Assembly: GCA_964423505.1 (NCBI GenBank)
Contig: CAYREX010000006.1
Span: 930-64,929, forward strand
Direction of reading: 5' to 3'
Length of the DNA: 64,000 nt
Origin: an uncultured bacterium
GTDB taxonomy: Bacteria > Fermentibacterota > Fermentibacteria > Fermentibacterales > JCC-6
Shown: positions 1 to 64,000 of the stretch, one piece after another
How positions within the stretch are numbered: position 1 is the first letter of the stretch
Layout: each line of letters opens with the position of its first letter
The notes under the pieces: generated by a model
The model's input: the letters and a program-made list of their open reading frames with translations, nothing else
What the model was told of the DNA's origin: nothing
Databases searched by the model: none
Position numbers and translations under genes: made by a program

Positions 1-15
1 GGAAAGGAGAATGAA

Positions 16-423
16 ATGCAAGGGCTACTCAAATGGGTAATGATCATGATGATCAGTACAATCGTATTTGCTGGGGAGGTTTCGGACAGCGTAACCTTCA
101 ATACAGTTCAGAATGCGCCCACCGGTTTCACATCCTGGGTGTTCTACTGGTCTATGCCTGAGATTGATCCGGATGCTACCCTAGAGTACATTGTTCTCCA
201 ACCGGATGGAGATGAGTACTACCGCATGACGGTACCCGGTACTACTCCGGCAGGGCAAGGGATACGCTCAGATTTCTATGAGGGTTTCGCAGGAGGTAAC
301 CCTGAAGTTCTCTATGGCACTGACATTCAGATCATGTTCACGGTGGACAAAGGGACTATCCAATTCCTGGACGATGCATCGTATCACTTTGAATTCACGG
401 AAACTATTGATGCCATCAGATAG
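16..423 (+). CDS. Hypothetical exported protein (cassette 1), 135 aa
   Basis: ORF with RBS ggaaaggagaat preceding the ATG. Hydrophobic signal-like N-terminus MQGLLKWVMIMMISTIVFAG. No recognisable family. An attC-like element follows immediately. Confidence 0.5.
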   Translation: MQGLLKWVMIMMISTIVFAGEVSDSVTFNTVQNAPTGFTSWVFYWSMPEIDPDATLEYIVLQPDGDEYYRMTVPGTTPAGQGIRSDFYEGFAGGNPEVLYGTDIQIMFTVDKGTIQFLDDASYHFEFTETIDAIR

Positions 424-432
424 GGACTGCCG

Positions 433-507
433 AACAACTGCATGAACCATCTACGAGCGGAGCTGCTTGATCCAGGTGGTCGTAATGGTTATGCAGAGCG
501 TTGTGTG
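433..507 (+). repeat. attC-like recombination site (cassette 1 end)
   Basis: AACAACTGCATGAACCA...TGGTTATGCAGAGCGTTGTGT is an imperfect inverted repeat with unpaired bases; left end AAC, right end GTT. Highly similar copies at 1401-1476 and 2375-2448. Confidence 0.55.
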
Positions 508-657
508 GTAGGCACGGCGTCGGCTGAGAACAGAGAACAACAGGAAAACAGGCACATAGGAAATCGGGCCCAACGGACAGAAAAAGCCGCCGCCGTGAAG
601 AACAGAAAAACGGACAAATAGGGCAGAACGGACAGCAGCAGAGGAGACAGAGCCCAC
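508..657 (+). repeat. Conserved ~150-bp non-coding cassette, copy 1 of 3
   Basis: Purine-rich on the top strand (gagaacagagaacaacaggaaaacagg...aaaaagccgccgccgtgaagaacag). Bounded by attC-like sites on both sides. Near-identical copies at 1477-1625 and 2449-2592. Confidence 0.6.
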
Positions 658-731
658 AACCACAGCATGAACCAGTCGCGGAGCTGAACTCTTCGTCCTG
701 GCATCCACGCTGGTTATGCTGAGCGTTGACC
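658..731 (+). repeat. attC-like site (end of non-coding cassette 2)
   Basis: AACCACAGCATGAACCAG...CTGGTTATGCTGAGCGTTGAC, an imperfect palindrome ending in GTT. Confidence 0.5.
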
Positions 732-753
732 CTCAGAAAACGGTAGGGCGTTC

Positions 754-782
754 TTGACAAAGTGTAGCCAATAGGCTACACT
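754..782 (+). promoter_or_regulatory. Promoter with palindromic operator upstream of the higB-like toxin gene
   Basis: TTGACA at 754-759, a 17-nt spacer, then TACACT at 777-782. The perfect palindrome GTGTAGCC-AATA-GGCTACAC (762-781) overlaps the spacer and the -10. The ATG at 789 makes the mRNA near-leaderless. Confidence 0.5.
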
Positions 783-788
783 ATACAT

Positions 789-1079
789 ATGATAGAGATT
801 CGGAAGACCGAGGATTTCTCGAAGTGGCTTGATCGGCTGAGAGACATCCGTGCACGAGCACGCATTCTTGCCAGGATCAAGCGACTTGAATGCGGACTCG
901 TAGGTGATGCCAAGCCGGTTGGCGAGGGTGTATCAGAACTGCGGATCGACTACGGTCCCGGATACAGGGTCTACTTCAAGAAACATGGGAAGAACCTGGT
1001 TATCCTATTGGCCGGTGGTGACAAGCGAACACAGAGCAAGGATATTGAGAAGGCATTGCGCCTGGCGCGAGAGCTATAG
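789..1079 (+). CDS. higB: Type II toxin, addiction-module killer protein (HigB-like, RelE/ParE superfamily), 96 aa
   Basis: Translation DFSKWLDRLRDIRARARILARIKRLECGLVGDAKPVGEGVSELRIDYGPGYRVYFKKHGKNLVILLAGGDKRTQSKDIEKA matches the conserved killer-protein family pattern (...RL..G..GD.KPVGEGV.ELRI..GPGYR.YF...G..LVILL.GGDK.TQ..DI). Confidence 0.8.
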   Translation: MIEIRKTEDFSKWLDRLRDIRARARILARIKRLECGLVGDAKPVGEGVSELRIDYGPGYRVYFKKHGKNLVILLAGGDKRTQSKDIEKALRLAREL

Positions 1080-1089
1080 GAGAAGAACC

Positions 1090-1389
1090 ATGAGCAAGAC
1101 CAGAACAACTCGCTTCGAAATCGCGGAGCATCTTCGGACTCCTGAGGAAATGGCCGCATACCTTGAAGCTTGCCTTGAGGAGTCCAACGGTGATGCGGCT
1201 TTCGTGGCAAAGGCACTCGGAGATATTGCACGAGCAAAAGGAATGACACAGGTTGCTCGAGATGCAGGCCTCTCCAGAGAAAGCTTGTATAAGGCACTGT
1301 CGGGTGAGCGTACCCCTGGATTCGATACAATCCTGAAGGTAGTGCATGCCCTCGGGATGGAGCTGCACGCAGCTCCGCTTCATAACTGA
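1090..1389 (+). CDS. higA: Type II antitoxin, HTH addiction-module antidote protein (HigA-like), 99 aa
   Basis: ATG at 1090, 11 nt after the toxin stop. Translation FEIAEHLRTPEEMAAYLEACLEE...ALGDIARAKGMTQVARDAGLSRESLYKALSGERTPGFDTILKVVHALGM matches the antidote-protein family. Toxin-first gene order is typical of HigBA. Confidence 0.8.
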   Translation: MSKTRTTRFEIAEHLRTPEEMAAYLEACLEESNGDAAFVAKALGDIARAKGMTQVARDAGLSRESLYKALSGERTPGFDTILKVVHALGMELHAAPLHN

Positions 1390-1400
1390 GAAGAAGGGTC

Positions 1401-1476
1401 AACAACTGCATGAACCAGGCAACGGGGCAGGAGTGAACGATCATGAGTCCCGTGCTGGTTATGCAGAGCGTTGACG
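1401..1476 (+). repeat. attC-like site (end of higBA cassette)
   Basis: AACAACTGCATGAACCAGG...CTGGTTATGCAGAGCGTTGACG; same family as 433-507. Confidence 0.55.
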
Positions 1477-1625
1477 AGTAGGCACGGTGGCGTCTGAGAA
1501 CAGAGAGCAAGGAAACCGGGCACAAAGGAAATCGGGCCCATAGAACAAAAAAGCCGCCACCGTGAAGAACAGGAAATAGAAACCGGACAACAGGACAGCG
1601 GCAGAACAGAGGAGATAGTTTCGCC
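1477..1625 (+). repeat. Conserved ~150-bp non-coding cassette, copy 2 of 3
   Basis: Aligns by eye with 508-657 and 2449-2592, with a few substitutions and indels. Confidence 0.6.
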
Positions 1626-1698
1626 AACAATGGGCTGTAGCAGAATTGCGCCTGGTAGTGGCGATCGTCTCGCAATCAGCTAAGCCCAAGCGTTAGGT
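1626..1698 (+). repeat. attC-like site ending in the canonical core GTTAGGT
   Basis: AACAATGGGCTGTAGCAG...CAGCTAAGCCCAAGCGTTAGGT. Arms are imperfectly complementary. The right end matches the GTTRRRY core site exactly, 4 bp before the ATG at 1702. Confidence 0.6.
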
Positions 1699-1701
1699 GA
1701 T

Positions 1702-2376
1702 ATGGAATCGACTTGGTGGAGAGAGTTCGCAGAGAGGAAAATCCGTACTACCGCTTGCATTGCTGAGAATTGCCAAGGAACATATGGAGATGTTGTTCTC
1801 CTCTTATCCGCGGTGATTTCCGCAATGGCAGCAGAATGCTGGCCTGGACGATCAATTGACAAGAAACGCTATCTGCAGTTACTGGCTCAGTACGCACCCG
1901 CAACAAAAATGATCAGCACCCCAAGGCTATGTGCATTCCTGAGTTCCCAGAAAAAACATGACCAGGAGATGCGCATTCGCAACCAGTACCCGAACATCCC
2001 GAATGATGGTCGGATTGTACTCGGGCCTGAGATCGACCACAATGAGGATGAGATATTACGGATACAGGGACTAGATATCGATCTCTCAGATCTCAGAGAG
2101 TGCTCGTATGCAGCAATTCTTTATCGTGATCTGAGAACAAGTTACACGCACGAATACAAGATTGGTGATCATACAGATTGCATAAGGATGACCAGCTCGA
2201 CCGAGCCTTGTGTTTCGTACACAAACATGTTGGGGAAAAGCACTAGGCAGATCCACTTCCCATTGAGACTAATTGCGGATATCACTAAGCAGTGTGCGAT
2301 TTCAGTTGATCAGCTCAATGGGACACTGCCAAGGGAGCGGCCAGAGACTTGGTGGATTGACGGAGGGAACACCTAA
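1702..2376 (+). CDS. Hypothetical cassette protein, 224 aa, no recognisable family
   Basis: ORF starts 4 bp after the attC core. Its TAA stop lies inside the next attC, where ACCTAAC fits the RYYYAAC inverse core. No motif recognised. Confidence 0.5.
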   Translation: MESTWWREFAERKIRTTACIAENCQGTYGDVVLLLSAVISAMAAECWPGRSIDKKRYLQLLAQYAPATKMISTPRLCAFLSSQKKHDQEMRIRNQYPNIPNDGRIVLGPEIDHNEDEILRIQGLDIDLSDLRECSYAAILYRDLRTSYTHEYKIGDHTDCIRMTSSTEPCVSYTNMLGKSTRQIHFPLRLIADITKQCAISVDQLNGTLPRERPETWWIDGGNT

Positions 2377-2448
2377 CAACTGCATGAACCATCTACGAGC
2401 AGAGCTGATTGTCCTGGGTGGTCGTAATGGTTATGCAGAGCGTTATGG
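2375..2448 (+). repeat. attC-like site
   Basis: ACCTAAC-AACTG-CATGAACCA...TGGTTATG-CAGAGC-GTTATGG. The R''/L''...L'/R' architecture is visible, with one unpaired base. Confidence 0.6.
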
Positions 2449-2592
2449 AGTAGGCACGGCGGCGTCTGAGAACAGAGAACAGAGAAATCGGGCACATAGG
2501 ACAATCGGGCCCATAGAATAAAAAGCCGCCGCCGTGAAGAACAGAAAACGGACAACCGGACAACGGCAGCAGCAGAGGAGACAGAGTCCATA
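2449..2592 (+). repeat. Conserved ~150-bp non-coding cassette, copy 3 of 3
   Basis: Same element as 508-657 and 1477-1625. Confidence 0.6.
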
Positions 2593-2655
2593 ACAATCGA
2601 ATAGAGCAGACTGCTGGGCATTGATCAGGGTAGCAGCTCATTCGAAGCGTTATCT
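2593..2655 (+). repeat. attC-like site
   Basis: ATAACAATCGAAT...ATTCGAAGCGTTATCT; arms imperfectly complementary, AAC...GTT ends. Confidence 0.5.
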
Positions 2656-2678
2656 ATTAGAAGAATGGGGTACATTAG

Positions 2679-3488
2679 GTGAAGAAAATCCTCCTAAACG
2701 ATATTCTGCAAATGGGTCACTTGGACAAAGTGAAGATACGTTTTAACATGAACAATAAGGACATATGGAATCCGATTGAGTTGTTCAAATCCGGGGAAAT
2801 TGAAGAACTTCTAAATGGCCACTATTGGAACTATTCGAAAAAATCCTACAAGCATGGACAAATCACTGTGGGATTCATTCGCCTAGAGCAAGCTGACCTT
2901 TGGTTGCTCTTTCATGTTGGAGTGATTACGAAGGATCTTAACATTCTCAATGGTATCGGCTACGAGTACGAAACACTGCCTGAGTATGAGAAGTATCTTG
3001 GTCGACTTATCATTCGCTTCAAAAACAAGGCAACAAATCTGATTCGTAATGCAAAATCAGTAATTGATGATTGTGAAGTACTCCATATCCTTCCTAACAC
3101 CTTTGAAAATGATATCTTCCCTGGATATGATAAGGTAGACTTGTCTTGGAATGAGTTAAGTAGTGCAACAAGAAAAGAGGTATGGATAACAGCTTTGCAG
3201 AATCAAAAGGGCGTCTATCTGATCACCGATTCATCAAATGGGAAAATGTATGTTGGTTCCGCGTACGGAGATAGAATGCTACTTGGTCGTTGGAAGTCTT
3301 ATGCAAAGACAGGACATGCTGGCAATTCTGAGTTGAGAGATTTGAGCTTCGAGCATATCAAGGAGCATTTTCGTTTTTCAATATTGGAGATATTCAAGTC
3401 TACAACCGATGATAAAACAATACTTGGACGTGAGCAGTGGTGGAAACGAATTTTACTCACACGAGAATTTGGATACAACAGAAATTAA
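2679..3488 (+). CDS. Cassette protein with a C-terminal GIY-YIG nuclease domain and an uncharacterised ~175-aa N-terminal domain, 269 aa (GTG start)
   Basis: C-terminal KGVYLITDSSNGKMYVGSAYGDRMLLGRWKSYAKTGHAGNSEL...FRFSILEIF...REQWWKRILLTREFGYN fits the GIY-(9-11)-YIG, R, H, E, N nuclease signature. Codons are very AT-rich, giving the lowest GC in the window. Confidence 0.7.
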   Translation: MKKILLNDILQMGHLDKVKIRFNMNNKDIWNPIELFKSGEIEELLNGHYWNYSKKSYKHGQITVGFIRLEQADLWLLFHVGVITKDLNILNGIGYEYETLPEYEKYLGRLIIRFKNKATNLIRNAKSVIDDCEVLHILPNTFENDIFPGYDKVDLSWNELSSATRKEVWITALQNQKGVYLITDSSNGKMYVGSAYGDRMLLGRWKSYAKTGHAGNSELRDLSFEHIKEHFRFSILEIFKSTTDDKTILGREQWWKRILLTREFGYNRN

Positions 3489-3516
3489 TAAATTAGGTTT
3501 AGAGAAAATCTTAGAT

Positions 3517-3592
3517 AACAACAAAATGCAGCAGTACTGCGCTAGAAAATGAGAGTCAAGTTTTCGCAGTCTGCTGATTTTGGATGTTCTGC
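3517..3592 (+). repeat. attC-like site (AT-rich variant)
   Basis: AACAACAAAATGCAGCAGTACTGCG...CGCAGTCTGCTGATTTTGGATGTTCTGC. Arms are complementary with indels; AAC...GTT ends. Confidence 0.55.
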
Positions 3593-3606
3593 AGAAAGAA
3601 ATGGGA

Positions 3607-3641
3607 TTGACGAATGTATATGATGGAGATATACATCTAGC
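3607..3641 (+). promoter_or_regulatory. Promoter/operator of brnTA cassette
   Basis: TTGACG at 3607-3612, a 17-nt spacer containing the inverted repeat GTATAT..ATATAC, then -10 TATACA. The ATG at 3642 follows closely. Confidence 0.45.
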
Positions 3642-3944
3642 ATGGTGAAACCTCGCGACCGACTGAAAGAATGCACAGGGTTCGAGTGGGATGATGGGAA
3701 TGCGACCAAGAACTGGGAGAAGCACGAAGTATCGCAGTCTGAGTGCGAGCAGGTGTTCTTCAACAGACCACTCATCCTCCGAAGGGATACGAAGCATTCA
3801 GATCGTGAAGCCAGGTATTACGTTCTTGGCAATACCGATGCCAAGCGGCTTCTCTTCGTGGTTTTCACGATACTAGGTGAAAAGATCAGAGTAATATCCG
3901 CAAGGGACATGACCGAGCGGGAAGAGCAGAGGTATCAGAAATGA
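3642..3944 (+). CDS. brnT: BrnT-family type II toxin (DUF497 ribonuclease toxin), 100 aa
   Basis: GFEWDDGNATKNWEKHEVSQSECEQVF...RYYVLG...LLFVVFT...IRVISARDMTEREEQRY matches the BrnT pattern FEWD..K...N..KHG..F.E....F......R..A...ER. Confidence 0.8.
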   Translation: MVKPRDRLKECTGFEWDDGNATKNWEKHEVSQSECEQVFFNRPLILRRDTKHSDREARYYVLGNTDAKRLLFVVFTILGEKIRVISARDMTEREEQRYQK

Positions 3945-4225
3945 GGAAGATGAAAAAGATCCCGAGATTCAAGACGGAGCAGGAGGAAAGGGAGTTCTGG
4001 CGAACTCACGATTCCAGTGAGTATCTCCACTGGGACAATGCTGCCGAGGTCACCCTGGCCAAGCTGAAGCCCTCTACTAAGACGATATCGCTGCGTCTAC
4101 CGGAATCGATGATTGAGGAACTCAAGATCCTCGCAAACAAGCAGGACATCCCTTACCAGTCGCTTCTGAAAGTGTTTCTTGCAGAGCGACTTGATGAGGA
4201 ACTTGAGGCGATCAGAGCACATTGA
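3941..4225 (+). CDS. brnA: BrnA-family antitoxin (CopG/RHH-like), 94 aa
   Basis: ATGA overlap with brnT. KTISLRLPESMIEELKILANKQDIPYQSLLKVFLAERL matches the BrnA C-terminal ITLRL....YQ..L pattern. Confidence 0.8.
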   Translation: MRKMKKIPRFKTEQEEREFWRTHDSSEYLHWDNAAEVTLAKLKPSTKTISLRLPESMIEELKILANKQDIPYQSLLKVFLAERLDEELEAIRAH

Positions 4226-4228
4226 TGC

Positions 4229-4305
4229 AGAACAAGCGCCTGCAGCGGCATTACGGTCTGGGGTAGAGGAAGGCCATCGCAATCCGCTGAGCCTATGTGT
4301 TCACC
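4229..4305 (+). repeat. attC-like site (second sequence family)
   Basis: GAACAAGCGCCTGCAGCGG...CCGCTGAGCCTATGTGTTCACC; imperfect inverted repeat. A similar element lies at 5506-5580. Confidence 0.5.
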
Positions 4306-4358
4306 AGATTGACATAAACGAAAATACGTACGATATTCCGTACGGATGGAGGTGCGGG

Positions 4359-4601
4359 ATGACCAACGTAACTGTCACGGAAGCAAGGAAGAGGCTGTAC
4401 AAGCTGCTGGATGAGGTTGCACAGTCTCATGAACCTGTGCAGATCGCCGGCAAGCGGAACTCGGCTGTTCTTGTCGGGGAAGAGGACTGGAGGGCGATCC
4501 AGGAGACACTCTATCTGACCAGTATTCCTGGCATGCGGCAGTCGATACAGGAGGGCATAGCCACTCCGGTAGATGAATGTGACGAGGAGCTTGACTGGTG
4601 A
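4359..4601 (+). CDS. yefM: YefM/Phd-family antitoxin, 80 aa
   Basis: MTNVTVTEARKRLYKLLDEVAQSHEPVQIAGKRNSAVLVGEEDWRAIQETLYL is the classic Phd/YefM fold signature. RBS ggaggtg upstream. A TTGACA promoter (4309-4314) with a CCGTACGG palindrome also lies upstream. Confidence 0.8.
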   Translation: MTNVTVTEARKRLYKLLDEVAQSHEPVQIAGKRNSAVLVGEEDWRAIQETLYLTSIPGMRQSIQEGIATPVDECDEELDW

Positions 4602-4861
4602 CATGGCGGATCGTGTTCACCAAACAGGCAAGAAGAGATGCGAAGAAACTGGCCAGTTCAGGTCTGAGAGATAAGGCGGAGATCCTGCTCCAGCTGCTTT
4701 CAGATGATCCCTTCAGAACTCCGCCGCCCTATGAAAAACTGATTGGTGACCTGGCTGGTGCCTGTTCAAGGAGAATCAATATCCAACACAGGCTTGTGTA
4801 CCAGGTTCTTCAAGATCAGCGAACCGTCAAGGTCCTGCGAATGTGGACCCATTATGAATGA
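4598..4861 (+). CDS. yoeB: YoeB/Txe-family toxin, 87 aa (GTG start overlapping the yefM stop)
   Basis: ...LAGACSRRINIQHRLVYQVLQDQRTVKVLRMWTHYE matches the YoeB/Txe motif SRRI...HRLVY.V. Confidence 0.8.
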   Translation: MTWRIVFTKQARRDAKKLASSGLRDKAEILLQLLSDDPFRTPPPYEKLIGDLAGACSRRINIQHRLVYQVLQDQRTVKVLRMWTHYE

Positions 4862-4866
4862 TGGTG

Positions 4867-4942
4867 AACAACTGCATGAACCAGGCAGCGGGGCGGAGCT
4901 GATCTAACGTGTATCCTGTGCTGGTTATGCTGAGCGTTCTGC
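4867..4942 (+). repeat. attC-like site
   Basis: AACAACTGCATGAACCAGG...CTGGTTATGCTGAGCGTTCTGC. Confidence 0.55.
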
Positions 4943-4956
4943 TGTAAGATAGGAAC

Positions 4957-4985
4957 TTGACAGTGCCCTACATTGTAGCTACGAT
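4957..4985 (+). promoter_or_regulatory. Promoter/operator of second brnTA cassette
   Basis: TTGACA at 4957-4962, a 17-nt spacer with the palindrome CTACA-T-TGTAG, then TACGAT at 4980-4985. Confidence 0.5.
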
Positions 4986-5011
4986 ATGCACATTAAAGCA
5001 CTACATTTCGA

Positions 5012-5275
5012 ATGGGATCCCAACAAGGAACTCAGAACCTCGAGAAGCACGGAATCACATTCAAGGAAGCAAGCAGTGTTTTCTATGACGAATGGGCGGT
5101 TGAGTTCTACGATGATGAGCATTCGGAGTGGGAGAACCGATGCCTGATGCTCGGCCTCAGTGCTCGACTCCGGTTGCTCCTCGTCTGTCATTGCAGCAGA
5201 GAGGAAGAGTCGGTGATCCGGATCATCTCCGCCCGGAAAGCGACAGAGAATGAAGCTAGGCAGTACCGGAGGTGA
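5012..5275 (+). CDS. brnT: BrnT-family toxin paralog (DUF497), 87 aa
   Basis: LEKHGITFKEASSVFYDEW...NRCLMLG...VIRIISARKATENEARQY is the BrnT signature. It is divergent from the 3642 copy, so it is not a recent duplicate. Confidence 0.75.
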   Translation: MGSQQGTQNLEKHGITFKEASSVFYDEWAVEFYDDEHSEWENRCLMLGLSARLRLLLVCHCSREEESVIRIISARKATENEARQYRR

Positions 5276-5279
5276 AACC

Positions 5280-5495
5280 ATGAAGGACGAGTACGATCTC
5301 TCGAAGATGAAATCCCGTAGGAATCCCTATGCCAAGCGCCTGAAGAAACAGATCACGCTTCGCCTGCAGCCGGAGATCATCGAGTACTTCAAGGCCTTGT
5401 CAGAGAAAATCGACATACCTTACCAGAGTCTGATCAACCTATACCTGCTGGATTGCGTGAATCATCATCGTGAACTGAAGATGGACTGGACATAG
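5280..5495 (+). CDS. brnA: BrnA-family antitoxin paralog, 71 aa
   Basis: RBS ggagg upstream; KKQITLRLQPEIIEYFKALSEKIDIPYQSLINLYLLDCV. Confidence 0.75.
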   Translation: MKDEYDLSKMKSRRNPYAKRLKKQITLRLQPEIIEYFKALSEKIDIPYQSLINLYLLDCVNHHRELKMDWT

Positions 5496-5505
5496 AAGAG
5501 AGGGC

Positions 5506-5580
5506 AGAACAAGCGGCTGCTGCGGTATCGCGCAGGGGTAGGTAGACCAGGGCGCAATCCGCTGAGCCTTCATGTTCGCT
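5506..5580 (+). repeat. attC-like site (second family)
   Basis: GAACAAGCGGCTGCTGCGG...CCGCTGAGCCTTCATGTTCGCT. Confidence 0.5.
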
Positions 5581-5598
5581 CCCATAACGGAAGGACGT

Positions 5599-5630
5599 CT
5601 TGACGTTATGACGTTATGGCTACATGATTC
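5599..5630 (+). promoter_or_regulatory. Putative promoter with tandem direct repeat operator
   Basis: TTGACG at 5599-5604 followed by an ACGTTATG-ACGTTATG tandem repeat; the -10 is unclear. The downstream RBS gaaaggagaat-ATG is identical to the one before the 16..423 ORF. Confidence 0.35.
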
Positions 5631-5651
5631 CTCTGGAAGGAAAGGAGAATC

Positions 5652-5885
5652 ATGTCTGATCTGACGAAAAGGGCTACTGTCTACCTTGATCCTGCGCTAC
5701 ACCGGGCACTGCGACTCAAGTCCGTAGAGACTTCAAGATCCATATCGGAACTGATCAACGATGCCATTCGAGAAGAACTGGCAGAGGACGCGGATGATCT
5801 GGCCGTCTTCCGTGCACGGATTGACGAGCCCACCGTAACGTTCGAGGCCTTCGTTGAAGGACTGAAGCGTGATGGCAGGCTATAG
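5652..5885 (+). CDS. Ribbon-helix-helix antitoxin (CopG/RelB/ParD-like), 77 aa
   Basis: RATVYLDPALHRALRLKSVETSRSISELINDAIREEL is an RHH DNA-binding motif. It overlaps the downstream toxin gene. Confidence 0.7.
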   Translation: MSDLTKRATVYLDPALHRALRLKSVETSRSISELINDAIREELAEDADDLAVFRARIDEPTVTFEAFVEGLKRDGRL

Positions 5886-6129
5886 GATTCTTATCCGGAA
5901 ATCGGTTCGGAAGGATCTTGATGGAATCCCGAAGAAGGATGTGCAGCGAATCGTCAAGGCAATCAGCAGTCTAGCCGAGGATCCGCGGCCGAGGCAATCC
6001 AAGAAGTTATCCGGAGAAGAGAAGTACAGGCTTCGGTGCGGATCTTACCGGGTGCTCTACGAGATTCTGGACAAAGAGCTGGTTGTGTACATCGTTCGAG
6101 CCCGGCATCGTAGAGACGCATATAGATAG
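5872..6129 (+). CDS. RelE/ParE-family type II toxin, 85 aa
   Basis: YRILIRKSVRKDLDGIPKKDVQRIVKAISSLAEDPRP...YRLRCGSYRVLYEILDKELVVYIVRARHRRDAY matches the RelE/ParE fold pattern. Confidence 0.75.
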   Translation: MAGYRILIRKSVRKDLDGIPKKDVQRIVKAISSLAEDPRPRQSKKLSGEEKYRLRCGSYRVLYEILDKELVVYIVRARHRRDAYR

Positions 6130-6135
6130 AGAGCG

Positions 6136-6180
6136 AACAACAGCATGCAGTAGGCAACCTGCTGATGCTGAGAGTGTCGA
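6136..6180 (+). repeat. Degenerate terminal attC-like element at the array/core junction
   Basis: AACAACAGCATGCAGTAGG..CCTGCTGATGCTG is a partial palindrome. No clean GTT right end. The GC-rich core sequence begins just after. Confidence 0.35.
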
Positions 6181-6280
6181 CTCGCTTGACCACTGGCGTG
6201 ACATCCGGTCCGGAGCTCGAGAGGTCTGTGGGTACTCATCGCCGGCGACGGATGGAGGCGGTCCTGAGGACCGCTGCGCT

Positions 6281-6790
6281 TCAGCGCTTGTAGCCTATCC
6301 TGTGGAGAAGCTCTATGCGGTTCTGGCGGTCCTCGTCTATCTCCACCGCCTGGGGTGGCTCGCCGTCTATCACGCCGAGGACGCCTCCGCCCTGGTCGGT
6401 CCTGGCCCTGATGACCTGGAGCGGGTTGGCGGTGGCGCAGAAGATGCGGCAGACCTCCTGGGTCTGCTTGATGCGGTTCAGGACCTGGATGGGGTAGGTC
6501 CCGTGGAGGACGATGAGGAAGGTGTGGCCGCAGGCGAGGTCGAGGATGTTCCTCTCGGCTATCTGCCGCAGCTCCAGGTCGGTGCCGTCGCTCCGTACCA
6601 GCCTGGGGCCGGAGGCCTCGGCGAAGGCGATTCCGAAGGCCGCGCCGGGGACGGCGGTGGCGATGGCCTCGTAGAGGTCCTCGACGGTCTTGATGAAGTG
6701 GGACTGGCCGAGGATGACGTTGCAGCCCTCGGGGAAGTCCAGCGGGACTACATCCAGGTCTATCGTGCCGGTCGTCTCGATTCCGTTCAT
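6281..6790 (-). CDS. Adenosine-specific kinase-like protein (DUF355 family), 169 aa
   Basis: Size and overall pattern resemble the small adenosine-specific kinase family. RBS ggaggag upstream. The assignment is tentative. Confidence 0.4.
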   Translation of the reverse strand: MNGIETTGTIDLDVVPLDFPEGCNVILGQSHFIKTVEDLYEAIATAVPGAAFGIAFAEASGPRLVRSDGTDLELRQIAERNILDLACGHTFLIVLHGTYPIQVLNRIKQTQEVCRIFCATANPLQVIRARTDQGGGVLGVIDGEPPQAVEIDEDRQNRIELLHRIGYKR

Positions 6791-6809
6791 GTCTCCTCCG
6801 CGGGTGCTT

Positions 6810-8228
6810 CTAGTAGCGCCTGCGCTTCCTGGCCGAGGGGATGCCCAGGTCGGCGCGGTAGTTGGCCACGGTCCGGCGCTTGACCTCCATGCCCGCCTCC
6901 GCTAGGAGCTCGGCGAGCTTCGCGTCGGAGAGCGGGGCCTTCTTGTCCTCGTCCTCTATCAGCATCCTGAGCTCCTCCTTCACGGTCCTGCTGGAGACGG
7001 TGCCGCTCTCGGCGGGCACGCCCCGGGAGAAGAAGAAGCGCATCTCGTGTATGCCCTTGGGCGACTGGACGTACTTGCCGTTGATGGCCCGGCTTATGGT
7101 GGACTGGTTGTAGCCCAGGGCGTCGGCGACGTTCTGGAGGGTGAGGGGCCTCAGGTCCTCTATGCCGTTCTCGAAGAAGCCGGCCTGGTAGTCCGCCAGG
7201 AAATCCCCTATGCGGGTGACCGTCTCCTGGCGCTGCATGATGGAGCGGATGAACCAGGAGGCGCGCTGGAACTTCTTCTTGACGTACTCCCTGGCGTCGT
7301 CTGAGGAGCTGGGGGACTCCAGTATGCGTCGGTTCCTGGCGGAGATGGAGAGGGTGGGGAAGCGGTTGTCGTTCAGGGTGGCGACGAACCTGTCCCCCAC
7401 CCTGGTGATGATGATGTCCGGGATGACCGCGGCGTTGCTGCCGGAGTGGAAGATTCCGCCGGGCCAGGGGTTCAGCCGGGAGACGGCGTCCAGCGCCTCC
7501 TGGACCCGCTGGGGGGTCTCCCCCAGGGCCTCGGCAATGGCCCTTATCCTGTGCTCGGCCATCTCGTAGAAGTAGTCGGAGACCATCCTGCGCTCCACGC
7601 TGCCCTCGTCGTAGCCCAGCCGCTCCAGCTGCAGGTCCAGCGCCTCGGAGACGGTGCCGGAGCCGACGCCTACCGGGTCCATCTCCCTGACCACCTCCAG
7701 GGCCCTGCGTAGCAGCTCCCTGTCCCCCTCCCACCCGGCCTCCAGCTCGTACTCCGGGAGGGAGAGCAGGCCGTGGTGGTCCAGGGAGTAGACGACGTAG
7801 ATGACAGCCTCCTCCAGGTCCCTGCGGAGGTTCAGGTCGTAGACCTGCTCAAGCAGGTGCTCGTAGAGGGTCTTCTCGGCCACCGGCTCCGGGGTCCAGG
7901 GCTCGTCGTCCTCGCTCCAGGTGGCCGAGGGGCCCTCGCCGGTGTGCTCCTCTATCTTCCGGAGGATGTCCAGCGGGTCGCTCTCCTCGCTGTCGCTCCT
8001 GGAGGGCTCCTCGTCCCAGTCGCTCTCCTCGGCCTCCGCCTCGGTCTCCTGGGTCTCCTCCCGCTCCTGCTCCAGTAGGGGGTTCTCCTGGAGCTCCTGG
8101 GAGATGAGGTTCTCCAGCTCCTGAGAGGGGAGCTGGAGTATCTCCAGGGCCTGGCGTATCTTCTGGGTGAGGACCAGCTTCTGGGTCTGGGCCAGCCTGG
8201 CCTGCTGCTGAAGCTTCATCCTCGGCAT
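6810..8228 (-). CDS. rpoN: RNA polymerase sigma-54 factor RpoN
   Basis: C-terminal RpoN box RRTVANYR, an HTH and a core-binding region. Start placed at MPRMKLQQQARLAQTQKL, the conserved N-terminus. The upstream Arg/Gly-rich extension of the ORF is rejected. Confidence 0.9.
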   Translation of the reverse strand: MPRMKLQQQARLAQTQKLVLTQKIRQALEILQLPSQELENLISQELQENPLLEQEREETQETEAEAEESDWDEEPSRSDSEESDPLDILRKIEEHTGEGPSATWSEDDEPWTPEPVAEKTLYEHLLEQVYDLNLRRDLEEAVIYVVYSLDHHGLLSLPEYELEAGWEGDRELLRRALEVVREMDPVGVGSGTVSEALDLQLERLGYDEGSVERRMVSDYFYEMAEHRIRAIAEALGETPQRVQEALDAVSRLNPWPGGIFHSGSNAAVIPDIIITRVGDRFVATLNDNRFPTLSISARNRRILESPSSSDDAREYVKKKFQRASWFIRSIMQRQETVTRIGDFLADYQAGFFENGIEDLRPLTLQNVADALGYNQSTISRAINGKYVQSPKGIHEMRFFFSRGVPAESGTVSSRTVKEELRMLIEDEDKKAPLSDAKLAELLAEAGMEVKRRTVANYRADLGIPSARKRRRY

Positions 8229-8230
8229 CT

Positions 8231-8965
8231 CTAGAGCCTGAACCTCTCTCCCAGGTATATCTTCCTCGCCTCCGGGTCCTCCGCCAGCTCGGTGGCGGAG
8301 CCTGAGATGAGAATCCTCCCGTCGTACATGATATACGCCCTGTCGGTTATCTCCAGGGTCTCCCGGACGTTGTGGTCGGTGATGAGTATGCCCAGCCCCT
8401 TCTCCCTGAGGCCGCCGACGATGGACTGTATGTCGGCGACGGCTATGGGGTCTATGCCTGCGAACGGCTCGTCGAGGAGCAGGAATGCCGGGTTGGTGAC
8501 CAGCGCCCTCGCTATCTCCACCCTCCTGCGCTCGCCGCCGGAGAGGGTGTAGGCCTTCTGGGTCCTGACCCGCTCTATGCCCAGCTCCCCCAGGAGCTGA
8601 TCGCACCTCCGCCTCCGCTCCCTGCGGCCCAGGCCGGTGGTCTCCAGGATGCTCATGAGGTTGTCCTCGACGGTCATCTTGCGGAAGACGCTGGACTCCT
8701 GCGGGAGGTAGCCTATCCCGAGCCTGCAGCGCCTGTACATGGGCAGCCTGGTTATCGGCCTCTCGTCCAGGAAGACCTCACCCTCGTCCGGGCGGATGAA
8801 GCCTACTATCTGGTTGAAGGTGGTGGTCTTGCCGGCGCCGTTCGGACCTAGGAGGCCGACCACCTCCCCCCTGGCGACGGAGACGGAGACCCTGTCCACC
8901 ACCGCCCTGCGGCGGTAGCGCTTCACCAGGTCGCTCGTCCTGAGAACCCTCGGCCCTTCCGGCAT
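8231..8965 (-). CDS. lptB: LPS export ABC transporter ATP-binding protein LptB
   Basis: Walker [12 protein letters not shown], signature [15 protein letters not shown], and a position immediately upstream of rpoN. Start at [13 protein letters not shown]. Confidence 0.9.
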
Positions 8966-10014
8966 CAGATGGAGCCCTCCCTGTAGCTGTAGGTCCCCGA
9001 CACGGTGCCGCTGACCCTGATGAGCCCGACGGAGCCGTCCTCGAAGCCTATCTCGAAGAGGTCGCCCCGGACCGTGTTCATCTCCTCCCGGGCGGCGGCC
9101 TCCCCCCCGCTGTCCACCGTGAGGCTGGCCGCTCCCCAGATGGAGATGGAGTCCGGCTCCTCGTCGGTGAAGGCGAAGTAGGCGCTCTCCGAGTCGAACC
9201 ATGTCTCCGAGGGGGGCGATACGCCGTCGTCCAGGAAGTGCCCGCTGGCGGCCCCCTCCACCCGGACGGTGGAGCGGCCGCTCCCCTCGTCCATGGTCAG
9301 CTCCATCCAGTCGCCGGAGAGCTCACCGTCCGGTGTGGTGAGCACCGGGGAGCCGAACAGCTCGAACCGCTCGTCGTTCCCCATGTAGATCAGGTACTCC
9401 GCCGTGGCGGTCAGCTCCCGGGCGGGCATGAGAACAAGGGCGTCGCCCTGGGCCTCGGCCCTGTTGCTGTCCGGCAGGAACTCCAGCCTGTCGGCGGTGA
9501 CCGTGAGGCTGTCGCCGTCCTCCACCCTGCGAAGTACCGGGTCGACGGTGACGAAGAGGCTGCCCCTCTCCCTGTCGTACATGGCGTACTCCCCCTCGAC
9601 GGTTCCGAGCCAGGGGCCGGTCATCACCACCGAGTCGGTGGCAACGGCCTTGCCGGAGCTGCGGAAGTAGACCACCTCCCTCGCCTCCACCACGCTCTCC
9701 CCGTCGGTGAGGGTGACGTTGCCGGTCATGGTCATGATGCCGGTCTCCCGGCTGTACTCCAGCATGTCGGAGGTGCCCGAGAGGGTATCCGTCACCACCT
9801 CGACGTTCGAGTGGAAGACGGCGTCGCCGGCCTGCTGCCAGACGGTGCCGGAGTCGGAGGTGACGGTGACCTCTCCGTCGGTGACGGAGACGTTGCCCCA
9901 CATGTCCAGCCTGACCTCTCCCCCCTCCAGCTCAACCCCGGTGGCCCGGTCGGCGGAGACGGTGTAGACGTCCTGCGAGGCCAGCAGGGCGGCGGCCAGC
10001 AGCAGCTCAGTCAA
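8965..10014 (-). CDS. lptA: LptA/OstA-like periplasmic protein (tandem OstA N-terminal-like beta-jellyroll)
   Basis: Signal peptide and a repetitive beta-rich sequence. Position between lptC-like and lptB matches the conserved lptC-lptA-lptB order. Confidence 0.5.
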
Positions 10015-10573
10015 TCTCCAGCTCCCCGGTGCGGACCGCGGTGAAGTCCTCCTCTATGTCCACTCCCTCGGCGGCGTCCAGGCCGGTGTCCAGGTCCACG
10101 TCCCTGCCGGAGAGGACCGTCCAGCCGACGGAGTCGGGGACGGTGAGCACCACCAGGCAGTCGCTGTGCATTATCCCGAGGCTGTCTATCCAGATTATCT
10201 CCTCGGTCTCCATGTGCCTGTCGTCGTTGGTCTCGGCCTGGACGTCGCCCCATATCCGAAGCAGGCCGGAGCCGAGCTCCACCCGGCCCGAGTCGCCGGT
10301 GAGGACCGTGGTGGGGATGTCCTCCTCGAAGAAGGTGAGGTCGACCACGGAGAGGACCACCACGCTGTCTCCGTCGCCGTAGACCGCTCTCTCGCTCTCC
10401 AGCAGCCAGGCCCTCTCCCCCAGCTCGGACTGGACCAGGACGAAGTCGCTCACCACCTGGCCGGGGCCCTCCTCCGGGTCCATCTCCACCGGCTCGCCGC
10501 TACCGCACGACGTCGCCAGGAGCAGGGCGGTGAGCCCAGCGGCGATGTATCCAGACCCACTGCTCGGGATCAT
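10007..10573 (-). CDS. lptC: LptC-like lipoprotein
   Basis: Lipobox LLLATSCGSG, ~188 aa, synteny upstream of lptA. Confidence 0.4.
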   Translation of the reverse strand: MIPSSGSGYIAAGLTALLLATSCGSGEPVEMDPEEGPGQVVSDFVLVQSELGERAWLLESERAVYGDGDSVVVLSVVDLTFFEEDIPTTVLTGDSGRVELGSGLLRIWGDVQAETNDDRHMETEEIIWIDSLGIMHSDCLVVLTVPDSVGWTVLSGRDVDLDTGLDAAEGVDIEEDFTAVRTGELEID

Positions 10574-11408
10574 CCCTTATCCAGCCCTCCATCCGGCGGC
10601 TCGCGCGTGCCGTCAGCTCCAGCGGGGCGTCGGGGCCGGTGAGCCCCTCCGTCTCCAGCTCTCCGTCTATCTCCAGGATGTAGCTCAGGTCCTCCCTCCG
10701 CGCTATGTGGAGGGTGAGGACCGGGACCCCGAAGCGTAGGGCGATGCGGGCGGGCCCCAGCGGGGTCCTGGCCGGCACGCCCAGGAACCTGACGAAGCCG
10801 CTCTCGGCGCCCCTCGTGTCCTGGTCGATCAAGATACCAACGGCGGTCCCGGCCCGCAACAATCCCATGAGCCTTGCGGTGCCGGATCCCCGGTCAACCA
10901 CCGCCGCGCCCTGCCCCCTCCGGAGGTCGTCCATCATGGCGGAGACGTCCGGGTGCGAGAGCCTGCGGCCGACGACCCCGACCGGGTGGCCGAGGAGGGC
11001 CACCGCCCTGGGGATGAGCTCCCAGGAGGAGTAGTGGGCGGTGAGGGCCAGGCAGCCGCGTCCCCTCTCCAGCGCCCCGGCCATGTGCTCCTCTCCCCGG
11101 ACCTCCACCAGCTCCCGGAAGAAGCCGTCCGGCCGGCCCGTCAGGTGGAGGAAGTCCAGCACGCCGAAGAGGATGCTCCTGAGCACCTGGAAGTCGGTGG
11201 CCTCCAGGCCGAGCGGCTCCATGACCGTCCGCCTGTGCCTCCGCATGGTGCGCAGGCTGCGGGAGGGTAGTGCCGAGGCGGGGGCGGCCATGGCGCCGGA
11301 GAGCTCCCAGAGCTCCTCCCTGCGGAGCGACCTGGCGGTCCTCACCAGCAGTCGCGCCACCGCCGGGGAGAGGGCGTGGCGGAGGCGGCGGAGGGGGATG
11401 CGGGACAT
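10500..11408 (-). CDS. Lipid A biosynthesis acyltransferase (LpxL/HtrB lysophospholipid acyltransferase family)
   Basis: Overall length and pattern of late lipid A acyltransferases (HYSSWE, and an ILIDQD region) and its position in the Kdo/Lpt cluster. The start is uncertain. Confidence 0.55.
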   Translation of the reverse strand: MSRIPLRRLRHALSPAVARLLVRTARSLRREELWELSGAMAAPASALPSRSLRTMRRHRRTVMEPLGLEATDFQVLRSILFGVLDFLHLTGRPDGFFRELVEVRGEEHMAGALERGRGCLALTAHYSSWELIPRAVALLGHPVGVVGRRLSHPDVSAMMDDLRRGQGAAVVDRGSGTARLMGLLRAGTAVGILIDQDTRGAESGFVRFLGVPARTPLGPARIALRFGVPVLTLHIARREDLSYILEIDGELETEGLTGPDAPLELTARASRRMEGWIRDDPEQWVWIHRRWAHRPAPGDVVR

Positions 11409-11414
11409 GTGGGG

Positions 11415-12377
11415 CTAGGCCGGGCCGGCCCTGAGGACGTCGTGGAGGTAGATTATCCCCACCGGGATGCGCTCCCCGTCCACGGCTATCAGGGAGGTCA
11501 CGCCGGCGTCCTCCATCCGGGAGACGGCTACGGCGGCGGGGTCCTTCGGCGAGCAGACCAGGGGGTCCGGAACCAGGACCTCGGAGAGCCGGAGGTTCAG
11601 GATGTCGGCCCTGTCGCGCATGAGCCTGCCCAGGTCGCCGTACACGAAGATGCCTTCCAGCCGGCCCTCCCCGTCCACGGTCATGCAGACGCCCCTGTGG
11701 GTGGTCATCGCCTCCACGGCCTCGGTCAGGGGGGAATCCGCTGGCACGACCGGCAGCGGGGGGCCGACCATCAGGTCGGAGACCCGGAGGAGGAGCTTCC
11801 TGCCCAGCACGCCTCCCGGGTGCACCCTGGCGAAGTCGTCGGGCGAGAAGTCGTGCATGCGGAGCAGGGCCATGGCCAGGGCGTCGCCCAGGGCCATCAT
11901 GGAGGTGGTGCTGGCGGTGGGGGCCAGGTCGTAGGGGCAGGCCTCCTGTCCCTCCGGGAGCCCGAGGACGACGTCCGCCGCCCTGCCCAGGACCGAGTCC
12001 GGGGCGCAGGTGATGGCTATCATCGGTATGGAGAGCCGCCTGAAGGACGGCAGGAGGGCGGCCATCTCCGGCGTCTCCCCGCTCTTGGAGAGGAGCAGCA
12101 CCACGTCCCCACGGGCAAGTATGCCGAGGTCGCCGTGGGCGCCCTCGCCGGCGTGCAGGAAGTGGGCCGGGGTGCCGGTGCTGGTCATGGTGGCGGCTAT
12201 CTTCCGGGCCACCAGCCCGGACTTGCCCACTCCGCAGACCACCAGCTTGCCCGGGGCCGCCGCGATCGTCTCCACCGCACGGGGAAAGCTCTCCTCCACC
12301 AGCCCGGCGGTCTCCCTTATCCAGCCCGCCTCTATCTCCAGGACCCGGAGCGCCTCGGCGTAAGGGTCGACGGTCAC
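11415..12377 (-). CDS. kdsD: Arabinose-5-phosphate isomerase KdsD/KpsF (SIS + tandem CBS domains)
   Basis: SIS-domain motifs (VVCGVGKSGLVARKIAATM) followed by CBS-like repeats; coupled to kdsC. Confidence 0.85.
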   Translation of the reverse strand: MTVDPYAEALRVLEIEAGWIRETAGLVEESFPRAVETIAAAPGKLVVCGVGKSGLVARKIAATMTSTGTPAHFLHAGEGAHGDLGILARGDVVLLLSKSGETPEMAALLPSFRRLSIPMIAITCAPDSVLGRAADVVLGLPEGQEACPYDLAPTASTTSMMALGDALAMALLRMHDFSPDDFARVHPGGVLGRKLLLRVSDLMVGPPLPVVPADSPLTEAVEAMTTHRGVCMTVDGEGRLEGIFVYGDLGRLMRDRADILNLRLSEVLVPDPLVCSPKDPAAVAVSRMEDAGVTSLIAVDGERIPVGIIYLHDVLRAGPA

Positions 12378-12856
12378 GGCAGCATCCCTATCACCTCGGC
12401 CACCGCGCCCCGTCCTCCCGGGGCCTCCGCCACTATGTCGCAGGCCTCCATGACCTCCGGATGGGCGTCGGCCGGGCAGGCGGAGACGCCGGCCATGAGC
12501 ATGGCCGGGAGGTCGAGCCTGCCGTCGCCCATGAAGAGCGCCTCATCCGGTGCGATGCCCAGCAGGCCGCAGAGGTCCCGGAGCGCATCGTCCTTGGCCG
12601 CGGCGCCCAGGCAGAGCAGCTCGATGCCGAGGTCCCGGGCCCGCCTCCTGGTGGCGGGGAAGTCCCTGAAGGAGACAAGGGCGACCGGCATGCCGGCATC
12701 GATGAGCTCCATCACCGCGGCGCCGTCCCTGGCGCCGAAGCGCTGGTGGACGCCGTCAGGGCCGTAGACGAGGCCGCCGTCGGTAAGGGTGCCGTCGACA
12801 TCCAGGGCCACCAGCCGCACACGGGCCAGCCGCTCCCTCAGCTCCTCAGTCGCCAT
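12374..12856 (-). CDS. kdsC: 3-deoxy-D-manno-octulosonate 8-phosphate phosphatase KdsC (HAD family)
   Basis: HAD motif LVALDVDGTLTDG, ~160 aa, synteny. Confidence 0.8.
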   Translation of the reverse strand: MATEELRERLARVRLVALDVDGTLTDGGLVYGPDGVHQRFGARDGAAVMELIDAGMPVALVSFRDFPATRRRARDLGIELLCLGAAAKDDALRDLCGLLGIAPDEALFMGDGRLDLPAMLMAGVSACPADAHPEVMEACDIVAEAPGGRGAVAEVIGMLP

Positions 12857-13616
12857 GCCTGCCCTCCCAGTGGTCGAGGGAGCCGCGGACTAGACGGTCC
12901 AGCCCGGGCAGGTCGAGCATCACCGCGCTGTCGCTCAGCGCCTCGCCCGGCCTCGGGTGAGCCTCCGCGAAGATGCCGTCCACCCCCCATGCGGCTCCCG
13001 CCCTGGCCAGCCGGAGCGCCGGGGAGCGGTCGCCGCCGCTCTCCGGGGAGCCGGTGGAGGGGCGCTGGAGTGAGTGGGTCACGTCCAGGACTACCCTGTC
13101 GGCCAGTCCGGCCATGACGTCCAGGCTCCTCAGGTCCACCACGAGGTCGCCGTAGCCGAAGAAGGTGCCCCTCTCGGTGAGCCAGACCTCCGGGCAGCCG
13201 CCGCGCCTGAGCTTCTCCGCGGCGCCGGCCATGCCGCCGGGAGCCATGAACTGGCCCTTCTTGACGTTGACCGGCAGGCCGGTGGCGCCGGCCGCCTCCA
13301 GCAGGGAGGTCTGCCTGCAGAGGAAGGCTGGCACCTGCAGGACGTCGACCGCCTCCGCGGCTGCCTCCGCCTGCCCGGGCAGGTGCACGTCGGTGATGGT
13401 CCGCACTCCGGTCTCGCGGCGCACCGCCCGGAGGATGTCCAGGCCGGCATCGAGGCCCGGCCCCCTGTAGGTGCCGGCGCTGGAGCGGTTGTCCTTCAGG
13501 AAGGAGCCCTTGAAGACCCAGTCCACCGGCCGGTCCAGCCCGGAGAAGAGCCGGGAGGCGTGCCGGGCCACCTCCATGGCCACATCCATGGACTCGAGGC
13601 TGCACGGCCCGACCAC
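12846..13616 (-). CDS. kdsA: 2-dehydro-3-deoxyphosphooctonate aldolase KdsA
   Basis: Strong KDO8P synthase signature throughout (GPCSLES, FKGSFLKDNRSS, and a DVTHSLQ region). Confidence 0.9.
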   Translation of the reverse strand: MVGPCSLESMDVAMEVARHASRLFSGLDRPVDWVFKGSFLKDNRSSAGTYRGPGLDAGLDILRAVRRETGVRTITDVHLPGQAEAAAEAVDVLQVPAFLCRQTSLLEAAGATGLPVNVKKGQFMAPGGMAGAAEKLRRGGCPEVWLTERGTFFGYGDLVVDLRSLDVMAGLADRVVLDVTHSLQRPSTGSPESGGDRSPALRLARAGAAWGVDGIFAEAHPRPGEALSDSAVMLDLPGLDRLVRGSLDHWEGRHGD

Positions 13617-13629
13617 GAACAGCGGCGGC

Positions 13630-14367
13630 CTACTCCCCGGTGTCGAAATGCCGCACCGCCCTCTCCAGGTCCTCCGGGGTGTCCACCCCGATGCCTTCGA
13701 AGTCGCCCTGCGCCACCAGCAGGGCGATCCCGGCCTCCATCCACGCCAGCTGCTCCAGGCTCTCCGCCCTCGAGAGCCGGGTGGGAGGGCTCTCCGCGCA
13801 GGCCTTCAGCGACTCGGGCGTGAAGCAGTATACGCCGATGTGCTCCAGGAAGCACGAGGCGCCGCCGGGTACCGGCGAGCGGGAGAAGCGGAGCGCCCTG
13901 CCGGAGTCGCCGAGGGCGACCTTCACGGAGCCGGCGTCGGTCTCGGCGCCGGGCGGCGCCGGCCTGGCCAGGGTGCCGACCGCCGGAGCCTCGGACTCGA
14001 GCGGCAGCGAGAGGAGGGCGTCCAGCCAGTGACGGGCGACCATGGGCTCGTCGCCCTGCACGTTCACTATGCGTCCGCCCGGACGGCCCAGGCTCTCCCA
14101 TGCCATGAAGACCCGCTCGGTGCCCGAGCCCGCCGGGCCGGTGAGGACCGCCTCGAAGCCGTCCGCCTCCGCCACCCGGGCTATGTCTTCGTAGTCGGTT
14201 GCCAGGACCACGCGATCGAGGCCGCAGCGGGAGAGCGCACGTAGCACCCTGAGCACCAGCGGGACCCCGGCGACGTCCAGCAGCGGCTTCCCGGGGAGCC
14301 TGACGGACCCCCTCCTCGCCGGCACTATAGCTACGGAGGCGGGGGCGGCTCTCAGTCCCCCAGCCAT
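13630..14367 (-). CDS. kdsB: 3-deoxy-manno-octulosonate cytidylyltransferase KdsB
   Basis: IVPARRGSVRLPGKPLLDVAGVPL and a QGDEP motif. Internal start at MAGGLRAAPASVAIVPAR is chosen; the 474-aa upstream extension is rejected. Confidence 0.8.
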   Translation of the reverse strand: MAGGLRAAPASVAIVPARRGSVRLPGKPLLDVAGVPLVLRVLRALSRCGLDRVVLATDYEDIARVAEADGFEAVLTGPAGSGTERVFMAWESLGRPGGRIVNVQGDEPMVARHWLDALLSLPLESEAPAVGTLARPAPPGAETDAGSVKVALGDSGRALRFSRSPVPGGASCFLEHIGVYCFTPESLKACAESPPTRLSRAESLEQLAWMEAGIALLVAQGDFEGIGVDTPEDLERAVRHFDTGE

Positions 14368-15440
14368 CTCTCCGATGTCCAGAGACCCAGGTAGACGGTG
14401 GTCTCCTCCCTGTCGTCGCCCTCCTCGGTCCAGTACTGGTAGCCTACGGCCACGTCCAGGCCGGCGCTGCCGCCGCCGAAGACGTAGCCGGCGCCCAGGG
14501 TGAAGGCGTTCGCCCCGTCCCGCCAGAGGCCGCTCACCCGGTTGTAGCCGGCCCTGGCCGACAGGCCGGCGGGGAGCAGGACCTCGGTGCCGGCGGAGAG
14601 GACGGTACCCCCGTCCATCCGGTTGCCGGCTATGTTGAGGGCCTTCCGGGCGAAGAGGTCTACGCCGAGCAGAACACGCGGGTGGGGCCTCAGGGAGAGG
14701 CCGGTGGTCAGCTCGCCCGGCACGGTGTAGTCGATGGTGGTCGTGTCCTCGCCGGTACCGGAGTAGTCGCGGAGCACCCTGATGTCGGCGCTCCTGTCGG
14801 TCGTGACCGAGAAGCCGAGGCCGACGGGGCCGAGCCTGGCGGAGAGACCGGCGACGGCGCCCCACGCCTGCTCGAAGGTCGCGTCGTCGCGGTAGACGGT
14901 GTTCACCGGGACCGGCGGCTCCGGGTCCGGCTCGGTGAGCACGACGTCGGATACGATGGAGCCGGAGGTGGCCCTGCCGCCCAGGGAGACGGCGAGCCAG
15001 TCGCTGGCGATGAGCGAGAGGCCGAGGTATGTCTCCGTGAGACCGCCCCGCCACTCCAGCTCGCCCGCGTAGTCCTCGAAGGCCATCCCGGCATCCTCGC
15101 TTACCCGGCTGCGTCCGTCCAGCGCCCCCTGCAGCCTGAGGCCGAGGGGAAGGGCCATCTGGGCGCTGACCTCCGGGAAGCCGAGGACCCCGTCCCTGGC
15201 CGGGACGTCGCCGTCGCCGTACATGCCGGCGAAGCCGATGCCGGTGACGCCGGTCCAGGCGGACGCGGCCGGGTTCAGTATGGAGACGGTGGTGGTGTCG
15301 CGGATGCCGGCGCAGATTCCTCCCATGGCGTAGCTCCTCGGTCCCAGCGGCAGTATCTCGTCGCCGGTGCCGCCCGGCGGCGGGACGAAGCCGGGAAAGG
15401 AGCCGGCGGACGCCAGGAGCAGCACGAGCAGAGCGTTCAT
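14352..15440 (-). CDS. Putative outer-membrane beta-barrel protein, 362 aa
   Basis: Signal peptide; Gly/aromatic-rich alternating pattern typical of OM barrels. Family unknown. Confidence 0.4.
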   Translation of the reverse strand: MNALLVLLLASAGSFPGFVPPPGGTGDEILPLGPRSYAMGGICAGIRDTTTVSILNPAASAWTGVTGIGFAGMYGDGDVPARDGVLGFPEVSAQMALPLGLRLQGALDGRSRVSEDAGMAFEDYAGELEWRGGLTETYLGLSLIASDWLAVSLGGRATSGSIVSDVVLTEPDPEPPVPVNTVYRDDATFEQAWGAVAGLSARLGPVGLGFSVTTDRSADIRVLRDYSGTGEDTTTIDYTVPGELTTGLSLRPHPRVLLGVDLFARKALNIAGNRMDGGTVLSAGTEVLLPAGLSARAGYNRVSGLWRDGANAFTLGAGYVFGGGSAGLDVAVGYQYWTEEGDDREETTVYLGLWTSERWLGD

Positions 15441-15531
15441 ATCCGGTAGACCTCCCGTGAGAGCCGTTGCCGCGACAGGCCCCGACGTGGGATGTAGCCC
15501 GCTGCGGGTCGCGTGTTCCAGCGGGGGGCGC

Positions 15532-16923
15532 TCATAGCTCCAGCACGTCCCCCCTGTCCGGGACGAAGGGCCGCCTGCCCAGCCTCTCCTCTATCCTGCC
15601 GGCCAGGGTCTCCTGCTGCTCCGGCTCGCCGTGGACCAGCACGATGGCCTCGGCGTCGCCTCCAACCGTGGCGGCGTACTCCACCAGCTCGTCCGAGTCG
15701 GCGTGGGAGGAGAAGCCGTCGACCGTCTCCACGTCGCATTCGACGGTGTACTCCTCACCGTAGATGCGAACCTCCCTCTCGCCGTCGCGGAGCCTCCTGC
15801 CCAGGGTGTGCCTGGCCATGAAGCCGACTATCAGGACGGTGTTGTCCGGGTTGCCGACGTTGTTCTTCAGGTGGTGCAGTATTCGTCCGTTCTCGCACAT
15901 GCCAGAGGCGGAGATAATGACCATGGGCTCGTGCATGCCGTTGAGCGACTTGGACTCAGGGACGCTCTGGACGAAGTGGAGCCCGTCGAACTGGAAGGGT
16001 CCGTTGCCCGAGTGAAGGAGGTCCCGGGTCTCGGAGTCGTAGCATGTCGGGTGCAGCTTGTAGACCTCGGTGGCGTCGAAGGAGAGCGGCGAGTCGACGA
16101 AGACCGGCACGTGGGGGATGGTGCCGTCCACCAGGAGGCTGTTGATGTAGAAGAGGACCTCCTGCGTCCGGTCGACGCTGAAGGAGGGGATTATGACCTT
16201 CCCGCCCCGCTTGAACGTCCTGTCCAGCACCTGACCGAAGAGGCCGAGCGCCTCCCCCTCCGGCTCGTGGTTCCGGCCGCCGTAGGTGCTCTCCATTATG
16301 AGCACGTCCGCCCTTGCGGAGAGGTCAGGGTCCCTCAGGATGGGCCTCTCGCTCCTGCCGAGGTCGCCGGTGAAGACCACGGTCCGGTCCCTCCCGCGCT
16401 CCCTCACGGTGAGCTCCACCTGGGCGGAGCCGAGGATGTGCCCGGCGTCAAGGAAGCGGAGGGAGGCGCCTCCGTCTATCTCGATGCTCCTGCCGTAGGG
16501 GATGGACATGAACCGCTCCATGGTCTCGGTCACGTCCTCCTTGTCGTAGAGAGGGACCAGCGGCTCGAGGCCGTCACGCTCCCGCTTCCTGTTGACGTAC
16601 TCGATGTCGCTCTGCTGTATGTGAGCGCTGTCCGGCAGCATGACGGCGGCCAGGTCCATGGTGGCGGCGGTGCTGACTATCATGCCGTCGTACCCCCGCT
16701 TGACCAGCGTGGGCAGGTTGCCGGAGTGGTCGATGTGCGCGTGGGAGAGCACGACGGAGTCGACCGACCCGGGCGGCACGGGCATCTGCCTGTTGAGCCT
16801 GTCGCATTCCTTCCTGTGCCCCTGGAAGAGGCCGCAGTCGAGCATTATGCGCCCGTTCCCGGTGTCGACCACGTGCCTGGAGCCGGTGACCTCGCCGGCA
16901 GCCCCGTAGAAGCCTATCCTCAT
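15532..16923 (-). CDS. MBL-fold beta-CASP family RNA-metabolising hydrolase
   Basis: Metallo-beta-lactamase motif LSHAHIDHSGNLP near the N-terminus followed by a beta-CASP region. Start at MRIGFYGAAGEVTGS. Confidence 0.75.
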   Translation of the reverse strand: MRIGFYGAAGEVTGSRHVVDTGNGRIMLDCGLFQGHRKECDRLNRQMPVPPGSVDSVVLSHAHIDHSGNLPTLVKRGYDGMIVSTAATMDLAAVMLPDSAHIQQSDIEYVNRKRERDGLEPLVPLYDKEDVTETMERFMSIPYGRSIEIDGGASLRFLDAGHILGSAQVELTVRERGRDRTVVFTGDLGRSERPILRDPDLSARADVLIMESTYGGRNHEPEGEALGLFGQVLDRTFKRGGKVIIPSFSVDRTQEVLFYINSLLVDGTIPHVPVFVDSPLSFDATEVYKLHPTCYDSETRDLLHSGNGPFQFDGLHFVQSVPESKSLNGMHEPMVIISASGMCENGRILHHLKNNVGNPDNTVLIVGFMARHTLGRRLRDGEREVRIYGEEYTVECDVETVDGFSSHADSDELVEYAATVGGDAEAIVLVHGEPEQQETLAGRIEERLGRRPFVPDRGDVLEL

Positions 16924-17087
16924 CGCGAATCCTTCCTGCTCGGTGCAGGGCCGAACATGATTCCGCAGGTCCCCGGCTGCAAGCCGGGAACCACCTGGGC
17001 GTTGTGGACTTTCCCCTCCTGTACATATAGATTCGTTTCGTTGCAGTAGCATACACGTTACATGATGATGCGGATGAGGAGGATCCG

Positions 17088-18818
17088 ATGAGACTTGCTG
17101 CGGTATTGGCTCTCGCCGTTCTCGCCATGGCGGCGGCGGACACCGTCCTGTCGAGGGTGAACGACGCCCTCGAGGCCGGTGAGATAACGACCGACCAGGC
17201 TGTCCGCTACCTGTGGGACAGCATCCACGACAGGAGCTCGCTTCCCGCCGACCTCGCCGAGGGTGCGGTGGAGGTACCCTGCGGCACTGCCACCATGGAC
17301 AGGATATCCGTCCTCCTCGACGACTGCACCGTTCCGGTCCGCGAGGAGATGCTGGACATCCTCTCCAGGCCTGACGTCGGCGACCCGGAGTACACCTACG
17401 ACACCCCCGACGGCAACTTCAAGATCCACTGGACCGACACCGGCATCAACGCCACCACCCAGAACTGGGTGGAGACCATAGGCGAGGGCATGGAGTACGC
17501 CTGGGAGCAGGAGTGCAACGTCCTCGACTGGGACGAGCCGCCCTCGGACCTGGGCCTCGGCGGCGACGAGAGGCTCGACGTCTACATCCTGCACCTCGAG
17601 GGGGGGGTCATCGGATGGTGCTCCAACGCGGGCAACCCGCCCGACCCGAGCACCCCCGAGAACGACTACGCCAGCCACATAGCCATGAGCAACAGCGAGA
17701 GCTGGGGCACCCTCCAGATACAGTCCACCTGCGCGCATGAGTTCAAGCACGCCATCCAGAACGGCTACGAGGCCGCCGAGCCTAGCTGGTTCAAGGAGAA
17801 CTGCGCCACCTGGATGGAGTACATGGTCGGATACCCCACGTACGCCTCCTACCTCCACGGCGGCGACAACTGTCTCCGCAGGCCCTGGTACGACATCAGG
17901 ACCATGGACGAGGGCCTCTACGAGTACGGCGCTACCCCCTGGCCCATGTACATGGCCGAGAGGTGCTCCGGGAACGAGACAGTCAGGCTCGTCTGGGAGG
18001 AGGCCGCCTCGGTGGTCGGCGCCGATATAATGGCGGCGATAGACAGGGCCGCCCAGGCGGAGGGCATGAGCTTCATGGAGTGGCTCGCAGAGTACGCCGC
18101 CTGGAGGTGGTTCACCGGCAACAACGCCAGCGACAACTACTACCCGATAGGGGAGTGCTCCCTCTGGACTCCGGGTCCCTACACCTTCGCCTACCACACC
18201 TTCGACGCGGCCGACCTGCCGGTCAGCGGCGACGAGGGCGTCTACAGGCCGGAGACCTACGGCCACCACTGGATATGGGTTGACGTCAGCGGCTTCTCCG
18301 ACTGGATAACCTTCGACTTCGACGGCCGGGACAACTTCCCCTGGCACGTGGGGGTCATCTCCACCAACGCAGACCACACGACCACCCAGTTCCAGTGGCA
18401 CGAGGTGGACAACACCGGCGCCACCATATCGCTCGGCGCCGCGACCGAAGGGTGGGACGACGTGGTCTTCTACGTACAGCCCACCTACGAGACCACCCTC
18501 TACATGACCTACGACTTCACCATCGAGGCACAGACCGGCGTCGGGAGCGGCCCCGCCTTCGACATCGAGATGACGCCTGCCTCCAACCCGATTGCCAGCG
18601 GCCAGGCGATTGACGTCAGCATCCCCACCGCCGGCCGGACCACCCTGAACGTCTACGACATGAGCGGACGGATGGTGCAGAGCATCTACTCCGGCCAGCT
18701 CCCGGAGGGCGAGAGCAGCCTTGTCTGGGACGCCGGGAACCTCTCCTCGGGCACCTACTTCCTGATGCTGAGCGCGCCGGGCGGCGGGCTCACCAGCCAG
18801 GTCGTCCTCTCCAACTAG
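17088..18818 (+). CDS. Secreted HEXXH zinc metallopeptidase with T9SS-type C-terminal sorting domain, 576 aa
   Basis: Signal peptide, HEFKH zinc-binding motif, and a C-terminal ~70 aa LNVYDMSGRMVQSIYSGQLPEGESSLVWDAGNLSSGTYFLML...VVL resembling a T9SS/FlgD-Ig-like sorting domain. RBS gaggagg upstream. Confidence 0.65.
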   Translation: MRLAAVLALAVLAMAAADTVLSRVNDALEAGEITTDQAVRYLWDSIHDRSSLPADLAEGAVEVPCGTATMDRISVLLDDCTVPVREEMLDILSRPDVGDPEYTYDTPDGNFKIHWTDTGINATTQNWVETIGEGMEYAWEQECNVLDWDEPPSDLGLGGDERLDVYILHLEGGVIGWCSNAGNPPDPSTPENDYASHIAMSNSESWGTLQIQSTCAHEFKHAIQNGYEAAEPSWFKENCATWMEYMVGYPTYASYLHGGDNCLRRPWYDIRTMDEGLYEYGATPWPMYMAERCSGNETVRLVWEEAASVVGADIMAAIDRAAQAEGMSFMEWLAEYAAWRWFTGNNASDNYYPIGECSLWTPGPYTFAYHTFDAADLPVSGDEGVYRPETYGHHWIWVDVSGFSDWITFDFDGRDNFPWHVGVISTNADHTTTQFQWHEVDNTGATISLGAATEGWDDVVFYVQPTYETTLYMTYDFTIEAQTGVGSGPAFDIEMTPASNPIASGQAIDVSIPTAGRTTLNVYDMSGRMVQSIYSGQLPEGESSLVWDAGNLSSGTYFLMLSAPGGGLTSQVVLSN

Positions 18819-18888
18819 CCAGCCGATTCAAGAGGCGGGGCGGGCAGCCGCCCGTCCCGCCCTCCGACAAACGAAGAGGAAGGAGCCC

Positions 18889-20592
18889 ATGAAGGCTACC
18901 GTACTGCTTGCGGCGGCTCTGGCCCTGGCGACGGGTACCGTCGCGGCCGACACCTCCATGCAGCGGATAATGGACGCTCTGGAGGAGGGCAGGCTCGACG
19001 CCGAGTCGGCGTCGGAGCTGCTCGTGCTCAGCGTGACCGACCCCTCCGCCCTTCCCGGAGAGTACGTCGAGGGGACCGAGCCGGCCCCCAGCGGCACCCC
19101 GGCCATGCTCCAGGCCTACAGGCTCAACCCGGACATGAGGGCCAACAGGCCTAATCTCAGCGGTCCGGAGTACACCCTCACCTCCCCTGACGGACACTTC
19201 CTCGTCCACTGGACCGACCAGGGGGCCGACGCCACCAATCAGTCTTACGCCGAGGGCATAGCCGAGGCCGCCGACTACTCCTGGCAGGTCGAGTGCGACG
19301 AGATGGGCTTCTTCGAGCCGCCGCCCGACGCCGGGGTGGGAGGCAACGACCTCTACGACATCTACATCATGAACATAGGTCCGCTGGGATACACCAGCGG
19401 CGCCGGCGAGTTCCAGCCGCCGGACAGCACCCACGACTGCAGCGCCAGCCACATCGTCATGTGCAGGGGCCTCCAGACCGGGCAGCGCAACTGCACCGTC
19501 TCGCACGAGTTCGCCCATGCCATACAGATGTCCTACGACTACAACGAGCCCATCTGGTTCATGGAGAACTGCGCCGTCTGGGCGGAGGAGCAGGTCTACC
19601 CGGAGGTGAACGACTACGTCAACTACCTCCACGGCGGCGACAACCCGCTCCGCAAGCCCTGGTGGGACATAAGGGACAGCGGCGGCAGCCTCTACCACTA
19701 CGGTGGGGTGCTCTGGGCGATGTACATGTCGCAGAGGCTGGACGACACCGACGTCATCCGGCAGGTCTGGCAGTACTGCGCCGACACCAGGGGCATGAAC
19801 ATGATGGAGGCCCAGGAGGACATGTTCGCCGACCACGGCATGCTCTGGGAGGACGCCTTCATGGAGTACGGCCTTTGGCGCTGGTTCACGGCGGGCAACT
19901 GGTTCTCCGGCTGCGGCCTGTACTTCGACGAGGCGCCTCTCTGGACTCCCGGTCCCTACGTGTTCTCCTACCACCAGATAAGCTCCCTGCCCGCCACCGG
20001 CGACGAGGGAGTCTACTTTCCGGAGAGGTTCGGCATAGCCTGGATACAGGTCGATCTGACCGACTACCAGGACGGCTGGGTCAAAATGGACTTCGACGGC
20101 CGCGACTACTTCGAGTGGAACCTCGGGGCCATCATGTGGGACGAGGGAGAGGACTGGCAGTTCGCCTGGTACGACTGCGACGGGACCACCGGCGACAAGA
20201 CCGTCTCGGTCGACGCCTCCGGGTGGGACTACGTGGTCTTCTTCCCCGCCTTCATCTCCGAGTCCAGCCTCGACCACACATACGACTTCGAGATCACCTA
20301 CGAGAGCGGCGCCCCCGGCGGGGAGACCCCGCGGGACATATCCGTCGCTCCCGCCTCCAACCCGGCGCGTCCGGGGACCGAGCTGAGCTTCTCGGTGCCG
20401 GCCGCCTGCAGGGCGACCCTCCTCGTCTACGACGCATCCGGCAGGGTCGTCGACTCCCTCTTCGACGGCGAGGTGGCCGCCGGCAGCCACAGCGTGAGCT
20501 GGGAGGCCGAGGGGCTCTCCACCGGCTCCTACTTCCTCACCCTCCATGCCGGCAACGCCGCCACCGGGACAAGGGTGGTCCTCACCAGGTAG
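18889..20592 (+). CDS. Paralogous secreted HEXXH zinc metallopeptidase with T9SS-type C-terminal domain, 567 aa
   Basis: Collinear with the upstream protein (TSPDGHFLVHWTDQGADATNQSY..., HEFAH motif, same C-terminal domain). Confidence 0.65.
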   Translation: MKATVLLAAALALATGTVAADTSMQRIMDALEEGRLDAESASELLVLSVTDPSALPGEYVEGTEPAPSGTPAMLQAYRLNPDMRANRPNLSGPEYTLTSPDGHFLVHWTDQGADATNQSYAEGIAEAADYSWQVECDEMGFFEPPPDAGVGGNDLYDIYIMNIGPLGYTSGAGEFQPPDSTHDCSASHIVMCRGLQTGQRNCTVSHEFAHAIQMSYDYNEPIWFMENCAVWAEEQVYPEVNDYVNYLHGGDNPLRKPWWDIRDSGGSLYHYGGVLWAMYMSQRLDDTDVIRQVWQYCADTRGMNMMEAQEDMFADHGMLWEDAFMEYGLWRWFTAGNWFSGCGLYFDEAPLWTPGPYVFSYHQISSLPATGDEGVYFPERFGIAWIQVDLTDYQDGWVKMDFDGRDYFEWNLGAIMWDEGEDWQFAWYDCDGTTGDKTVSVDASGWDYVVFFPAFISESSLDHTYDFEITYESGAPGGETPRDISVAPASNPARPGTELSFSVPAACRATLLVYDASGRVVDSLFDGEVAAGSHSVSWEAEGLSTGSYFLTLHAGNAATGTRVVLTR

Positions 20593-20673
20593 GACCCGAG
20601 GAGCAGCGCAGCGCGATGAGGGGGGCCGCACCGGCCCCCCTCCCTCAGCATCCCGGGACTCGGCCGGCGGACC

Positions 20674-21831
20674 CTACATCTCGCGCACCCCTATGAGGTC
20701 GCCGTCCGGGCCGTACACCATCCTCCTGGAGGTGCAGCCGTGGACGGTGCTCACCGCGGGCGCGCCGTCCCCGTCCATGTAGCTCTCCACCTCCACCCTG
20801 CCCATGCCGTCGTACTGCAGGTCCATCGCGCTGCAGCCGTGCAGGGGGCTCTCCACCGGCTCGCCGTCAGGGTCGAACCAGGAGACCCGGACGGGGCTCC
20901 CCGAAGGGCCGAGGACCCGCCGGACCGAGCCGATGCCCTCCACGGTGGCCACCGGCTCCCCTTCACCGTCACGGTAGGTCTCCACCACAACCTCGCCCCC
21001 GGGGCCGTACTCCAGCAGGATCCGGTGAACGCCGAGGCCGGGGTGCAGCGCGGGGCTGCCGTCCGGCGCCTCGCAGGCGACGGAGACGGCCCTGCCCAGA
21101 GAGTCGAGGGTCCTTCTGAGGACGGCGTACCCGAGGGCCGGCGGCGCCACCGGCAGGCTGTCGGCGTCCAGGTAGGCAACGGTTACCGGGAGCTCGCCGT
21201 CGCCGTACTCCAGGACCACCCTGGCGTAGCCGGAGTCGGGGCTGGTGAGCGGCTCCCCCTCCGGGCCGCGCATGACCCTCTCCACCACCCGGCCCAGGCT
21301 GTCGGCCCGGATGAGCAGCGACCAGCAGCCGGCAGCCGGGCTGTAGACCGGCTCGCCGGCCGCGTCCAGGTAGCTCACGCTGGTGCCGCCCCCCCTCCTC
21401 TCCACCAGCATGGCGGCGCATCCGGTCACCTCCGAGGTCATCGGGCTGCCGGAGGCGTCCAGGCAGGTCTCCCTGACGGTCCTGCCCAGGGAGTCCAGCT
21501 CCAGTGCGACCCCGGCGCATCCGAACACCGAGCTGGTGCACGGCTCGTCCGACCCGCCGTAGAAATCCAGGGAGACCAGCCTCCCCTCCCCGTCGTAGCC
21601 GTAGTCGACCCTGACGCAGGCGCCCTCCGTATCCACCCTCCTGGCGGGGGGCGGGTCGTAGACCCTTCGGACGATGTTGCCGGAGCTGTCCCGGGTGAAC
21701 CTGATGTCGCCGGTCACGAAGCCCTCCGCAGGCGGGGCCGGCTCCCCCGGGCCGCCGCATGACAGCGCCAGGAGCGCCGGCGCGAGCGCGGCCAGCTGCC
21801 GAAGGTACGGAGCACTCCACCCGACCCGCAT
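20674..21831 (-). CDS. YD-repeat lipoprotein, 385 aa
   Basis: Lipobox LLALSCGG; repeated units with VRVDYGYDGEGRLVS-type YD motifs and D.LGR spacing. Confidence 0.5.
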   Translation of the reverse strand: MRVGWSAPYLRQLAALAPALLALSCGGPGEPAPPAEGFVTGDIRFTRDSSGNIVRRVYDPPPARRVDTEGACVRVDYGYDGEGRLVSLDFYGGSDEPCTSSVFGCAGVALELDSLGRTVRETCLDASGSPMTSEVTGCAAMLVERRGGGTSVSYLDAAGEPVYSPAAGCWSLLIRADSLGRVVERVMRGPEGEPLTSPDSGYARVVLEYGDGELPVTVAYLDADSLPVAPPALGYAVLRRTLDSLGRAVSVACEAPDGSPALHPGLGVHRILLEYGPGGEVVVETYRDGEGEPVATVEGIGSVRRVLGPSGSPVRVSWFDPDGEPVESPLHGCSAMDLQYDGMGRVEVESYMDGDGAPAVSTVHGCTSRRMVYGPDGDLIGVREM

Positions 21832-21989
21832 CCTCTCCTCCTCCCGTTACGTTGAGGTTGACCGGTCTCCAGGTGCCAACGATTGCGAGGAGCGGACCGC
21901 ACAGCAAGTCGGGATGCCGCCCGACGCGGCTGCAGGTATATTCAGGGCCGTCTGTCCAGGACAGTCGCGTCATCCGCGGAGGAGGAACC

Positions 21990-22802
21990 GTGACCAGAGC
22001 CAACCTGCGGCGGGTCATCCGCCTGCCGGCGGCAGCGCTGGTGCTCGTCATGCTGGGCTCCTGCGGCAGCGGGACGGAGGAGCCGACCATCACCCTGGAG
22101 GTTTCCCCATCCGCCGGCACGGTGCTGCTGGTCCTGACCGGACTGGAGCCCTCCCCCGCCCTCCCCTGGTCGCTCTCCGGCCTCGCACCCCGGCTCGCCG
22201 CGGGCATGCTGGCCCTCTCGAAGGATGGCCAGACCGACGTGGCGGCAGGGCTGGTCGAGTCCGCAGGGGAGGCGGGGCTGCTGCTGGCTCTGGTGGACAC
22301 GGAGCTGCCCGGCGGCATCGTCGGTGCGGGCGGCAGGGAGGACATGATCCTGGAGACCGGGCCCGACGGGTTGCCCCGGAGCACCCCGGACGTGCTGCAG
22401 GAGGAGGCCGGAGAGAGCTGGAGCACGGTGGCCGGAAGGCACGCCGCGCTGCGCGAGCTGATGCTGACCTACCGGCCGGACCTGATGGTCATTACCGATG
22501 ATACCGGGACCGGACGGGCGGCACGGACGGCCTGCAGCCTCTGGACACGGGGCACGCTGCTCGACTCGCTGAGCCTCGTGGTGCTGTCGCCCCCCTCGGG
22601 CAGGTACCGCGGCTGGGCGGTCCTCGGCGGTCCCGCGGTGACCGGGGGCAGACCGGTGGGGCTGACGACCGGAAGCCTGCTCACGACCGTTGAGCTGATG
22701 CTGGACCTGGAGTGGAGGGGGAGGCTGCCGGACCACCCGCCGGCGCTCTCCGTGCTCTCCCTCGGGACGGCCGGCTCCCTGGAGGGGGAGGGAGCGGAAT
22801 GA
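21990..22802 (+). CDS. Hypothetical lipoprotein (GTG start), ~270 aa
   Basis: RBS ggaggagga then GTG; lipobox LVLVMLGSCGSG. Stop overlaps the next gene start (ATGA). Confidence 0.4.
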   Translation: MTRANLRRVIRLPAAALVLVMLGSCGSGTEEPTITLEVSPSAGTVLLVLTGLEPSPALPWSLSGLAPRLAAGMLALSKDGQTDVAAGLVESAGEAGLLLALVDTELPGGIVGAGGREDMILETGPDGLPRSTPDVLQEEAGESWSTVAGRHAALRELMLTYRPDLMVITDDTGTGRAARTACSLWTRGTLLDSLSLVVLSPPSGRYRGWAVLGGPAVTGGRPVGLTTGSLLTTVELMLDLEWRGRLPDHPPALSVLSLGTAGSLEGEGAE

Positions 22803-24973
22803 GCCCGAGACGTTCCCTCTCGCGCCTGGTGGAGCGCGTAGCGGCCATCGAGGCCTCCGCCGGCTCCCTGCTGGCGCTCTTCGTGTTCACGGTGGTCCTG
22901 CGCAACCTCCTGGAGTCCGCCCAGGTCGGCACGGTCTTCCCGCCGGCGGCGTTCGCCTTCCACTTCCCCATAGCCTACGTCTTCCCGATGCTGGGGATCA
23001 CCGCGGTGATGCAGGCCATGTCCGGCTATCCTGCCGGGAAGCTCCTGAAGCTGATGGTCTTCGCATGGACCCTGACGCTCCTCCCCCCCGTGCTGGACGT
23101 CCTCATGGGGACCGATTCGGCCATCGGCTACTTCCCCCTCTCCCGCACCAACGTCGGCAGCTTCCTGCTCGGCTTCTTCGACCCGTCGGTGGAGCTGCCG
23201 GGCACTACGGCGGGCATAAGGATAGAGGCGGCGCTCGGATGCGTGCTGGCCGGCTTCTTCTCCTGGGCGGTGGCCCGGAGCAGGCCGGTGCTCCGGGGAG
23301 TGCTGACCACCCTTTTGCTGGCCCCTCTCTTCCTAGTCTTCTTCACCTGGCCCAACCTGGTCCACCTCGCCCTGGGCGGGCTATTCCCCCACACGGAGAC
23401 CGCGCAGGAGATGTACCAGTGGCACGCAGCCACGGCGCCGGACCTCACCGGCTCCTTCCACTACACCATCTTCATAGTGGACCTGCTGCCGGTCACCCTG
23501 CTCGTCGGCTGGTTCCTGCGCCGGATCCTGCCCCGGGAGACCGGGGAGGCGGCCCGCCGGCTCGCAGGGCGTCCCTGGGCGCTGCTGCTGCCGGTGGCGG
23601 GAGCCGCCGCAGCCCTCACCTCCATGGGTGGACACCTGACCTTTGCCGACGCTACGGACGTGGCCGGAGCGCTCCTCGCAGGTCTGCTCCTGGCCGTCGC
23701 CATGAGGTCGCGGGGGACTGTGGGGACCGTCGTACGCGTACTGGCGCTGGCGGCGGCGGCAGCGGTCGGGTGGCCCGTGCTGGTCCTGGCTGCGCTCGCC
23801 ATGGCCGCGATGGGCCTTCCCGGGCCGGCACAGCTCCGGGAGGGATTGACCGGGGTCCTTCTCCTGCTGGTTCCGGCGGCTACCGCCGGGCTCTCCTGGA
23901 GTCCTTCAGCCCTGCCGGCAGTCCTTCTGGCGGCGGCAGCACTGGCCCTGCCTCCGGCGACGCTCCGGGCAGCCTCCGCGGTGGCCGCCGTAGTCGTCTC
24001 TTTCCTGCTGCCCACCGGCGGGAGGACCGCCCGGGCCGAGCACTACGAAGGCCTGGTGGACGCCCTGAACCGGAACGGCATGCAGGACCTGGCGCTCCCG
24101 GCGGCCTCCAGGAGCGCCGCCGGTGGAGGCGGCATGCTCGATTTGGCCAGGGCGGAGCTGGAGTCCGGCTCCCTCCCCAGGGCCAGGTGGGCGTGGGAGG
24201 CGGCCACACGTGAGGGAGAGCTGAGCGGCGACGCGCTGAGGGCGGGCGTGAACCTCGCCTTCGTACAGGGGCGCACCGGGGCGATGGACAGCCTCGTTGC
24301 CCTGGGCGGGGACGAGCTGGCTGCGGAGAGCGGCCTTGCGGGGCTGCTGCTGGGCAGGGCGGCCCAGGCCGGCGACACCGCCACGGTTGGCCGGCTGCTC
24401 TCGGAGGTCGGCCCGGACCCGAGGCTGCTCCATGCATACTCGGTCGCCCTCTCCGAGCTGGGCGAGCTGCAGGAGGCCGCGGACTGGGCCGTTGCGGCCG
24501 CCTCCCACCCGGAAGCGGGACCGGCCCACCTGTCGTGGGCCATCGGCCTCGCGGGCGAGGCGGGGCTCGACCCGGACTCGGTCTACGCCGAGGGTGCGGA
24601 GAGGTTCCCGGGCTCCGTACAGCTCATGACCGCCAGGCTGATGGCTTCCGTGACCACCGGCGCGCCTGACAGGCCGGACCTCCTGGAGGCAGTCCTCGCC
24701 CTCGAGCCGGCCTCGCCCCGGGTACTCAGGGCCGGCGCGGCCTGGCTGCTCTCCGCGGGGATGCCGGACAGCGCCCTGGCGCTGGCGGAGAGGGCGGTGG
24801 CGAGTACGCCCGAGCCGGACCCGGCGCTCCTCCTGCTGCTGTGCGAGTCGGCCTCCGCCGCCGGCGACTCCGCCGCGCTCGAGTCGGCCACGAGGTACGC
24901 CGCCACCCTCTACCCCCGTCTGTTCGGCGGCGGGCAGGCCGGTGAGGGGGAGGCCGGGGGGAGCGGCGAATGA
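22799..24973 (+). CDS. Polytopic membrane protein with C-terminal TPR repeats (putative GT-C family glycosyltransferase)
   Basis: Many hydrophobic helices over the first ~430 aa, then TPR-like Ala/Leu-rich repeats. Translationally coupled to flanking genes. Confidence 0.45.
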   Translation: MSPRRSLSRLVERVAAIEASAGSLLALFVFTVVLRNLLESAQVGTVFPPAAFAFHFPIAYVFPMLGITAVMQAMSGYPAGKLLKLMVFAWTLTLLPPVLDVLMGTDSAIGYFPLSRTNVGSFLLGFFDPSVELPGTTAGIRIEAALGCVLAGFFSWAVARSRPVLRGVLTTLLLAPLFLVFFTWPNLVHLALGGLFPHTETAQEMYQWHAATAPDLTGSFHYTIFIVDLLPVTLLVGWFLRRILPRETGEAARRLAGRPWALLLPVAGAAAALTSMGGHLTFADATDVAGALLAGLLLAVAMRSRGTVGTVVRVLALAAAAAVGWPVLVLAALAMAAMGLPGPAQLREGLTGVLLLLVPAATAGLSWSPSALPAVLLAAAALALPPATLRAASAVAAVVVSFLLPTGGRTARAEHYEGLVDALNRNGMQDLALPAASRSAAGGGGMLDLARAELESGSLPRARWAWEAATREGELSGDALRAGVNLAFVQGRTGAMDSLVALGGDELAAESGLAGLLLGRAAQAGDTATVGRLLSEVGPDPRLLHAYSVALSELGELQEAADWAVAAASHPEAGPAHLSWAIGLAGEAGLDPDSVYAEGAERFPGSVQLMTARLMASVTTGAPDRPDLLEAVLALEPASPRVLRAGAAWLLSAGMPDSALALAERAVASTPEPDPALLLLLCESASAAGDSAALESATRYAATLYPRLFGGGQAGEGEAGGSGE

Positions 24974-26463
24974 GGGCGGCAGCATGGCGGGAGCATGTCC
25001 CGCTGCTGCTCATCGCCGCCCTGTACGCCGTCTGGTCATGGGTCTCCGGGCCGCCGGTCTTCGACTCCCTCGACGGCACGGAGTTCGTGATATGCGCCCG
25101 GGGGCTGGAGATACCCCACCCTCCGGGATACCCGCTGTTCGTCTTCCTCCTCAGGGCGGCCACCGCCATCCTGCCCTGCCCGGTGATCGACTACTCCTGC
25201 GTGCGGGTGGTGACCACGCTGCTTGCAGCGATGGGCCTTCTGGCGGCCCGGGCGGCGCTGCGCGAGCTGGGGCTCGGGCGGGTCGCCAGCACCGGCGGCG
25301 CGCTGCTGTTCTACACGCTTGCCCCGGTGGCCTCGCAGACCAACATCGTGGAGATACACGGCATGGCGATGCTGCTGGCATTCGCCGCCGTCGCCCTGCG
25401 GAGCAGCAGGCTCGGGCCGTACGCGTTCTCCCTCTCCGTCTTCGGAGGGCACCCGGTCTCCGCGCTGCTGCTGCCGCTGGTCCTGACCAGGCGCTTCCGG
25501 GAGAGGTGGGCGGTGCTCGCCGCAATACCGGCGAGCCTGTGGCTCTTCGTCCCCATCCGGGCCACCTTCCCCGCCCTGAGCCACTACTCCTACCCGGCCA
25601 GCCTTGACCTGCTGGGGAGGTACATGGGGCTCTATGGCCCGAGGCTGGACGCTCCGGGGCTCCGGAACCTCTCTGTGATGCTGAAGGACCTGGGGCTCGT
25701 GAGCGGCGGTGCCCTGCTCGGGCTCATCGCCGGAGGAGGCAGGTGGAGGCCCAGGGCGGCAGCCGGCTCTCTGCTCGGTCTCCTGTTCGTCTCATCCTAC
25801 AACATCGTCGACATAGACAGCCTGCTCTGGATCCCCCTGCTGCCCCTGAGCGTCTGGGCGGCGGCAGGTCTGGAGGGGCTCCTGCGGAGGGGGAGGGCGG
25901 GAAGGGCGGCCGCTGCGGTCCTGGTCGCGGCCTCGGTGGCGGCCGGCTCGGTCGGCGCCTGGCGGGGCGGGGACGTATCCGCCTCCCTCCTCTCCAGGGA
26001 CATGCTGAGGGGCGTGGGCTACAGGGGCGCCTACTGTACAGTCGGCTTCGTGACCTTCCACACCGCCTACCTGATGGATGTGGAGGACCGGAGACCGGAC
26101 ATCATACCCCTTGACACCTACGAGTGCTACTACAGGCTGCCCCCGCCGGACTCCCTCCCTCCGGAGATAGCGGGCAGGACGGTATTCACCACCAGGGGCT
26201 GGGAGCAGGACAGGATGAAGCTGGCCGGCATGCTCTTCACCTCGGACACCATGTCGGTGGACTGGGAGATGTTCGACATCTTCCGGCGGGACCACGACAT
26301 ACCGGACGGCTACGCCAGCGACGCAGTGGCCGAGGTATGGGCGCGCAGGGCGATACAGACAGAGGACCCGATGCTCCGGGACAGCTTCGAGAAGCGGGCC
26401 ATGGACTACGCCGTCTCCCCGCTGGCCACCCGGCGGATACAGATCATCCTTGAGACGCTCTGA
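24970..26463 (+). CDS. DUF2723/TMEM260-like GT-C fold membrane protein (putative O-mannosyltransferase-like glycosyltransferase)
   Basis: N-terminal DGTEFV...HPPGYPLF motif characteristic of DUF2723/TMEM260 proteins; polytopic; ATGA coupling to the upstream gene. Confidence 0.5.
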   Translation: MRAAAWREHVPLLLIAALYAVWSWVSGPPVFDSLDGTEFVICARGLEIPHPPGYPLFVFLLRAATAILPCPVIDYSCVRVVTTLLAAMGLLAARAALRELGLGRVASTGGALLFYTLAPVASQTNIVEIHGMAMLLAFAAVALRSSRLGPYAFSLSVFGGHPVSALLLPLVLTRRFRERWAVLAAIPASLWLFVPIRATFPALSHYSYPASLDLLGRYMGLYGPRLDAPGLRNLSVMLKDLGLVSGGALLGLIAGGGRWRPRAAAGSLLGLLFVSSYNIVDIDSLLWIPLLPLSVWAAAGLEGLLRRGRAGRAAAAVLVAASVAAGSVGAWRGGDVSASLLSRDMLRGVGYRGAYCTVGFVTFHTAYLMDVEDRRPDIIPLDTYECYYRLPPPDSLPPEIAGRTVFTTRGWEQDRMKLAGMLFTSDTMSVDWEMFDIFRRDHDIPDGYASDAVAEVWARRAIQTEDPMLRDSFEKRAMDYAVSPLATRRIQIILETL

Positions 26464-28849
26464 CGACCGGAGCGTGACCGCCGCCAGGGTCGCCCTCGCG
26501 GTGGTCTGCCTGCTCTACTGCCTGACGCCGATACACAACGGCAACTTCTTCTGGCACCTGAGGAACGGCGAGGACATCCTGGACACCGGCGTCATCCGGA
26601 CGGAGGACCCCTTCACCTGGACCGCCGAGGGCTGTCACTGGCTGCAGCAGGAGTGGCTGTCGGAGGTCCTCTTCGCAGCGTCCTACCGGGTGGGCGGCGA
26701 GGCGGGGCCCATACTCCTGAAGGGGCTGGCCGTGATGGCGGCGGTCCTCCTGGCCACGGGTGCCGCCGGAAGGCTCGGTGCCGGCTGGAAGGGAGTCGTC
26801 CTCGTCGGCGTCGCCTGGCTGGCGCTCGCACAGGGGCGCTGGGTGGTCAGGCCGCACGTGCTCACGATCCTGATGTTCAGCCTCTACCTCTACCTCACCG
26901 CCAGGGGCACGGGGGGGCTGCTCCGGTCGCTGCTGGTCTTCGTCCCGCTGCAGGTGGTCTGGGTGAACCTCCACGCCGGCTTCATGGCCGGCTGGTTCCT
27001 CCTTGCCATCCCGGTTGGAGGTGCGCTCCTGGAGAGGCGCCCCCGGGAGGCGCTGCGTCGGGGTGCGGTGCTCTCCGGGGCCGTGCTGGCCAGCGGCCTG
27101 CACCCCAACGGCTTCGAGTCCATCACGTACCTGACCGACTTCCTCTCGAGGCCGCTCTTCAGGCAGACCATCAGGGAGTGGTGGAGCCCGTTCCACCCGA
27201 TGTTCGACCCGGCGCACGCCATCGCCCCGTTCGCGGTGGGGCTGGTGCTCGTCCTGCTGGCCACCTGGGCGGTGGTTCTCCTCGGGCGCCGGAGGATGGA
27301 CCCTCCCAGGATGCTCGGGCTGCTCCTGCTCTCCGCGGCCACCCTGACCACCAGCAGGAACATCGACCTGCTGGCCATGGCCGCCGTCGCATGGGTGGCA
27401 CCGCTGGTCCCGGCCAGGAGGATACCCGCAGCGGTACCGATCGTACTCCTCGCCGCGGCGGCGGCAGTACCGCCCGTCCTCGGGGTGCCAAGGGGGTTCG
27501 GCCCGCCGAGGAGCATGGGCCTGGGGGTGGACTGGGACATCTACCCGGACGGCCTGGCCGACTTCCTGGAGGAGAACCCCGCCCTGCTGGACCTGCGCGT
27601 CCTCAACTCCAACGAGATATCCGGCTACCTGGAGTACCGCTTCGGCGAGCGGCTGCCGCTCTACATGGACGGCAGGTGCCACCTCTACCCGCAGGAGCTG
27701 TACGCGGAGTACATCGCGCTCACCAGGGCCCCGGACCTGTCGCTGGCATCCTACCAGATGGAGGTCGTGTCGGAGAGGGGCTTCGGGCTGGCGCTCCTGG
27801 ACCATCCCCGGAGCGAGGGATCGGTGGCCTACCTGCTGGCGACCCTCCCTGGCTGGAGGGCGGTCTACTGGGACGAGCTGACCGTCGCCTACGCGAGGGA
27901 GCCGGTGCCTCCCGGCGTTCCCACCGCCGGCCTGGAGACGGTCGACCCGCTGCTTCCGGGGGACCTCCTGGAGCGGCCGCTCCACTCGCTGCCGGCTCCC
28001 ATGCTCGAGTCGGAGCTGCTGCCGGCGGCAGGGCTCGGATGGGAGCCGGCCATAACGGCCTCGTCGGCACTGCTCCTCAGGGACTCCTCGGATTGCTCCG
28101 GCTACCGGGCCGGGCTGCTGCCGGACTCCTCGCGGGAGGCGCTCCTCTCCGCTCTCGCGGGGGAGCCGCCCCGCTCGACCGACCCGAGGCTCCTGACGGT
28201 CAGGTGCTGGGCGCTCTGCCGGCAGGGCCTCGCGGAACAGGCGCTGGAGGCGGCCGAAGCCTCCGGGGACGACGCCCTGCTCACCTCCGCCCGGGTGCTG
28301 GCGGGCCTGCCTGCGGAGCCGGGGTCGCAGCCGCCGCCGGTGGTACCCTCCGGCGCGTGGGGACGCTACGCCGACGGCAGCGCCTCCCCGGCGGAGTCGC
28401 TGGCGGTGATGGTATCCTCTCTGGCGGCCTGCGGCCGTCTGCAGGAGTCTGTAGGCTCCGCCGACGCCCTGCTGGACGGTCCGGCGGGAGCGGAGCCCTG
28501 GACCCTCTGCTGCGCCGGTCGGACGCTGGCTCTGGCCGGCGACCGGGAGGGGGCGCTCTCCGCCCTGGACAGGGCACTCGGCCTCTCGGCCAACCCCTAC
28601 ACCCTCACCCTGGCCGGGAGCGTGCTCGGCATGCTGGGCGAGCACGGTGAGGCGGTCCCACTGCTCCGCAGCGCCGTCGAGATGGCCCCCGGCCTGGACC
28701 GCTCCAGGCTGGAGCTGGCCGAGGCGCTCTGGAGGAGCGGACGGATCGCCGAGGCTGCCGCTCACTACCGAACCCTCCGGGAAAGGGGTTATCTTCCCGA
28801 GTCCTCCGCCCTGCGGATGCGCTGGGCCGAGGCGCTGGCCGGCGGCTGA
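26450..28849 (+). CDS. Polytopic membrane protein with C-terminal TPR repeats (GT-C glycosyltransferase-like), 799 aa
   Basis: About 11 TM helices followed by a ~350 aa TPR region (GEHGEAVPLLRSAVEMAP...). Start overlaps the upstream stop. Confidence 0.45.
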   Translation: MRRSDDRSVTAARVALAVVCLLYCLTPIHNGNFFWHLRNGEDILDTGVIRTEDPFTWTAEGCHWLQQEWLSEVLFAASYRVGGEAGPILLKGLAVMAAVLLATGAAGRLGAGWKGVVLVGVAWLALAQGRWVVRPHVLTILMFSLYLYLTARGTGGLLRSLLVFVPLQVVWVNLHAGFMAGWFLLAIPVGGALLERRPREALRRGAVLSGAVLASGLHPNGFESITYLTDFLSRPLFRQTIREWWSPFHPMFDPAHAIAPFAVGLVLVLLATWAVVLLGRRRMDPPRMLGLLLLSAATLTTSRNIDLLAMAAVAWVAPLVPARRIPAAVPIVLLAAAAAVPPVLGVPRGFGPPRSMGLGVDWDIYPDGLADFLEENPALLDLRVLNSNEISGYLEYRFGERLPLYMDGRCHLYPQELYAEYIALTRAPDLSLASYQMEVVSERGFGLALLDHPRSEGSVAYLLATLPGWRAVYWDELTVAYAREPVPPGVPTAGLETVDPLLPGDLLERPLHSLPAPMLESELLPAAGLGWEPAITASSALLLRDSSDCSGYRAGLLPDSSREALLSALAGEPPRSTDPRLLTVRCWALCRQGLAEQALEAAEASGDDALLTSARVLAGLPAEPGSQPPPVVPSGAWGRYADGSASPAESLAVMVSSLAACGRLQESVGSADALLDGPAGAEPWTLCCAGRTLALAGDREGALSALDRALGLSANPYTLTLAGSVLGMLGEHGEAVPLLRSAVEMAPGLDRSRLELAEALWRSGRIAEAAAHYRTLRERGYLPESSALRMRWAEALAGG

Positions 28850-28912
28850 CGCCGGCGGCCCCTGATGCGACGCGCTTGACACGATGACGGACGGACCGAT
28901 CGGAGAAACCTG

Positions 28913-30451
28913 ATGTCGATGATAAAGAGGATGGTCAGCGACTTCCTCGCCAGGCTCGCGCGAAAGCGCGAGGGCGGCGGCGAGGGGGCCATCGAGAAGC
29001 AGAGGAAGAAGGGGAAGCACACCGCACGGGAGCGGGTCGAGATGCTGCTGCTCGACGAGGACAGCTTCCTGGAGATAGACCTCTTCGTCGAGCATACCGC
29101 CAGGGACTTCGGGATGGACCGGAAGGAGCTGGCTGGCGACGGCGTCATAACCGGCTACGGCAGGGTGGCGGACAGGCCGGTCGCGGTCTTCGCCCAGGAC
29201 TTCACCGTTGCCGGAGGCTCGCTGGGAAGGGCTCACGCCAAGAAGATAACCAAGGTCATGGACGTGGCCGCGGAAGGACTAATGCCCCTGGTGGGGATAA
29301 ACGACTCGGGCGGGGCGAGGATACAGGAGGGCGTCGAGTCGCTCTGCGGCTACGGCGAGATATTCTACAGGAACACCAGGCTGAGCGGCGTGGTACCCCA
29401 GATATCGGTGATACTCGGCCCATGCGCCGGCGGCGCGGTCTACTCCCCGGCCCTCACCGACTTCGTCTTCGTGGTCGACAGGATATCCAACATGTTCATC
29501 ACCGGCCCGCAGGTGATCAAGACGGTGCTGGGCGAGGAGGTGACCCAGGAGGAGCTGGGCGGCGCCAGGACCCAGACATCCATAACCGGCAACGCCCACT
29601 TCTACGCGGAGAGCGAGCCGGAGGCCTTCGACCAGGTGAAGAGGCTGCTCTCCTTCCTGCCCGCCAGCTGCTACGAGCTCCCCCCGCATCACAGGCCGGT
29701 CCCGCCGATTCGTCCGCTGGGCGACGACGTGATACCGGACGACCGCCGGGAGGCCTACAGCGTCAGGGACATCATCCGCGGCATCGTCGACGCCTCTGAC
29801 TTCTTCGAGGTGAGCGAGGGCTGGGCGAGGAACATAGTCACCGGCTTCGCCAGGCTGGGCGGCAGGACCGTGGGCGTGATAGCGAACCAGCCCCGGGTGC
29901 TGGCCGGCGTGCTGGACGTGGACGCGTCGGACAAGGCGGCCCGCTTCATACGCTTCTGCGACAGCTTCAACATCCCGCTGCTGACCTTCGTGGACACGCC
30001 CGGATACCTGCCGGGGGTCGACCAGGAGCACGCCGGGGTCATAAGGCACGGGGCGAAGCTCCTCTTCGCCTACTCCGAGGCGACCGTGCCGAAGCTGACC
30101 GTGATAATGCGGAAGGCCTACGGCGGGGCCTACATCGCCATGTGCAGCCGCCACCTGGGCGCCGACTTCGTCGTCTCCTGGCCCTCGGGCGAGATAGCGG
30201 TCATGGGTCCGGAGGGCGCCGCCAACATCATCTTCCGCAGGGAGATACAGGCCGCCGAGGACCCGGAGCAGTGCCGCCGGGAGAAGGTGGCGGAGTACGA
30301 GGAGAAGTTCTCCAACCCGTACGTCGCCGCCGCCAGGGGGTACGTCGACACCATCGTCAGCTCCGGCGGCACGAGGGACGTCCTGCTGCAGGCGCTGGAG
30401 GTGGTCGGCACCAGGACCGCCGGGCCCAAGCACGGCAACATACCCCTCTAG
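28913..30451 (+). CDS. Acyl-CoA carboxylase carboxyltransferase subunit (propionyl-CoA carboxylase beta / methylmalonyl-CoA decarboxylase alpha family)
   Basis: Full-length match to the carboxyltransferase pattern (KGKHTARERVEMLLDEDSF, GVITGYGRV, VAVFAQDFTV). Confidence 0.9.
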   Translation: MSMIKRMVSDFLARLARKREGGGEGAIEKQRKKGKHTARERVEMLLLDEDSFLEIDLFVEHTARDFGMDRKELAGDGVITGYGRVADRPVAVFAQDFTVAGGSLGRAHAKKITKVMDVAAEGLMPLVGINDSGGARIQEGVESLCGYGEIFYRNTRLSGVVPQISVILGPCAGGAVYSPALTDFVFVVDRISNMFITGPQVIKTVLGEEVTQEELGGARTQTSITGNAHFYAESEPEAFDQVKRLLSFLPASCYELPPHHRPVPPIRPLGDDVIPDDRREAYSVRDIIRGIVDASDFFEVSEGWARNIVTGFARLGGRTVGVIANQPRVLAGVLDVDASDKAARFIRFCDSFNIPLLTFVDTPGYLPGVDQEHAGVIRHGAKLLFAYSEATVPKLTVIMRKAYGGAYIAMCSRHLGADFVVSWPSGEIAVMGPEGAANIIFRREIQAAEDPEQCRREKVAEYEEKFSNPYVAAARGYVDTIVSSGGTRDVLLQALEVVGTRTAGPKHGNIPL

Positions 30452-30463
30452 CGGAAGGCTGCT

Positions 30464-30781
30464 ATGTCCGAGAGCGAAGAGCGCCTGGGCAGGCTGAGGA
30501 TAGACGACACGGAGTACAGGACGGAGGTCCCGGAGGGCAGCATCGGCCGCTCACGGGGCGTCGCCGACCCGAGGAAGGTGAGGGCCTTCATACCGGGGAC
30601 CATCGTGGAGGTCCGGGCCGCCGCGGGCGAGCGCGTCGCCCGGGGGGACGTGCTCCTCCTGCTGGAGGCCATGAAGATGTACAACGAGGTCTGCGCCGAG
30701 GTGGACGGGACCGTGGCCGAGGTCCACGTCCGTCCCGGGGAGAGGGTGGCCAAGGACCAGCTCCTGGCGGAGCTGAGCTGA
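30464..30781 (+). CDS. Biotin-requiring protein / biotin carboxyl carrier subunit
   Basis: Biotinyl-lysine motif LLEAMKMYNEV in a ~105 aa protein immediately after the carboxyltransferase. Confidence 0.8.
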   Translation: MSESEERLGRLRIDDTEYRTEVPEGSIGRSRGVADPRKVRAFIPGTIVEVRAAAGERVARGDVLLLLEAMKMYNEVCAEVDGTVAEVHVRPGERVAKDQLLAELS

Positions 30782-30865
30782 CCGCCTGCCCGCAGGGGGT
30801 GCAGAAGGACCGCCCGGCGCCGGAGGGCGCCGGGCGGTCGTCCATGCGGGGCTGTCCGCCGCGGG

Positions 30866-32161
30866 CTACTCCTGACCGGAGCCGTACTGCTCGGCCTTCT
30901 CCATGGCCTCGATGGCCTCGTTCCTCATGCCGAGCCTGCTGTACGTGCTGGCCAGCAGCTCCCAGTACCTGGCGTTCTCAGGAGCGAACTGCAGGGCGGT
31001 CTCCAGGGCCTCGGCGGCCTCCTCGTCCTGCTCCAGCCTGTTGTAGCAGGCGAACTGCGTGTAGTAGACGGAGGCGAGCTCGTCGGGGCTGAGCCCCTCT
31101 ATCCCCAGGGTCTCGCCCAGCCTCTCCAGCGCCTGCTCGTACTCCTCCATGGCGAACCTGACGTTGGCCATGGTGGCGAGTATCAGGTAGTCGTCGCCGA
31201 TGATCTCCCTGGCGGCCTGCAGCTCCGCTATGGCCTCCTGCATCTCCTCCATCTCCATGAGCGCGTAGCCCTTGGAGACGAGCATGTTCGCCCTCAGCTC
31301 GTCGGCCTCGGCCTGGTCCAGCCAGCCCTCGCTCACGCCCACCTCTATCTGCGTCAGGGCCTCGTCGAAGGTCTCGATGGCGGCGTCGTACTCCCCCTCG
31401 AGCATGTAGCTCTCGGCTACGGCCTCCAGGGCGTCGACGTTCGTGGGGTCTATGTCCAGGGCGGCCATGTACTGGTCGCGGGCCTGCTGGAGCAGCTCCG
31501 CAGGCTGGTCCGGCGACTGCTGGGCCATCATGCTGAGGACGCTGCCGGCGTTGTAGTGGGCCTGGAGGGTGGTGAGAGTGACCATGTCCAGGTCCTGGGC
31601 GTAGTACTCGTAGGTCATCGGGTCGTCGGCGTCCTCCAGCTGCGCCTCCAGCTCCGTCATGAGCTCCGCGCCCTTGTCCGCCGCCGAGAGGAACCTCTCG
31701 AGGGCCGCGTCGAGGTCGGAGTTCATGTTCAGCTCGACGTCGCCGAGCATCAGGTCGAAGTTCGGCCTCCCGGGGATTATGGCGTTGCCGGTCTCCAGCA
31801 GGTCCACCGCCTCCGTGACCTCGCCGTCGCCGAGCAGCGTCCCCGCGGCGTTGAAGAAGGTGAACCAGTAATCGGACATGTCGTGCTCGCCCGGAGCCAG
31901 CTCGTGGGCGGTCTGGAGGGAGCGCGCCGACTCGACCCAGTCGCTGAGGCTGGCCTCGGCCCGGCCCTTCCAGTACCAGAGCTCGGCGTCAAGCGAGTCG
32001 CCGGTGGCGATGAGGCTGTCCGCGAGATGGACCGCCGCCTGGTACTCGTTGTTCTGCATGTGGACCTTGATGCCGGTCACTATGGGCGACTGGCATGCCG
32101 TGAGTGCGGCGATCGCCGTCAACGCCAGGGGGATTGCCCAGCGTATGCTCTTTCTCTGCAT
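30866..32161 (-). CDS. TPR-repeat lipoprotein
   Basis: Lipobox LTACQS; multiple TPR-like repeats (AxxxYxxA/G spacing). Confidence 0.6.
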   Translation of the reverse strand: MQRKSIRWAIPLALTAIAALTACQSPIVTGIKVHMQNNEYQAAVHLADSLIATGDSLDAELWYWKGRAEASLSDWVESARSLQTAHELAPGEHDMSDYWFTFFNAAGTLLGDGEVTEAVDLLETGNAIIPGRPNFDLMLGDVELNMNSDLDAALERFLSAADKGAELMTELEAQLEDADDPMTYEYYAQDLDMVTLTTLQAHYNAGSVLSMMAQQSPDQPAELLQQARDQYMAALDIDPTNVDALEAVAESYMLEGEYDAAIETFDEALTQIEVGVSEGWLDQAEADELRANMLVSKGYALMEMEEMQEAIAELQAAREIIGDDYLILATMANVRFAMEEYEQALERLGETLGIEGLSPDELASVYYTQFACYNRLEQDEEAAEALETALQFAPENARYWELLASTYSRLGMRNEAIEAMEKAEQYGSGQE

Positions 32162-32308
32162 CGGGTTGTCCTCCGTTCACTGGCCCCCCTGCCGATGCCG
32201 GGGGCCGATGGGTAATTCAGCTAGGAAATCTAGCCGATTCGGGGGCGAGGTCAATATTGACTTCGGCCGCTTCCCTCTGCAGCGTATGCATCCGTCGGCG
32301 GAGGTAAT

Positions 32309-32782
32309 ATGCCCTCGATCATTGCGATAGCCTACCTTCTCATGGGCCAGCTGGCCGTCTCGGCCAGCGTGGGCCTCGGTCCGGGCGAGTCCCCGGGGGA
32401 TCTCCCGAGGGAGGCGTCGGTCCTCATAGACCGCCAGACCATCGTCTTCCTGGAGAACGGCCGGGAGGTCAACCTGGCCCTGGTCTCGACGGGCAGGACC
32501 GGCTACGACACGCCGGAGGGGGAGTTCAGCGTCCTCTACAGGCGCCGGTCTCCGGTATCCAGCACCTACAACGTCAGGATGCCCTACTGGCTCTGCATAC
32601 ATCCCACGGGACAGATAGGCCTCCACCAGACCTTCCGCAGCGGCACCAACAACCTGGGCACCAGGCAGTCGCACGGCTGCATAAGGATGGGCGAGACCAC
32701 CGCCAGCTGGAGCTACGACTGGCTGAGGGTCGGCTCCCGTGTGAGGGTGCAGGGCGAGGGCCCCAGGCTCCCGGGCAGCTAG
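32309..32782 (+). CDS. L,D-transpeptidase (YkuD domain)
   Basis: Catalytic motif SHGCIRM and the preceding YkuD pattern. Confidence 0.8.
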   Translation: MPSIIAIAYLLMGQLAVSASVGLGPGESPGDLPREASVLIDRQTIVFLENGREVNLALVSTGRTGYDTPEGEFSVLYRRRSPVSSTYNVRMPYWLCIHPTGQIGLHQTFRSGTNNLGTRQSHGCIRMGETTASWSYDWLRVGSRVRVQGEGPRLPGS

Positions 32783-32785
32783 CGG

Positions 32786-33817
32786 CTAGACCAGCTCCGG
32801 GCGCTCCCTCTCCAGCGTGGCCACCACCTTGCGGAGCTCCTGCGCCCTGGCGTCGGACATCACGAGGGTGACGTCCCCGGTGCGGACCACCGAGAGGCCG
32901 CTGACACCGAGCAGGACCGTGAGGCCCTCCTCGCTCCAGACGGTGCAGTCCCCGCTCTCCAGCGACAGGACCTCTCCCCTCCCTGCGCCGCACCGCCTGG
33001 CCGCGGGCCAGTCGCCGGCGTCGTCCCACGCGAACCGGGCAGGTACGACCGCCACCCTCTCCGACCGCTCCATCACCCCGTAGTCAATGGAGACGGCATC
33101 GAGTCGCTCCCATGCCTCCCGCTCCGGCCTCCTGTCCGGGCCGAGCCCCGAAAGGCCCCGGCGGAGCCCGGGAAGGTAGCGCTCCAGCTCCTCCAGGACC
33201 ACCCCGGCCCTGAACACGAAGATGCCGGCGTTCCAGAGGTAGCCGCCGTCGGAGAGAAGCCTGGCGGCCGTCGAGGCGTCCGGCTTCTCCAGGAAGCGGG
33301 ACACCCTGTACGTCCCCTCGAGGACCTCTTCGCCCACCTCGATGTAGCCGTACCCGGTGGCGGGCCTGTCCGGCTGCACGCCGAGGGTCACCATGCGACC
33401 GCCCATAGCCGCGCCCACCGCCGAGGCGAGGTCCTCGGCGAACGTCTCGACGTCGGGCACGATGTGGTCCGAGGGGAGGACGGCCATCGGGGCGGCCCCG
33501 CCCGCCCTCTCCGAGACGGTACCGGCCGCCCAGCCGATGCAGGCGGCGGTGTTCCTGCCCGAGGGCTCCAGCAGGACGTTCCGTGCCGGGAGCTCCGGCA
33601 GCTGATCCCGTACAAGACCGTCGTAGCGCTCCCCGGTCACCACCAGCGTCCTCTCCGGCGGGCAGAGCCGCCGGACCCTGTCAGCGGTGGCCTGTATCAT
33701 CGTCCTGCCGCAGCCGGTCAGGTCGAGGAACTGCTTCGGCCTCTCCCGCGTGGAGACCGGCCAGAACCTGGTTCCCCTCCCTCCCGCCATTATCACGCAG
33801 TGAAGATCACTCATCAA
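32786..33817 (-). CDS. manC: Mannose-1-phosphate guanylyltransferase
   Basis: N-terminal VIMAGGRGTRFWPVSTRERPKQF nucleotidyltransferase motif. Confidence 0.85.
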   Translation of the reverse strand: MMSDLHCVIMAGGRGTRFWPVSTRERPKQFLDLTGCGRTMIQATADRVRRLCPPERTLVVTGERYDGLVRDQLPELPARNVLLEPSGRNTAACIGWAAGTVSERAGGAAPMAVLPSDHIVPDVETFAEDLASAVGAAMGGRMVTLGVQPDRPATGYGYIEVGEEVLEGTYRVSRFLEKPDASTAARLLSDGGYLWNAGIFVFRAGVVLEELERYLPGLRRGLSGLGPDRRPEREAWERLDAVSIDYGVMERSERVAVVPARFAWDDAGDWPAARRCGAGRGEVLSLESGDCTVWSEEGLTVLLGVSGLSVVRTGDVTLVMSDARAQELRKVVATLERERPELV

Positions 33818-34690
33818 TCCCTCCTATGGCGTAGGCGAGGGCGCCCCCCTCCCCTTCCAGGAGCACCTCCCCCCCCTCCAGGTCGGCGACGATGCAGGCC
33901 GGCGCCACCGCCCCTCCCCCGGCGGCCCCGGAGGCGTGCGTGGCGGAGCCGGAGACGAGGAAGAGCGCACCGCCGGGCGGCAGCGATGCCGTCCCGGAGG
34001 TCACGGCCTCCAGGGTGTAGGAGGCACATCCGGGGATGCGGCCGAGGGGGGTCCAGTCCCGGCCGGCCTCAACCGGCCTGCCGCCTGCGCCCCAGTCTAT
34101 CGCGGCGAGTGACTCCTCGACGTGCAGGCGCCTGGCCCTGCCGTCGGCACCGGTCCTGTCCCAGTCGTAGAGCCTGTAAGTCACGTCCGTGTTGGTCTGG
34201 ACCTCCAGGACCGAGACCCCGGGGCCGAGGGAGTGCAACGTACCCGGAGGGACGTGGACGATGTCGCCGGGGGCAAGCGGCCGGCGGAGGAGGACCTCCT
34301 CCGTCCCGCCCCGCTCCACCGCCTCCATGAGCTCCCTCCGGCCGACGCCCTCACGGAGCCCCCCCATCATCCAGGCGTCCGTCGCGGCCTCCAGGACTAT
34401 CCACGTCTCCTCCTTCATGGGCGGTCTACGGTCCCTTCCGGGGTGCACCTGCACCGAGAGGCGGTCGGCGGTGTGAAGGGTCTTCACCAGTAGCGGGTAC
34501 CGCCCGCCGCCGGGCAGCAGCCCCCGGGACACCAGGCCGGCCGCGTCCGTCTCCGGCCCGCCCCCGAGCGGGGTGAGAGGGGAGGAGCCCTCGTCGTCGT
34601 CGTAGAGCCACCAGATCTCGCCGACCGGCGCATCCCCGCCGGGGAGCGCCCCCCATATCCTCTGAACCCTCCTCGGGGAGGCCAGGTATA

Positions 34691-34694
<4 letters not shown>
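33807..34694 (-). CDS. Type I phosphomannose isomerase-like protein
   Basis: QVHP motif (LSVQVHPGRD) and cupin-like layout; adjacent to manC. Confidence 0.6.
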
Positions 34695-35400
<706 letters not shown>

Positions 35401-35404
<4 letters not shown>

Positions 35405-36303
35405 CCCATCTCCGTCATCCTGAGGACCGCCTTCAGGGCAGCCTCGCTGACCTCGCGGGGCAGCTCCACCCGGCCGGTCATGCCCTCCAGGCAGGCGAGG
35501 ACCTTCTCCGGCGTGGTCACCTTCATGTCCTCGCACCTTATCCCGCCCGCAGCCCTGAACCGGCGGTCGGGGAAGAGGGTCTCGAGCCTGTGGACCATCC
35601 CGGCCTCGGTCCCTATGACGAACCGGGCCGCGCCGGACTCGCGCACGCGGCGTATCATCCCACCGGTGCCCATCACCCCGCTGGCCATCTCCCACGCCTC
35701 CGGCGGGGTCTCGGGATGCACCAGCACCTCGGCGTCGGGCCATTCCCGCCGCGCACTCTCCAGGTCTTCGAGGTCCATACCCGCGTGCGGATCGCAGGCG
35801 CCCTGCCAGAGGTGGACGGTCCTCTCCGTGCGGCGGGAGACGAAGGTGCCCAGGTTCCGGTCCGGGCCGAATATCACCTCCTCCGAGGGCACCGCCGAGA
35901 CGACCTCGACGGCGTTGGCGGAGGTGCAGCAGGCGTAGCTCATGGCCTTGGCCTCCGCCGGCGAGTTGACGTACATGACCGTGAGCGCCTCCGGGTGCTC
36001 AAGCTGCATCCGGGCCAGGTCCCCGGTATCCACGCAGTCGGCCAGCACGCAGCCGGCCTCCGGCTCCGGCATGAGGACCGTCTTCGAGGGGGAGAGGATG
36101 CTGGCGGTCTCCGCCATGAAGCGGACCCCGCAGAGGACGATGACCTCCTCCCGGGCCGACGCGGCCCTCCTGCTCAGCTCCAGGGAGTCCCCGACATGGT
36201 CTGCCAGAGCCTGGATGTCCGGGGGCTGGTAGCTGTGAGCGAGTATCACGGCGCCCCGCTCTCTCCTCAGGTCCTCTATCCCGGCGGCTGCTTTCCCGAT
36301 CAT
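35401..36303 (-). CDS. nadA: Quinolinate synthase NadA
   Basis: Internal start MIGKAAAG; NadA pattern throughout (ILAHSYQ, GVRFMAETA, LVHPE). Confidence 0.9.
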
Positions 36304-37281
36304 CCGGCGCTCCCTTCCCAGCTCTCGACGATGCCGGCGCACAGCACCTCGTCCGACTGATATAAGACGCACACCTGACCGCCTGCAACGGCGCTGACGG
36401 GCCGATCGAAGGTCACCCGGAGCCCCCCGCCGAGCCACTCGGCGAGGGCCGGGCTGGGCTGCCCCCCCGACGTCAGGACCGCCTCCGCGCGGAAGGCTCC
36501 CTCCCCGGCCCCGGAGAGCCTGTTGACCCCGCGGAGCATGCAGCCGGTGCGGAGGAGGTCTGGAGCGGGGCCGACGCTCACGGTGCGGGAGCCGGGGTCC
36601 GTCGACAGGACGTAGAGGGGCTCCCGGAAGCCGGGCAGCGAAGCCCTCATCCCCACGGTGGGCCAGGCTGCGCGGACGGTGCCCAGGGGCCTCCCGTCGC
36701 GGTCTACAGCCAGGTGCTCCGCCGGGGCATCCGGCCGGGGGAAGCAGAGGTCCATGCTCTCCCTCTCCCGGAAGGGCAGGCCCCGGGCGTCGGCCATCCG
36801 CCTGACCTCCTCCTTTCTCATGCAGCCCAGCGGGAGCCATGTCCTCCGCAGGGTCTCCGCCTCCACCAGCGAGAGGAAGTAGCTCTGGTCCTTCCGGCGG
36901 CTCAGGGCACGACGCAGGGGAGGGGAGCCGGCCCTCGCGTAGTGGCCGGTGACGAGCACCTCGTCCCGGCCCAGCATGCCCGAGGGGATGGCGAGCTTCA
37001 CGGAGGCGTTGCAGAGGGCGCAGGGGTTCGGGGTGCCGCCGGAGAGCCATGTCTCCCTCGAGGGAGCGGCCACCCGGAGCTCGAACGCCGCGGCGGCCTC
37101 CACCACCTCCAGCCGGATGCCCAGCGCCCCGGCTGCGGCGGCGGCCTCCACCGGCGCTCCCTCCCCCTGCATGTCCAGGAAGCAGGCCCTGACCCTGCCG
37201 AGCCTCTCCACGGCCAGGGCGGCGGCCAGGACAGAGTCGACGCCGCCGGAGAGGGCCACCAGCGCCGATGACGCCGTCAGA
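36300..37281 (-). CDS. mnmA: tRNA-specific 2-thiouridylase MnmA
   Basis: PP-loop ALSGGVDS near the N-terminus and a CxxC region. The exact non-ATG start is uncertain. The 830-aa ORF extension overlaps gpmI and is rejected. Confidence 0.75.
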
Positions 37282-38827
37282 GGAAGAGGCTCTCCGATGT
37301 CATCTCCGGCGGCTTCGGCAGCCCCAGGAGCTCGAGAACCGTGGGCGCCACGTCCGAGAGGATTCCACGGGACCTCAGCCTCCTTTCCCGGGCATCCGCC
37401 GCGACGTAGATGAGCTCCACGGGGTTCGTGGAGTGGCTGGTCTGGACCGAGCCGCCGGCCTCCCGCATCTGCTCGGCGTTGCCGTGGTCCGCGGTCACGA
37501 GGAGCCTGGCACCGGCTTCGAGCAGCTTCGGGACCAGCCTGCCCAGGCAGCGGTCCACCGTCTCCACCGCCCTGACGGCGGCATCGAAGACCCCCGTGTG
37601 ACCGACCATGTCGCAGTTGGCGTAGTTGACCAGGACGAATGCGTAGTCCATCTCCTCCATGCGCCGGAGGAGCTCGTCCGTGACCCGCTCCGCCTCCATC
37701 TCCGGGTGGCTGGCGTAGGAGGAGGCGTCTATGCCGCTGGTCACCTCCACCTGGTCCTCCCCGGGGAAGGGCTCTGTGGACTTGCCGTTGAAGAAGCTGG
37801 TGACGTGCCGGAACTTCTGCGTCTCCGATATCCGAAGCTGCCTCAGCCCCGCCTTCGAGAGGACCTCGCCCAGGATGCCGTCCATGCCGCCGGCTCCGGA
37901 GATGGGGCTTACGATGTAGCTGTCGAAGCCGTCGTAGTACCTGGTGAGGCCCACGTAGAGCAGGTCCGGCACCGGCTCGGCCTCCCCGGGGTAATCGTCG
38001 CGCATGAAGGCCTTTGTCAGCTGGATGGCCCTGTCCTGCCTGTAGTTGGTGTGCAGCACGGTGTCGCCCGGCTCCATTCCCCGGTACCATCGCATGCGCG
38101 TGGGCGGGACGTACTCGTCGAACATCTCCTCCCCGTCCGGGGTCCTGTCGGAGCCGTAGGAGCTCTCGATGGCCTTCAACGGGTCGTCGGCCACGCGTCC
38201 CCGGCCATGGGCGATGCAGTCGTAGGCCATGTCGGTGAGGCGCCAGCTCCTGGAGCGGTCCATCCCGTAGTACCGCCCCATCATGGTGCCGAGCCTGCAG
38301 CCGCCCACCGCGGAGGCGGCCTCCAGCAGCCCCTCCATGTAGCCCACCGAGCTCCTGGGCGGCGTGTCCCTGCCGTCCAGGAAGGGGTGGAGCACTATGG
38401 AGCCCTCCGGATACTCGCTCCTGGCGCGGCGCATGAAGGCGAAGAGGTGGTCCTGGTGCGCGTGCACCCCCTCGTCCTGGAGGAGGCCGAGCAGGTGAAG
38501 GGTGGAGCGGTTCTCCCTCCAGGTGGAGACCAGCCGCCGCCAGGCTGGGGAATCCCAGATCGAGCCGCCCTCGATGCCGTCGTTCACCCGGGTCAGCTCC
38601 TGCTTCACGACCCTTCCGGCGCCCATGTTCAGGTGGCCCACCTCGCTGGACCCCTGGAAGCCCTCCGGCAGCCCGACGGCCCTGCCGGCTGCGTCCAGCA
38701 CGGTTACGGGGTACTCCGCTCGGAGCCGGTCGGTCACCGGCGTCCCGGCGGCGGCAACGGCGTTCCCCGCCTTCGAGTCCGATATGCCCCATCCGTCCCG
38801 CACGACGACTACTACCGGCTTCGGCAT
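37277..38827 (-). CDS. gpmI: 2,3-bisphosphoglycerate-independent phosphoglycerate mutase
   Basis: N-terminal PVVVVVRDGWGISDS and full-length iPGM similarity. Confidence 0.9.
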   Translation of the reverse strand: MPKPVVVVVRDGWGISDSKAGNAVAAAGTPVTDRLRAEYPVTVLDAAGRAVGLPEGFQGSSEVGHLNMGAGRVVKQELTRVNDGIEGGSIWDSPAWRRLVSTWRENRSTLHLLGLLQDEGVHAHQDHLFAFMRRARSEYPEGSIVLHPFLDGRDTPPRSSVGYMEGLLEAASAVGGCRLGTMMGRYYGMDRSRSWRLTDMAYDCIAHGRGRVADDPLKAIESSYGSDRTPDGEEMFDEYVPPTRMRWYRGMEPGDTVLHTNYRQDRAIQLTKAFMRDDYPGEAEPVPDLLYVGLTRYYDGFDSYIVSPISGAGGMDGILGEVLSKAGLRQLRISETQKFRHVTSFFNGKSTEPFPGEDQVEVTSGIDASSYASHPEMEAERVTDELLRRMEEMDYAFVLVNYANCDMVGHTGVFDAAVRAVETVDRCLGRLVPKLLEAGARLLVTADHGNAEQMREAGGSVQTSHSTNPVELIYVAADARERRLRSRGILSDVAPTVLELLGLPKPPEMTSESLFL

Positions 38828-39867
38828 CCGCCTGTCACCTCCACTCCCCCGCCATCGACCACCCGGCCGGCGACGAAGGCGGCCTCGCCCGCCTCGCGGA
38901 GAACCGACAGCGCGAAGTCGGCCTCCTCTCCGGGGACTACCGCCAGCATGCCGGCACCGAGGTTGAACACCCTCTCCATCTCGGCCTCGTCCACCTCGCC
39001 GAGCCTGCGGATGAGCCGGAAGACCGGCGGCTCCTCCCAGGATCGCTCGACGACCGCGCCGCAGCCGCCGGGAAGCACCCTGGAGAGGTTGCCGGCGAGG
39101 CCGCCTCCGGTGACGTGGGCGAGCCCCCGCACCATCCGGTGCCCGAGCAGCTCCCCCACCGGGGCCAGGTAGCTCCTGTGGACGGCCAGCAGCGCGTCCG
39201 CGACGCTCTCGCCGCCGAGGTCGTCCGGCCTCTCCTCCGGCCGGAGACCGGCGGTCTCGAAGAGCACCCTCCTGGCCAGGGAGTAGCCGTTGGTGTGGAG
39301 CCCGGAGGAGGGCAGGCCGATGACGGCGTCCCCCGGCCTGATGCCGGAGCCGTCGACGATTCTGTCGTGCTCAACCATGCCCACCACCGTGCCGGCGAGG
39401 TCGTAGTCCCCCTCGGCGTAGAAGCCGGGCATCTCCGCTGTCTCGCCTCCCAGGAGCGCGCAGCCGTTCTCCCGGCAGGCCGCCGCCAGCCCCTCCACCA
39501 GCTCCGAGACCACACCGGAGGAGAGCCTTCCGCAGGCGATGTAGTCCAGGAAGAAGAGCGGTTCCGCCCCCTGCACCAGGATGTCGTTCACGCAGTGGTT
39601 GACCAGGTCACGCCCGACGGTCCCGTAGCGGCCGGTCATCGAGGCCACCTTCATCTTCGTGCCCACTCCGTCGGTGCTGGCCGCCAGCACCGGGTTCTCC
39701 ATCCCGGAGAGGTGCGGTCGGAAGAGCCCCCCGAAGCTGCCGACGTCCGAGAGGACCCTGCCGTCGAAGGTGGAGCGGACGCTCTCACGTATCAGTGAGA
39801 CCGCCCTCCCGGCCTCCTCCAGGTCGACGCCGCTCTCCCGGTAGGTCCCCGGCATCAGAGGCACCAC
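38812..39867 (-). CDS. purM: Phosphoribosylformylglycinamidine cyclo-ligase PurM
   Basis: AIR synthetase pattern (YRESGVDLEEAG, and a HVTGGGL region). Confidence 0.9.
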   Translation of the reverse strand: MVPLMPGTYRESGVDLEEAGRAVSLIRESVRSTFDGRVLSDVGSFGGLFRPHLSGMENPVLAASTDGVGTKMKVASMTGRYGTVGRDLVNHCVNDILVQGAEPLFFLDYIACGRLSSGVVSELVEGLAAACRENGCALLGGETAEMPGFYAEGDYDLAGTVVGMVEHDRIVDGSGIRPGDAVIGLPSSGLHTNGYSLARRVLFETAGLRPEERPDDLGGESVADALLAVHRSYLAPVGELLGHRMVRGLAHVTGGGLAGNLSRVLPGGCGAVVERSWEEPPVFRLIRRLGEVDEAEMERVFNLGAGMLAVVPGEEADFALSVLREAGEAAFVAGRVVDGGGVEVTGGCRSR

Positions 39868-40772
39868 TCGCCCAGCTGGTTGGTGGAGAGGAAGTACTCG
39901 AGGCGCTCGTCTATGCCGTCCCTGGTCAGCTCCCTGAGGTTGGTGACCCCGAAGCCGCTCACGGCGTAGCTGGCGTTCACCGATCCGTAGGCCAGCCCCT
40001 TCTTCACCAGCTGGTGGTCCAGCGGCCTGTCGCAGCCGGATATGTATCCGAGCATCCCGGAGGCGAAGGTGTCCCCGGCGCCGGTCGGGTCAACTATGCT
40101 GCGGAGGGGGAAGGCGGGGAGGTTGAACAGGCCCTCCCGGTCGAAGACCATGGCTCCGGCGGCGCCCATCTTCACCACGGCGTAGGAGGGGCCCTGGTCC
40201 AGCAGGAAGTCCGCCGCCTCGAAGAGGTTGGACCTCCTGGAGAGCTGCCTGGCCTCCGAGCTGTTCACGAACACGATGTCGACCCTGTGCAGGACGTCCA
40301 GCACCCGGTCCCGCTTCTGGTCTATCCAGAGGTTCATCGTGTCCACGGCGATCCACCTCGGGTCGCTCACCTGGTCGAGGACGCTCAGCTGCAGCTCCGG
40401 GTCTATGTTGGCCAGGAAGACGCACTCCGTCCTGTCGTAGCCCTCCGGTATGCTGGGGGAGAAGCTGGCGAAGACTCCCAACTCCGTCCTGACCGTCCTG
40501 GCGTCGCCGAAGTCGGGACCGTAGACGCCCTCCCACCTGAAGGTGGGCCCCTGACCGGTTGCCAGGCCCCTCACGTCGATGCCCCGCTCGGCGAGGAAGC
40601 GCTTCTCCGGCATGGGGAAGTCCGGCCCGACAACGCCGACCACCCTTACGATGTCGTAGCAGGAGGCGCCCAGGGAGAAGTAGACGGCGGAGCCGCCCAG
40701 CGTCTCCTCCACCTTCCCCGCGGGGGTCGTGAGGGTGTCCAGAGCTACTGAGCCAACGACCAAGAGTGCCAT
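39855..40772 (-). CDS. PfkB-family carbohydrate kinase
   Basis: PfkB signature DPTGAGDTFASG near the C-terminus. Confidence 0.75.
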   Translation of the reverse strand: MALLVVGSVALDTLTTPAGKVEETLGGSAVYFSLGASCYDIVRVVGVVGPDFPMPEKRFLAERGIDVRGLATGQGPTFRWEGVYGPDFGDARTVRTELGVFASFSPSIPEGYDRTECVFLANIDPELQLSVLDQVSDPRWIAVDTMNLWIDQKRDRVLDVLHRVDIVFVNSSEARQLSRRSNLFEAADFLLDQGPSYAVVKMGAAGAMVFDREGLFNLPAFPLRSIVDPTGAGDTFASGMLGYISGCDRPLDHQLVKKGLAYGSVNASYAVSGFGVTNLRELTRDGIDERLEYFLSTNQLGEWCL

Positions 40773-40793
40773 GTCCTCCCGCCTTTCCGGCGC

Positions 40794-42497
40794 TTACATC
40801 CTCTCGGGGGCGCAGACCCCCAGAATACCGAGCACGTCCGCCACTGTCCTCCTGCAGGCCTCGCAGAGCAGGAGCCTGGCGGAGGAGACCTCCGGGGCGC
40901 CCGGGTCGACGACCCTGACGTCCTGGTAGAACCGATGGAAGCCGGTGGCCAGCTCGGCGAGCAGCTCGGTGAGCCTGTGGGGCTCCAGCGCCGCGGCTGC
41001 CGCGGCAACCCTCGGCGGCACCGACTCCAGCTGGCGCATGAGCTCCCTCTCCCTGGGGCCGTCCAGCAGCCGGGCCAGCTCCGGGGCCTCCGCCTCCTCT
41101 CCGGGGAGGCCTATGCCGGCCTCCTCGGCGGTCCTCAGTATCCCGCTTATCCGGGCATGCGCGTACTGGACGTAGTAGACCGGGTTCTCCTCCGACTGGC
41201 TCCGGGCCAGGTCCAGGTCGAACTCCATGTGCGCCTCGGCCCTCCTTGTCAGGAAGAGGTAGCGGGTCACGTCCACCGAGCCCACCTCCTCCACCAGTCC
41301 GCGCAGTGTGACGAACTCCCCTGCCCTGGTGGACATCTTCACCTGCCTGCCCTCGCGCACCAGGGTGACGAACTGGTGTATGACCACCCGGAGCCTCTCC
41401 GCCTCCTCCGGTCTGAGTGCGGAGACCACCGCGGTCACGTCCCTGCTGGTGTCGATGTGGTCGGAGCCGAAGACGTCCACCGAGAGGTCGTATCCCCGGC
41501 CCAGCTTCTCCAGGTGGTAGGCGATGTCGGGCATCCTGTAGGTGTACTCGCCGCTCTCCCTCCTGACCACCCTGTCCTCTGGCCTTCCCAGGGCGGTCAG
41601 CCGGAGCCAGAGCTTGCCGGAGCCGGAAGGCTCCTCGTAGACCAGTCCTCCCGGGTGCCCGGGAAGCTCCCGGAGCTCGTGAAGGGTCCGCTCCACCGCT
41701 CCCGGTATCAGCTCGCTCTCCCTGAAGTACCGGTCGAAACGGATACCCAGCAGCTCCAGGTCCCCCTCGATGCTCTCCATGGCCCTCTCGGTGGCCACCC
41801 GCCGGAACAGCTCCCGGTCCCGCTCCCGGTCGAGGCCGGACCCGCGGGCCTCCAGGAGCTCTTCGGCCCAGGCGGAGACGTAGGAGCCCTCGTACCCTCC
41901 CTCGGGTACCGGGACGTCCTCTCCGAGGAGCTGACGGTACCGTGCGGCCAGCGAGAGGCCGAGCAGCCTCGTCTGCCTTCCGGCGTCGTTGTAGTAGTAC
42001 TCCCTCTCCACCTCCCAGCCGACGGCCTCCAGAAGGCCGGATATGGCCTCACCCAGGACGGCCTGCCTGCAGTGCCCGACGGTGAGGGGGCCGGTGGGGT
42101 TGGAGCTGACGAACTCCACCAGGGCCCTTCGGCCCTCTCCGGCGGCGGGGAGCATCGGCCGGAGGCCGTCGACGGCCAGACGGGCGGCCGTGCCGGCCAG
42201 GTACGGAAGCGAGAGCCTGATGTTCAGGAAGCCCGGTCCGTCGACGGTGGCCGATGCCACCGCATCGGTGGCCACCGAGAGGGCGTCACGCATCAGGCCG
42301 GCTATCTCCCGGGGTGGCCGCCGCACCTGCGAGGCGAGCCTCAGGGCCGTCGCGGAGGAGAGGTCGCCGAGCTCCAGGTTGTCGGAGGCGGCGACCTCCG
42401 GCGGACCGGAGGGGATGTCATCTCCCCAGCGCTCCCGGAGCGCCCGCTGCAGGACCTCGGCGAGCAGCCGCCTCAGGCCTGTCGGTGAAGGGTTCAA
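40794..42497 (-). CDS. argS: Arginine--tRNA ligase
   Basis: Class I motifs SSNPTGPLTVGHCR (HIGH-like) and KMSTR, and a DALR-type C-terminus. Confidence 0.9.
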   Translation of the reverse strand: MNPSPTGLRRLLAEVLQRALRERWGDDIPSGPPEVAASDNLELGDLSSATALRLASQVRRPPREIAGLMRDALSVATDAVASATVDGPGFLNIRLSLPYLAGTAARLAVDGLRPMLPAAGEGRRALVEFVSSNPTGPLTVGHCRQAVLGEAISGLLEAVGWEVEREYYYNDAGRQTRLLGLSLAARYRQLLGEDVPVPEGGYEGSYVSAWAEELLEARGSGLDRERDRELFRRVATERAMESIEGDLELLGIRFDRYFRESELIPGAVERTLHELRELPGHPGGLVYEEPSGSGKLWLRLTALGRPEDRVVRRESGEYTYRMPDIAYHLEKLGRGYDLSVDVFGSDHIDTSRDVTAVVSALRPEEAERLRVVIHQFVTLVREGRQVKMSTRAGEFVTLRGLVEEVGSVDVTRYLFLTRRAEAHMEFDLDLARSQSEENPVYYVQYAHARISGILRTAEEAGIGLPGEEAEAPELARLLDGPRERELMRQLESVPPRVAAAAAALEPHRLTELLAELATGFHRFYQDVRVVDPGAPEVSSARLLLCEACRRTVADVLGILGVCAPERM

Positions 42498-42853
42498 GTG
42501 GCCTCGTCGCCTTCGTCGGGGAAATCGAGCCTCGGGACGTCGCTCCAGAGCATCTCCAGGGCGTAGTACGCCCGCCTGTCCGGCAGGAAGATGTGCACCA
42601 CCAGCTCTATCAGGTCGATGAGTATCCAGCTGCCCTCGTCGTATCCCTCCACGTGGTGCCTGGAGAGCCCGGTCTCCTTCGCCGCCCGCTGCACGCTGTC
42701 AGCCATGGCCCTGGCCTGTATCCTGTTCTCCGCGGTGGCTATCAGGAAGATGTCCATGGTAAGCGGCATCCCGCTCATGTCCAGCGCCACCACGTCCCGC
42801 CCGTGCAGCTCGTGAAGGGCACGCACGATCCTCTCGAGGACCTCGTCAGCCAA
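42494..42853 (-). CDS. rsfS: Ribosome silencing factor RsfS (Iojap)
   Basis: Size and pattern ALHELHGRDVVALDMSGM..DIFLIATA. Confidence 0.85.
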   Translation of the reverse strand: MADEVLERIVRALHELHGRDVVALDMSGMPLTMDIFLIATAENRIQARAMADSVQRAAKETGLSRHHVEGYDEGSWILIDLIELVVHIFLPDRRAYYALEMLWSDVPRLDFPDEGDEAT

Positions 42854-42867
42854 GCGTCACCTCCAGA

Positions 42868-43386
42868 CTAGAGCCCCGCGGGTGGGTCCGCGGCGAAATC
42901 CTGTCCCAGGCAGACGGTCACCTCGACCTCGGGGTCCTCCCGGACCTCCCAGACCACACGGGTCTCCGGCAGCCCCAGCGCGCCGGCTATCTCCCGGGCG
43001 GCGGTAAGGTCCCTCACGTGGGATACTATCACGCTCTCGTAGTAGGGCTTCCAATCGGTGTCCGACGGCTCGCCAGGGGCGACCACGGTCATGCCGATAT
43101 CGCCGGCACCGAGGATGTAGCGCTGCGTCCGTCCGGCCAGGCCGTCCTCCATGGTCCCGTTCAGCACCAGCATGCGCACCGTGTCCGGCAGGGCGGGCTG
43201 CGGCTCTCCACCGATCTCGGGGGAGGCGGCCGCCGTATCCGCCTCCGGCTCCGCCGCCCCCTCCGCCGGCCCGGCCGGCTCCTCCCCCGCACCCGGGGGG
43301 GGTACGAGGACCGTAAGGGCTATCACCCCGAGGGCCACCGCCGCTATGGCCCAGCGCCAGGGGAAGCCGCCGCGTCCGCCGCTCAT
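42868..43386 (-). CDS. LytR_C-domain-like membrane-anchored protein
   Basis: N-terminal TM segment, a Pro/Ala/Glu linker, and a C-terminal region resembling the LytR C-terminal domain. Start at MSGGRGG. Confidence 0.4.
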   Translation of the reverse strand: MSGGRGGFPWRWAIAAVALGVIALTVLVPPPGAGEEPAGPAEGAAEPEADTAAASPEIGGEPQPALPDTVRMLVLNGTMEDGLAGRTQRYILGAGDIGMTVVAPGEPSDTDWKPYYESVIVSHVRDLTAAREIAGALGLPETRVVWEVREDPEVEVTVCLGQDFAADPPAGL

Positions 43387-43889
43387 CGGTCCCCTCCCGC
43401 ATCGCCGAAGAAGGGGACGAGGGTCTCGTAGCTCTCCTCCAGCATCCTGGAGAGGACCCTCGTCTGGGCCACGGACGTCATGAAGTTCACGTCGCCCGGC
43501 CACCTGGGCAGCACGTGGAGGTGGAGGTGGCCCTCTATGCCGGCGCCGGCGCAGGAGCCGATGTTCCAGCCGCCGTTGATCCCCTCGCAGCCGAGACCCT
43601 CGGCCAGGGCCCTCTCGCAGTTGCAGAGGAGCTCGGTGACCGTGCGCGACTCCTCCGGGGTGAGGCTGCTCATGTCCGGCAGGTGACGGGTGCAGACCAC
43701 CATCATGTGACCGTCTATGTAGGGGTAGCGGTTGAGGACGACGAAGGCGCCGGCCTCCCTCCGGAGAACGTAGTTGGGTCGGTCCAGCTCCGGTGAGCCG
43801 GCTATCCCGCAGAGGACGCATCCCTCCCGCCGGTCGCCGTCTATGTACTCCCTGCGCCAGGGCGCCCAGAGCCTGCCGGGGCCGCTCAA
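43383..43889 (-). CDS. HIT-family protein (GalT/Ap4A-phosphorylase-like)
   Basis: HIT motif GHLHLHVLPR and N-terminal LWAPWRREY. Proposed TTG start overlaps the upstream stop (TTGA); the in-ORF upstream ATG is an alternative. Confidence 0.65.
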   Translation of the reverse strand: MSGPGRLWAPWRREYIDGDRREGCVLCGIAGSPELDRPNYVLRREAGAFVVLNRYPYIDGHMMVVCTRHLPDMSSLTPEESRTVTELLCNCERALAEGLGCEGINGGWNIGSCAGAGIEGHLHLHVLPRWPGDVNFMTSVAQTRVLSRMLEESYETLVPFFGDAGGDR

Positions 43890-44842
43890 GCGTCCCCCCC
43901 GCCGGCAAGGACCGTGTAGGGGGCCAGCACCGTTCCCGGGCCGACATCCGCCTTCTCGACGATGCATCCGTCCATTATCCTGCAGCCGTCACCGACGGAG
44001 GTCCCGCCGGAGAGCCTGACGCCCCTTCCAACGTAGACGTCGCGGCCTATCTCGACGCCCTCCTCTATCCATACCGAGCCGGGGTCCGGGATGGTGACGC
44101 CGGCCCGCATGTGCCCCTCCAGCACCCGCAGCCGGAGGCAGTCGGTGGCCTCGGCCAGCTGGACCCGGTCGTTGACGCCGCTGACCTCCCGCCAGTCATC
44201 CGCCAGCACCGCGGCACACCTTGTCCCGGTATCCCGTGCGGCCACCACCGCGTCGGTCAGGTAGTACTCACCCTGGTCGTTGTCGCTGCCTATCATCCCG
44301 AGCAGGCCCGGCAGCAGGTCTCCGCCGAAGGACATGATGCCGGTGTTGACCTCCTGGACCTGTCGCTGGGACGGGGTGGCGTCACGCTCCTCCACTATGC
44401 AGGAGAGGAGACCGTTCTCCCTGATTATCCTGCCGTAGCCGGTCGGGTCGGGCGGCTTCATGGTAAGAACCGCCAGACCGGCGCCGAGGGAGGTCCTGCG
44501 CTCCTCCAGCAGCTCTATGGTGCCGCTCTCCACCAGGGGGACGTCTCCGAGGAGGACGACTACCGGCCCCTCCCCGAGCGAGTCGATGGCGCAGGAGACC
44601 GCGTGGGCCGTACCGAGCTGCTCCTCCTGCACCGCCCACTCCGCTCCCTCGCTCTCCACGAGGGGGATGATCAGCTCGCGTCCGTGGCCGACGACGACGA
44701 CCACCCTCTCGAGGCCGGCCGCCCGCGCACCGGATATCACCCGGGAGATCATGGGTCTTCCCAGGACGGGATGCATGACCTTGGGGAGGTCCGATCTCAT
44801 CCGCCTGCCCTGGCCCGCGGCCAGGATGACGCAGCTGCTCAA
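43886..44842 (-). CDS. GlmU-like N-acetylglucosamine-1-phosphate uridylyltransferase, short form (318 aa)
   Basis: ILAAGQGRRMRSDLPKVMH, LGTAHA, and GEYYLTD motifs of the GlmU N-domain. Only the first turns of the left-handed beta-helix are present; the acetyltransferase region is truncated. Confidence 0.65.
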   Translation of the reverse strand: MSSCVILAAGQGRRMRSDLPKVMHPVLGRPMISRVISGARAAGLERVVVVVGHGRELIIPLVESEGAEWAVQEEQLGTAHAVSCAIDSLGEGPVVVLLGDVPLVESGTIELLEERRTSLGAGLAVLTMKPPDPTGYGRIIRENGLLSCIVEERDATPSQRQVQEVNTGIMSFGGDLLPGLLGMIGSDNDQGEYYLTDAVVAARDTGTRCAAVLADDWREVSGVNDRVQLAEATDCLRLRVLEGHMRAGVTIPDPGSVWIEEGVEIGRDVYVGRGVRLSGGTSVGDGCRIMDGCIVEKADVGPGTVLAPYTVLAGGGDA

Positions 44843-45198
44843 CTGTCCAGCAGCCTGGGCGAGAGGTTCTCCCCGTCGGCCACGACGACCTTTGGCGAGG
44901 GGACCTCGTCATCCCGGTCGAGCCAGACGAACTGCAGGACGATGCAGCGGTCGCCGGGGCATACGAGCCTGGCCGCCGCGCCGTTTATGCAGACGGTCCC
45001 GCTGCCCCTCTCACCCTCTATCACGTAGGTCTCGAAGCGGCTGCCGGTGTCCAGGTCGGCCACCAGAACCCTCTCCCACGGCCTTATGCCGGAGATGTCC
45101 AGCAGGTCCGGGTCCAGGGTGATGGAGCCGACGTAGTCCAGGTCGGCGCCGGTTATCACCATCCTGTGGAGCTTCGCTCCCAAGTAGCACCTGAGCAA
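44839..45198 (-). CDS. panD: Aspartate 1-decarboxylase
   Basis: MLRCYLGAKLHRMVITGADLDYVGSITLD is the PanD N-terminus with the Gly-Ser self-cleavage site. Confidence 0.9.
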   Translation of the reverse strand: MLRCYLGAKLHRMVITGADLDYVGSITLDPDLLDISGIRPWERVLVADLDTGSRFETYVIEGERGSGTVCINGAAARLVCPGDRCIVLQFVWLDRDDEVPSPKVVVADGENLSPRLLDS

Positions 45199-45199
45199 G

Positions 45200-46072
45200 T
45201 CAGTCCTCCTCCGGAGGTCCCTCTCCGAGGACCATGTTGTCTATTAGCCTCGTGCCGCCGACGAAGGCGGCCACGGCGATTATGCAGCCGCTCGTGGCCT
45301 TCTCAACCGGCACCATGTCGTCCGGCGAGACGACCTCGGCGTACTGCACGCGGAGGAGCGGGGCCTCACCGAGGACGTCCAGGAGCTCGCGCCTGAGGGC
45401 GGAGGACCGGCGAACGCCGTAACGGTAGGCCGCACAGGCCCGGAGGAGCCCCCGGTGAAGGGCCGCGGCCTGCACCCTCTCCTCCCCCCGAAGATAGCTG
45501 TTGCGGGAGCTCATAGCCAGACCGTCCGGCTCCCGGACGATGGGCGCGGGGACTATCCGGACGCCCATCCGGAGGTCCCGGACCATCCGCCGGACAGCGG
45601 CCAGCTGCTGGGCGTCCTTCATGCCGAAGACCGCCGCGGTCGGCCTCACGATGCCGAAGAGAACGGCGCACACGGTGGTCACTCCGTCGAAGTGGCCCGA
45701 CCGGTACCTCCCGCAGAGACCATCCGTGAGCCCGGATACGCTGACCGTGGTGCTGAAGCCGGGCGGATAGACCTCCTCGGCGGGAGGCGCCAGGAGAAGG
45801 TCCGCACCGGCCGCGCCGAGCAGCTCCCTGTCCCGCTCGAGGTCGCGGGGGTAGCTCTCCAGGTCCTCCCCCTCGCAGAACTGGGTCGGGTTCACGAAGA
45901 CCGAGACGACCGTCCGGTCGCAGAGCCGCACCGCCTTCTCGACCAGGCTGAGGTGGCCCTCGTGCAGGGCGCCCATGGTCGGCACCAGCGCGACGGTCAG
46001 CCGCTCATCCCTCCAGCCCTCGGCGACCCTACCGGCGTGGTCGCAGCTTCGGGTCAGCTCGGGGAGGGCCAA
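45200..46072 (-). CDS. panC: Pantoate--beta-alanine ligase
   Basis: VPTMGALHEGHLSL HIGH-type motif and full-length similarity. Confidence 0.9.
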   Translation of the reverse strand: MALPELTRSCDHAGRVAEGWRDERLTVALVPTMGALHEGHLSLVEKAVRLCDRTVVSVFVNPTQFCEGEDLESYPRDLERDRELLGAAGADLLLAPPAEEVYPPGFSTTVSVSGLTDGLCGRYRSGHFDGVTTVCAVLFGIVRPTAAVFGMKDAQQLAAVRRMVRDLRMGVRIVPAPIVREPDGLAMSSRNSYLRGEERVQAAALHRGLLRACAAYRYGVRRSSALRRELLDVLGEAPLLRVQYAEVVSPDDMVPVEKATSGCIIAVAAFVGGTRLIDNMVLGEGPPEED

Positions 46073-46073
46073 C

Positions 46074-46721
46074 TCACCCTCCGTCCATCCTGGGCACGTA
46101 GGTGCTGACCCCGCCCCTGTGCCCCTCTATGGCCGCAAGGAGGCCGGCCAGGTCCCCTCTCCGCTCCCTGAAGTCGGCGTGGTCTGTGTTCACGACGAGG
46201 GTAGGGTGCCTCCGCGCCCGGAAGAAGTAGTCGTTGTAGGCGTCGGTGAGCCGCTCCAGGTACGAGCGGCTGATGTCGGTCTCGTACGGGCGCCCCCTGC
46301 CGTATATCCTCTGAAGCAGCGAGTCGCAGGATGCCTGGAGGTATACGACCAGGTCGGGCATCGGTATCTCGCCCGCCAGTATGGTGGAGAGCCTGTCGTA
46401 GAGGGAGAACTCGTCCTCCGAAAGGTTGATTGAGGCGAAGATGCGGTCCTTGGCGAACATGTAGTCGGCCACCGCCCTGCTCCTGAAGAGGTCCAGCTGG
46501 GCGAGCTCGCGCTGCTGCCTGAAGCGGCTGAGCATGAAGAATATCTGGGTCTGGAAGGCCCAGGTCTCCCGGTCACGGTAGAACCTGGGCAGGAAGGGGT
46601 TCTCCTCCACCTCCTCCAGGACCGGCTCCGCCTCCCAGAGCGATGCCAGTATCCTGCAGAGGGTGGTCTTGCCGACGCCTATCGGGCCCTCGACTACGAC
46701 GTACCTCAGCTCTCCCCCCAT
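46074..46721 (-). CDS. Deoxynucleoside kinase
   Basis: P-loop GPIGVGKTT and the dNK pattern; start at MGGELRY. Confidence 0.75.
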   Translation of the reverse strand: MGGELRYVVVEGPIGVGKTTLCRILASLWEAEPVLEEVEENPFLPRFYRDRETWAFQTQIFFMLSRFRQQRELAQLDLFRSRAVADYMFAKDRIFASINLSEDEFSLYDRLSTILAGEIPMPDLVVYLQASCDSLLQRIYGRGRPYETDISRSYLERLTDAYNDYFFRARRHPTLVVNTDHADFRERRGDLAGLLAAIEGHRGGVSTYVPRMDGG

Positions 46722-47221
46722 GCCTCCCCTCCCAGCCGGATGCCTACCGGCTCCGGCGTGACCGGGTCGGGGCACGTGCCGACCAGGCTCTCCGGGGTTG
46801 CCCCCAGCACCGGCAGCTCGCCCTCCCAGACCTCGGAGAGGGGGAGGAGGACGAAGAGCCTGCGGGCGATGCCGGGGTGGGGCAGGACCAGCTCCTCCGT
46901 ATCGACCCGGGTCCCGCCGAGGAGCAGCAGGTCGACGTCCATCCTGCGGGCATCGCCCCGCTTCCTGACCGGGGAGCCGAGTCGGCGCTCGACCGCCCTG
47001 CACAGATCGAGGAGCTCCATGGCGCTCCCGCCGTACCGCCCTGCGGCCACGGCGTTGAGGAAGCTCCCCCCGGAGGCCCCCTCCGCAGGAGGGCCCTCCC
47101 AGACGCGGGAAAAGACCGGACCAGACTCGAGCGGCCAGGAGGCGATGGCCTCTGCTGCGCGGCGCATGGCGGCCTCCCTCTCCCCCAGGTTGCTGCCCAG
47201 GGCGACTGCGAACTCAGCCAT
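46706..47221 (-). CDS. folK: 2-amino-4-hydroxy-6-hydroxymethyldihydropteridine pyrophosphokinase
   Basis: AVALGSNLG N-terminus and HPPK pattern. Start could alternatively be the upstream ATG at 47242. Confidence 0.8.
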   Translation of the reverse strand: MAEFAVALGSNLGEREAAMRRAAEAIASWPLESGPVFSRVWEGPPAEGASGGSFLNAVAAGRYGGSAMELLDLCRAVERRLGSPVRKRGDARRMDVDLLLLGGTRVDTEELVLPHPGIARRLFVLLPLSEVWEGELPVLGATPESLVGTCPDPVTPEPVGIRLGGEAWGES

Positions 47222-47591
47222 CCCCCCCCTCTCCCCCGGCAAGCGTGACCGACGCGCAGCCCACGCGGAGGCGGGTCGGCGGGAAGGGCTTCGTGACCTT
47301 CACCGTCCACCTCCCCGGGAACGAGGCGCAGAGCGAGTCCAGCGCCGCGCGGGCGAGGTCCTCCACGTACTCGTAGGTATCGCCCTCCAGCGGCAGGAGC
47401 CGCTCGCAGACCGCCCCGTAGTCCACGAGGGGGCCCGAGGGGGATGGCGGACCCTTCCAGGTCAGGTCAAGTGGCACGTCCCTCGGGTAGACCCTCTCGG
47501 AGGGGGCAACGCCCAGCCTCACCCGGAGGAGAAGGGAGCGCAGCTCCAGCCTGGCGGCGGCCTCCCTCAATCCGAGTCCCTCCGGAGCCAT
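47214..47591 (-). CDS. folB: Dihydroneopterin aldolase
   Basis: ~125 aa FolB-like pattern (GV...ER); coupled to folK. Confidence 0.75.
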   Translation of the reverse strand: MAPEGLGLREAAARLELRSLLLRVRLGVAPSERVYPRDVPLDLTWKGPPSPSGPLVDYGAVCERLLPLEGDTYEYVEDLARAALDSLCASFPGRWTVKVTKPFPPTRLRVGCASVTLAGGEGGDG

Positions 47592-48787
47592 CCGGCGATC
47601 CTGCCGCTGCGGAGCTCTCGCTGCTCAAGCCTGCCCAGGGCCTTCAGTATGTCCTCCTCCGGGACGGTCAGGGCGAACCTCACGTAGCCCTCCCCGTAGG
47701 TCCCGAAACCGCTCCCGGGGGTGACCACTATGCCCGCACCCGAGATAAGTCGGGAGGCGAACTTCATCGAGTCGGTCCCCCTGGGGAGGGCGACCCACAC
47801 GTAGAAGGTGGCCGGCGACTCGAACACGTCCCAGTCGAGGCGGCGCAGGCCGTCTGTCAGCAGCTCCCTCCTCCTGCGGAAGGCCTCCAGGAAGGAGGGG
47901 TCGTAGCCGTCCATGGCGGAGGCGGCAGCACGCTGGACGGCGGTGAAGACGCCGGAGTCCAGGTTCTCCTTCGCTGTCATGAAGGTCCTGATCAGTCGGC
48001 TCCCGCCGGCTACGAAGCCTACCCGCCAGCCGGTCATGTTGAAGGTCTTGGAGAGGCTGTGCATCTCCAGGCAGACCTCCGGGGCTCCCGGCAGGGAGAG
48101 GAAGGAGGCTGGTGCCCCTCCGTCGAACCTCACGTGGCTGTAGGCGGCGTCGCTGACCAGGAGGATGTCCTCCGTCCTGGCGAAGTCGACCAGCCGCTCC
48201 ATCCATGCGCGGTCCAGTACCGCCCCGGTGGGGTTGTTCGGGTAGTTCACGAACATCACCCTGGCGGAGGCGATCACCCGCCTGTCCAGCTTCCAGGGCT
48301 CGGGGGCGAAACGGTTCTCCCGCAGCAGGGGCATGTCGACCGGCACGGCGCCGGCCAGTATGGAGGCTGCCCTGTAGACCGGATACCCGGGGTTGGGCAC
48401 CAGCACCACGTCGCCCGGGTTGCAGAAGAAGAGGGGCACATGGGCCAGTCCCTCCTTGGAGCCGATGACCGAAGCCAGGTCCAGCCCGCCTTCGGTCTCG
48501 ACCCCGAACTGCGAGGACATCCACCTCGAGGCGGCGTCGAGGAACTCTCCGCATCCCCTTCCGCTGGGGTACCTGTGGCACTCCGGGTCCGCCACCGCCT
48601 CCCTGGCGGCCTCTACGACCGCCGGCGGAGTCGGCAGGTCCGGGTCGCCTATCCCGAAGTCGAGCAGCTCGGCGCCGCGGCCGGAGGCGGCCGCCTTCTG
48701 CCTGTCCAGCTCGGCGAACAGGTATGGGGGCAGCATCCCCACGCGCTCGGATGCTGATATGACCACTCTCCTGGGGCTCCTTGCCAT
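47567..48787 (-). CDS. Class I/II PLP-dependent aminotransferase (LL-diaminopimelate/aspartate aminotransferase-like)
   Basis: LPPYLFAELD N-terminal motif; PLP lysine region SLSKTFNMTGWRVG. Confidence 0.8.
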   Translation of the reverse strand: MARSPRRVVISASERVGMLPPYLFAELDRQKAAASGRGAELLDFGIGDPDLPTPPAVVEAAREAVADPECHRYPSGRGCGEFLDAASRWMSSQFGVETEGGLDLASVIGSKEGLAHVPLFFCNPGDVVLVPNPGYPVYRAASILAGAVPVDMPLLRENRFAPEPWKLDRRVIASARVMFVNYPNNPTGAVLDRAWMERLVDFARTEDILLVSDAAYSHVRFDGGAPASFLSLPGAPEVCLEMHSLSKTFNMTGWRVGFVAGGSRLIRTFMTAKENLDSGVFTAVQRAAASAMDGYDPSFLEAFRRRRELLTDGLRRLDWDVFESPATFYVWVALPRGTDSMKFASRLISGAGIVVTPGSGFGTYGEGYVRFALTVPEEDILKALGRLEQRELRSGRIAGWLRRDSD

Positions 48788-48918
48788 CGATGCCTCCGTT
48801 CCCGGTCTTCCTCCGGGAGAATATACAAACGCCCGGCCGGGCCGGCAGAGCGCGCCCCTTCCCGATCCGCCTCCCCGCGGGCATATTAGACTGGACTTCT
48901 CTGAATCGGCGGTGAGGT

Positions 48919-49872
48919 ATGAGGGTGGAGCGCTGCAGGGGACTCCAGATATTCGAGGGCATGGACCTCGGGACGTTGCAGCCCATGCTGGAGCGCCTCC
49001 GCGAGGTCAGGCTCGAGGAGGGAGAGGTCCTCCTCGTCAGGGGGCGGCGGAACACCAGCCTCTACGTGCTTCTCTCCGGGAAGCTGGGCATACACCTCCA
49101 GTCCGTCTCCGACCCGCCGCTCACCCACATAGAGAAGGGCGAGTGCGTCGGCGAGCTGTCCGTCATAGGAGACGACAGGACGACCGCCTTCGTCGTGGCC
49201 GCCTCCGACTGCGAGCTGCTGGAGATACCGAGGGACCGGCTCTGGGAGATGGTGGCGGCGGCCCCGCTGGTGGCGAGGAACCTCCTGCTGATACTCTCAC
49301 TCAGGATGCGGCTCACCAACAGGGCGATAACGGACGCCGAGAAGCGGCGTGAGCTCTTCGAGAGATGCGCCAGGAGGGACGCCCTGACCGGCCTCTACAA
49401 CAGGAGGCACCTGGACGACGTCCTGCAGGAGCACGCATGCGCCGTCGCCGGCGGGGCGGCCCCTTTCTCCCTGGCCATGCTGGACGTCGACCACTTCAAG
49501 CGCTACAACGATACGAACGGCCACACGTGCGGCGACTGCGCCCTGAGGACGGTGGCCGGGGCTCTCTCCGACAACGTCCGCGAGGGTGACGTCGCCGCCA
49601 GGTACGGCGGCGAGGAGTTCGCGGTGGTTATGCCGGCGACGGGGCTCGAGGAGGCGGTAGGCGTCGCCGAGCGACTCCGCCTTGGCGTTGCGGAGACCTC
49701 GGTCTCCGGGGAGGACGGCAGGGAGCTGCCCGGGGTCACCGTCTCCGTGGGGGTCTGCCGGAGCAGGCCCGGGGAGGACGTCTGCGAGACCGTTGCCAGA
49801 GCCGACGGGGCGCTGTACGGGGCCAAGCGGTCCGGCAGGAACCGGGTCTGCGTCGAGGACGGCGGCGCCTGA
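48919..49872 (+). CDS. Cyclic-nucleotide-binding domain protein fused to a GGDEF diguanylate cyclase
   Basis: N-terminal cNMP-binding fold (GECVGELS), and a C-terminal GGDEF domain with an intact RYGGEEF active site and RxxD-type region. Confidence 0.85.
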   Translation: MRVERCRGLQIFEGMDLGTLQPMLERLREVRLEEGEVLLVRGRRNTSLYVLLSGKLGIHLQSVSDPPLTHIEKGECVGELSVIGDDRTTAFVVAASDCELLEIPRDRLWEMVAAAPLVARNLLLILSLRMRLTNRAITDAEKRRELFERCARRDALTGLYNRRHLDDVLQEHACAVAGGAAPFSLAMLDVDHFKRYNDTNGHTCGDCALRTVAGALSDNVREGDVAARYGGEEFAVVMPATGLEEAVGVAERLRLGVAETSVSGEDGRELPGVTVSVGVCRSRPGEDVCETVARADGALYGAKRSGRNRVCVEDGGA

Positions 49873-49975
49873 GGCCGGGCCTTCGGGCGGCCGGGCACAT
49901 GGACAGAGGAACCGGTTCACCATATATGATGTTCTAACTCATGTCAGAGCAACCTCCTGCGAAAGGAATCCGAAG

Positions 49976-52417
49976 ATGAGAGCAATGCCTCTGGTCGCGC
50001 TGCTCCTGCCCGCCATGGCCCTGGCGGCGTGGGTCGACCTCGGCATCGAGGGCACCGACCACGCCGTCCTGGAGGTGGTGGAGTCCACCCCGACCGGGAT
50101 GGTGGTCGAGCTCACCGTCCCCGGCATCGAGATGACGGAGCGGGAGGAGGGCGGCATCGACTACACCATCCTGGGCATGCCCGGGGCCACCTCCACCGCG
50201 CTGGACGAGGGATACCCGATGTTCCCGAAGGTATCCTTCCTCGCGGCGCTCCCCGAGAGCCCTTCCGTGACCGCCACGGTCGAGGCCGTGAGCAGCACCA
50301 CCGTCGGGGCCGTTACCCCCTGGCCCATGCAGCCGATCCAGCCGGACGACGCGAGGGAGCCGGCGCCCTTCACGGTGGTCCCCTCCGCCTACACCTCCGG
50401 CCGGTACCCGCTCGACGCCGTACAGCACACCGTCGACGGCGTCCTCAGGGGAGTGACCGTCGGCAGGTTCACCCTCAACCCGGTCGGCTGGGACCCGGTG
50501 ACCGGAGAGCTGACCGTAGCCTCCCGGATGCGTGTCCGGATAGACTTCGGCGGCACCGCCACGGTCGAACCCAGGCTCTACTCCCGGTTCTGGGCGCCCA
50601 CCTTCCGGCAGTCCATCCTGAACGCCGGTGTCCTGGGCGAGCCGCAGAGGTCGATGGCGGCCCGGGCCGACGGCTACATCGTCGCGCGGACCATGGAGGA
50701 GGCCGTGGACATAGACGGCGCCGACCTGCTGGTGTTGGCCGGCGACGACTTCGTCGACACGATGATGGACGACTTCCTCACCGCCAAGCACGAGCAGGGC
50801 TACCTGACTGCGGTGGTGGCCGCCGGCAGCTGGAGCTCCTCGCAGATAATGAGCTACGTCCAGACCGCCTACGACACCTGGGAGGTTCCCCCCTCCTTCC
50901 TTCTCACCGTTGGCGACGGGCCGCAGCTCGCCCCCCACTACCAGTCCTCCACCGGGACCTACGGCGACAACCGCTACTGCTGCGTCGACGGCTCCGACTA
51001 CATGGCGGACATCTACAACGGCCGCTTCTGCTCCCCCACCGACTTCTACCCCCACATCGAGGAGAAACAGCTTGACTGGCAGTTCGACCCGCTGATGGAC
51101 TCCGACTTCTGGAACACCCTGCTCTGCGCCGGCATGCTCCAGACCTACGGCGGAAACACCTCCGCCAGGTGGTTCCTCTACACCTGCGAGGTGGTCCACG
51201 ACACCTACGAGGACATCTACGGCAAGACCGCCCTCAGGTGCTACATGACGGACGCCACCGTGGACCCGCCCTACTACTACCGCGACGACCTCCCCTCCCA
51301 CGGGGGGATGGTGCCTTCGGAGATAACCTTCGACGGCGTTACGGAGGACGTGACCAACGCCGTGAACGACGGGGTCTTCCTCATCCAGCACCGGGACCAC
51401 GGCAGCATCAGCGGCTGGTCGGAGCCCCCCTACTACACCTCCGACCTGAACGACCTGTCCAACGGCGACAGGACCCCCATGGTGATGAGCTTCAACTGCA
51501 GCACCGGCAACTTCTACTCCAACACCTCCTTCGCCGAGAGCTTCGCCAGGATGGAGGGTGGCGCGGTCATGGTCTACGCCGCGGTCAACACCTCCTACAG
51601 CTACTTCAACGACTACGTGGTCTACGGCAGCTACTGCAGCTTCAACGACGACTTCGTCTCCCCCCCCTACAGCTACACCAACCCCTCCGGCGGCTACCTC
51701 GCCGGGCAGGCGCTCCTGGCCGGCAAACTGGAGATGCAGACCGCCGCCCCCTACAATCCCTACGGCAGCTGGCAGGGCTACGCAGAGAAGACCTGGGACC
51801 TCTTCCTGGTCTTCGGCGACCCGACCATGGACATGAGGACGGCGGTGCCCGAGGCTCTCTCCGTGACTGCGCCGGGCAACCTCCCCGCCGGCTCCACCGA
51901 GGCCACCTTCCAGGTGAGCATGCCCGGGGAGGACGTGGTCGAGGGCGCGCTGGTCTGCCTCCGCAAGGAGGACGAGGAGGTATGGGTCAGCGGCGTCACC
52001 GACGCCTCCGGCTCGGTCACCCTCACCTTCGATCCGATAGCCTCCGCAACGGAGATGGAGTGGATGGTCACCGCTCACAACGCGCTCCCCGAGGAGGGGG
52101 TCATCAACGGCGTGGGCGTCGCCGGCGGTACCGGGGCGGTGATAGGCCGCGTGGGCACGCCGTTCCCCAACCCGAGCCTCGGCAGCGTCACCTTCCCGGT
52201 GACGATGGGCGGCACCGGCGACTTCGACCTGACCGTCTACGACCTGAGCGGCCGCTCCGTGGCCACCGTGCACAGCGGAGAGCTGGCCGCAGGATCCCAC
52301 CAGCTGGTCTGGGACGGCACATCCGGCGGCGCCCCGGCGCCCGCCGGCGTCTACCTGGCCAGGTTCGGCGGCCCCGGAGGGGCCTCCGGTACCTTCACGG
52401 TGGTGCTCACGAGGTAG
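49976..52417 (+). CDS. Gingipain-family (C25) cysteine peptidase with T9SS-type C-terminal sorting domain, 813 aa
   Basis: Signal peptide; catalytic His in LIQHRDHGS and Cys in SFNCSTGNF. The C-terminal DLTVYDLSGRSVATVHSGELAAGSHQLVWDG...GVYLARF...VVL domain is the same type as on the two metallopeptidases. Confidence 0.7.
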   Translation: MRAMPLVALLLPAMALAAWVDLGIEGTDHAVLEVVESTPTGMVVELTVPGIEMTEREEGGIDYTILGMPGATSTALDEGYPMFPKVSFLAALPESPSVTATVEAVSSTTVGAVTPWPMQPIQPDDAREPAPFTVVPSAYTSGRYPLDAVQHTVDGVLRGVTVGRFTLNPVGWDPVTGELTVASRMRVRIDFGGTATVEPRLYSRFWAPTFRQSILNAGVLGEPQRSMAARADGYIVARTMEEAVDIDGADLLVLAGDDFVDTMMDDFLTAKHEQGYLTAVVAAGSWSSSQIMSYVQTAYDTWEVPPSFLLTVGDGPQLAPHYQSSTGTYGDNRYCCVDGSDYMADIYNGRFCSPTDFYPHIEEKQLDWQFDPLMDSDFWNTLLCAGMLQTYGGNTSARWFLYTCEVVHDTYEDIYGKTALRCYMTDATVDPPYYYRDDLPSHGGMVPSEITFDGVTEDVTNAVNDGVFLIQHRDHGSISGWSEPPYYTSDLNDLSNGDRTPMVMSFNCSTGNFYSNTSFAESFARMEGGAVMVYAAVNTSYSYFNDYVVYGSYCSFNDDFVSPPYSYTNPSGGYLAGQALLAGKLEMQTAAPYNPYGSWQGYAEKTWDLFLVFGDPTMDMRTAVPEALSVTAPGNLPAGSTEATFQVSMPGEDVVEGALVCLRKEDEEVWVSGVTDASGSVTLTFDPIASATEMEWMVTAHNALPEEGVINGVGVAGGTGAVIGRVGTPFPNPSLGSVTFPVTMGGTGDFDLTVYDLSGRSVATVHSGELAAGSHQLVWDGTSGGAPAPAGVYLARFGGPGGASGTFTVVLTR

Positions 52418-52516
52418 CCCCCGCAACGCTTGATGGGTCCCGCGTCCGACAGGGCGCGGGGCCCTGCAACCCTCCCGGGCCGTGACCCCGCCAGCTCCGC
52501 GGCATATGGTAAACGG

Positions 52517-54877
52517 ATGAATACACGGTACGACCGGGAGGCCGGGCGTCTGACCACCGGCATCGGCGACCTGATAGCCTGGGCGAGGCTGCCCGACACC
52601 CTGGTCCCCGACGGCGGCGGTGCGCCGGACTTGCAGGCCAGGCAGAGGGTGCATTCCGCCTACCAGAGGCGCCTGGCCGCCGGCGGGTTCGACGTCGAGG
52701 TGCCGCTCTCCCTGGAGCTGGAGGTCCTCGGCATCACCTTCGACCTGCGGGGCAGGGCCGACCTCGTCAGGCGGACGGCATCAGGCATCGAGCTCATCGA
52801 GGTGAAGACCGCCTCCCGCCGGCCCGACCCGGGTCATCCCATGCTGACCCGCTCACGGCACGTGCTGCAGCTCTACTTCTACCTGCAGGCCCTCGCCGGC
52901 GACGTCCCCGTGAGCGCCGCGCTGGTCTACCTCTCGATGGACGGGAGCCCACCGGGCGAGCAGAGGGTCGACATCGACCCGGACGACCCGCTCGTGGAGG
53001 AGGCCTGGTCGGAGATGCTGGAATGGACCGCCCGGACCCTCCTCGCGGAGGAGGCGCGGAGGAGGGAGCAGGAGCGGGCGTTGGGCGGCGATATCTTCCC
53101 CTACGAGGCGCGGAGGCCCGGCCAGGAGCAGATGACCGCCGCGGTACGCGGAGCCCTGTCGGCCGGCCGGAACCTGATGCTGCAGGCTCCCACGGGCACC
53201 GGCAAGACCGCCGCCGTGCTCGAGGGTGCGCTCCGGGCGGTACTTCCCGATAGGGGCGTCCTCTTCTTCCTGACCGCCAAGGGCACGCAGAGGCACATGG
53301 CTGAGGAGACGGTCCGACTGACGGCGGAGAGGGGCCTCCCCCTCCGGGCGGTCACCCTCACCGCCAGGGAGCGTGTCTGCATGCGGGGCAGGCCCAGGTG
53401 CCTCCCGGACGACTGTCCCTGGGCGGAGCGCTTCGGGGAGAGCGTCCGCGCCTCCGGCGTCCGGGAGGAGCTGCTCGGGGAGACGGTCGTCGGACGGGAG
53501 GAGCTGGTGCGCGCAGCGGAGCGCTCCGGCGCATGCCCCTTCGAGCTGGGGCTCTGCATGACCGGCCATGCGGACATCGTGGTATGCGACTACAACTACG
53601 TGTTCGACCCCCACGTCTACCTGAGGCGCTTCTTCGGGGAGCCTGCCGCCGCCTCCCGGTGCCGCCTCCTGATGGACGAGGCGGCCAACCTGCCGGAGAG
53701 GGCCAGGGACTGGTTCTCCCCCACCGTCTCCCGCTCCCTCGTGGAGCGGCTGCTGAGGGAGGGCGGAGGCGGCCATGCCCGTCTCCTCGCCCCCCTCCTG
53801 GAGCCCTGGCTGGCACGCCTCCGCGAGTGGGAGGCCCTTCTCGCGGATGATGGGGACGGCCGGAGAGAGATGCTGCTGCCGGACGATACGCCGCTTCCTC
53901 TCTCGGAGGAGGGCTGGATGGAGGTCCTGGCATCGGCCGAGGACCCCTCCATGGACCTGATGGAGATGGCCCTGGCCGTCTTCGACATGTCCAGGATAGA
54001 CGGACCGGGAGACGACAGGTACCACCTGGTGCTGGACGCCGGCGAGGACGACCTGTCGGTGCAGTGGTTCTGCAGCGACCCTTCCCTGCAGCTGTCCGAG
54101 AGGGTGGGCTCCTGCTCCGGTTGCGTCGCCTTCTCGGCGACCCTGGAGCCCATGGACCACTACCGCCCACTGCTGGGCCTGCCGGAGGATACCCCCGGCG
54201 TGAGTGTCCCCTACCCCTTCCCGCCGGAGAACCTGGGCGTATGGCTGGACAGGACCGTGGACACCCGCTACCGGAGGCGGGAGGCCACCCTGGACGCTCT
54301 GTGCTCCCGGCTGGTCCAGCTGCTGGATGCGGTACCGGGAGCATGGCTCGTCTTCATGCCCTCCTTCGGCTACCTCCGCAACCTGCGTGAGCTGCTGGAG
54401 GGGGCGGGTGTGCCGGTCCTGGCCCAGGAGAGGGCGATGGCCCCGGAGATGCGCGAGCGGTTCCTCTCGAAGCTCTCCTCATGGGAGGGTGCGGCGCTCA
54501 CGGTCTCCGGCGGCATCTTCTCCGAGGGGGTGGACATAAGGAGCGACAGCCTGCGGGGAGCCGTCGTGGCCGGCCCATCGCTGCCCGGTGTGGATCTCAG
54601 GCGGAGGCTGCTCTCCGAGCGCTACGAGTCGACCGGCAGGAGCGGCTTCCTGCACGCATGGGCCATCCCGGGCATGACCCGGGTCGTCCAGGCCGCCGGC
54701 AGGCTGGTCAGGAGCGGTACCCAGAGGAGGGCCCTCGTGCTGGCCGGCGACAGGTTCGCCTGCCGCCCCTACCTCGGGCTGCTGCCGAAGCACTGGTTCG
54801 GCGAGGAGGGCCTCCCGGTACTCGGACGGGACGTCGACGGGATAGTCCGCTTCTTCCGGGAGGAGGGCGGGAGATAA
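52517..54877 (+). CDS. PD-(D/E)xK nuclease domain fused to a DinG/XPD-family Fe-S DNA helicase, 786 aa
   Basis: N-terminal ~200 aa with a D..(ELIEVK) nuclease triad and QLYFYL. Helicase has Walker A LQAPTGTGKT, a four-Cys cluster (CMRGRPRC..C..W and a GACPFELGLC region) between motifs I and II, DEAAN box, and motif VI QAAGRLVR. Confidence 0.75.
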   Translation: MNTRYDREAGRLTTGIGDLIAWARLPDTLVPDGGGAPDLQARQRVHSAYQRRLAAGGFDVEVPLSLELEVLGITFDLRGRADLVRRTASGIELIEVKTASRRPDPGHPMLTRSRHVLQLYFYLQALAGDVPVSAALVYLSMDGSPPGEQRVDIDPDDPLVEEAWSEMLEWTARTLLAEEARRREQERALGGDIFPYEARRPGQEQMTAAVRGALSAGRNLMLQAPTGTGKTAAVLEGALRAVLPDRGVLFFLTAKGTQRHMAEETVRLTAERGLPLRAVTLTARERVCMRGRPRCLPDDCPWAERFGESVRASGVREELLGETVVGREELVRAAERSGACPFELGLCMTGHADIVVCDYNYVFDPHVYLRRFFGEPAAASRCRLLMDEAANLPERARDWFSPTVSRSLVERLLREGGGGHARLLAPLLEPWLARLREWEALLADDGDGRREMLLPDDTPLPLSEEGWMEVLASAEDPSMDLMEMALAVFDMSRIDGPGDDRYHLVLDAGEDDLSVQWFCSDPSLQLSERVGSCSGCVAFSATLEPMDHYRPLLGLPEDTPGVSVPYPFPPENLGVWLDRTVDTRYRRREATLDALCSRLVQLLDAVPGAWLVFMPSFGYLRNLRELLEGAGVPVLAQERAMAPEMRERFLSKLSSWEGAALTVSGGIFSEGVDIRSDSLRGAVVAGPSLPGVDLRRRLLSERYESTGRSGFLHAWAIPGMTRVVQAAGRLVRSGTQRRALVLAGDRFACRPYLGLLPKHWFGEEGLPVLGRDVDGIVRFFREEGGR

Positions 54878-54929
54878 GGAAGGGGACGACGCCGAGGCGT
54901 CGTCCCCGCAGTACCGGGCGGTGCCGGTG

Positions 54930-55334
54930 CTACTCGGTTCCGGGCTCCTCCTCTACGGGAGGCTCCTCGGCGGGAGGCTCCTCCACGGGAGGCTCCTCGA
55001 CCGGGGGCTCCTCGCCCTCGGGCCTGTCGGGCTCCGGCCTGTCGGGCTCGGGCCTGTCGGGCACCGGGCGCTCACCCTCCGGACGCTCGCCCTCCGGACG
55101 CTCGCCCTCGGGGCGCTCACCCTCCGGCCTCTCACCCTCCGGCCTCTCACCCTCCGGACGCTCACCCTCCGGACGCTCGTCCTCGGGCATCTCGCCCTCC
55201 GGGCGCTCGTCCTCGGGGGTCACCTCGGTGTCGCCGTCATCGGCCGGCGTGGGCTCCTCGCCCTCGCCTCCGCCGCATGCAGCGAAAAGAGCAACAAGGG
55301 CGGAGAGGAAGAGCAGCGTAAGGACTTTCCTCAT
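54930..55334 (-). CDS. Pro/Glu-rich tandem-repeat lipoprotein, 134 aa
   Basis: Lipobox LFAACGG, then (ERPEG)x9, (DRPEP)x3, and (EEPPV)x4 repeats encoded by 15-bp tandem DNA repeats. RBS ggag upstream. Confidence 0.6.
   Translation of the reverse strand: MRKVLTLLFLSALVALFAACGGGEGEEPTPADDGDTEVTPEDERPEGEMPEDERPEGERPEGERPEGERPEGERPEGERPEGERPEGERPVPDRPEPDRPEPDRPEGEEPPVEEPPVEEPPAEEPPVEEEPGTE
55020..55215. repeat. 15-bp tandem DNA repeat tract (about 9 + 3 units) inside the lipoprotein gene
   Basis: Repeated ggacgctcgccctcc and ggcctctcaccctcc units on the top strand, in frame. Confidence 0.7.
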
Positions 55335-55422
55335 CTCGTCTCCTTTCGTTTTCTCGACCTCGGTCGAATAAACATAACCGCCTCGTGGTCGAGGCATTGC
55401 TTCCCGCATACTTAACGCGATA

Positions 55423-56346
55423 CTATCTCCGTTCGAGTCCCTTCGTCAAGCCTGACCCGAGCCTGCCTGTATTGCGGAAATGCAGCTTCACCGTGCCCCT
55501 CAGTGCCTCCATCCCCCCAGCCGCGAGGAGCCTCCCGGCAACCCTGTCCGCCTCCCGGCCGGAGCCGGCGGGCAGCCTGACGCCCAGCCTTCCGGAGGCC
55601 TCCTCCATCCAGCGGTCGTATGCAGCCCTGGCCAGTATGGACGCGGCGGCGACCACCACGTCCGACTCGCCCCGGACCGGCAGCTCGAGGCGGTATGCGC
55701 CTTCGGGCATGTGCGGTGCTATCCTCTCCCTCCGGCAGAACCTGTCGACGACCACGACCTCCGGCTCGCAGCCGCTCTCCAGGAGGGCCCCCACCGCTCT
55801 CCCGTGGGCCTGGGCGAGCATGTCCAGGCTGTTGCGGCCCTCGCTCCGAAGCTCCTCGAAGCGCCTGTTGTACTCCTCCGGCTCGATGACCACCAGGGAT
55901 GACTCCAGCTCCCTCTCTCCCATCAGCCCGGCGAGCTCGGCCAGCCTCCGCCTCTCCAGGGTCTTGGAGTCACGGACCCCAAGCCTCCTGAGCCCGGCGG
56001 CCGCGTCCTCCCCGGCGTAGACGGCACACACGGTCAGGGGACCGATGTAGTCGCCCTTGCCGGCCTCGTCGCCGCCTATTCGCGCCCCTCCCCGCGGCTG
56101 CTCCGCCGGCTCCCCCCGGACGAGGCCGAGAGCCCTCTCCTGCAGCGAGGCATCCCCACCGGCCGGGACGACCGACAGACCCTTCCTCCGGGAGTGATAG
56201 AGGTTGACCCCGCACTCGACGCAGCCGTCCGAGAGGGTCAGACGGATGCCGTTCTCCAGGAGCCTCCGGCCGGATACGGCTATCCCCCCCCGGGCGAGGA
56301 GCCGCTCGATGCGGGCGGCCTCGCCCCGGAGCTCGGCGGATATCAC
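55423..56346 (-). CDS. rnhC: Ribonuclease HIII
   Basis: About 90-aa N-terminal domain followed by the RNase HII/HIII catalytic motif IGGDEAGKGDYIGPLTV; length 307 aa. Confidence 0.75.
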   Translation of the reverse strand: MISAELRGEAARIERLLARGGIAVSGRRLLENGIRLTLSDGCVECGVNLYHSRRKGLSVVPAGGDASLQERALGLVRGEPAEQPRGGARIGGDEAGKGDYIGPLTVCAVYAGEDAAAGLRRLGVRDSKTLERRRLAELAGLMGERELESSLVVIEPEEYNRRFEELRSEGRNSLDMLAQAHGRAVGALLESGCEPEVVVVDRFCRRERIAPHMPEGAYRLELPVRGESDVVVAAASILARAAYDRWMEEASGRLGVRLPAGSGREADRVAGRLLAAGGMEALRGTVKLHFRNTGRLGSGLTKGLERR

Positions 56347-57188
56347 TCGTACTCCGGCTCCCAGACCTCGAAGCCGGGGTTGGCGACTTCGATAGGCGTC
56401 CCGGTGGTGTACTCCTCCAGCACGCAGGTTATCTCGCCTATGACTATGGCGCTGGTCATCAGTACCGGCATGTGGCGCTCGTCGTCGGTGAGCCAGACGT
56501 ACAGCTCACCCTGCTGGTCGAAGAGACCCTCGGAGGCCAGCATCGGCTGGACCATCACGCAGTCGAACTCGCCGGCGGGCACCCTTATCCTGTCCCTCTC
56601 GTGGACCACCACCCTGAGAGGGTAGTTGTCGTTGTCCACGTGGCAGTCAAGGTGGAAGACGTCCCCCGGCTCCAGAGGAAGCGTCCTGGAGACGTAGAAG
56701 CAGCTGAGGACGTCCAGCGAATGGGGCGGCATCTCCACGACCTCCTCCTCGTCGTCGTCCGCCTCGGGGTAGTAGACCAGCCCCATGTCCTGGTCGAAGA
56801 AGACCTCCTCCTCGTGCTGGTAGTTGCCCTCCTCCAGGTCCTTCCTGAAGTAGAGGGTGTGCATCTGGACCACGTCCAGCAGCGCCTCGTTCAGGTCGTT
56901 CACCCGGAAGAAGGTGCTGAAGGTCGGATTGGAGAGGGCAGTTGCGGTTATCCTGTATGCCAGCAGCCCCTCGTACTCCTCCGGGCCGCCCACCTCCATC
57001 ACGGCGGTCCCGGCCTTGATTAGACCGTACTCGACGCTGAACTCAAGCCTCTCCCCGGGTCCGAAGGCCTCGTTCCGCACGTACCTGGGCTCGCTGGCCG
57101 CGGCGCACGCGGTGTCGGGCGACGCCTCCTCCGTGGAGGGTACCTGCATCAGGACCGCGAGGCCGAGGACGAGGGCTCCAGTGAACAT
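56343..57188 (-). CDS. Hypothetical exported protein (DUF3108-like), 281 aa
   Basis: Signal peptide; no catalytic motif recognised. Translationally coupled (ATGA) to rnhC. Confidence 0.4.
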   Translation of the reverse strand: MFTGALVLGLAVLMQVPSTEEASPDTACAAASEPRYVRNEAFGPGERLEFSVEYGLIKAGTAVMEVGGPEEYEGLLAYRITATALSNPTFSTFFRVNDLNEALLDVVQMHTLYFRKDLEEGNYQHEEEVFFDQDMGLVYYPEADDDEEEVVEMPPHSLDVLSCFYVSRTLPLEPGDVFHLDCHVDNDNYPLRVVVHERDRIRVPAGEFDCVMVQPMLASEGLFDQQGELYVWLTDDERHMPVLMTSAIVIGEITCVLEEYTTGTPIEVANPGFEVWEPEYE

Positions 57189-57365
57189 ATGGACAGCTCC
57201 CCTCTCCCTGTGACTGTGCCTTCCGCAGCTCTACTCCCGGAGTCCTCCCCCGGTTCCCCGGTGCCGGTCGGGAGCGCTCGTGTTATCGTTCCGGTGCCGC
57301 CGGCCGCGGCGCCTCCCGCGGCGCGGCCGCTCGGTGCACGATACGCAGGGGAAGGGCCTGGGACA

Positions 57366-58538
57366 ATGCCGCACTCAGCTTCGCAGCGCCTCAGGGAGAT
57401 CGAGATGCCGCCGGTCGCGGCGGTCCGGGAGAGGGTGGCCGCGCTCCGGGCCGATGGCCGGAGGGTCATAGGCATGGGGCAGGCGGTTCCCTGGACCGGA
57501 CCTCCCCGGGAGGCGCTCTCGGAGCTGGCCGGGATGCTGCAGCACCCGGAGATGCACAGGTACAGCCCCGACCAGGGCCTGCCCGGGCCGCTCCGGGCTC
57601 TTGCCGGCGATTTGCGGGAGCGGAGGGGCATAGAGACGGACCCGGACGGTGAGCTCCACCTGACCTGCGGGGCGAGCCAGGCCTTCCTGGGAGCGCTCCT
57701 GGCCGCGGTGCCCCACGGCGGAAGCGTGACCGTCATCGAGCCCTACTACTTCGACCATGTCTTCGCCATACGCTTCTGCGGCATCGGCATGAGGAGCGTC
57801 AGGATGGAGGAGGGACCGCGATGGGAGCTGCCCTGGGAGGAGCTCGAGAGCGCGGTGGCATCTACCGACGCCCTGGTGCTGGTGGACCCCGGCAACCCGA
57901 CCGGCTCGGTCCTGGACGACGACGGGATGCGGCGGGTAGTCGGCATGACCCGGGAGCTGGGCAGCTTCCTGATACTGGACGAGACATACGAGCGGTTCAG
58001 GTTCGACCGCCGGAGCGCCCACCCGTGGGTCGCCCGCCGGGAGCCGCACGTCCTGACGATCGGCAGCTTCTCCAAGAGCCTGGGGATGGCCGGATGGCGC
58101 CTGGGCTACCTCTTCGGCGACGCCGGCATGCTGGAGCAGGCGCTGAAGGTCCAGGACTCGGTGGTCATCTGTCCCCCGGTCGCCTCCCAGGTGCTCCTGG
58201 AGCTCTCCCTCCGGCACCCGGCGTGGGCCGAAGAGCTCTCGAAGGGAGTCGAGATGAGGAGGGACCTCTGCAGGGAGGCGCTCCGGGGATGCGAGGGGCT
58301 GGAGTGGCGCGGCGCCGAGGGGGCGTTCTTCACCCTGGCCCGGAGCAGGACCGGCATGACGGACCTGGATGCGGCCATGCACCTGATAGAGGCCCACGGC
58401 CTGGCAGCCATACCGGGCAGCGCCTTCGGGGAGGCCGGAAGCGGACACCTGAGGCTCAGCTTCGGCTGCCTCCCGGAGGAGGAGCTGGAGCCGGCGATGC
58501 GGGCCCTGGCCGGGGTCAGCTTCCCTTCCCGGCCCTGA
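57366..58538 (+). CDS. Class I/II PLP-dependent aminotransferase
   Basis: PLP-lysine motif SFSKSLGMAGWRLGY. Internal ATG start chosen at MPHSASQ. Confidence 0.75.
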   Translation: MPHSASQRLREIEMPPVAAVRERVAALRADGRRVIGMGQAVPWTGPPREALSELAGMLQHPEMHRYSPDQGLPGPLRALAGDLRERRGIETDPDGELHLTCGASQAFLGALLAAVPHGGSVTVIEPYYFDHVFAIRFCGIGMRSVRMEEGPRWELPWEELESAVASTDALVLVDPGNPTGSVLDDDGMRRVVGMTRELGSFLILDETYERFRFDRRSAHPWVARREPHVLTIGSFSKSLGMAGWRLGYLFGDAGMLEQALKVQDSVVICPPVASQVLLELSLRHPAWAEELSKGVEMRRDLCREALRGCEGLEWRGAEGAFFTLARSRTGMTDLDAAMHLIEAHGLAAIPGSAFGEAGSGHLRLSFGCLPEEELEPAMRALAGVSFPSRP

Positions 58539-59022
58539 GCAGCCTGCCGTAGCACGTCCTCGCCTCGAGCATGAACCGGTCGAATACCCCGGAGGCAAAG
58601 TCGGGGAAGCTGTGGTCCGGGGCGGCGAACCGTCCGAACCGGTACCTGAGCACCGTGTGCGCCCAGACGCCCCGGCCCATGTAGAGCTTGTCCGGAGCCT
58701 CCTTGAAGCTGGCCAGCACCAGCTTGCCGTGGTCCATGTACCCGGGGTCCAGGTTCACCGTTCTGGAGCCGCCCCTCGCGAAGCGCTCCTCCAGTCCCGC
58801 GCACCGGAGCTTGATTCCGGGCAGCTCCTCCGGCCCGACTGCGTGCCGGAAGCAGAGCCAGCGCCTCTGGAGGCCGGGCCCCATCTCCGGCTCGTAGTAG
58901 TCGGTGGCGTCGAAGGGGTAGTCGCAGCTCTCCAGGGCGACCGGACCGAGCATCCGGGAGAGGGCTTCCCTGGCACGCTCGAAAGGAGCCCCGGGGGGCC
59001 GAAGGACGCTGACCACGGCCAT
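58516..59022 (-). CDS. Hypothetical protein (168 aa), coupled to upstream NAT-like gene
   Basis: Internal start MAVVSVLRPP overlaps the stop of the upstream gene (ATGA). No family recognised. Confidence 0.35.
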   Translation of the reverse strand: MAVVSVLRPPGAPFERAREALSRMLGPVALESCDYPFDATDYYEPEMGPGLQRRWLCFRHAVGPEELPGIKLRCAGLEERFARGGSRTVNLDPGYMDHGKLVLASFKEAPDKLYMGRGVWAHTVLRYRFGRFAAPDHSFPDFASGVFDRFMLEARTCYGRLLRAGKGS

Positions 59023-59837
59023 CACCCTCGGTCCCTCTCGCCCGGCTCCCTCTCCGCCTCCGCCTCCGTCTCTCTCTTCCGGCATCTCACCTCCTCGAGC
59101 CTGGCCAGGGCCGCGGCGGTGACCGCCGGGGCCAGCCCGAAGCGCTCCCTCACGAGGCCGGGGACGTCGGTGCGGAGCTTCTCGTTCCTGCTCCCTGAGG
59201 CGGAGGTCAGCCTGAGGTTCCGTCCCCGGGCGTAGAGCCTCTCCCCCTCCCTCCGCGCACCGAGCTGAGGCACCCGCATGCCGGCGGCCGAGAAGGAGCG
59301 CACCCAGTGCTCCTCCAGCTCCGTCCTCGAGACCGGCCGGAGCGACAGCGAGTACCGGAGCTTCCACTCCGGACCCGCTCCCCCCCGGGTATGAAGCTCC
59401 AGCCTCTCCCCCGAGCCGTCCGGGCGCCACTGCATCGTCTGCCCCGGCAGCTCCAGGAGCGGCGCTCCGCCGCCATCCAGCCGCACCGGCTCGGGGACCA
59501 GGTAGCCCGGATCCGCCAGGTAGCTGCAGCCTTCGGCGCCGACCACCAGGGCGCAGTGGAGGTCCCTCCCGCTGCGCATGTCAGCCATGTGGAAGGTGCA
59601 GCTGTACCCCCTGGCGGTGAGCAGCCGCTCCAGCGTAGCCACCAGGGAGAAACAGGTTCCTCCGGTGCCGGAGAGCCGGTAGCCGCGAAGCACCTCCTCC
59701 GGTGACCTCATGGCAGCCGGTCCCTCGCCCCTCTCGGCCACTGCGAGTATCTTGGTGAGGTTCTCCCAGGGCACCCGGGAGAAGGAGCGCACGACTTCCT
59801 CCATCTCTCCGGCGCCCGGTCCCCGGTGCCTTGCCAT
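59022..59837 (-). CDS. Arylamine N-acetyltransferase-like protein
   Basis: VPWENLTKIL resembles the NAT PFENL motif; GTGGTCFSL resembles the NAT catalytic Cys motif (GGxCxxxN). Start could be the internal ATG at 59804. Confidence 0.45.
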   Translation of the reverse strand: MARHRGPGAGEMEEVVRSFSRVPWENLTKILAVAERGEGPAAMRSPEEVLRGYRLSGTGGTCFSLVATLERLLTARGYSCTFHMADMRSGRDLHCALVVGAEGCSYLADPGYLVPEPVRLDGGGAPLLELPGQTMQWRPDGSGERLELHTRGGAGPEWKLRYSLSLRPVSRTELEEHWVRSFSAAGMRVPQLGARREGERLYARGRNLRLTSASGSRNEKLRTDVPGLVRERFGLAPAVTAAALARLEEVRCRKRETEAEAEREPGERDRG

Positions 59838-59896
59838 GCGGCCCTCCCGCTCGCTGCGTGGGGTGCGGTCGGTCTGTCCAGAAGGAGGAAACGGTA

Positions 59897-60844
59897 ATGC
59901 GGAAGACCCGGATGCGCAAGCTCTCCGCCTTCTACCGGGAGACCTTCGGCGTCCGGGTCCACAAGGTCGGCCTGGTCTGCGGCTTCGGCTGCCCCGGCAG
60001 GGAGCCTCTCTCGCCCGCCGGCGCCTGCTCCTTCTGCCATCCGCTGGCCTCCCTCCCCGCCACCTGGAGGCCTGGCATGTCGCTGGCGGAGCAGCTCGAG
60101 GAGGGGATGAGGGTGGTGGGCAGGAGGTACTCCCCGGGCGCCTTCATCGCCTACCTCCAGGACGGCAGCGCCACCTGGCCCGACGCGGCCGGGCTGGAGG
60201 AGGCGGCGGAGGAGGTCCTCAGCCTGAGCGGGGAGAGGCTCGTCGGGATAGCCCTGTGCACCAGGCCGGACTGCCTCGGCCCGGAGGCGGTCGATGTAGT
60301 GCGGAGGCTCTCACGTCGGACCTGGCTCCAGGTGGAGGTGGGGGTCCAGACCTGGAGCGCCGGGGCGCTGGAGCGCACCTGCCGCGGCCACGGCCCGGGC
60401 GCTTCGACCGAGGCCCTCGGCAGGCTCTCCGGCACAGGCGCCCACGTGGTGGCCCAGCTCGTGATCGGGCTGCCCGGGTCGAGCCCCCCGGACGTCGCCG
60501 CGGACGCCCGGGAGCTCGCGCGGTCGAACGCCAACGGCGTCAAGCTCCACAACCTCCACGTGGTCAGGGGAACGCGCCTCGAGGAGGAATGGAGGCGGGG
60601 AGAGGTCCGGCTGCAGACCATGGAGGAGTACGCGAACGACGTAGTCCGCTTCCTGGAGAGGGTGCCGCCCGGGGTCGTCGTCCACAGGCTCACCGGCGAA
60701 GCCCCCCGCGATATGACCGCTGCACCGGAATGGTCTCTCCGCAAGGGCGAGGTCCTCCGCCGGATAGAGGAGATCATGGCAGCGCGGGACACCCGGCAGG
60801 GGAAGCTCCACGGCTCCCCGGTGGAAGCTCGCGGAGGGGGCTGA
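59897..60844 (+). CDS. Radical SAM protein, TIGR01212 family
   Basis: Perfect RBS aggaggaaacggtaATG. N-terminal LVCGFGCPG...CSFCHP cysteine pattern of this radical-SAM subfamily. Confidence 0.8.
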   Translation: MRKTRMRKLSAFYRETFGVRVHKVGLVCGFGCPGREPLSPAGACSFCHPLASLPATWRPGMSLAEQLEEGMRVVGRRYSPGAFIAYLQDGSATWPDAAGLEEAAEEVLSLSGERLVGIALCTRPDCLGPEAVDVVRRLSRRTWLQVEVGVQTWSAGALERTCRGHGPGASTEALGRLSGTGAHVVAQLVIGLPGSSPPDVAADARELARSNANGVKLHNLHVVRGTRLEEEWRRGEVRLQTMEEYANDVVRFLERVPPGVVVHRLTGEAPRDMTAAPEWSLRKGEVLRRIEEIMAARDTRQGKLHGSPVEARGGG

Positions 60845-60934
60845 GCGTTGCGCCCGGAGGCGGTCGCTCGTAGATTATGATGGCATAGGCCCATTGGCAT
60901 TAATGCCCCAGCCGCACACTTCCCGGAGGTCCCC

Positions 60935-62302
60935 TTGATACGCAGGAGCACCATCGCAGACCTCTTGGCCGGAGCCCCGTCCGACCGGCCGGTAACCGTC
61001 ATGGGATGGGTGCGCACGGCCAGGCGCTCCAAGAACGTCGCCTTCGCCGAGATAACCGACGGCAGCCCGGCCGGTCCGCTCCAGGCCGTCTTCGACAGGA
61101 GCGTCTTCACTGACGAAGAGCTGGCCGGGCTGACCACAGGGGCCTGCGTGAGCGTGACCGGCCGCCTCACCCCCTCCCCCGGCGGCGAGCAGGAGCTGGA
61201 GCTCCGGTCGGATTCGCTTGAGGTGCTAGGTCCGGCGCCGGACGACTACCCGCTCCAGAAGAAGCGGCACTCGCTGCAGTTCCTCAGGAGGATGCCGCAC
61301 CTGAGGCCGAGGACCAACACGGTGGGCGCCGCCCTCAGGATGAGCCACCACCTGAGCATGGCCATCCACCGCTTCTTCGACTCGGAGGGCTTCTACTACG
61401 TCCACGCTCCGGTAATCACCTCCAGCGACGCCGAGGGCGCCGGAGAGGCGTTCACCGTAACAACCCTCGAGGACGGCCCGGGCGAGGAGGGCTGGGAGGG
61501 CGACTACTTCGGCCGGAGGGCCTACCTCACCGTCAGCGCGCAGCTGGAGGCTGAGCCGCTGGCACTGGCGCTGGGCAAGGTCTACACCTTCGGCCCCACC
61601 TTCCGCGCCGACCCGTCTGACACGAGGCTACATTCCGCCGAGTTCTGGATGGTGGAGCCGGAGATGGCCTTCCACGACCTGGAGGACTGCATGGGCCTCG
61701 CCGAGCGGATGCTCGCGTCCGTGGCATCTGCGGTTCGCGAGAGGTGCCCCTCGGAGCTGGCCTTCTTCCGCCGCTTCTACGCCGAGGACCTGGACGACAG
61801 GCTCGCGATGCTGGAGCGGGGCGGTTTCCGGCGCATCAGCTACGAGAGCGTCCTCGGCCTCCTCGCCGGTGAGGAGGAGCGCTTCGAGAGCGTCCCCTCG
61901 TGGGGGGACGACCTGATGACCGAGCACGAGCGCTACCTGACGGAGGAGCGCTTCGGCGGGCCGGTCTTCGTCACCGACTTCCCCACGACGCTGAAGCCCT
62001 TCTACATGAGGCTCGGCGACGACGGCCGCACCGTGGCCGGCGCCGACCTCCTGCTCCCCTGCGTAGGCGAGGCCGTCGGTGCCAGCCAGAGGGAGGAGAG
62101 GCTGGGGCTGCTCGAAGAGCGGGCCCGGCAGAGGGGTGTTGACGTATCCAGGTACGAATGGTACTTCGACCTCAGGAGGTGGGGCTCCGCCCCTCACTCG
62201 GGCTTCGGCCTCGGCTTCGAGAGGCTGCTCCTCTTCCTGAGCGGCATGGAGAACATAAGGGACGTGGTCCCCTTCCCGAGGACGAAGGGTCACCTCTACT
62301 GA
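60935..62302 (+). CDS. asnS: Asparagine--tRNA ligase
   Basis: Class IIb pattern including FRADPSDTRLHSAEFWMVEPEMAF and the C-terminal GFGLGFERLL. Apparent TTG start. Confidence 0.85.
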   Translation: MIRRSTIADLLAGAPSDRPVTVMGWVRTARRSKNVAFAEITDGSPAGPLQAVFDRSVFTDEELAGLTTGACVSVTGRLTPSPGGEQELELRSDSLEVLGPAPDDYPLQKKRHSLQFLRRMPHLRPRTNTVGAALRMSHHLSMAIHRFFDSEGFYYVHAPVITSSDAEGAGEAFTVTTLEDGPGEEGWEGDYFGRRAYLTVSAQLEAEPLALALGKVYTFGPTFRADPSDTRLHSAEFWMVEPEMAFHDLEDCMGLAERMLASVASAVRERCPSELAFFRRFYAEDLDDRLAMLERGGFRRISYESVLGLLAGEEERFESVPSWGDDLMTEHERYLTEERFGGPVFVTDFPTTLKPFYMRLGDDGRTVAGADLLLPCVGEAVGASQREERLGLLEERARQRGVDVSRYEWYFDLRRWGSAPHSGFGLGFERLLLFLSGMENIRDVVPFPRTKGHLY

Positions 62303-62387
62303 CGCAACGATGACTGCATGAAAGCATGAGAGAGAGCAGGGATAACGCAACAGGGGCCCGGCAGGGCCCGGCGGACGGAGGAGTCTG

Positions 62388-64000
62388 ATGGAGCGGAGTA
62401 TGATAACCATCGACGGCAACGAGGCCGCCGCGAGGATAGGCCACAGGCTGAGCGAGGTGGTGGCCATATATCCCATCACCCCCTCGAGCCCGATGGGGGA
62501 GCACGCCGACGCCTGGTCCTCGCAGGGCAGGACCAACATCTGGGGCACGGTCCCCCTCGTTCAGGAGATGCAGAGCGAGGGCGGCGCCGCCGCAGCGGTC
62601 CACGGCGCCCTCCAGACCGGAGGCCTGACCACGACCTTCACCGCCTCGCAGGGCCTCCTGCTCATGATACCCTCGATGTACAAGATAGCCGCCGAGCTGA
62701 CGCCGGCGGTCTTCCACGTCTCCGCCAGGAGCCTCGCCTGCCAGGCCCTCTCCATCTTCGGCGACCACAGCGACGTGATGGCTGTCAGGCAGACCGGGTT
62801 CGGCCTGCTGGGCAGCGCCTCCATCCAGGAGGTAATGGACCTGGCGGTGATAGCTCACGCATCCGCGCTGAGGTCGCGCATCCCGTTCGTGCACTTCTTC
62901 GACGGCTTCCGCAGCAGCCACGAGATACAGAAGATAGAGCAGGTCTCCGACGAGACCCTCAGGGCCATGATCGATGACGAGCTCGTCCTCGCGGTCAGGT
63001 CCAGGGCGCTGGACCCGAACCACCCGGTGGTCAGGGGCACCAGCCAGAACCCGGACGTCTACTTCCAGGGCAGGGAGACGGTGAACCCCTACTACATGGC
63101 CGCCCCGGGCATCGTCCAGGACGCCATGGACAGGTTCGCCGAGCTCACCGGCCGCAGCTACCACCTCTTCGACTACGTGGGGCACGCGGAGCCGGAGACC
63201 GTGGTCGTACAGATGACCTCCGGATGCGAGACCGCTCACGAGACCGTGGAGTACCTGAACGACCAGGGCGCCGCCACCGGCCTCGTCAAGGTGCGGCTCT
63301 ACAGGCCCTGGGACGGCAAGGCCTTCATGGAGGCCCTCCCGGAGAGCGTCCGGAACATCGCCGTCCTGGACAGGACGAAGGAGCCGGGCGGCCCCGGCGA
63401 GCCGCTCTACCTGGACGTGGCCACCACGCTCAGGGAGAACGGCCGGGACGACGTCAGGCTGGTGGGCGGCCGCTACGGCCTCTCCAGCAAGGAGTTCAAC
63501 CCGGCGATGGTCAAGGCCGTCATCGACAACGCCGCCTCGGAGGAGCCGAAGAACCACTTCACCGTCGGCATCGAGGACGACGTCACCCACACCTCCCTGG
63601 AGGTGGGCGACCTCTGCCTCCGCTCACCGGGCACCATCCAGTGCGTCTTCTTCGGCCTGGGCTCCGACGGAACGGTGGGCGCCAACAAGAACAGCATCAA
63701 GATAATCGGCGAGGAGACCGACAACTACGCCCAGGGCTACTTCGTGTACGACTCCAAGAAGGCGGGCGCCAGGACCGTCAGCCACCTGAGGTTCGGCCCG
63801 GAGCCCATCAAGCAGACCTGCCTGGTCTCCAGCGCCGACTTCGTGGCCTGCCACCAGGACATCTTCCTGGAGAAGTACGACATCCTGGGCTACGCCGCCG
63901 AGGGCGCCACCTTCCTCCTGAACAGCCCGTTCGAGAAGGACGAGGTATGGGACCATCTGCCCAGGCAGGTACAGGAGCAGATGATAGAGAAGAAGCTCCG
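62388..64000 (+). CDS. por: Pyruvate:ferredoxin (flavodoxin) oxidoreductase, N-terminal part (3' end outside the window)
   Basis: Starts MERSMITIDGNEAAARIGHRLSEVVAIYPITPSSPMGE after RBS ggacggagg. The frame stays open to the window edge. This ORF is absent from the supplied track because it has no in-window stop. Confidence 0.85.
   Translation, partial: MERSMITIDGNEAAARIGHRLSEVVAIYPITPSSPMGEHADAWSSQGRTNIWGTVPLVQEMQSEGGAAAAVHGALQTGGLTTTFTASQGLLLMIPSMYKIAAELTPAVFHVSARSLACQALSIFGDHSDVMAVRQTGFGLLGSASIQEVMDLAVIAHASALRSRIPFVHFFDGFRSSHEIQKIEQVSDETLRAMIDDELVLAVRSRALDPNHPVVRGTSQNPDVYFQGRETVNPYYMAAPGIVQDAMDRFAELTGRSYHLFDYVGHAEPETVVVQMTSGCETAHETVEYLNDQGAATGLVKVRLYRPWDGKAFMEALPESVRNIAVLDRTKEPGGPGEPLYLDVATTLRENGRDDVRLVGGRYGLSSKEFNPAMVKAVIDNAASEEPKNHFTVGIEDDVTHTSLEVGDLCLRSPGTIQCVFFGLGSDGTVGANKNSIKIIGEETDNYAQGYFVYDSKKAGARTVSHLRFGPEPIKQTCLVSSADFVACHQDIFLEKYDILGYAAEGATFLLNSPFEKDEVWDHLPRQVQEQMIEKKL

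Follow-up and report, generated by a model that had tools for sequence, protein, structure and literature searches.

Sedentary chromosomal integrons, exemplified by the Vibrio cholerae superintegron and those of Xanthomonas, are chromosomal arrays of co-oriented cassettes, each closed by one attC site. They hold many toxin-antitoxin cassettes with promoters of their own, their cargo is mostly without known function and includes phage defence, and their attC sites form a repeat family of about 90% identity. A role for toxin-antitoxin systems in chromosomal integrons is described in PMC13108822. CALIN denotes two or more attC sites on the same strand, spaced by less than 4 kb, with no integrase (Cury et al. 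2016, PMC4889954). In attCaadA7, a stem of 6 bp separates the bulges at positions 16 and 23 (Nivina et al. 2016, PMC5027507), and integron cassettes that lack a gene (ORF) but have promoter activity are known (PMC6557892; PMC11014356).

Positions 1-6180 of the DNA analyzed here (the window, 64,000 nt in full) very probably represent the integrase-distal stretch of a chromosomal array of integron gene cassettes. The host is a Fermentibacterota bacterium related to Aegiribacteria, an assignment based on RpoN and on the distribution of the attC pattern. What is new is the host lineage; the integron system itself is well known and not of a new kind. In addition to 11 attC sites, the array contains five toxin-antitoxin pairs, a gene for phage defence, two ORFs without assigned function and a gene-less cassette (X) in three copies. 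It shares with sedentary chromosomal integrons a chromosomal location, co-oriented cassettes bounded by attC sites, many toxin-antitoxin cassettes with promoters of their own, and a cargo otherwise mostly without known function that includes phage defence; at least 13 cassettes were seen. Unlike those integrons, its attC sites average 46% pairwise identity and fall into at least six sequence types, its position is not common to two relatives with the same core synteny, and its cassettes lie 20 GC points below the host (49.3% GC in 1-6180 vs 69.3% in the rest of the window, the sharp difference from the flank claimed in a preliminary description of this DNA). With CALIN the locus shares same-strand attC sites (at least two) at intervals below 4 kb, the lack of an integrase in the sequence read, low attC similarity within the array and a cargo unrelated to resistance cassettes (PMC4889954). 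Unlike an established CALIN, it runs on leftward past the edge of the window, which truncates it.

attC sites and their fold

Eleven co-directional units ending in imperfect palindromes were found, in agreement with the 11 or more proposed in the preliminary description; all attC sites and cassette ORFs lie on the + strand in one orientation, and the sites are confined to the array. With the R'' and R' 7-mers as outer limits, the sites span 49-80 bp rather than the 45-75 bp first given. With scores (in bits) from the covariance model R1 described below, family 1 consists of A1 (429-506; type 1a; AAC 433-435, GTT 500-502; 69.2, a training site), A2 (655-731; 66.4), A3 (1397-1476; type 1b; 74.3), A5 (2371-2448; type 1a; 73.1) and A9 (4863-4942; type 1b; 69.6), and family 2 of A8 (4227-4305; 66.8) and A10 (5504-5580; 58.6). 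Singletons are A4 (1622-1698), A6 (2588-2655; 58.6), A7 (3513-3592; 68.3, with a fold z-score of -5.0) and the short terminal site A11 (6132-6180; 49 bp). A1 and A5 are 85% identical. The two families and four singletons bear out the earlier proposal of at least two sequence families, and the cores GTTAGGT (R' of A4, 1692-1698) and ACCTAAC (R'' of A5, 2371-2377) were confirmed; beyond the triplet, few sites satisfy the RYYYAAC/GTTRRRY consensus. The GTT right end attributed to every site holds for 10 of the 11, whereas A11 has a degenerate R' core with GTG at 6174-6176; its homologue in the array of metagenome locus L012 reads GTTACAG.

By folding of the bottom strand, as the preliminary description had proposed, all 11 sites were found to form a hairpin with extrahelical bases on the correct arm: an R box, a 2-nt/1-nt loop, 6 bp, a bulge, 4-6 bp, a second bulge and a variable end. 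All bulges are on the 3' arm, which faces AAC; numbered from the outer edge of R'', they fall at 16 and 23, and a stem of 6 bp separates them. Over 12 sites, 93.9% of cells were paired (vs 74% in shuffles and 23-52% when the alignment was slid), with compensatory changes in 9 of 16 pairs. A set drawn from outside the window, with 23 sites of relatives' arrays and the one of the contig L001 (24 in all), had 96.3% of cells paired and compensatory changes in 10 of 16 pairs. Model scores differed by strand, at 13 bits or less on the top strand vs 58-74 bits on the bottom strand.

Compared to the canonical attC of mobile integrons (attCaadA7, PMC5027507), the sites share the terminal 5'-AAC...GTT-3', both boxes (R and L), extrahelical bases 16 and 23 set 6 bp of stem apart opposite AAC on the bottom strand, a variable terminal structure (3-22 nt) and, in 10 of 11 cases, a length of 68-80 bp. 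They differ at base 16, usually G in the literature, which is C in 10 of the 11 window sites, C, A or T (15, 6 and 3) in the 24 sites outside, and never G in the 35. Base 23 is variable where the canonical site has a conserved T, and the central spacer is nearly closed, with 2 nt/1 nt unpaired rather than 5-6 nt per arm.

On this reading, each unit is a mobile cassette consisting of cargo and one attC. Once single-stranded, the bottom strand of attC (minus in the window) would fold into an imperfect hairpin in which a small internal loop separates an R box (AAC/GTT) from an L box; the single extrahelical bases 16 and 23, opposite AAC, would mark the strand. An IntI-type tyrosine recombinase is expected to bind this hairpin and cut within AAC (G|TT on the top strand); attC x attC recombination would excise a cassette as a circle, and attI x attC recombination would re-insert it beside the integrase gene.

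Cassette cargo and its recurrence in related arrays

Toxin-antitoxin genes had been said to dominate the cargo. This holds for the coding cassettes, five of eight of which carry type II pairs, but 3 of the 11 units carry no gene. The first pair has a Gp49/HigB-like toxin (789-1079; PF05973, 1.8e-6) and an HI1420/HigA-like HTH antitoxin (1090-1389; PF21716, 5.9e-31); the leader of this HigBA-type cassette contains a palindrome and a sigma-70-like promoter, TTGACA-17-TACACT, with a 10/12 match (754-782). It is followed by BrnT (3642-3944; PF04365, 3.2e-26) with a BrnA-CopG antitoxin (3941-4225; PF12441, 3.1e-33), a Phd/YefM antitoxin (4359-4601; PF02604, 4e-19) with a YoeB-ParE-family toxin (4598-4861; PF06769, 3.1e-8), a second BrnT (5012-5275; PF04365, 4.6e-23) with BrnA (5280-5495; PF12441 and PF14384) and, in the last cassette, an RHH antitoxin (5652-5885) with a ParE-RelE toxin (5869-6129), both assigned by Pfam. 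Promoter-like sites precede the last three pairs at 4309-4337, 4957-4985 and 5600-5628, respectively. With their own predicted promoters, the five toxin-antitoxin cassettes may act as addiction modules that penalize loss of the array and so stabilize it.

The remaining coding cassettes carry c135 (16-423; 135 aa, with a hydrophobic N-terminus), whose cassette begins some 12 nt before the window does, following an attC present in L001, c224 (1702-2376; 224 aa) and a 269-aa Uzume (UzuA)-like anti-phage defence ORF (2679-3488). No match to c135 or c224 was detected in Pfam or PADLOC. The UzuA-like protein resembles the single-gene Uzume defence in its full-length PADLOC match (E 3.1e-61) and C-terminal GIY-YIG nuclease domain (PF01541); unlike the Uzume reference, the gene for this putative defence protein is packaged as an integron cassette, of 38% GC. 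These three promoterless cargoes, far from Pc, would be stored, and are probably expressed weakly or by read-through.

Only c224 starts no more than a few bp from the site before it and stops inside the next (stop codon at 2374-2376), an arrangement earlier ascribed to the genes in general. The toxin-antitoxin cassettes have leaders of 50-80 nt between the preceding site and the gene, and the other cassette stops lie 6-30 nt upstream of the AAC triplet of the following site.

X1 (503-727, with A2), X2 (1473-1694, with A4) and X3 (2445-2651, with A6) were delimited by repeats and alignments; in X1 a purine-rich element covers about 507-650, with repeats D1-D3 and D9. The three copies lie within 2.2 kb, are T-poor on the top strand and have no conserved reading frame because indels break the frame, yet X is a conserved sequence family present in at least four other assemblies. 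Like described gene-less cassettes (PMC6557892; PMC11014356), X has an attC, no conserved ORF and a position interspersed among coding cassettes. Unlike the promoter-active ones, it gave no sigma-70-like promoter match when both strands were scanned.

A search of 185,579 species genomes for the exact family-1 pattern matched only 7 contigs, each from a Ca. Fermentibacteria or Aegiribacteria MAG; these loci and L012 have one to eight co-oriented sites each. The cassettes are modular across these independent arrays. The RHH/ParE cassette (5652-6129) is 74% identical in nucleotide sequence to an internal cassette of L012, where it stands behind a different upstream attC; homology sets in some 20 nt past the upstream R', or possibly at the crossover itself, and extends into the cassette's own attC. 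Similarly, X with an A4-type attC is present in L012 and in a second metagenome locus, L014, and X recurs after different attCs with identity beginning at GTT. Since cassettes are shared and reshuffled between arrays of different samples, active integrases probably exist, or recently existed, in the lineage.

Integrase and completeness of the integron

No integrase, attI or Pc is visible in the window, and tblastn with IntI1 and a Fermentibacterota IntI gave no significant IntI match within its 64 kb. Arrays with the same site type are present in other Fermentibacterota assemblies, and two of them adjoin integron-integrase genes or relics. Such genes were found beside or near arrays in four relatives, with damage in each: in L019 an in-frame stop interrupts a reading frame that reaches 326 bits on the integron integrase model TIGR02249 (cut-off 265); L004 has a C-terminal relic with an ALERKYP...RRHH segment and an internal deletion, divergent from the array; L006 has a 40-aa fragment within the array; and in L017 intI, divergent from an attC-bearing cassette, carries a frameshift and an in-frame stop. 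Xanthomonas integrons likewise often have an inactivated intI.

We give an even chance to the reading that the array is orphaned, either a CALIN or an integron with a decayed integrase, so that movement needs an integrase in trans or has ceased. The damage to all four relatives' intI genes points this way, as do the degenerate A11 and the heterogeneity of the attC sites, low identity being typical of CALIN (Cury et al., PMC4889954); a weaker point is that none of the best 120 IntI-like proteins, in a list limited to short proteins, lay on the 145,289-nt source contig. Against an orphaned array, single stops and frameshifts in MAG contigs may be assembly errors, cassettes are reshuffled between arrays, and the sites run past the left edge of the window, with up to 81 kb of contig lying outside it.

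Somewhat short of an even chance, but a serious alternative, is a complete sedentary chromosomal integron with intact intI, attI and Pc left of base 1, of which the window would hold the oldest, distal cassettes. The orientation of all sites and ORFs places intI on the left, and the predicted geometry, with intI left of and divergent from the cassettes, was matched in L017 and also in L004. The array extends beyond base 1: L001 contains an attC, one further full cassette and part of another, so the array, with at least two cassettes past the edge, is longer than the window shows. Its chromosomal position beside conserved core synteny is also as expected for a complete integron. The absence of an intact intI in the four relatives read and of a candidate on the contig among the top IntI matches speaks against this reading, as does the lack of the attC homogeneity of large sedentary integrons. 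Moreover, L021 and L023 have the same kds-lpt-rpoN-adoK synteny with no array there, so the position is not anciently fixed. intI, attI and Pc probably lie left of base 1, and recombination may still be occurring in this genome.

Junction with the core chromosome and specificity of the sites

The array adjoins conserved core genes on the minus strand, assigned by Pfam and syntenic with L021 and L023: adenosine kinase (6281-6790) and RpoN (6810-8219), then lptB and lptA. A11 marks this junction. The 20-point GC step falls exactly here, and attC-like repeats often break or mis-join assemblies (Logan contigs break at attCs), which would suit a chimera, of assembly or binning, between another organism's low-GC array and a high-GC Fermentibacterota contig. 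Such a chimera is very improbable: two independent Logan assemblies from two sequencing runs span the junction at 100% identity (L002, from 5848 through the core genes; L003, 6129-7000), the junction sequence is unique rather than repeated, the attC family had no other hosts than Fermentibacterota in the genomes searched, and GC falls likewise at the integron of L017 (48% vs 59%).

The specificity of the sites was examined with R1, trained on 10 window sites with A11 and the L001 site held out. Both held-out sites were recovered (A11 with 25 bits and E 9e-4), as were 23 sites of relatives' arrays; the independence of R1 from the window's own sites rests on the two held-out sites and on relatives' sites that R1 itself selected and aligned. 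In the 58 kb of core DNA at 6200-64000 it found no site (top match 8 bits, E 8.7), and in 43 kb of relatives' core DNA it had no match; the covariance-model check first suggested was thus made with a site-specific model, which was silent outside the array.

That the palindromes are dispersed REP/MITE-like repeats, or terminator or operator hairpins of toxin-antitoxin operons, is the least credible reading and is largely refuted: they are GC-containing, imperfect, intergenic and placed after genes, and some have modest bottom-strand fold z-scores (A8, -1.2; A9, -0.2), but they gave no model match in 58 kb of the same genome or in 43 kb of relatives' core DNA, lie in a single orientation, have invariant AAC/GTT ends (A11 apart) and one-sided bulges at 16 and 23, lack T-runs after the sites and terminator matches there on the + strand, follow gene-less units in three cases, recur elsewhere with whole cassettes and adjoin integron-integrase genes in relatives. 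Taken together, the results support the integron reading of the preliminary description, each of whose proposed tests that was run came out favorably. The exact family-1 pattern occurred 5 times in the window, compared to 0 in 100 shuffles.

Fold, covariation and distribution of the attC-type sites

The interpretation of window 1-6180 as a toxin-antitoxin-rich integron cassette array at the edge of a Fermentibacterota core chromosome, as proposed in the preliminary description, was supported by the bottom-strand fold of its sites, by covariation, by covariance-model matches restricted to the array and by the modularity of its cassettes. By sequence reading and repeat scan, eleven co-directional imperfect palindromes were located in the low-GC block, all on the + strand: A1 (429-506), A2 (655-731), A3 (1397-1476), A4 (1622-1698), A5 (2371-2448), A6 (2588-2655), A7 (3513-3592), A8 (4227-4305), A9 (4863-4942), A10 (5504-5580) and A11 (6132-6180), the last site of the array. 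The core sequences quoted previously (GTTAGGT at 1692-1698 and ACCTAAC at 2371-2377) proved exact, and the AAC left and GTT right ends ascribed to all units were found in ten of the eleven sites, with A11 carrying GTG at its right end. In the alignment, the AAC and GTT triplets are invariant or near-invariant (columns 7-9 and 76-78) and pair as the R box. When searched for by a strict pattern, the most common sequence family gave five matches in the window and none in 100 shuffles. With 57-141 bp applied as the length range for attC, ten sites measured 68-80 bp and A11 measured 49 bp, likewise its homologue in the metagenome contig L012.

When folded as single-stranded DNA, the bottom (minus) strand of all window sites adopted one common architecture with extrahelical bases. 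From the outside inwards, the predicted hairpin has the R box, where AAC(G) pairs with (T)GTT, and then an internal loop that is small, mostly 2 nt (5' arm) against 1 nt (3' arm). A 6-bp helix follows, with one bulged base, 4-6 bp, another bulged base and finally a stem and loop that vary from 3 to 22 nt. All bulges were on the arm that faces the AAC triplet, the 3' arm, and extrahelical bases on that arm mark the bottom strand for the integrase (Nivina et al., PMC5027507). By hand count against the same paper, numbering from the outer end of R'', the bulges occupy positions 16 and 23 and are separated by a 6-bp stem; attCaadA7 has this arrangement, with extrahelical G16 and T23 (PMC5027507). 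Sites A4, A6, A10 and A11 have 4-5 bp between the bulges rather than 6.

The pairing of the attC sites is maintained by structure and not by sequence. In an alignment of 12 sites (the 11 of the window and one from its leftward extension), 93.9% of cells were paired, compared to 74% in shuffles and 23-52% in slid registers, and 9 of 16 pairs displayed compensatory, both-sided changes. A second set, made up of 23 sites of other assemblies and the one from the leftward extension (24 in total, none in the window), gave 96.3% paired cells and compensatory changes in 10 of 16 pairs. The alignment of this set was fitted to the covariance model, which favours pairing somewhat; its slid controls reached only 25-36%, and thus the pairing signal is real despite the model-fitted alignment.

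A covariance model was built from A1-A10 only and used to scan the window with filters off. The ten training sites scored 58-74 bits, and two held-out sites were recovered, A11 at 25 bits (E ~9e-4) and the site of the leftward extension at 30.8 bits. Scores on the opposite strand were at most 13 bits, revealing that the model sees strand asymmetry. No further match was detected at window positions 6200-64000, where the best score was 8 bits (E 8.7). The possibility that the palindromes belong to a dispersed REP/MITE family is disposed of, as far as ~100 kb of scanned core DNA allows, since the sites are confined to the array and the model was silent both in the 58 kb of window core and in the syntenic core DNA of two relatives (43 kb; no match at E<=1). 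An Rfam scan of window 1-7000 at E<=5 returned no match for the attC sites or for the gene-less cassette X.

The sites depart from textbook attC in their bases and spacer. Base 16 of an attC is usually G and the last extrahelical base is a conserved T (PMC5027507). By contrast, base 16 was C in ten of the 11 window sites and T in A6; among the 24 outside sites (on L001, L004-L008, L010, L012-L014 and L017) it was C in 15, A in 6 and T in 3, such that G was found in none of 35. Position 23 is variable in the Fermentibacterota-type sites, with no conserved T. The predicted central spacer likewise differs from the unpaired ~5-6 nt per arm of canonical attC in that it is typically 2 nt on one arm and 1 nt on the other, with the remainder paired and the spacer nearly closed. 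The extrahelical-base code read by Fermentibacterota integrases may differ, with position 16 being C instead of G and the central spacer almost closed. Sites that combine canonical geometry with non-canonical bases and spacer would provide a natural test of which features integrases really need.

Cassette cargo, modularity and the gene-less cassette X

The low-GC block carries credible genes on the + strand only, and the earlier impression that toxin-antitoxin pairs dominate the cargo was borne out, with five cassettes found to encode type II pairs that match curated Pfam families. These are a Gp49/HigB-like toxin with an HI1420/HigA-like antitoxin (789-1389), a BrnT/BrnA pair (3642-4225), a Phd/YoeB pair (4359-4861), a second BrnT/BrnA pair (5012-5495) and, in the last cassette, an RHH/ParE pair (5652-6129). 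Pfam E-values ranged from 1e-6 to 1e-33 for all of these genes except the RHH antitoxin, which was below Pfam's cut-off (E 4e-4). Sigma-70-like promoters were predicted on the + strand in the leaders of four of the five toxin-antitoxin cassettes, just after the preceding attC (754-782, 4309-4337, 4957-4985 and 5600-5628). The promoter count for the whole region is not far above that of shuffles, and the fit of these leader promoters to self-expressed addiction modules is suggestive only. The toxin-antitoxin leaders (755-788, 3600-3640, 4305-4345, 4955-4990 and 5582-5619) also harbor short palindromes beside TTGACA-type boxes, such as GTGTAGCC-AATA-GGCTACAC and the inverted repeat I15 at 5582-5619, which look like putative antitoxin operators.

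The remaining gene cassettes include a 269-aa GIY-YIG protein (2679-3488, +; 38% GC for the cassette) that resembles the Uzume (UzuA) defence protein, matching PADLOC UzuA over its full length (E 3e-61), and two ORFs with no assigned family, c135 (16-423, +) and c224 (1702-2376, +). No relatives of the c135 protein were detected by metagenome scan. At the DNA level, the Uzume-like gene is ~66% similar to plasmid genes of Persicobacter and Acinetobacter. Plasmid collections gave no array-level match, with similarity limited to single genes (the Uzume-like and Phd/YoeB genes), and phage collections gave no match to the array at all.

The array was found to continue left of base 1. The Logan contig L001, which overlaps window 1-457 at 100% identity and adds 904 nt leftward, carries a short attC, a complete cassette and the end of a further attC; with these two further cassettes the array has at least 13. 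Logan contigs break at attC repeats. The next cassette leftward (L001 51-833) encodes a 260-aa ORF with a response-regulator receiver match and has 60% GC, far nearer to the host than that of the other cassettes. The N-terminal half of its protein is hydrophobic, and its attC is only ~60 bp.

The cassettes are modular. A 74%-identical copy of the RHH/ParE cassette with its short attC is present inside the array of L012, where the attC upstream of it is a different one and a further cassette comes after it. Homology between the two copies extends from ~20 nt past the upstream R' to the cassette's own attC and, by eye, may reach back to the crossover. The core of the terminal site is GTTACAG in the L012 copy versus GTGTCGA in A11.

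Three cassettes of the array have an attC but no conserved ORF. These copies of cassette X, X1 (503-727), X2 (1473-1694) and X3 (2445-2651), are all on the + strand, lie within 2.2 kb and share 70-81% identity over the aligned region with the attC flanks counted in. X is purine-rich and T-poor on the + strand. It was also detected in four other assemblies: a Ca. Aegiribacteria MAG, which has two copies of a shorter form (L006 6222-6322 and 6636-6740), one of them directly upstream of a 130-aa ORF, and three JGI metagenome contigs, with X on the - strand of each (L012 about 6185-6402, L013 about 2895-3085 and L014 about 40-250). The A4-type attC of X2 is carried by X in L012 and L014 as well. 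X is found behind unrelated attCs and its identity starts at GTT, as predicted for recombination between the G and the TT of this triplet. Every copy has a 10-12-bp GC stem (ACGGCGGCG...CGCCGCCGT) that encloses a conserved A-rich loop of ~50-65 nt (~50 nt in the short L006 forms).

Several candidate functions for X were rejected. The conserved core has 1-2-nt indels and its ORFs change frame between copies, which is not the behavior of protein-coding sequence; no sigma-70 promoter was matched, a sigma-54-type GG-N10-GC was seen by eye in X1 only, and the count of GGA, as for a CsrA-type sponge, is about what base composition predicts by hand calculation. As an RNA structure X is not well supported, with one compensatory pair and one wobble in eight copies and a weakened stem in one copy, and its fold z-scores (-0.4 to -2.7) are unremarkable. 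A scan of viral contigs detected no X, and a further pattern-scan match (L011) arose by chance in coding DNA that is GC-rich. Promoter activity is known for some gene-less cassettes (PMC6557892, PMC11014356). Two independent readings are considered unlikely: that X would be a mobile non-coding regulatory element (a small RNA or cis-acting leader) that is spread by integrons and multiplied in arrays, for example modulating expression of downstream cassettes, and that Fermentibacterota integrases would use their own extrahelical-base code.

Genomic setting and distribution among relatives

The sharp difference in composition from the flank was confirmed, with a G+C content of 49.3% in the first 6.2 kb versus 69.3% in the other 58 kb. 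Logan assemblies from two runs cross the array/core junction at 100% identity, and thus the junction is not an assembly artefact. The core genes to the right of the array (adenosine kinase adoK, rpoN, lptB and lptA) are syntenic with those of relatives. The closest named relatives by RpoN were Ca. Fermentibacteria (64% identity), Ca. Aegiribacteria MLS_C (62%), Ca. Sabulitectum (54%) and Ca. Fermentibacter daniensis (47%), and the next named group outside these, Ca. Methylomirabilis, was at 38%. The exact attC pattern of family 1 (A1, A2, A3, A5 and A9) was detected on only seven contigs among 185,579 species, each represented by one genome, and all seven were Ca. Fermentibacteria or Aegiribacteria MAGs.

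When compared to sedentary chromosomal integrons, the class to which the cargo had been likened, the array shares a chromosomal location beside core genes and differs in two respects. First, the same locus is not occupied across the lineage: two relatives (RpoN identity 62-64%) share the kdsB-kdsA-...-lptC-lptA-lptB-rpoN-adoK synteny, but there adoK is followed by ordinary genes, with no array and no covariance-model matches. Thus, only this genome or close kin of it would have an array at this position. Second, the attC sites within the array are not highly similar. Their mean pairwise identity is 46%, with the best pairs at 85%, 77% and 71%, and low attC identity is associated with CALINs (attC clusters without an integrase) and small arrays, not with large sedentary integrons (Cury et al., PMC4889954).

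The 20-point GC gap, together with the cassettes held in common with arrays from other samples, indicates that cassettes flow between phylum members of very different base composition, and one low-GC cassette pool common to a phylum of very different genomic GC is suggested. In the relative represented by L017, the core is 59% GC and dips to 48% at a small integron (about 8000-10000); arrays of other relatives are 41-55% GC.

No papers linking Fermentibacterota to integrons were found in the searchable literature, although the supplements of large surveys may list such arrays. Fermentibacterota, an uncultured anaerobic phylum, represents a new host lineage for an integron cassette reservoir of the working type, and its cassettes could be mined from metagenomes with the lineage attC covariance model. 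The array is of an expected kind, and neither resistance genes nor an integrase is in view. Its lineage, non-canonical extrahelical bases, triplicated gene-less cassette and repeatedly decayed integrases merit a specialist's note; none of these features overturns current understanding, and the system itself is well known.

The integrase question

The reading that the array is orphaned or decayed, i.e., a CALIN (two or more attC sites on the same strand, spaced by less than 4 kb, with no integron integrase near the cluster), is given about an even chance. The 11 sites are on one strand with a largest gap of ~0.9 kb and cluster as in a CALIN. Rightward of the array, 58 kb contain no integron integrase. 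No IntI-like gene was detected in the window with IntI1, used as a probe only, and with Fermentibacterota IntI. All four intI copies read in Fermentibacterota relatives are inactivated: that of L019 (2-829, +) by an in-frame stop, that of L017 (9616-10468, +) by a frameshift plus stop, that of L004 (709-1012, -) as a C-terminal remnant with an internal deletion, and that of L006 (4798-4917, -) as a ~40-aa fragment, which is located inside a cassette array and not at its head.

The other reading, a complete integron in which intI, attI and Pc would adjoin the array, is given a slightly lower chance. The array runs off the left window edge, and integrase genes are associated with arrays of this type in relatives. 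The L019 reading frame scored 326 bits on the integron integrase model TIGR02249 (cut-off 265), and in L017 intI shows the classical geometry, being divergent from a cassette that bears an attC. The relic of L004, divergent from a five-site array, matches TIGR02249 profile positions 195-252 around an ALERKYP...RRHH segment that we take to be the IntI-specific additional domain. Protein searches added little. A 61-aa IntI relic as query found two fragments, one in an unrelated-looking context, and a 122-aa chimeric IntI query gave 1,344 matches, of which those listed were all <=214 aa. None of the best 120 IntI-like proteins is on a contig of 145,289 nt, the length of the source contig; this set was of short proteins only, and the result carries little weight.

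A frameshifted IntI-like fragment (ALERKYP...RRYH) was also observed in L015 (10001-10427) and L016, on a 46% GC contig beside HpsJ and exosortase EpsH genes. No convincing Fermentibacterota-type attC was found near it, and it is probably an unrelated decayed integron. In the window itself, the only match to the IntI probes was weak (53750-53917) and inside an 815-aa ORF that, judged from its motifs, is tentatively a DinG-like helicase. Long runs of serine/glycine-rich short repeats (GSSTGGSS..., SPSGRSPSG...), seen in the ORF list at about 54480-55370 in the translation of a GC-rich + frame ORF, point to a tandem-repeat region downstream of this ORF.

Follow-up and report, generated by a model that had tools for sequence, protein, structure and literature searches.

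The three repeated elements at approximately 501–660, 1471–1628 and 2443–2594 on the + strand of the window (the whole 64-kb stretch of DNA that was analysed) are divergent members of a single family of ORF-less integron cassettes, the payload of which is probably under selection and would act as a folded nucleic acid. Counted from GTT to AAC, the units of homology are 500–660, 1470–1628 and 2442–2594. A sequence-only reading of the same DNA had described three repeats at 508–657, 1477–1625 and 2449–2592; these coordinates are correct to within a few bases, and the precise alignment that it recommended gives pairwise payload identities of 77–83% among the three copies. Each of the conserved blocks AAAGCCGCCGCCGTGAAGAACAG and GTAGGCACGGNGNCGNCTGAGAACAGAGA is found at exactly three places in the 64 kb, always on the + strand, where shuffled sequences lead one to expect none; a profile search with nhmmer recovers the same three copies and no fourth in the 64-kb window. 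The + strand of the payload is strongly purine-rich (A 37–38%, G 30–31%, C 22–24% and T 7–9%), as had been noticed by eye, and the A-run/GCCGCCGCC block that had been picked out in the middle of the element proves to be the 3' arm of an inverted repeat of 10–12 bp, the 5' arm of which, CACGGCGGCG, lies near the element start.

Each copy is a complete cassette: it opens with the TT of the GTT core that belongs to the attC before it, continues for approximately 150 non-coding bases and then carries an attC of its own. The bounds of a cassette are GTTRRRY upstream (crossover G|TT) and, opening its own attC, the inverse core RYYYAAC, with complementary variable parts. The core/inverse-core pairs found here are GTTGTGT/CCACAAC, GTTGACG/CGCCAAC and GTTATGG/CCATAAC, and their variable parts are complementary and covary between copies; the bases after GTT thus complement those before AAC, as expected if both form one R box in the circular cassette. 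The first element cassette (501–725, + strand) follows the type A attC of a cassette with a 135-aa ORF (429–506, + strand; R'' GCCGAAC at 429–435, R' GTTGTGT at 500–506), the bottom (−) strand of which folds as a bulged hairpin and the GTT core of which, at 500–502, marks the start of the element cassette. Its non-coding payload (501–653) is followed by its own attC, again of type A (654–731). The core of this copy lies at 513–597, with the A-run at 581–585; the arms of the inverted repeat (P1) at 513–524 (CACGGCGTCGGC) and 586–597 (GCCGCCGCCGTG) have the conserved blocks CTGAGAACAGAGAACA and AATCGGGCCCA between them. The second element cassette (1471–1692, + strand) follows the folded type A attC of a HigB/HigA-like cassette (1397–1476, + strand; GTT core 1470–1472) and consists of a payload at 1471–1621, with P1 arms at 1483–1492 and 1555–1564, and a type B attC at 1622–1698. 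The third (2443–2649, + strand) is preceded by the type A attC of a 224-aa ORF cassette (2371–2448, + strand; GTT core 2442–2444), likewise folded, which is 87.5% identical to the attC at 429–506 over the full length and 91% identical over the last 75 nt. Its payload (2443–2587) has P1 arms at 2455–2464 and 2527–2536 and two further stems, P3 (2465–2468 with 2473–2476) and P2 (2490–2493 with 2509–2512); its own attC, at 2588–2655, is of type C.

When folded as DNA, the − strands of six attC sites form imperfect hairpins that have single-base bulges on the 3' arm at a spacing of approximately 6 bp, the bulged bases being mostly C, as against the usual G or T. Read by the position rule for extrahelical attC bases, as it is set out in PMC5027507, the position of these bulges identifies the + strand as the top strand, and the copies as co-oriented with all of the cassette genes. 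The reverse orientation of the array, in which the element would be tied to the upstream type A attC, is ruled out by where the extrahelical bases lie, by the orientation of the ORFs and by the copies in contigs L101 and L107 that follow other types of attC. Core and inverse-core bounds, an imperfect-palindrome attC, a co-oriented array and the lack of a gene in the payload are together those of an ORF-less integron cassette; the attC-type folds and the analysis of ORFs support the original description of the elements as free-standing cassettes between two attC-like sites, with no convincing ORF.

The array to which the elements belong occupies 1–6180 (+ strand) and comprises at least 11 co-oriented cassettes with an attC after each, the last at approximately 6131–6180; all of its ORFs are on the + strand. 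Type II toxin-antitoxin pairs make up five of the eight coding cassettes, and the element makes up three of the 11 cassettes in the window. The array runs leftwards out of the window, and the Logan contig L095 continues it in that direction with more cassettes; a tblastn search of the 64-kb window with an IntI1 query gave no IntI-like ORF. An associated integrase gene (intI) and attI are what set a complete integron apart from a CALIN. The copies alternate with unrelated cassettes (the 135-aa ORF, the HigB/HigA-like genes, the 224-aa ORF and a 269-aa GIY-YIG protein). It had been considered that they might be the 5' UTRs or promoters of duplicated downstream genes; an attC lies between each copy and the gene, however, the genes are unrelated, and tandem copies without genes occur elsewhere. 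Because the order of these cassettes differs between related contigs, one of which has three element cassettes in tandem, we infer that the cassettes multiplied by recombination: the copies would have been both multiplied and re-sorted by integrase-mediated recombination at attC.

Four more copies of the element came from translating the A-poor strand and searching protein databases, their sources being found through two ORFs that gene callers had placed on the − strand, P0001 and P0019. Three of these copies lie in a row on one contig (L101), with no gene between them, and one is from deep-sea sediment; the family sample is therefore seven copies (e1–e3 in the window, m1–m3 and n1) from three datasets. 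The search of other genomes that the sequence-only reading had advised was successful in part: the translated search gave these four further copies, all joined to attC, whereas the anchor scans of genomes, metagenomes and viral contigs gave none. Scanning the reference (GTDB) genomes with the anchor GCCGCCNCCGTGAAGAACAG returned 94 loci, all of them chance matches of 20–23 nt in G+C-rich genomes, and scanning the JGI metagenomes with TAGGCACGG-N55–85-CCGTGAAGAACAG returned three loci, again all chance; two anchor scans of viral contigs gave one chance match and then none, and a distant-mode search of the PLSDB plasmids did not recover the element. Exact look-ups of the cassette proteins of the window led just to short Logan/ENA contigs, which came from the same samples or from sister samples and contained no further copies, and look-ups of protein clusters added no family members. 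As queries, a concatenated three-frame translation recovered P0001 alone once more, and all of the cassette proteins concatenated recovered long Response_reg proteins only. Copy n1 is a mosaic, resembling m2 and m3 at its 5' end and e2 at its 3' end, which suggests recombination between copies. The cassette that follows n1 has a purine-rich leader, the likeness of which to the element does not reach significance.

Several properties indicate that the payload is not a protein gene. Its indels are mostly of 1–2 nt, its variable sites have no codon periodicity and there are stops in nearly every + frame. The case for a small protein gene, or for pseudogenes of one, would consist of three open − frames, the gene-caller ORFs P0001 and P0019 and a 36-codon ORF with a GTG start on the + strand of copy 1. 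However, the frames are not kept between copies, there is no conserved Shine-Dalgarno sequence or start codon, and the − frames owe their openness solely to an A content of 7–9% on that strand; we regard this explanation as scarcely credible. No ORF is conserved on either strand, and a small ORF with synonymous-only changes, which had been named as the finding that would overturn the non-coding interpretation, is accordingly absent from the copies. A promoter, serving either distal cassettes or antisense transcription as in the ORF-less cassettes of Treponema, is a very unlikely role, despite the precedents described in Tansirichaiya et al. 2019 (as cited in PMC8876359) and in PMC2945992. Sigma-70-like sites are present in neighbouring toxin-antitoxin cassettes but in no copy of the element, on either strand, which tells against the promoter option of the first interpretation; the hexamer TAGAAT is found in e3 but is not conserved. 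A sigma-54 −24/−12 site was also rejected, since GGCACG-N4-..GC is correctly spaced in e1 and m1 alone, every other copy having it displaced by 2 nt.

With regard to known RNAs, Rfam gave no match in the whole window at gathering thresholds, and at E ≤ 10 over 400–2700 there was none in the payload, the four weak matches (E 5–10) being far below gathering scores. The only one of these nearby, sR60 at 674–700, falls in the attC of copy 1. The earlier option of an sRNA or regulatory cassette does not, therefore, extend to a known RNA. A sponge for CsrA/RsmA was rejected because the counts of GGA and ANGGA are those expected from composition (p 0.4–0.9) and the one GGA that lies in a loop is lost in m3.

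Evidence that the payload matters comes from its conservation relative to attC. According to the identity matrices, the payloads are 74–86% identical, yet they are joined to four classes of attC that are only 47–58% identical, and the homology between copies ends exactly at GTT and AAC. The invariant columns cluster (p approximately 1e-4 to 2e-3) in a core of approximately 95 nt that is closed by a 10-bp G+C inverted repeat. Given that the payload is better conserved than attC, that its invariant positions cluster in a clamped core and that readings of it as a protein gene, a sigma-70 promoter or a known RNA all fail, we think that selection bears on the payload itself and that it works as a folded nucleic acid. 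The explanation that has to be set against this is a selfish or neutral minimal cassette, with a functionless payload spread by the integron machinery and a similarity between copies that reflects common descent and gene conversion, the latter of which could also give the appearance of purifying selection. Such a cassette is possible, if on the whole doubtful. Short attC-carrying DNA duplicates easily, as would be seen in the element's share of the array (three cassettes out of 11) and in the tandem run of three on L101; the payload has no ORF, promoter or Rfam family and its covariation is weak; the distribution is narrow, as judged from the anchor scans of GTDB genomes, JGI metagenomes and viral contigs; the n1 mosaic suggests recombination between copies; and the idea was raised earlier for non-coding cassettes of Vibrio, as discussed in PMC1382264. 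On the other hand, attC alone would suffice for a purely selfish element, and a payload that is kept while the attC varies is the opposite of what such an element predicts; moreover, the invariant positions are clustered rather than uniform and the P1 repeat is kept in seven of seven copies.

The P1 duplex is better than that of shuffled sequences in all seven copies (p 0.002–0.04; p = 0.011 in copy 1), although the folding z-scores of single copies range from approximately +0.3 to −3.3. In copy 2, P1 has a compensatory change from C-G to T-A, which is the sole pair changed on both sides in the family test. Over the seven sequences, 92.9% of cells are paired and the score is reached by 150 of 500 shuffles; thus, of the covariation that had been proposed as a check, the inverted repeat stands as a family-wide feature and the covariation itself is not significant. 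The changes that affect one side of a stem are all compatible with G-U or G-T pairing on the − strand, whereas on the + strand they become A-C or C-A mismatches; this bias could merely reflect the T-poor + strand. The mismatches weigh against a sense-strand RNA, in which a read-through transcript of the array would adopt a P1-clamped three-way fold and serve in trans as an sRNA, as a site of processing or as a platform for proteins. Every cassette has the + strand as its coding strand, which makes that strand the likeliest to be transcribed; P1, P2 and P3 can form there, a candidate promoter in an upstream cassette (TTGACA-17-TACACT) lies at 754–782, and sRNA-Xcc1 (as cited in PMC8876359) is a precedent for an sRNA borne on a cassette. 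Nevertheless, there is no terminator on the + strand and no match in Rfam, and GGA motifs are not enriched; we consider a sense-strand RNA unlikely.

On the − strand, a G+C arm (ACGGCGGCGGC) is followed directly by U4–6, and an upstream arm pairs with it in five of the seven copies to give a stem of 9–11 bp that includes one double change from G-C to A-U. The loop of this terminator-like hairpin is 27–35 nt, the hairpin is missing or weak in m2 and n1, and a terminator scan made no call. Reading it as a terminator would leave the best-conserved blocks, which are downstream of the U-tract, unexplained. Two features of the bottom strand, its tolerance of every one-sided stem change as a G-U or G-T pair and the U4–6 that follow the conserved GC arm, lead us to our best guess at the mechanism, which is a tentative one: the payload may act on this pyrimidine-rich strand, either by blocking antisense transcripts in an orientation-specific way or as a folded single-stranded DNA module beside the attC hairpins. 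The sigma-70 scan found no promoter for an antisense RNA in the copies, on either strand. A further proposal, which we regard as improbable, combines a folded module on the bottom strand (single-stranded DNA in recombination, or antisense RNA), tuning excision or insulating the array, with re-joining of the payload to at least four attC classes at exact GTT/AAC breakpoints. Such re-joining would imply that payloads are exchanged between attC sites, for example by an R'' crossover through top-strand recombination. Payload exchange by that means lies outside the textbook model of the cassette.

Non-coding cassettes form a sizeable and unexplained part of chromosomal integron arrays, and the element family is a small, well-bounded test case, in which the conserved core spans approximately 95 nt, the GC clamp is simple and seven natural variants are available. 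If the payload is functional, integrons would stockpile regulatory or structural nucleic-acid modules in addition to genes; if the GTT/AAC breakpoints represent the swapping of attC, cassettes would have an extra way to evolve; failing both, the family would simply join the ordinary families of ORF-less cassettes. The family can be compared with several known systems. It shares with intrinsic terminators a GC arm followed by U4–6 on the − strand, pairable in five of seven copies, and differs from them in its loop, 27–35 nt rather than 3–8 nt. The group IIC-attC introns and IS1111-attC insertion sequences are also repeated elements found at attC. They are 1–2 kb in length, carry the gene for a reverse transcriptase or a transposase and are inserted within an attC, whereas the copies described here are of 150 nt, encode nothing and lie between two intact attC sites, with boundaries of the cassette type and no match to a group II intron in Rfam.

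The ORF-less cassettes of oral Treponema (Tansirichaiya et al. 2019, as cited in PMC8876359) similarly have no ORF and a canonical 3' attC; they carry sigma-70-like promoters, often antisense, according to that account, and none was detected in the element family. The trans-acting sRNA-Xcc1 of Xanthomonas campestris (Chen et al. 2011, as cited in PMC8876359) is borne on an integron cassette, and the element is likewise a non-coding cassette payload that could act as RNA, but there is no match to it in sequence or in Rfam, and no promoter or terminator bounds a transcript in the element. The paralogous non-coding cassettes of Vibrio chromosomal integrons, as presented by Boucher et al. 2006 (PMC1382264), resemble the element in being short, in having an attC and no ORF and in occurring as several diverged copies per array. 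In Vibrio vulnificus CMCP6, one such family runs to 45 copies; copies within an array are approximately 80–90% identical, with close relatives only in related organisms (PMC1382264). It was too strong, then, to call both repeated capture of a functional cassette and a selfish attC-associated element unusual: paralogous non-coding cassettes are documented in chromosomal integrons, and both hypotheses are raised in PMC1382264. The present family differs from the Vibrio cassettes in its unrelated sequence, in its host, from sediment-type metagenomes and of approximately 70% G+C, and in a payload joined to four distinct classes of attC, a pattern that the homogeneous attC sites of Vibrio could not reveal. 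The sequence family is new; ORF-less cassettes, as a kind, are already known.

We conclude with confidence that the three copies of the ~150-base repeat are members of a family of integron gene cassettes without an ORF, present three times in the array and spread by attC recombination. The cassettes, e1, e2 and e3, occupy 501-725, 1471-1692 and 2443-2649 on the + strand, and each owns an attC site downstream of its payload. Each of two conserved blocks of the repeat has exactly three occurrences in the 64 kb (0 expected), always on the + strand, and profile searches of the window found no further copy, even partial. The payloads are 77-83% identical in pairwise comparison, with a + strand composition of 37-38% A, 30-31% G, 22-24% C and 7-9% T; the sequence-only reading had placed and described these purine-rich repeats correctly. 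On the left each copy is bounded by GTT (G500, G1470, G2442), the closing triplet of a 75-80-nt imperfect palindrome, and on the right by AAC (658-660, 1626-1628, 2592-2594), which opens a second one. The 4-6 variable bases 3' of GTT are complementary to those 5' of AAC and differ from copy to copy (GTTGTGT/CCACAAC, GTTGACG/CGCCAAC and GTTATGG/CCATAAC). Such complementary, copy-specific ends are the signature of an integron cassette, because both ends form one R box in the circular cassette. When the - strand of the six flanking sites is folded as single-stranded DNA, every site forms a long hairpin with bulges, in which the unpaired single bases lie on the 3' arm and face the arm carrying 5'-AAC-3'. 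Placement of this sort marks the recombined bottom strand (Nivina et al. 2016, PMC5027507), which makes the + strand the top one. The array reads from left to right, each element having its own downstream attC, in agreement with the cassette ORFs, which all lie on the + strand. The extrahelical bases are mostly C, rather than the usual G or T.

The payload is non-coding. Nearly every + frame is interrupted by stop codons, gaps between copies mostly measure 1-2 nt, the variable sites follow no three-base period, and neither the candidate start codons nor the frames behind them are conserved between copies. That the three - frames lack stops is due only to the low A content of that strand (7-9%). 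The proposal that the repeats are free-standing, ORF-less cassettes thus holds; neither of the two outcomes that had been set against it was found, a conserved small ORF being one of these.

G+C content is 44-52% in the window's first 6.2 kb and 65-73% in the adjoining chromosome; a 20-point gap between the array (1-6180) and the chromosome (6230-64000, the rpoN, lptB, kdsD/C/A/B region) is unusual. Neighbouring cassettes, all on the + strand, encode 135-aa and 224-aa proteins without a family match, a Gp49/HigB-like toxin with an HTH antidote, a GIY-YIG protein, and BrnT/BrnA, Phd/YoeB, second BrnT/BrnA and RHH/ParE pairs. The second BrnT-like toxin (4986-5275) appears frameshifted, since FEWDPNK shares its frame with ORF 4986-5147 and KHGITFKEA with ORF 5012-5275, and may reflect a pseudogene or a sequencing error. 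The array ends at an attC at about 6131-6180, which terminates in GTGTCGAC without a GTT core, directly abuts the high-G+C chromosome and looks like a degenerate terminal site. No integrase-like ORF was found within the 64-kb window, past whose left end the array extends.

Scans with exact anchors over 185,579 reference genomes, JGI metagenome contigs and viral contigs gave chance matches only, and a plasmid search found no element. Since the A-poor strand lacks stops, gene callers at times predict spurious ORFs there; when its translation was compared with predicted-protein collections, two such ORFs emerged, P0001 and P0019. The first lies on a 786-bp ENA contig, L101, which holds a tandem of three element cassettes (m1, m2 and m3), and the second on L107, an 850-bp contig of a Scotian Slope deep-sea sediment metagenome (PMC10119094), with a more diverged copy, n1. 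The proposed search for the element beside attC sites elsewhere thus found it on these two contigs and not in the anchor scans, and brings the alignment to seven copies from three datasets. The cassette following n1 (6-215 of L107, - strand) encodes a 69-aa hydrophobic protein; the likeness of its purine-rich leader, GGGCACGGAACAGGAAAGGAAAGGAAAGGAG, to the 5' part of the element is superficial and not significant in a profile search. Cassettes of the window also recur in a different order on sister-sample contigs, so that arrays of this lineage are being re-sorted. On L104 (ENA ERZ24794676, 52-1406) a HigBA cassette with 84% identity to window 709-1422 comes immediately after the Phd/YoeB cassette, and L102 (Logan SRR15425351, 1-6383) is 98.9% identical to window 3004-6172, departing exactly past the last attC into other genes.

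The seven payloads are 74-86% identical to one another. Four classes can be told apart among the attC sites that the copies own (type A in e1 and m1, type B in e2, m2 and m3, type C in e3, and another in n1), with identities between classes of only 47-58%. Homology reaches exactly from the GTT at the left to the AAC at the right: e3 and m1 have GTTATGGAG...CCATAAC in common and then run into different attC sites, and e2 and n1 have ...CGCCAAC in common and diverge beyond. The attC upstream of all three window copies is of type A; we take this as coincidence, because no such association exists in L101 or L107. It should be noted that attC classes are few and recur across samples (window 429-506, 1397-1476, 2371-2448 and 4862-4941; L101); the m1 attC matches that of the YoeB cassette (window 4862-4941) at 84% identity along its entire length and at 95.5% in a 67-nt core.

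The main rival explanation is a neutral, selfish mini-cassette, the copies of which are alike through descent and gene conversion. Gene conversion is a possible alternative cause of the payload similarity, and n1 does appear mosaic. However, a purely selfish cassette is expected to conserve its attC while the payload drifts, and the retention of the payload beside diverged attC classes is the opposite. We consider it more probable than not that the payload is selected as a nucleic-acid element. That it supplies a promoter, as had been suggested, is not borne out: no copy has a sigma-70-like promoter or a canonical terminator, and the same scan detects promoters in neighbouring TA cassettes. 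A sigma-54-like element was rejected, since no more than two copies have the required spacing; the payload shows no enrichment of GGA motifs, and no Rfam family matches it.

The payload's invariant columns form clusters (p about 1e-4 to 2e-3), of which there are four: CTGAGAACAGAGA, a direct repeat (GAAAYCGGGCACAT / GAAATCGGGCCCAT), AAAAGCCGCCGCCG and a 3' AGAGGA block, the last separated from the core by ~45 hypervariable, indel-rich nt. The sole family-wide structural feature is P1, a 10-bp inverted repeat (CACGGCGGCG/CGCCGCCGTG) around two four-pair hairpins, whose duplex energy is better than that of shuffles in all seven copies (p 0.002 to 0.04). The suggested test of the aligned copies for covariation gave slender support: the stems contain one compensatory change (C-G to U-A, in e2), and the shuffle control over the seven copies was not significant (150/500). 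Each of the five one-sided stem changes produces G-U when read on the - strand and A-C when read on the + strand, a bias that T-poor + strand composition alone could cause. Folding z-scores of single copies range from +0.3 to -3.3. On the - strand, a conserved arm, ACGGCGGCGGC, is followed by U4-6 and can pair with an upstream GCUGCUGCCGU-type arm in five copies (loop 27-35 nt; m1 shows a single double change, from G-C to A-U), the pairing being absent from m2 and n1. As bottom-strand single-stranded DNA, the whole e3 cassette is predicted to form the hairpin of its own attC, then an open region, the P1 module and finally the upstream attC hairpin. Our best single guess, given weak statistics, is that this putative bottom-strand fold would serve as a barrier to antisense transcripts or as a single-stranded DNA module.

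Non-coding cassettes in Vibrio arrays are often paralogous, 84-89% identical and confined to related species (Boucher et al. 2006, PMC1382264). They are exactly the same kind of object, and the same two hypotheses were raised for them by those authors. Promoters or an sRNA have likewise been recorded on cassettes without an ORF (PMC8876359). The present family is new in sequence and host, not in kind; what it adds is a single payload distributed over several attC classes.

What the first reader, a model, noticed from the sequence alone, without database searches (positions are those of the whole stretch)
21990..28849. Translationally coupled operon of a lipoprotein plus three large TPR-bearing membrane proteins, one DUF2723/TMEM260-like
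Four genes overlap start-to-stop: ATGA at 22799, 24970/24973, and 26450/26463. Three encode 500-800 aa polytopic membrane proteins with C-terminal TPR arrays. The middle one carries the DGTEFV...HPPGYPLF motif of the DUF2723/TMEM260 family, whose eukaryotic member is a protein O-mannosyltransferase. Three different GT-C-like/TPR proteins in one coupled operon suggests a dedicated glycosylation machine for proteins or a surface polymer. Candidate substrates are the abundant secreted proteins carrying C-terminal sorting domains. This is not a described system in high-GC Gram-negative bacteria.
Basis: partly seen in the sequence, partly recalled or inferred. Interest (0 to 1): 0.6.

Follow-up and report, generated by a model that had tools for sequence, protein, structure and literature searches.

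The report
Fermentibacterota four-gene membrane glycosyltransferase operon
A tightly coupled four-gene operon, found throughout the uncultured phylum Fermentibacterota, pairs a bacterial relative of the human protein O-mannosyltransferase TMEM260 with a second glycosyltransferase-like membrane protein that has lost its usual acidic motif, a membrane protein with a previously undescribed module, and a lipoprotein; it is probably an envelope glycosylation complex, but this rests on computation alone.

Summary
The four genes are real. They are g1 21990-22802, g2 22799-24973, g3 24970-26463 and g4 26450-28849. The g1/g2 and g2/g3 junctions are ATGA overlaps. The g3/g4 junction is a 14-nt overlap, or a 10-nt gap if the GTG at 26474 is the start.

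- **g1** is a lipoprotein; its lipobox Cys is present in all 11 orthologs examined.
- **g3** is a genuine DUF2723/TMEM260-family GT-C. It scores above the Pfam threshold, and its profile hits the solved human TMEM260 at E=5e-11. The counterparts of the catalytic D52 and H67 (and of E55) are invariant. It has no TPR.
- **g4** (model pLDDT 95) has 11 TM helices, a periplasmic alpha/beta domain and TPR. Foldseek finds the GT-C enzymes DPY19 and ArnT. All 51 Fermentibacterota orthologs carry NxN (seven carry SxN) where remote homologs carry DxD in the first periplasmic loop.
- **g2** is not recognisably GT-C. It has a conserved 5-TM module, which elsewhere is fused to true UbiA prenyltransferases, followed by 8 more TM helices and TPR.

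The g1-g4 order holds in every Fermentibacterota locus long enough to show it.

A glycosylation machine is plausible, but its substrate and sugar are unknown. I rate it a new variant of a known kind, of moderate interest.

The parts
21990..22802 (+). g1: 270-aa lipoprotein (signal peptide plus lipobox LGSC, Cys25 at 22062-22064); periplasmic protein of unassigned fold with conserved YxPD and RGW motifs
   Evidence: GTG start with GGAGGAGG upstream. The Cys is present in all 11 orthologs. No Pfam, NCBIfam or PDB match.
22799..24973 (+). g2: 724-aa polytopic inner-membrane protein (about 13 TM helices, N-terminus in, C-terminus out) with a periplasmic TPR-like domain
   Evidence: AlphaFold model has pLDDT 86. 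The ATGA overlap with g1 is seen. Full-length homologs occur only in Fermentibacterota.
22799..23383 (+). g2 N-module (aa 1-195, 5 TM helices). Its invariant residues R35, N36, E39, H55, P97, D100, R141 and E143 lie near the periplasmic face. It belongs to no Pfam or NCBIfam family.
   Evidence: Alignments A2 and A4. 227 clusters in 1.84 billion proteins at E<=1e-3. hhalign gives probability 99.9% (E 1e-35) to the N-terminal module of UbiA-fused proteins. No family hits.
23384..24022 (+). g2 second TM block (aa 196-408, about 8 helices). It occupies the position that the UbiA domain has in relatives, but it lacks the Asp-rich motifs and shows no detectable UbiA homology.
   Evidence: Alignment A7 and its inspection. 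hhalign against the UbiA domains gives probability 1.6%.
24029..24928 (+). g2 periplasmic TPR-like superhelix (aa 411-710, with a disordered insert at aa 495-522)
   Evidence: The top Foldseek PDB hits are all TPR proteins. Weak Pfam TPR_14 and TPR_19 hits. Secondary structure from the model.
24970..26463 (+). g3: 497-aa DUF2723/TMEM260-family GT-C glycosyltransferase. It has a TM domain (aa 1 to about 335) and a periplasmic C-terminal domain (aa about 336-497), and no TPR.
   Evidence: Pfam PF11028 at 32 bits, cut-off 24.2. The profile hits PDB 9rql, human TMEM260, at E 5e-11, with a second collinear stretch over the RPDI motif. Homologs are named DUF2723 in Aegiribacteria.
25063..25137 (+). 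g3 signature region D32-x2-D35-G-x-E38 ... H50-P-P-G-Y-P-L56 in the first periplasmic loop
   Evidence: These residues are invariant in 23 orthologs. D35, E38 and H50 align to TMEM260 D52, E55 and H67. D52A is used as the catalytically inactive variant and mutation of H67 abolished activity (bioRxiv 10.64898/2026.03.17.711096).
26450..28849 (+). g4: 799-aa protein (791 aa if it starts at GTG 26474) with a GT-C-like TM domain, a periplasmic alpha/beta domain and a TPR array
   Evidence: AlphaFold model has pLDDT 95.2 and pTM 0.91. Foldseek hits: 7zli_A DPY19 (E 3.9e-4, 672 columns, TM-score 0.43) and 5f15 ArnT (E 1.6e-3), among many TPR hits.
26537..26545 (+). g4 N30-G31-N32 in the first periplasmic loop. 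This position holds a DxD motif in remote homologs.
   Evidence: Position 32 is N in 51 of 51 Fermentibacterota sequences and D in 16 of 16 remote homologs. Position 30 is N or S in Fermentibacterota and D in 13 of 16 remote homologs (alignment).
27959..28843 (+). g4 periplasmic TPR array (aa 504-798)
   Evidence: Pfam TPR_2, TPR_19 and other TPR families. The profile hits PDB TPR proteins down to E 1e-63. Helical repeats are seen in the model.
17088..20592 (+). Conserved upstream neighbours whose membership in the system is uncertain: two paralogous secreted proteins (17088-18818 and 18889-20592), each with DUF6055, an HExxH motif and a FlgD_ig/Por_Secre_tail C-terminal sorting domain
   Evidence: Pfam hits. 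HEFKH and HEFAH motifs. One or two copies lie upstream of g1 in every locus that has upstream sequence. In Sabulitectum the gap to g1 is only 8 nt.

Best explanation
g1-g4 most likely encode the subunits of an inner-membrane, periplasm-facing glycosylation complex specific to Fermentibacterota.

**Proposed roles**
- **g3 is the catalytic subunit.** It is a TMEM260/DUF2723-type GT-C enzyme that would transfer a sugar from a polyprenyl-phosphate-linked donor to an acceptor in the periplasm. By analogy with TMEM260 the sugar may be mannose, but this is not shown.
- **g2 and g4 may supply acceptor recognition in trans.** Human TMEM260 carries its acceptor-binding TPR domain on the same chain. g3 has none, and g2 and g4 may provide TPR domains instead.
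- **g4 is a GT-C-fold paralogue.** Its first-loop DxD has become NxN, so it probably acts as a non-catalytic or mechanistically altered partner.
- **g2 may handle the lipid carrier.** Its conserved 5-TM module is fused to UbiA prenyltransferases in other lineages, which suggests a role with an isoprenoid lipid or lipid carrier.
- **g1 is a periplasmic lipoprotein accessory.**

**Shown:** gene structure, family membership of g3, fold class of g4, the D-to-N substitutions, the homology of the g2 module, and operon conservation.

**Inferred:** complex formation, the division of labour, the donor, and the acceptor (protein or glycan).
For: - **Coupling and synteny.** Starts and stops overlap. The g1-g2-g3-g4 order holds in 11 distinct Fermentibacterota loci that carry all four genes, at 20-60% amino-acid identity, and in two shorter fragments that carry g2-g3-g4.
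- **g3.** Pfam PF11028 scores above its gathering threshold. The profile hits solved human TMEM260 at E 5e-11. D35, E38 and H50 are invariant and align to D52, E55 and H67; D52 and H67 are essential for TMEM260 activity.
- **g3 lacks TPR, whereas in TMEM260 the TPR domain suffices for acceptor peptide binding**. g2 and g4 both have periplasmic TPR arrays.
- **g4.** The model is confident (pLDDT 95) and has GT-C fold hits to DPY19 and ArnT. Residues N30-N32 lie six to eight residues after TM1 (helix 7-24). From general knowledge of GT-C enzymes, this is where the catalytic acidic residue normally sits. N replaces D in 51 of 51 sequences.
- **g2.** Its N-module is homologous to the module fused to UbiA domains, which were found in 35 of 66 relatives scanned.
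- **Weak context.** Secreted sorting-domain proteins lie upstream, and a mannose-1-phosphate guanylyltransferase-type gene (ManC-like) lies about 4 kb downstream, in several genomes.
Against: - There is no experimental evidence and no evidence of a physical complex. Translational coupling and synteny also fit sequential enzymes in one pathway.
- The whole 20-kb neighbourhood is syntenic, including an unrelated RNase-J-like beta-CASP gene and a carboxyltransferase. The adjacency of DUF6055 and ManC is therefore weak evidence.
- TMEM260's proposed catalytic base D441 aligns to Phe or Met in g3, although that alignment is weak. No structure model was made for g3.
- The GT-C fold hits for g4 are modest (TM-scores 0.37-0.43, E about 1e-3 to 1e-4).
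- g4 keeps other invariant acidic residues (D42, D53, E68), so it may still be active.
- A more distant g3 homolog (34% identity, L022) has no g4 downstream.
- No TMEM260-type IPT sequon was found in the neighbouring secreted proteins.
Confidence: 0.5

Rival explanations
1. The operon encodes a pathway of independent enzymes that act in sequence to build or decorate an envelope glycopolymer or glycolipid, rather than a protein-glycosylating complex. Examples would be LPS/lipid A modification of the ArnT type, or arabinan-like polymer synthesis as carried out by the mycobacterial Emb and Aft GT-Cs. In this reading the TPR domains mediate contacts with envelope assembly machinery.
For: - g4's fold hits include ArnT, a lipid A glycosyltransferase.
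- From general knowledge, bacterial GT-C enzymes mostly act on glycolipids or polymers.
- The organism has LPS genes nearby: a CMP-Kdo-synthetase-like gene (CTP_transf_3) in the window, and Lip_A_acyltrans and DAHP_synth_1 in relatives.
- Relatives of g2 are fused to UbiA, which recalls the decaprenyl-phosphoribose donor pathway that feeds GT-C arabinosyltransferases (general knowledge).
Against: - g3's closest characterised relative is a protein O-mannosyltransferase.
- TPR domains in TMEM260 bind peptide acceptors. TMTC and OGT also carry TPR repeats (PMC10214176); that these serve peptide binding is general knowledge.
- There are no Wzx, Wzy, ABC-exporter or GT-A/GT-B genes in or next to the operon.
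- The UbiA domains of g2's relatives score best against ChlG- and DGGGP-synthase-type models rather than the phosphoribosyltransferase type. g2 itself has no UbiA domain.
Confidence: 0.3
2. Only g3 is an enzyme of glycosylation. g2, g4 and g1 serve an unrelated envelope function, such as handling type IX secretion cargo or a TPR-scaffolded outer-membrane or periplasmic assembly. They travel with g3 only because the region is syntenic.
For: - Synteny extends well beyond the four genes.
- g4 has lost the DxD motif.
- g2 has no glycosyltransferase signature.
- Proteins with sorting domains of the type IX kind always lie upstream.
Against: - Overlapping start and stop codons at all junctions persist despite 35-50% protein divergence. 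This argues for co-translation and matched stoichiometry.
- g4 retains many invariant polar residues at the periplasmic membrane face: W35, H36, D53, E68, R134, N173, H175, E243 and R303. That pattern is typical of a ligand-binding or catalytic site.
- The same is true of the g2 N-module.
Confidence: 0.12
3. The overlaps and ORFs are annotation artefacts of a high-GC sequence, and the cluster has no joint function.
For: High-GC DNA yields many long spurious ORFs on both strands.
Against: All four proteins have dozens of full-length homologs with conserved residues. The structure models are confident. Gene order is conserved across the phylum.
Confidence: 0.01

Closest known systems
Human TMEM260 (protein O-mannosyltransferase; Pfam PF11028 DUF2723/TMEM260-like; PDB 9rql/9rqm/9rqn)
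   Same: g3 shares the N-terminal GT-C signature, DxxE...HPPGYPLF, and the donor-contacting Asp and His are conserved. The alignment continues collinearly into the luminal/periplasmic domain, where the RPDI motif lies.
   Different: - g3 is 497 aa against 707 aa for TMEM260, and it has no TPR domain.
- The proposed catalytic base D441 does not align to an acidic residue, although that alignment is weak.
- g3 is bacterial, so the donor would be a polyprenyl (undecaprenyl-type) phosphate sugar rather than dolichol-P-Man.
- The acceptor is unknown.
- g3 is encoded in an operon with two TPR-bearing membrane partners.
GT-C fold glycosyltransferases DPY19 (C-mannosyltransferase, 7zli) and ArnT (lipid A aminoarabinose transferase, 5f15)
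   Same: The predicted g4 structure aligns with both over about 600-670 columns at Foldseek probability 1.0. g4 has 11 TM helices, a first periplasmic loop containing a juxtamembrane helix, and a periplasmic C-terminal domain.
   Different: - There is no sequence-level similarity to any solved GT-C or to any Pfam GT-C family.
- The first-loop DxD found in remote homologs is NxN in all Fermentibacterota orthologs (seven have SxN).
- g4 carries a long C-terminal TPR array.
TMTC1-4 (GT105) and other GT-C plus TPR architectures
   Same: g4 has the same layout: a GT-C-type membrane domain followed by luminal/periplasmic TPR repeats (TMTC architecture from PMC10214176).
   Different: No sequence relationship was detected. 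Here the TPR modules sit on partners of the likely catalytic subunit (g3), not on that subunit itself.
UbiA-superfamily intramembrane prenyltransferases with an N-terminal extension (relatives such as P0280, P0283 and P0296)
   Same: The g2 N-module (aa 1-195) is clearly homologous to the N-terminal 5-TM module of these 500-550-aa proteins (hhalign 99.9%).
   Different: g2 has no UbiA domain: the Asp-rich motifs are absent and hhalign gives 1.6%. In its place are 8 TM helices of unknown origin plus TPR. The function of the shared N-module is itself unknown.
Heteromeric GT-C enzymes (yeast Pmt1-Pmt2, mycobacterial EmbA-EmbB)
   Same: The concept is shared: two GT-C-fold membrane proteins working as one unit. 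This comes from general knowledge; Pmt1-Pmt2 is cited in PMC10214176.
   Different: In those pairs both partners are paralogues of one family and keep their acidic motifs. Here g3 and g4 are unrelated in sequence (hhalign 6%), and g4 has lost the motif. Complex formation here is only inferred.

Membership tests
DUF2723 / TMEM260-like GT-C (PF11028), tested for g3 | Match to the family HMM above Pfam's gathering score | tested here: met
   32.0 bits against a cut-off of 24.2, covering residues 35-95. Of the 23 full-length homologs other than the window's own protein, 20 carry PF11028.
DUF2723 / TMEM260-like GT-C (PF11028), tested for g3 | First-loop Asp (TMEM260 D52) and the HPPGYP His (H67), both needed for activity | tested here: met
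   D35 and H50 are invariant in 23 sequences and align to D52 and H67. The functional data come from bioRxiv 10.64898/2026.03.17.711096.
DUF2723 / TMEM260-like GT-C (PF11028), tested for g3 | Luminal/periplasmic Rossmann-like domain carrying the catalytic base (TMEM260 D441) | tested here: inconclusive
   A second collinear HMM stretch (7.4 bits) aligns the RPDI motif, but D441 falls opposite Phe or Met.
DUF2723 / TMEM260-like GT-C (PF11028), tested for g3 | C-terminal TPR acceptor-binding domain, as in human TMEM260 | tested here: not met
   No TPR family was found in g3 or in its full-length homologs P0001-P0024. This feature belongs to the human enzyme, not to the Pfam family.
DUF2723 / TMEM260-like GT-C (PF11028), tested for g3 | O-mannosyltransferase activity using a polyprenyl-phosphate mannose donor | not testable with these tools
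   This requires biochemistry.
GT-C fold superfamily, tested for g4 | Polytopic membrane fold superimposable on solved GT-C enzymes | tested here: met
   Foldseek hits 7zli_A DPY19 (E 3.9e-4, TM-scores 0.37/0.43) and 5f15 ArnT (E 1.6e-3, TM-scores 0.30/0.40), both at probability 1.0. The strength is moderate.
GT-C fold superfamily, tested for g4 | Acidic (DxD, DE or ExD type) motif in the first extracytoplasmic loop | tested here: not met
   The motif is NGN at residues 30-32. Position 32 is N in 51 of 51 Fermentibacterota sequences and D in 16 of 16 remote homologs. D42, D53 and E68 remain invariant nearby.
GT-C fold superfamily, tested for g2 | GT-C fold hit and a long first periplasmic loop | tested here: not met
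UbiA prenyltransferase (PF01040), tested for g2 | Asp-rich motifs (NDxxDxxxD and DxxxD) and an HMM match | tested here: not met
   None of the 50 g2-family members scanned matched PF01040. The motifs are absent from the alignment. hhalign gives probability 1.6%. Only the N-module is shared with UbiA-fused relatives.
TPR repeat proteins | Tandem helical-hairpin repeats recognised by TPR HMMs or by fold | tested here: met
   Met for g4 and for g2. Not met for g3.
Bacterial lipoprotein, tested for g1 | Signal peptide ending in a lipobox with an invariant Cys | tested here: met
   The lipobox is LGSC with Cys25. The Cys column is invariant in all 11 orthologs.
Translationally coupled operon | Overlapping or abutting stop and start codons on one strand, conserved in relatives | tested here: met
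   ATGA at 22799 and at 24970; a 14-nt overlap or a 10-nt gap at g3/g4. Overlaps or abutting genes are called at all three junctions in L001 and L005. Co-transcription was not tested.

The most novel reading that the evidence does not exclude
The operon encodes a split GT-C holoenzyme of a kind not yet described. In it, catalysis sits on g3 (a TMEM260-type core without TPR). Acceptor capture sits on the TPR arrays of g2 and g4. A pseudo-GT-C subunit (g4, DxD to NxN) and lipid-carrier handling (a new 5-TM module in g2, otherwise fused to UbiA prenyltransferases) sit on separate, co-translated membrane subunits. Under this reading the g2 N-module would be a new family that acts on isoprenoid-linked substrates at the periplasmic face.
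Probability: 0.2. Interest if true: 0.7.

Novelty: new variant of a known kind. Interest (0 to 1): 0.5.

Why it matters
- **Bacterial DUF2723 function.** Bacterial DUF2723 proteins are widespread but uncharacterised. The only functional knowledge comes from human TMEM260, a disease gene.
- **A natural dissection of TMEM260-type recognition.** A phylum-wide operon that separates the TMEM260-type catalytic core from TPR modules offers a natural experiment. It could show how GT-C enzymes recruit acceptors, and could give a bacterial model for TMEM260 mechanism.
- **Two unmodelled membrane families.**
  - The g4 family is GT-C-like and carries DxDxxWH in its remote members.
  - The g2 N-module occurs in 227 clusters among 1.84 billion proteins and is often fused to UbiA.
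- **A possible pseudo-GT-C.** The clean D-to-N switch in g4 suggests a pseudo-glycosyltransferase partner, which to my knowledge has not been documented for GT-C enzymes.
- **Envelope biology of an uncultured phylum.** Fermentibacterota have no cultured members. A conserved envelope-modification system would be a defining trait of their cell surface.

Tried and rejected
- **Exact-sequence lookup of the window's own g3 protein.** It failed. The organism was therefore inferred from homologs only; no source name could be obtained.
- **g2 as an exosortase-like Cys/Arg/His enzyme.** I considered this because of the motif GIRIEAALGC. I rejected it because Cys148 is not conserved in the wider family.
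- **g2's second TM block as a degenerate UbiA domain.** The multiple alignment suggested this, but hhalign does not support it (probability 1.6%).
- **g1 as a degenerate alkaline-phosphatase/phosphodiesterase domain.** I recalled a resemblance in the YxPD and RGW...G motifs, and a g2-like gene is flanked by Phosphodiest/Sulfatase genes in L092. No HMM, hhalign or PDB support was found.
- **g1 related to the periplasmic domains of g3 or g4.** No support.
- **The partner of a remote g4 homolog (the 614-aa protein in L007) as a relative of g2 or g3.** No support.
- **Context of g2-like genes outside the phylum.** No g1-like or g3-like neighbours were found in L089, and the other contexts examined showed no DUF2723 or GT-C neighbours.
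- **Sequence-profile searches of the g2 and g4 TM domains against the PDB.** Nothing was found.
- **Promoter and terminator scan.** Uninformative.
- **TMEM260-type IPT sequon (GPxxGG) in the adjacent secreted proteins.** Absent.

Full report
**Observation**

The region holds four same-strand genes.
- g1 starts at GTG 21990, preceded by GGAGGAGG, and ends at 22802.
- g2 starts at ATG 22799, inside ATGA with the g1 stop.
- g3 starts at ATG 24970, inside ATGA with the g2 stop.
- g4 can start at TTG 26450, a 14-nt overlap with the g3 stop at 26461-26463.
  - The NCBI protein P0026 is 791 aa, which implies GTG 26474 and a 10-nt gap.
  - A 799-aa version is on record in Logan.
  - Gene calls in relatives overlap by 14-26 nt at this junction.

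A carboxyltransferase gene follows g4 at 28913-30451.

**Source organism**

The window is about 70% GC, apart from its first 6 kb. Every full-length homolog of g2, g3 and g4 comes from Fermentibacterota MAGs (Candidatus Aegiribacteria, Sabulitectum, Fermentibacteraceae) at 35-53% identity. The window's own proteins are present in NCBI on a 145-kb contig that carries no name. The organism is therefore a divergent member of this uncultured phylum. It is not a classical high-GC proteobacterium.

**g1**

g1 is a 270-aa lipoprotein.
- The lipobox Cys is invariant in all 11 orthologs, as are YxPD and RGW motifs.
- No Pfam, NCBIfam or PDB relative was found.
- No relation to the periplasmic domains of g3 or g4 was found.

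**g3**

g3 is a genuine DUF2723/TMEM260-family GT-C.
- It passes Pfam PF11028 at 32.0 bits, against a cut-off of 24.2.
- A profile of 23 orthologs hits the solved human TMEM260 (9rql) at E 5e-11.
- In that alignment D35, E38 and H50 match TMEM260 D52, E55 and H67. All three are invariant in the g3 family.
- The cryo-EM preprint reports that D52 and H67 contact the mannose of the donor. D52A is used as the catalytically inactive variant, and mutation of H67 abolished activity (10.64898/2026.03.17.711096).
- A second, weak, collinear stretch aligns the RPDI motif of the luminal Rossmann-like domain. TMEM260's proposed catalytic base D441 falls opposite Phe or Met.
In TMEM260 the TPR domain suffices for acceptor peptide binding, and mutating its asparagine ladder cut activity to about 10%.

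**g4**

The AlphaFold model is confident: pLDDT 95.2, pTM 0.91. It shows about 11 TM helices and a first periplasmic loop with a juxtamembrane helix. A periplasmic alpha/beta domain (aa about 345-500) and a TPR array (aa 504-798) follow.

Foldseek against the PDB returns many TPR proteins. It also returns the GT-C enzymes DPY19 (7zli_A, E 3.9e-4, 672 columns, TM-scores 0.37/0.43) and ArnT (5f15, E 1.6e-3).

The family has no Pfam model and no sequence-level hit to a solved structure. Remote homologs of 450-540 aa without TPR occur in Dormibacterota, Anaerolineales and other lineages.

In these remote homologs the first loop reads DxDxxWH. In all 51 Fermentibacterota orthologs the second Asp is Asn and the first is Asn or Ser. 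This is the position where GT-C enzymes normally carry their catalytic or metal-binding acidic residue (general knowledge). Other invariant polar residues persist: D42, D53, E68, R134, N173, H175, E243, R303, D407 and R409. g4 is therefore either a pseudo-GT-C partner or an enzyme with altered chemistry.

**g2**

The model (pLDDT 86) shows about 13 TM helices followed by a TPR-like superhelix (aa 411-710). By the positive-inside rule the N-terminus is cytoplasmic and the TPR domain is periplasmic; this is my reading of the sequence.

- Only TPR-type helical-repeat proteins, and no GT-C enzyme, appear among the 50 Foldseek PDB matches listed.
- No Pfam family matches the TM part in any of 50 members.
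- The first 195 residues are extremely conserved. Invariant residues include R35, N36, E39, H55, P97, D100, R141 and E143, all near the periplasmic face.
- The loop between TM1 and TM2 is about 5 residues, unlike the long first loop of GT-C enzymes.

An exhaustive profile search of 1.84 billion representatives found only 227 clusters. These fall into two groups.
- The first group comprises 500-550-aa proteins: the N-module plus a genuine UbiA prenyltransferase domain. PF01040 was found in 35 of 66 relatives scanned, with a best E of 7.9e-33 and the Asp-rich motifs present.
- The second group comprises 650-1000-aa proteins: the N-module, a TM block without UbiA motifs, and TPR. g2 belongs here.

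hhalign confirms homology of the N-module (99.9%, E 1e-35). It rejects UbiA homology for g2's second TM block (1.6%). g2 shows no profile similarity to g3 or g4. g2 is therefore not demonstrably GT-C, and its core is an undescribed membrane module linked by gene fusion to isoprenoid-lipid enzymes.

**Conservation of the operon**

tblastn of the window's proteins against all fetched loci shows g1-g2-g3-g4 in that order in 11 distinct Fermentibacterota loci that carry all four genes, and g2-g3-g4 in two shorter fragments.

The wider neighbourhood is also syntenic:
- a beta-CASP RNase-like gene on the opposite strand;
- one or two DUF6055/HExxH proteins with FlgD_ig/Por_Secre_tail sorting domains immediately upstream (8 nt from g1 in Sabulitectum);
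- often the carboxyltransferase downstream;
- then a 431-aa TPR protein and a mannose-1-phosphate guanylyltransferase-type gene (ManC-like) on the opposite strand.

Because synteny is this broad, the neighbours are weak evidence for substrate or sugar. A 34%-identical g3 homolog in another lineage (L022) has no g4 downstream. g2-like genes outside the phylum sit in other contexts.

**Interpretation**

The best-supported reading (confidence 0.5) is a periplasm-facing glycosylation unit built around g3.

g3 has the TMEM260-type catalytic core but lacks the TPR module that TMEM260 uses for acceptor capture. Two translationally coupled membrane partners carry periplasmic TPR arrays. This complementarity, the conserved coupling and the D-to-N switch in g4 together suggest a hetero-oligomeric enzyme with non-catalytic or specialised partners. 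Complex formation, donor, acceptor and the roles of g1 and g2 are inferences.

The main rival (0.3) is a set of sequential enzymes acting on a glycolipid or envelope polymer. A weaker rival (0.12) is that only g3 is glycosylation-related.

**Novelty and limits**

No paper in the searchable library describes bacterial DUF2723 function or this operon. The TMEM260 paper notes only "distant homologs in bacteria".

I classify the system as a new variant of a known kind: a GT-C glycosylation system that includes two membrane-protein families without models.

Limits of this analysis:
- There are no experimental data.

Noticed in passing
window 1-6100: This stretch is a low-GC island (44-52% against about 70% elsewhere). 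It is packed with small toxin-antitoxin-like gene pairs (named from my reading of the translations, not from a family search):
- HigB/HigA-like at 789-1389;
- BrnT/BrnA-like at 3642-4225 and 5012-5495;
- YefM/YoeB-like at 4179-4861;
- RelE/ParE-like at 5869-6129.

It also holds a GIY-YIG-like ORF (2679-3488). The genes are separated by repeated 80-250-nt elements at about 422-700, 1390-1600, 2364-2610 and 4856-4938. One of these (1398-1475) folds as an imperfect hairpin GTCAAC...GTTGAC with bulged bases (DNA fold z = -4.5), which resembles an integron attC site; a second copy (4850-4945) did not fold better than shuffles (z = -0.6). No integrase lies within the window. It may be an integron-type cassette array or another mobile island.
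   Followed up: partly
window 20674-21831 (- strand): A 385-aa lipoprotein (lipobox LSC) with YD/RHS-like repeats sits between the second DUF6055 gene and g1 in this genome. It has no counterpart at E<1e-5 in the other Fermentibacterota loci. A GC-rich hairpin at about 20619-20643 lies between the two convergent genes.
   Followed up: partly
window 17088-18818 and 18889-20592: Two paralogous secreted proteins carry a DUF6055 domain with HEFKH or HEFAH (a zinc-metalloprotease-like motif), plus a FlgD_ig/Por_Secre_tail C-terminal sorting domain. DUF6055 may therefore be a metallopeptidase family secreted by a type IX-like system in this phylum.
   Followed up: partly
L092 585-6124 and L093 1-4850: Outside Fermentibacterota, a g2-like protein (P0221: N-module, TM block and TPR) is followed on the same strand by a Phosphodiest gene, then by a Sulfatase/Phosphodiest gene on the opposite strand. 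It overlaps the stop of an upstream gene that looked sulfatase-like by eye but was not scanned. This hints that the g2 module works with phospho-transfer or phosphodiesterase enzymes.
   Followed up: partly
L007 6160-9575 and L008 569-3984: A remote DxD-type homolog of g4 (P0121, 524 aa, no TPR) is translationally coupled to an uncharacterised 614-aa membrane protein. The pair lies next to a Tad/Flp pilus locus. The partner shows no similarity to g2, g3 or g4.
   Followed up: partly
window 28913-30451; 30866-32161 (-); 32786-33817 (-): Three genes lie downstream of the operon: an acyl-CoA carboxyltransferase beta subunit, a 431-aa all-TPR protein, and a mannose-1-phosphate guanylyltransferase-type gene (ManC-like; Pfam NTP_transferase plus ManC_GMP_beta-helix). 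The last two are syntenic in several relatives. The ManC-like gene could supply GDP-mannose for a polyprenyl-phosphate-mannose donor, but the link is only positional.
   Followed up: no
L022 782-2200: A 34%-identical g3-like DUF2723 protein from an unnamed MAG is not followed by a g4 homolog. The four-gene arrangement is therefore confined to the clade in which g3 identity is about 36% or higher.
   Followed up: partly
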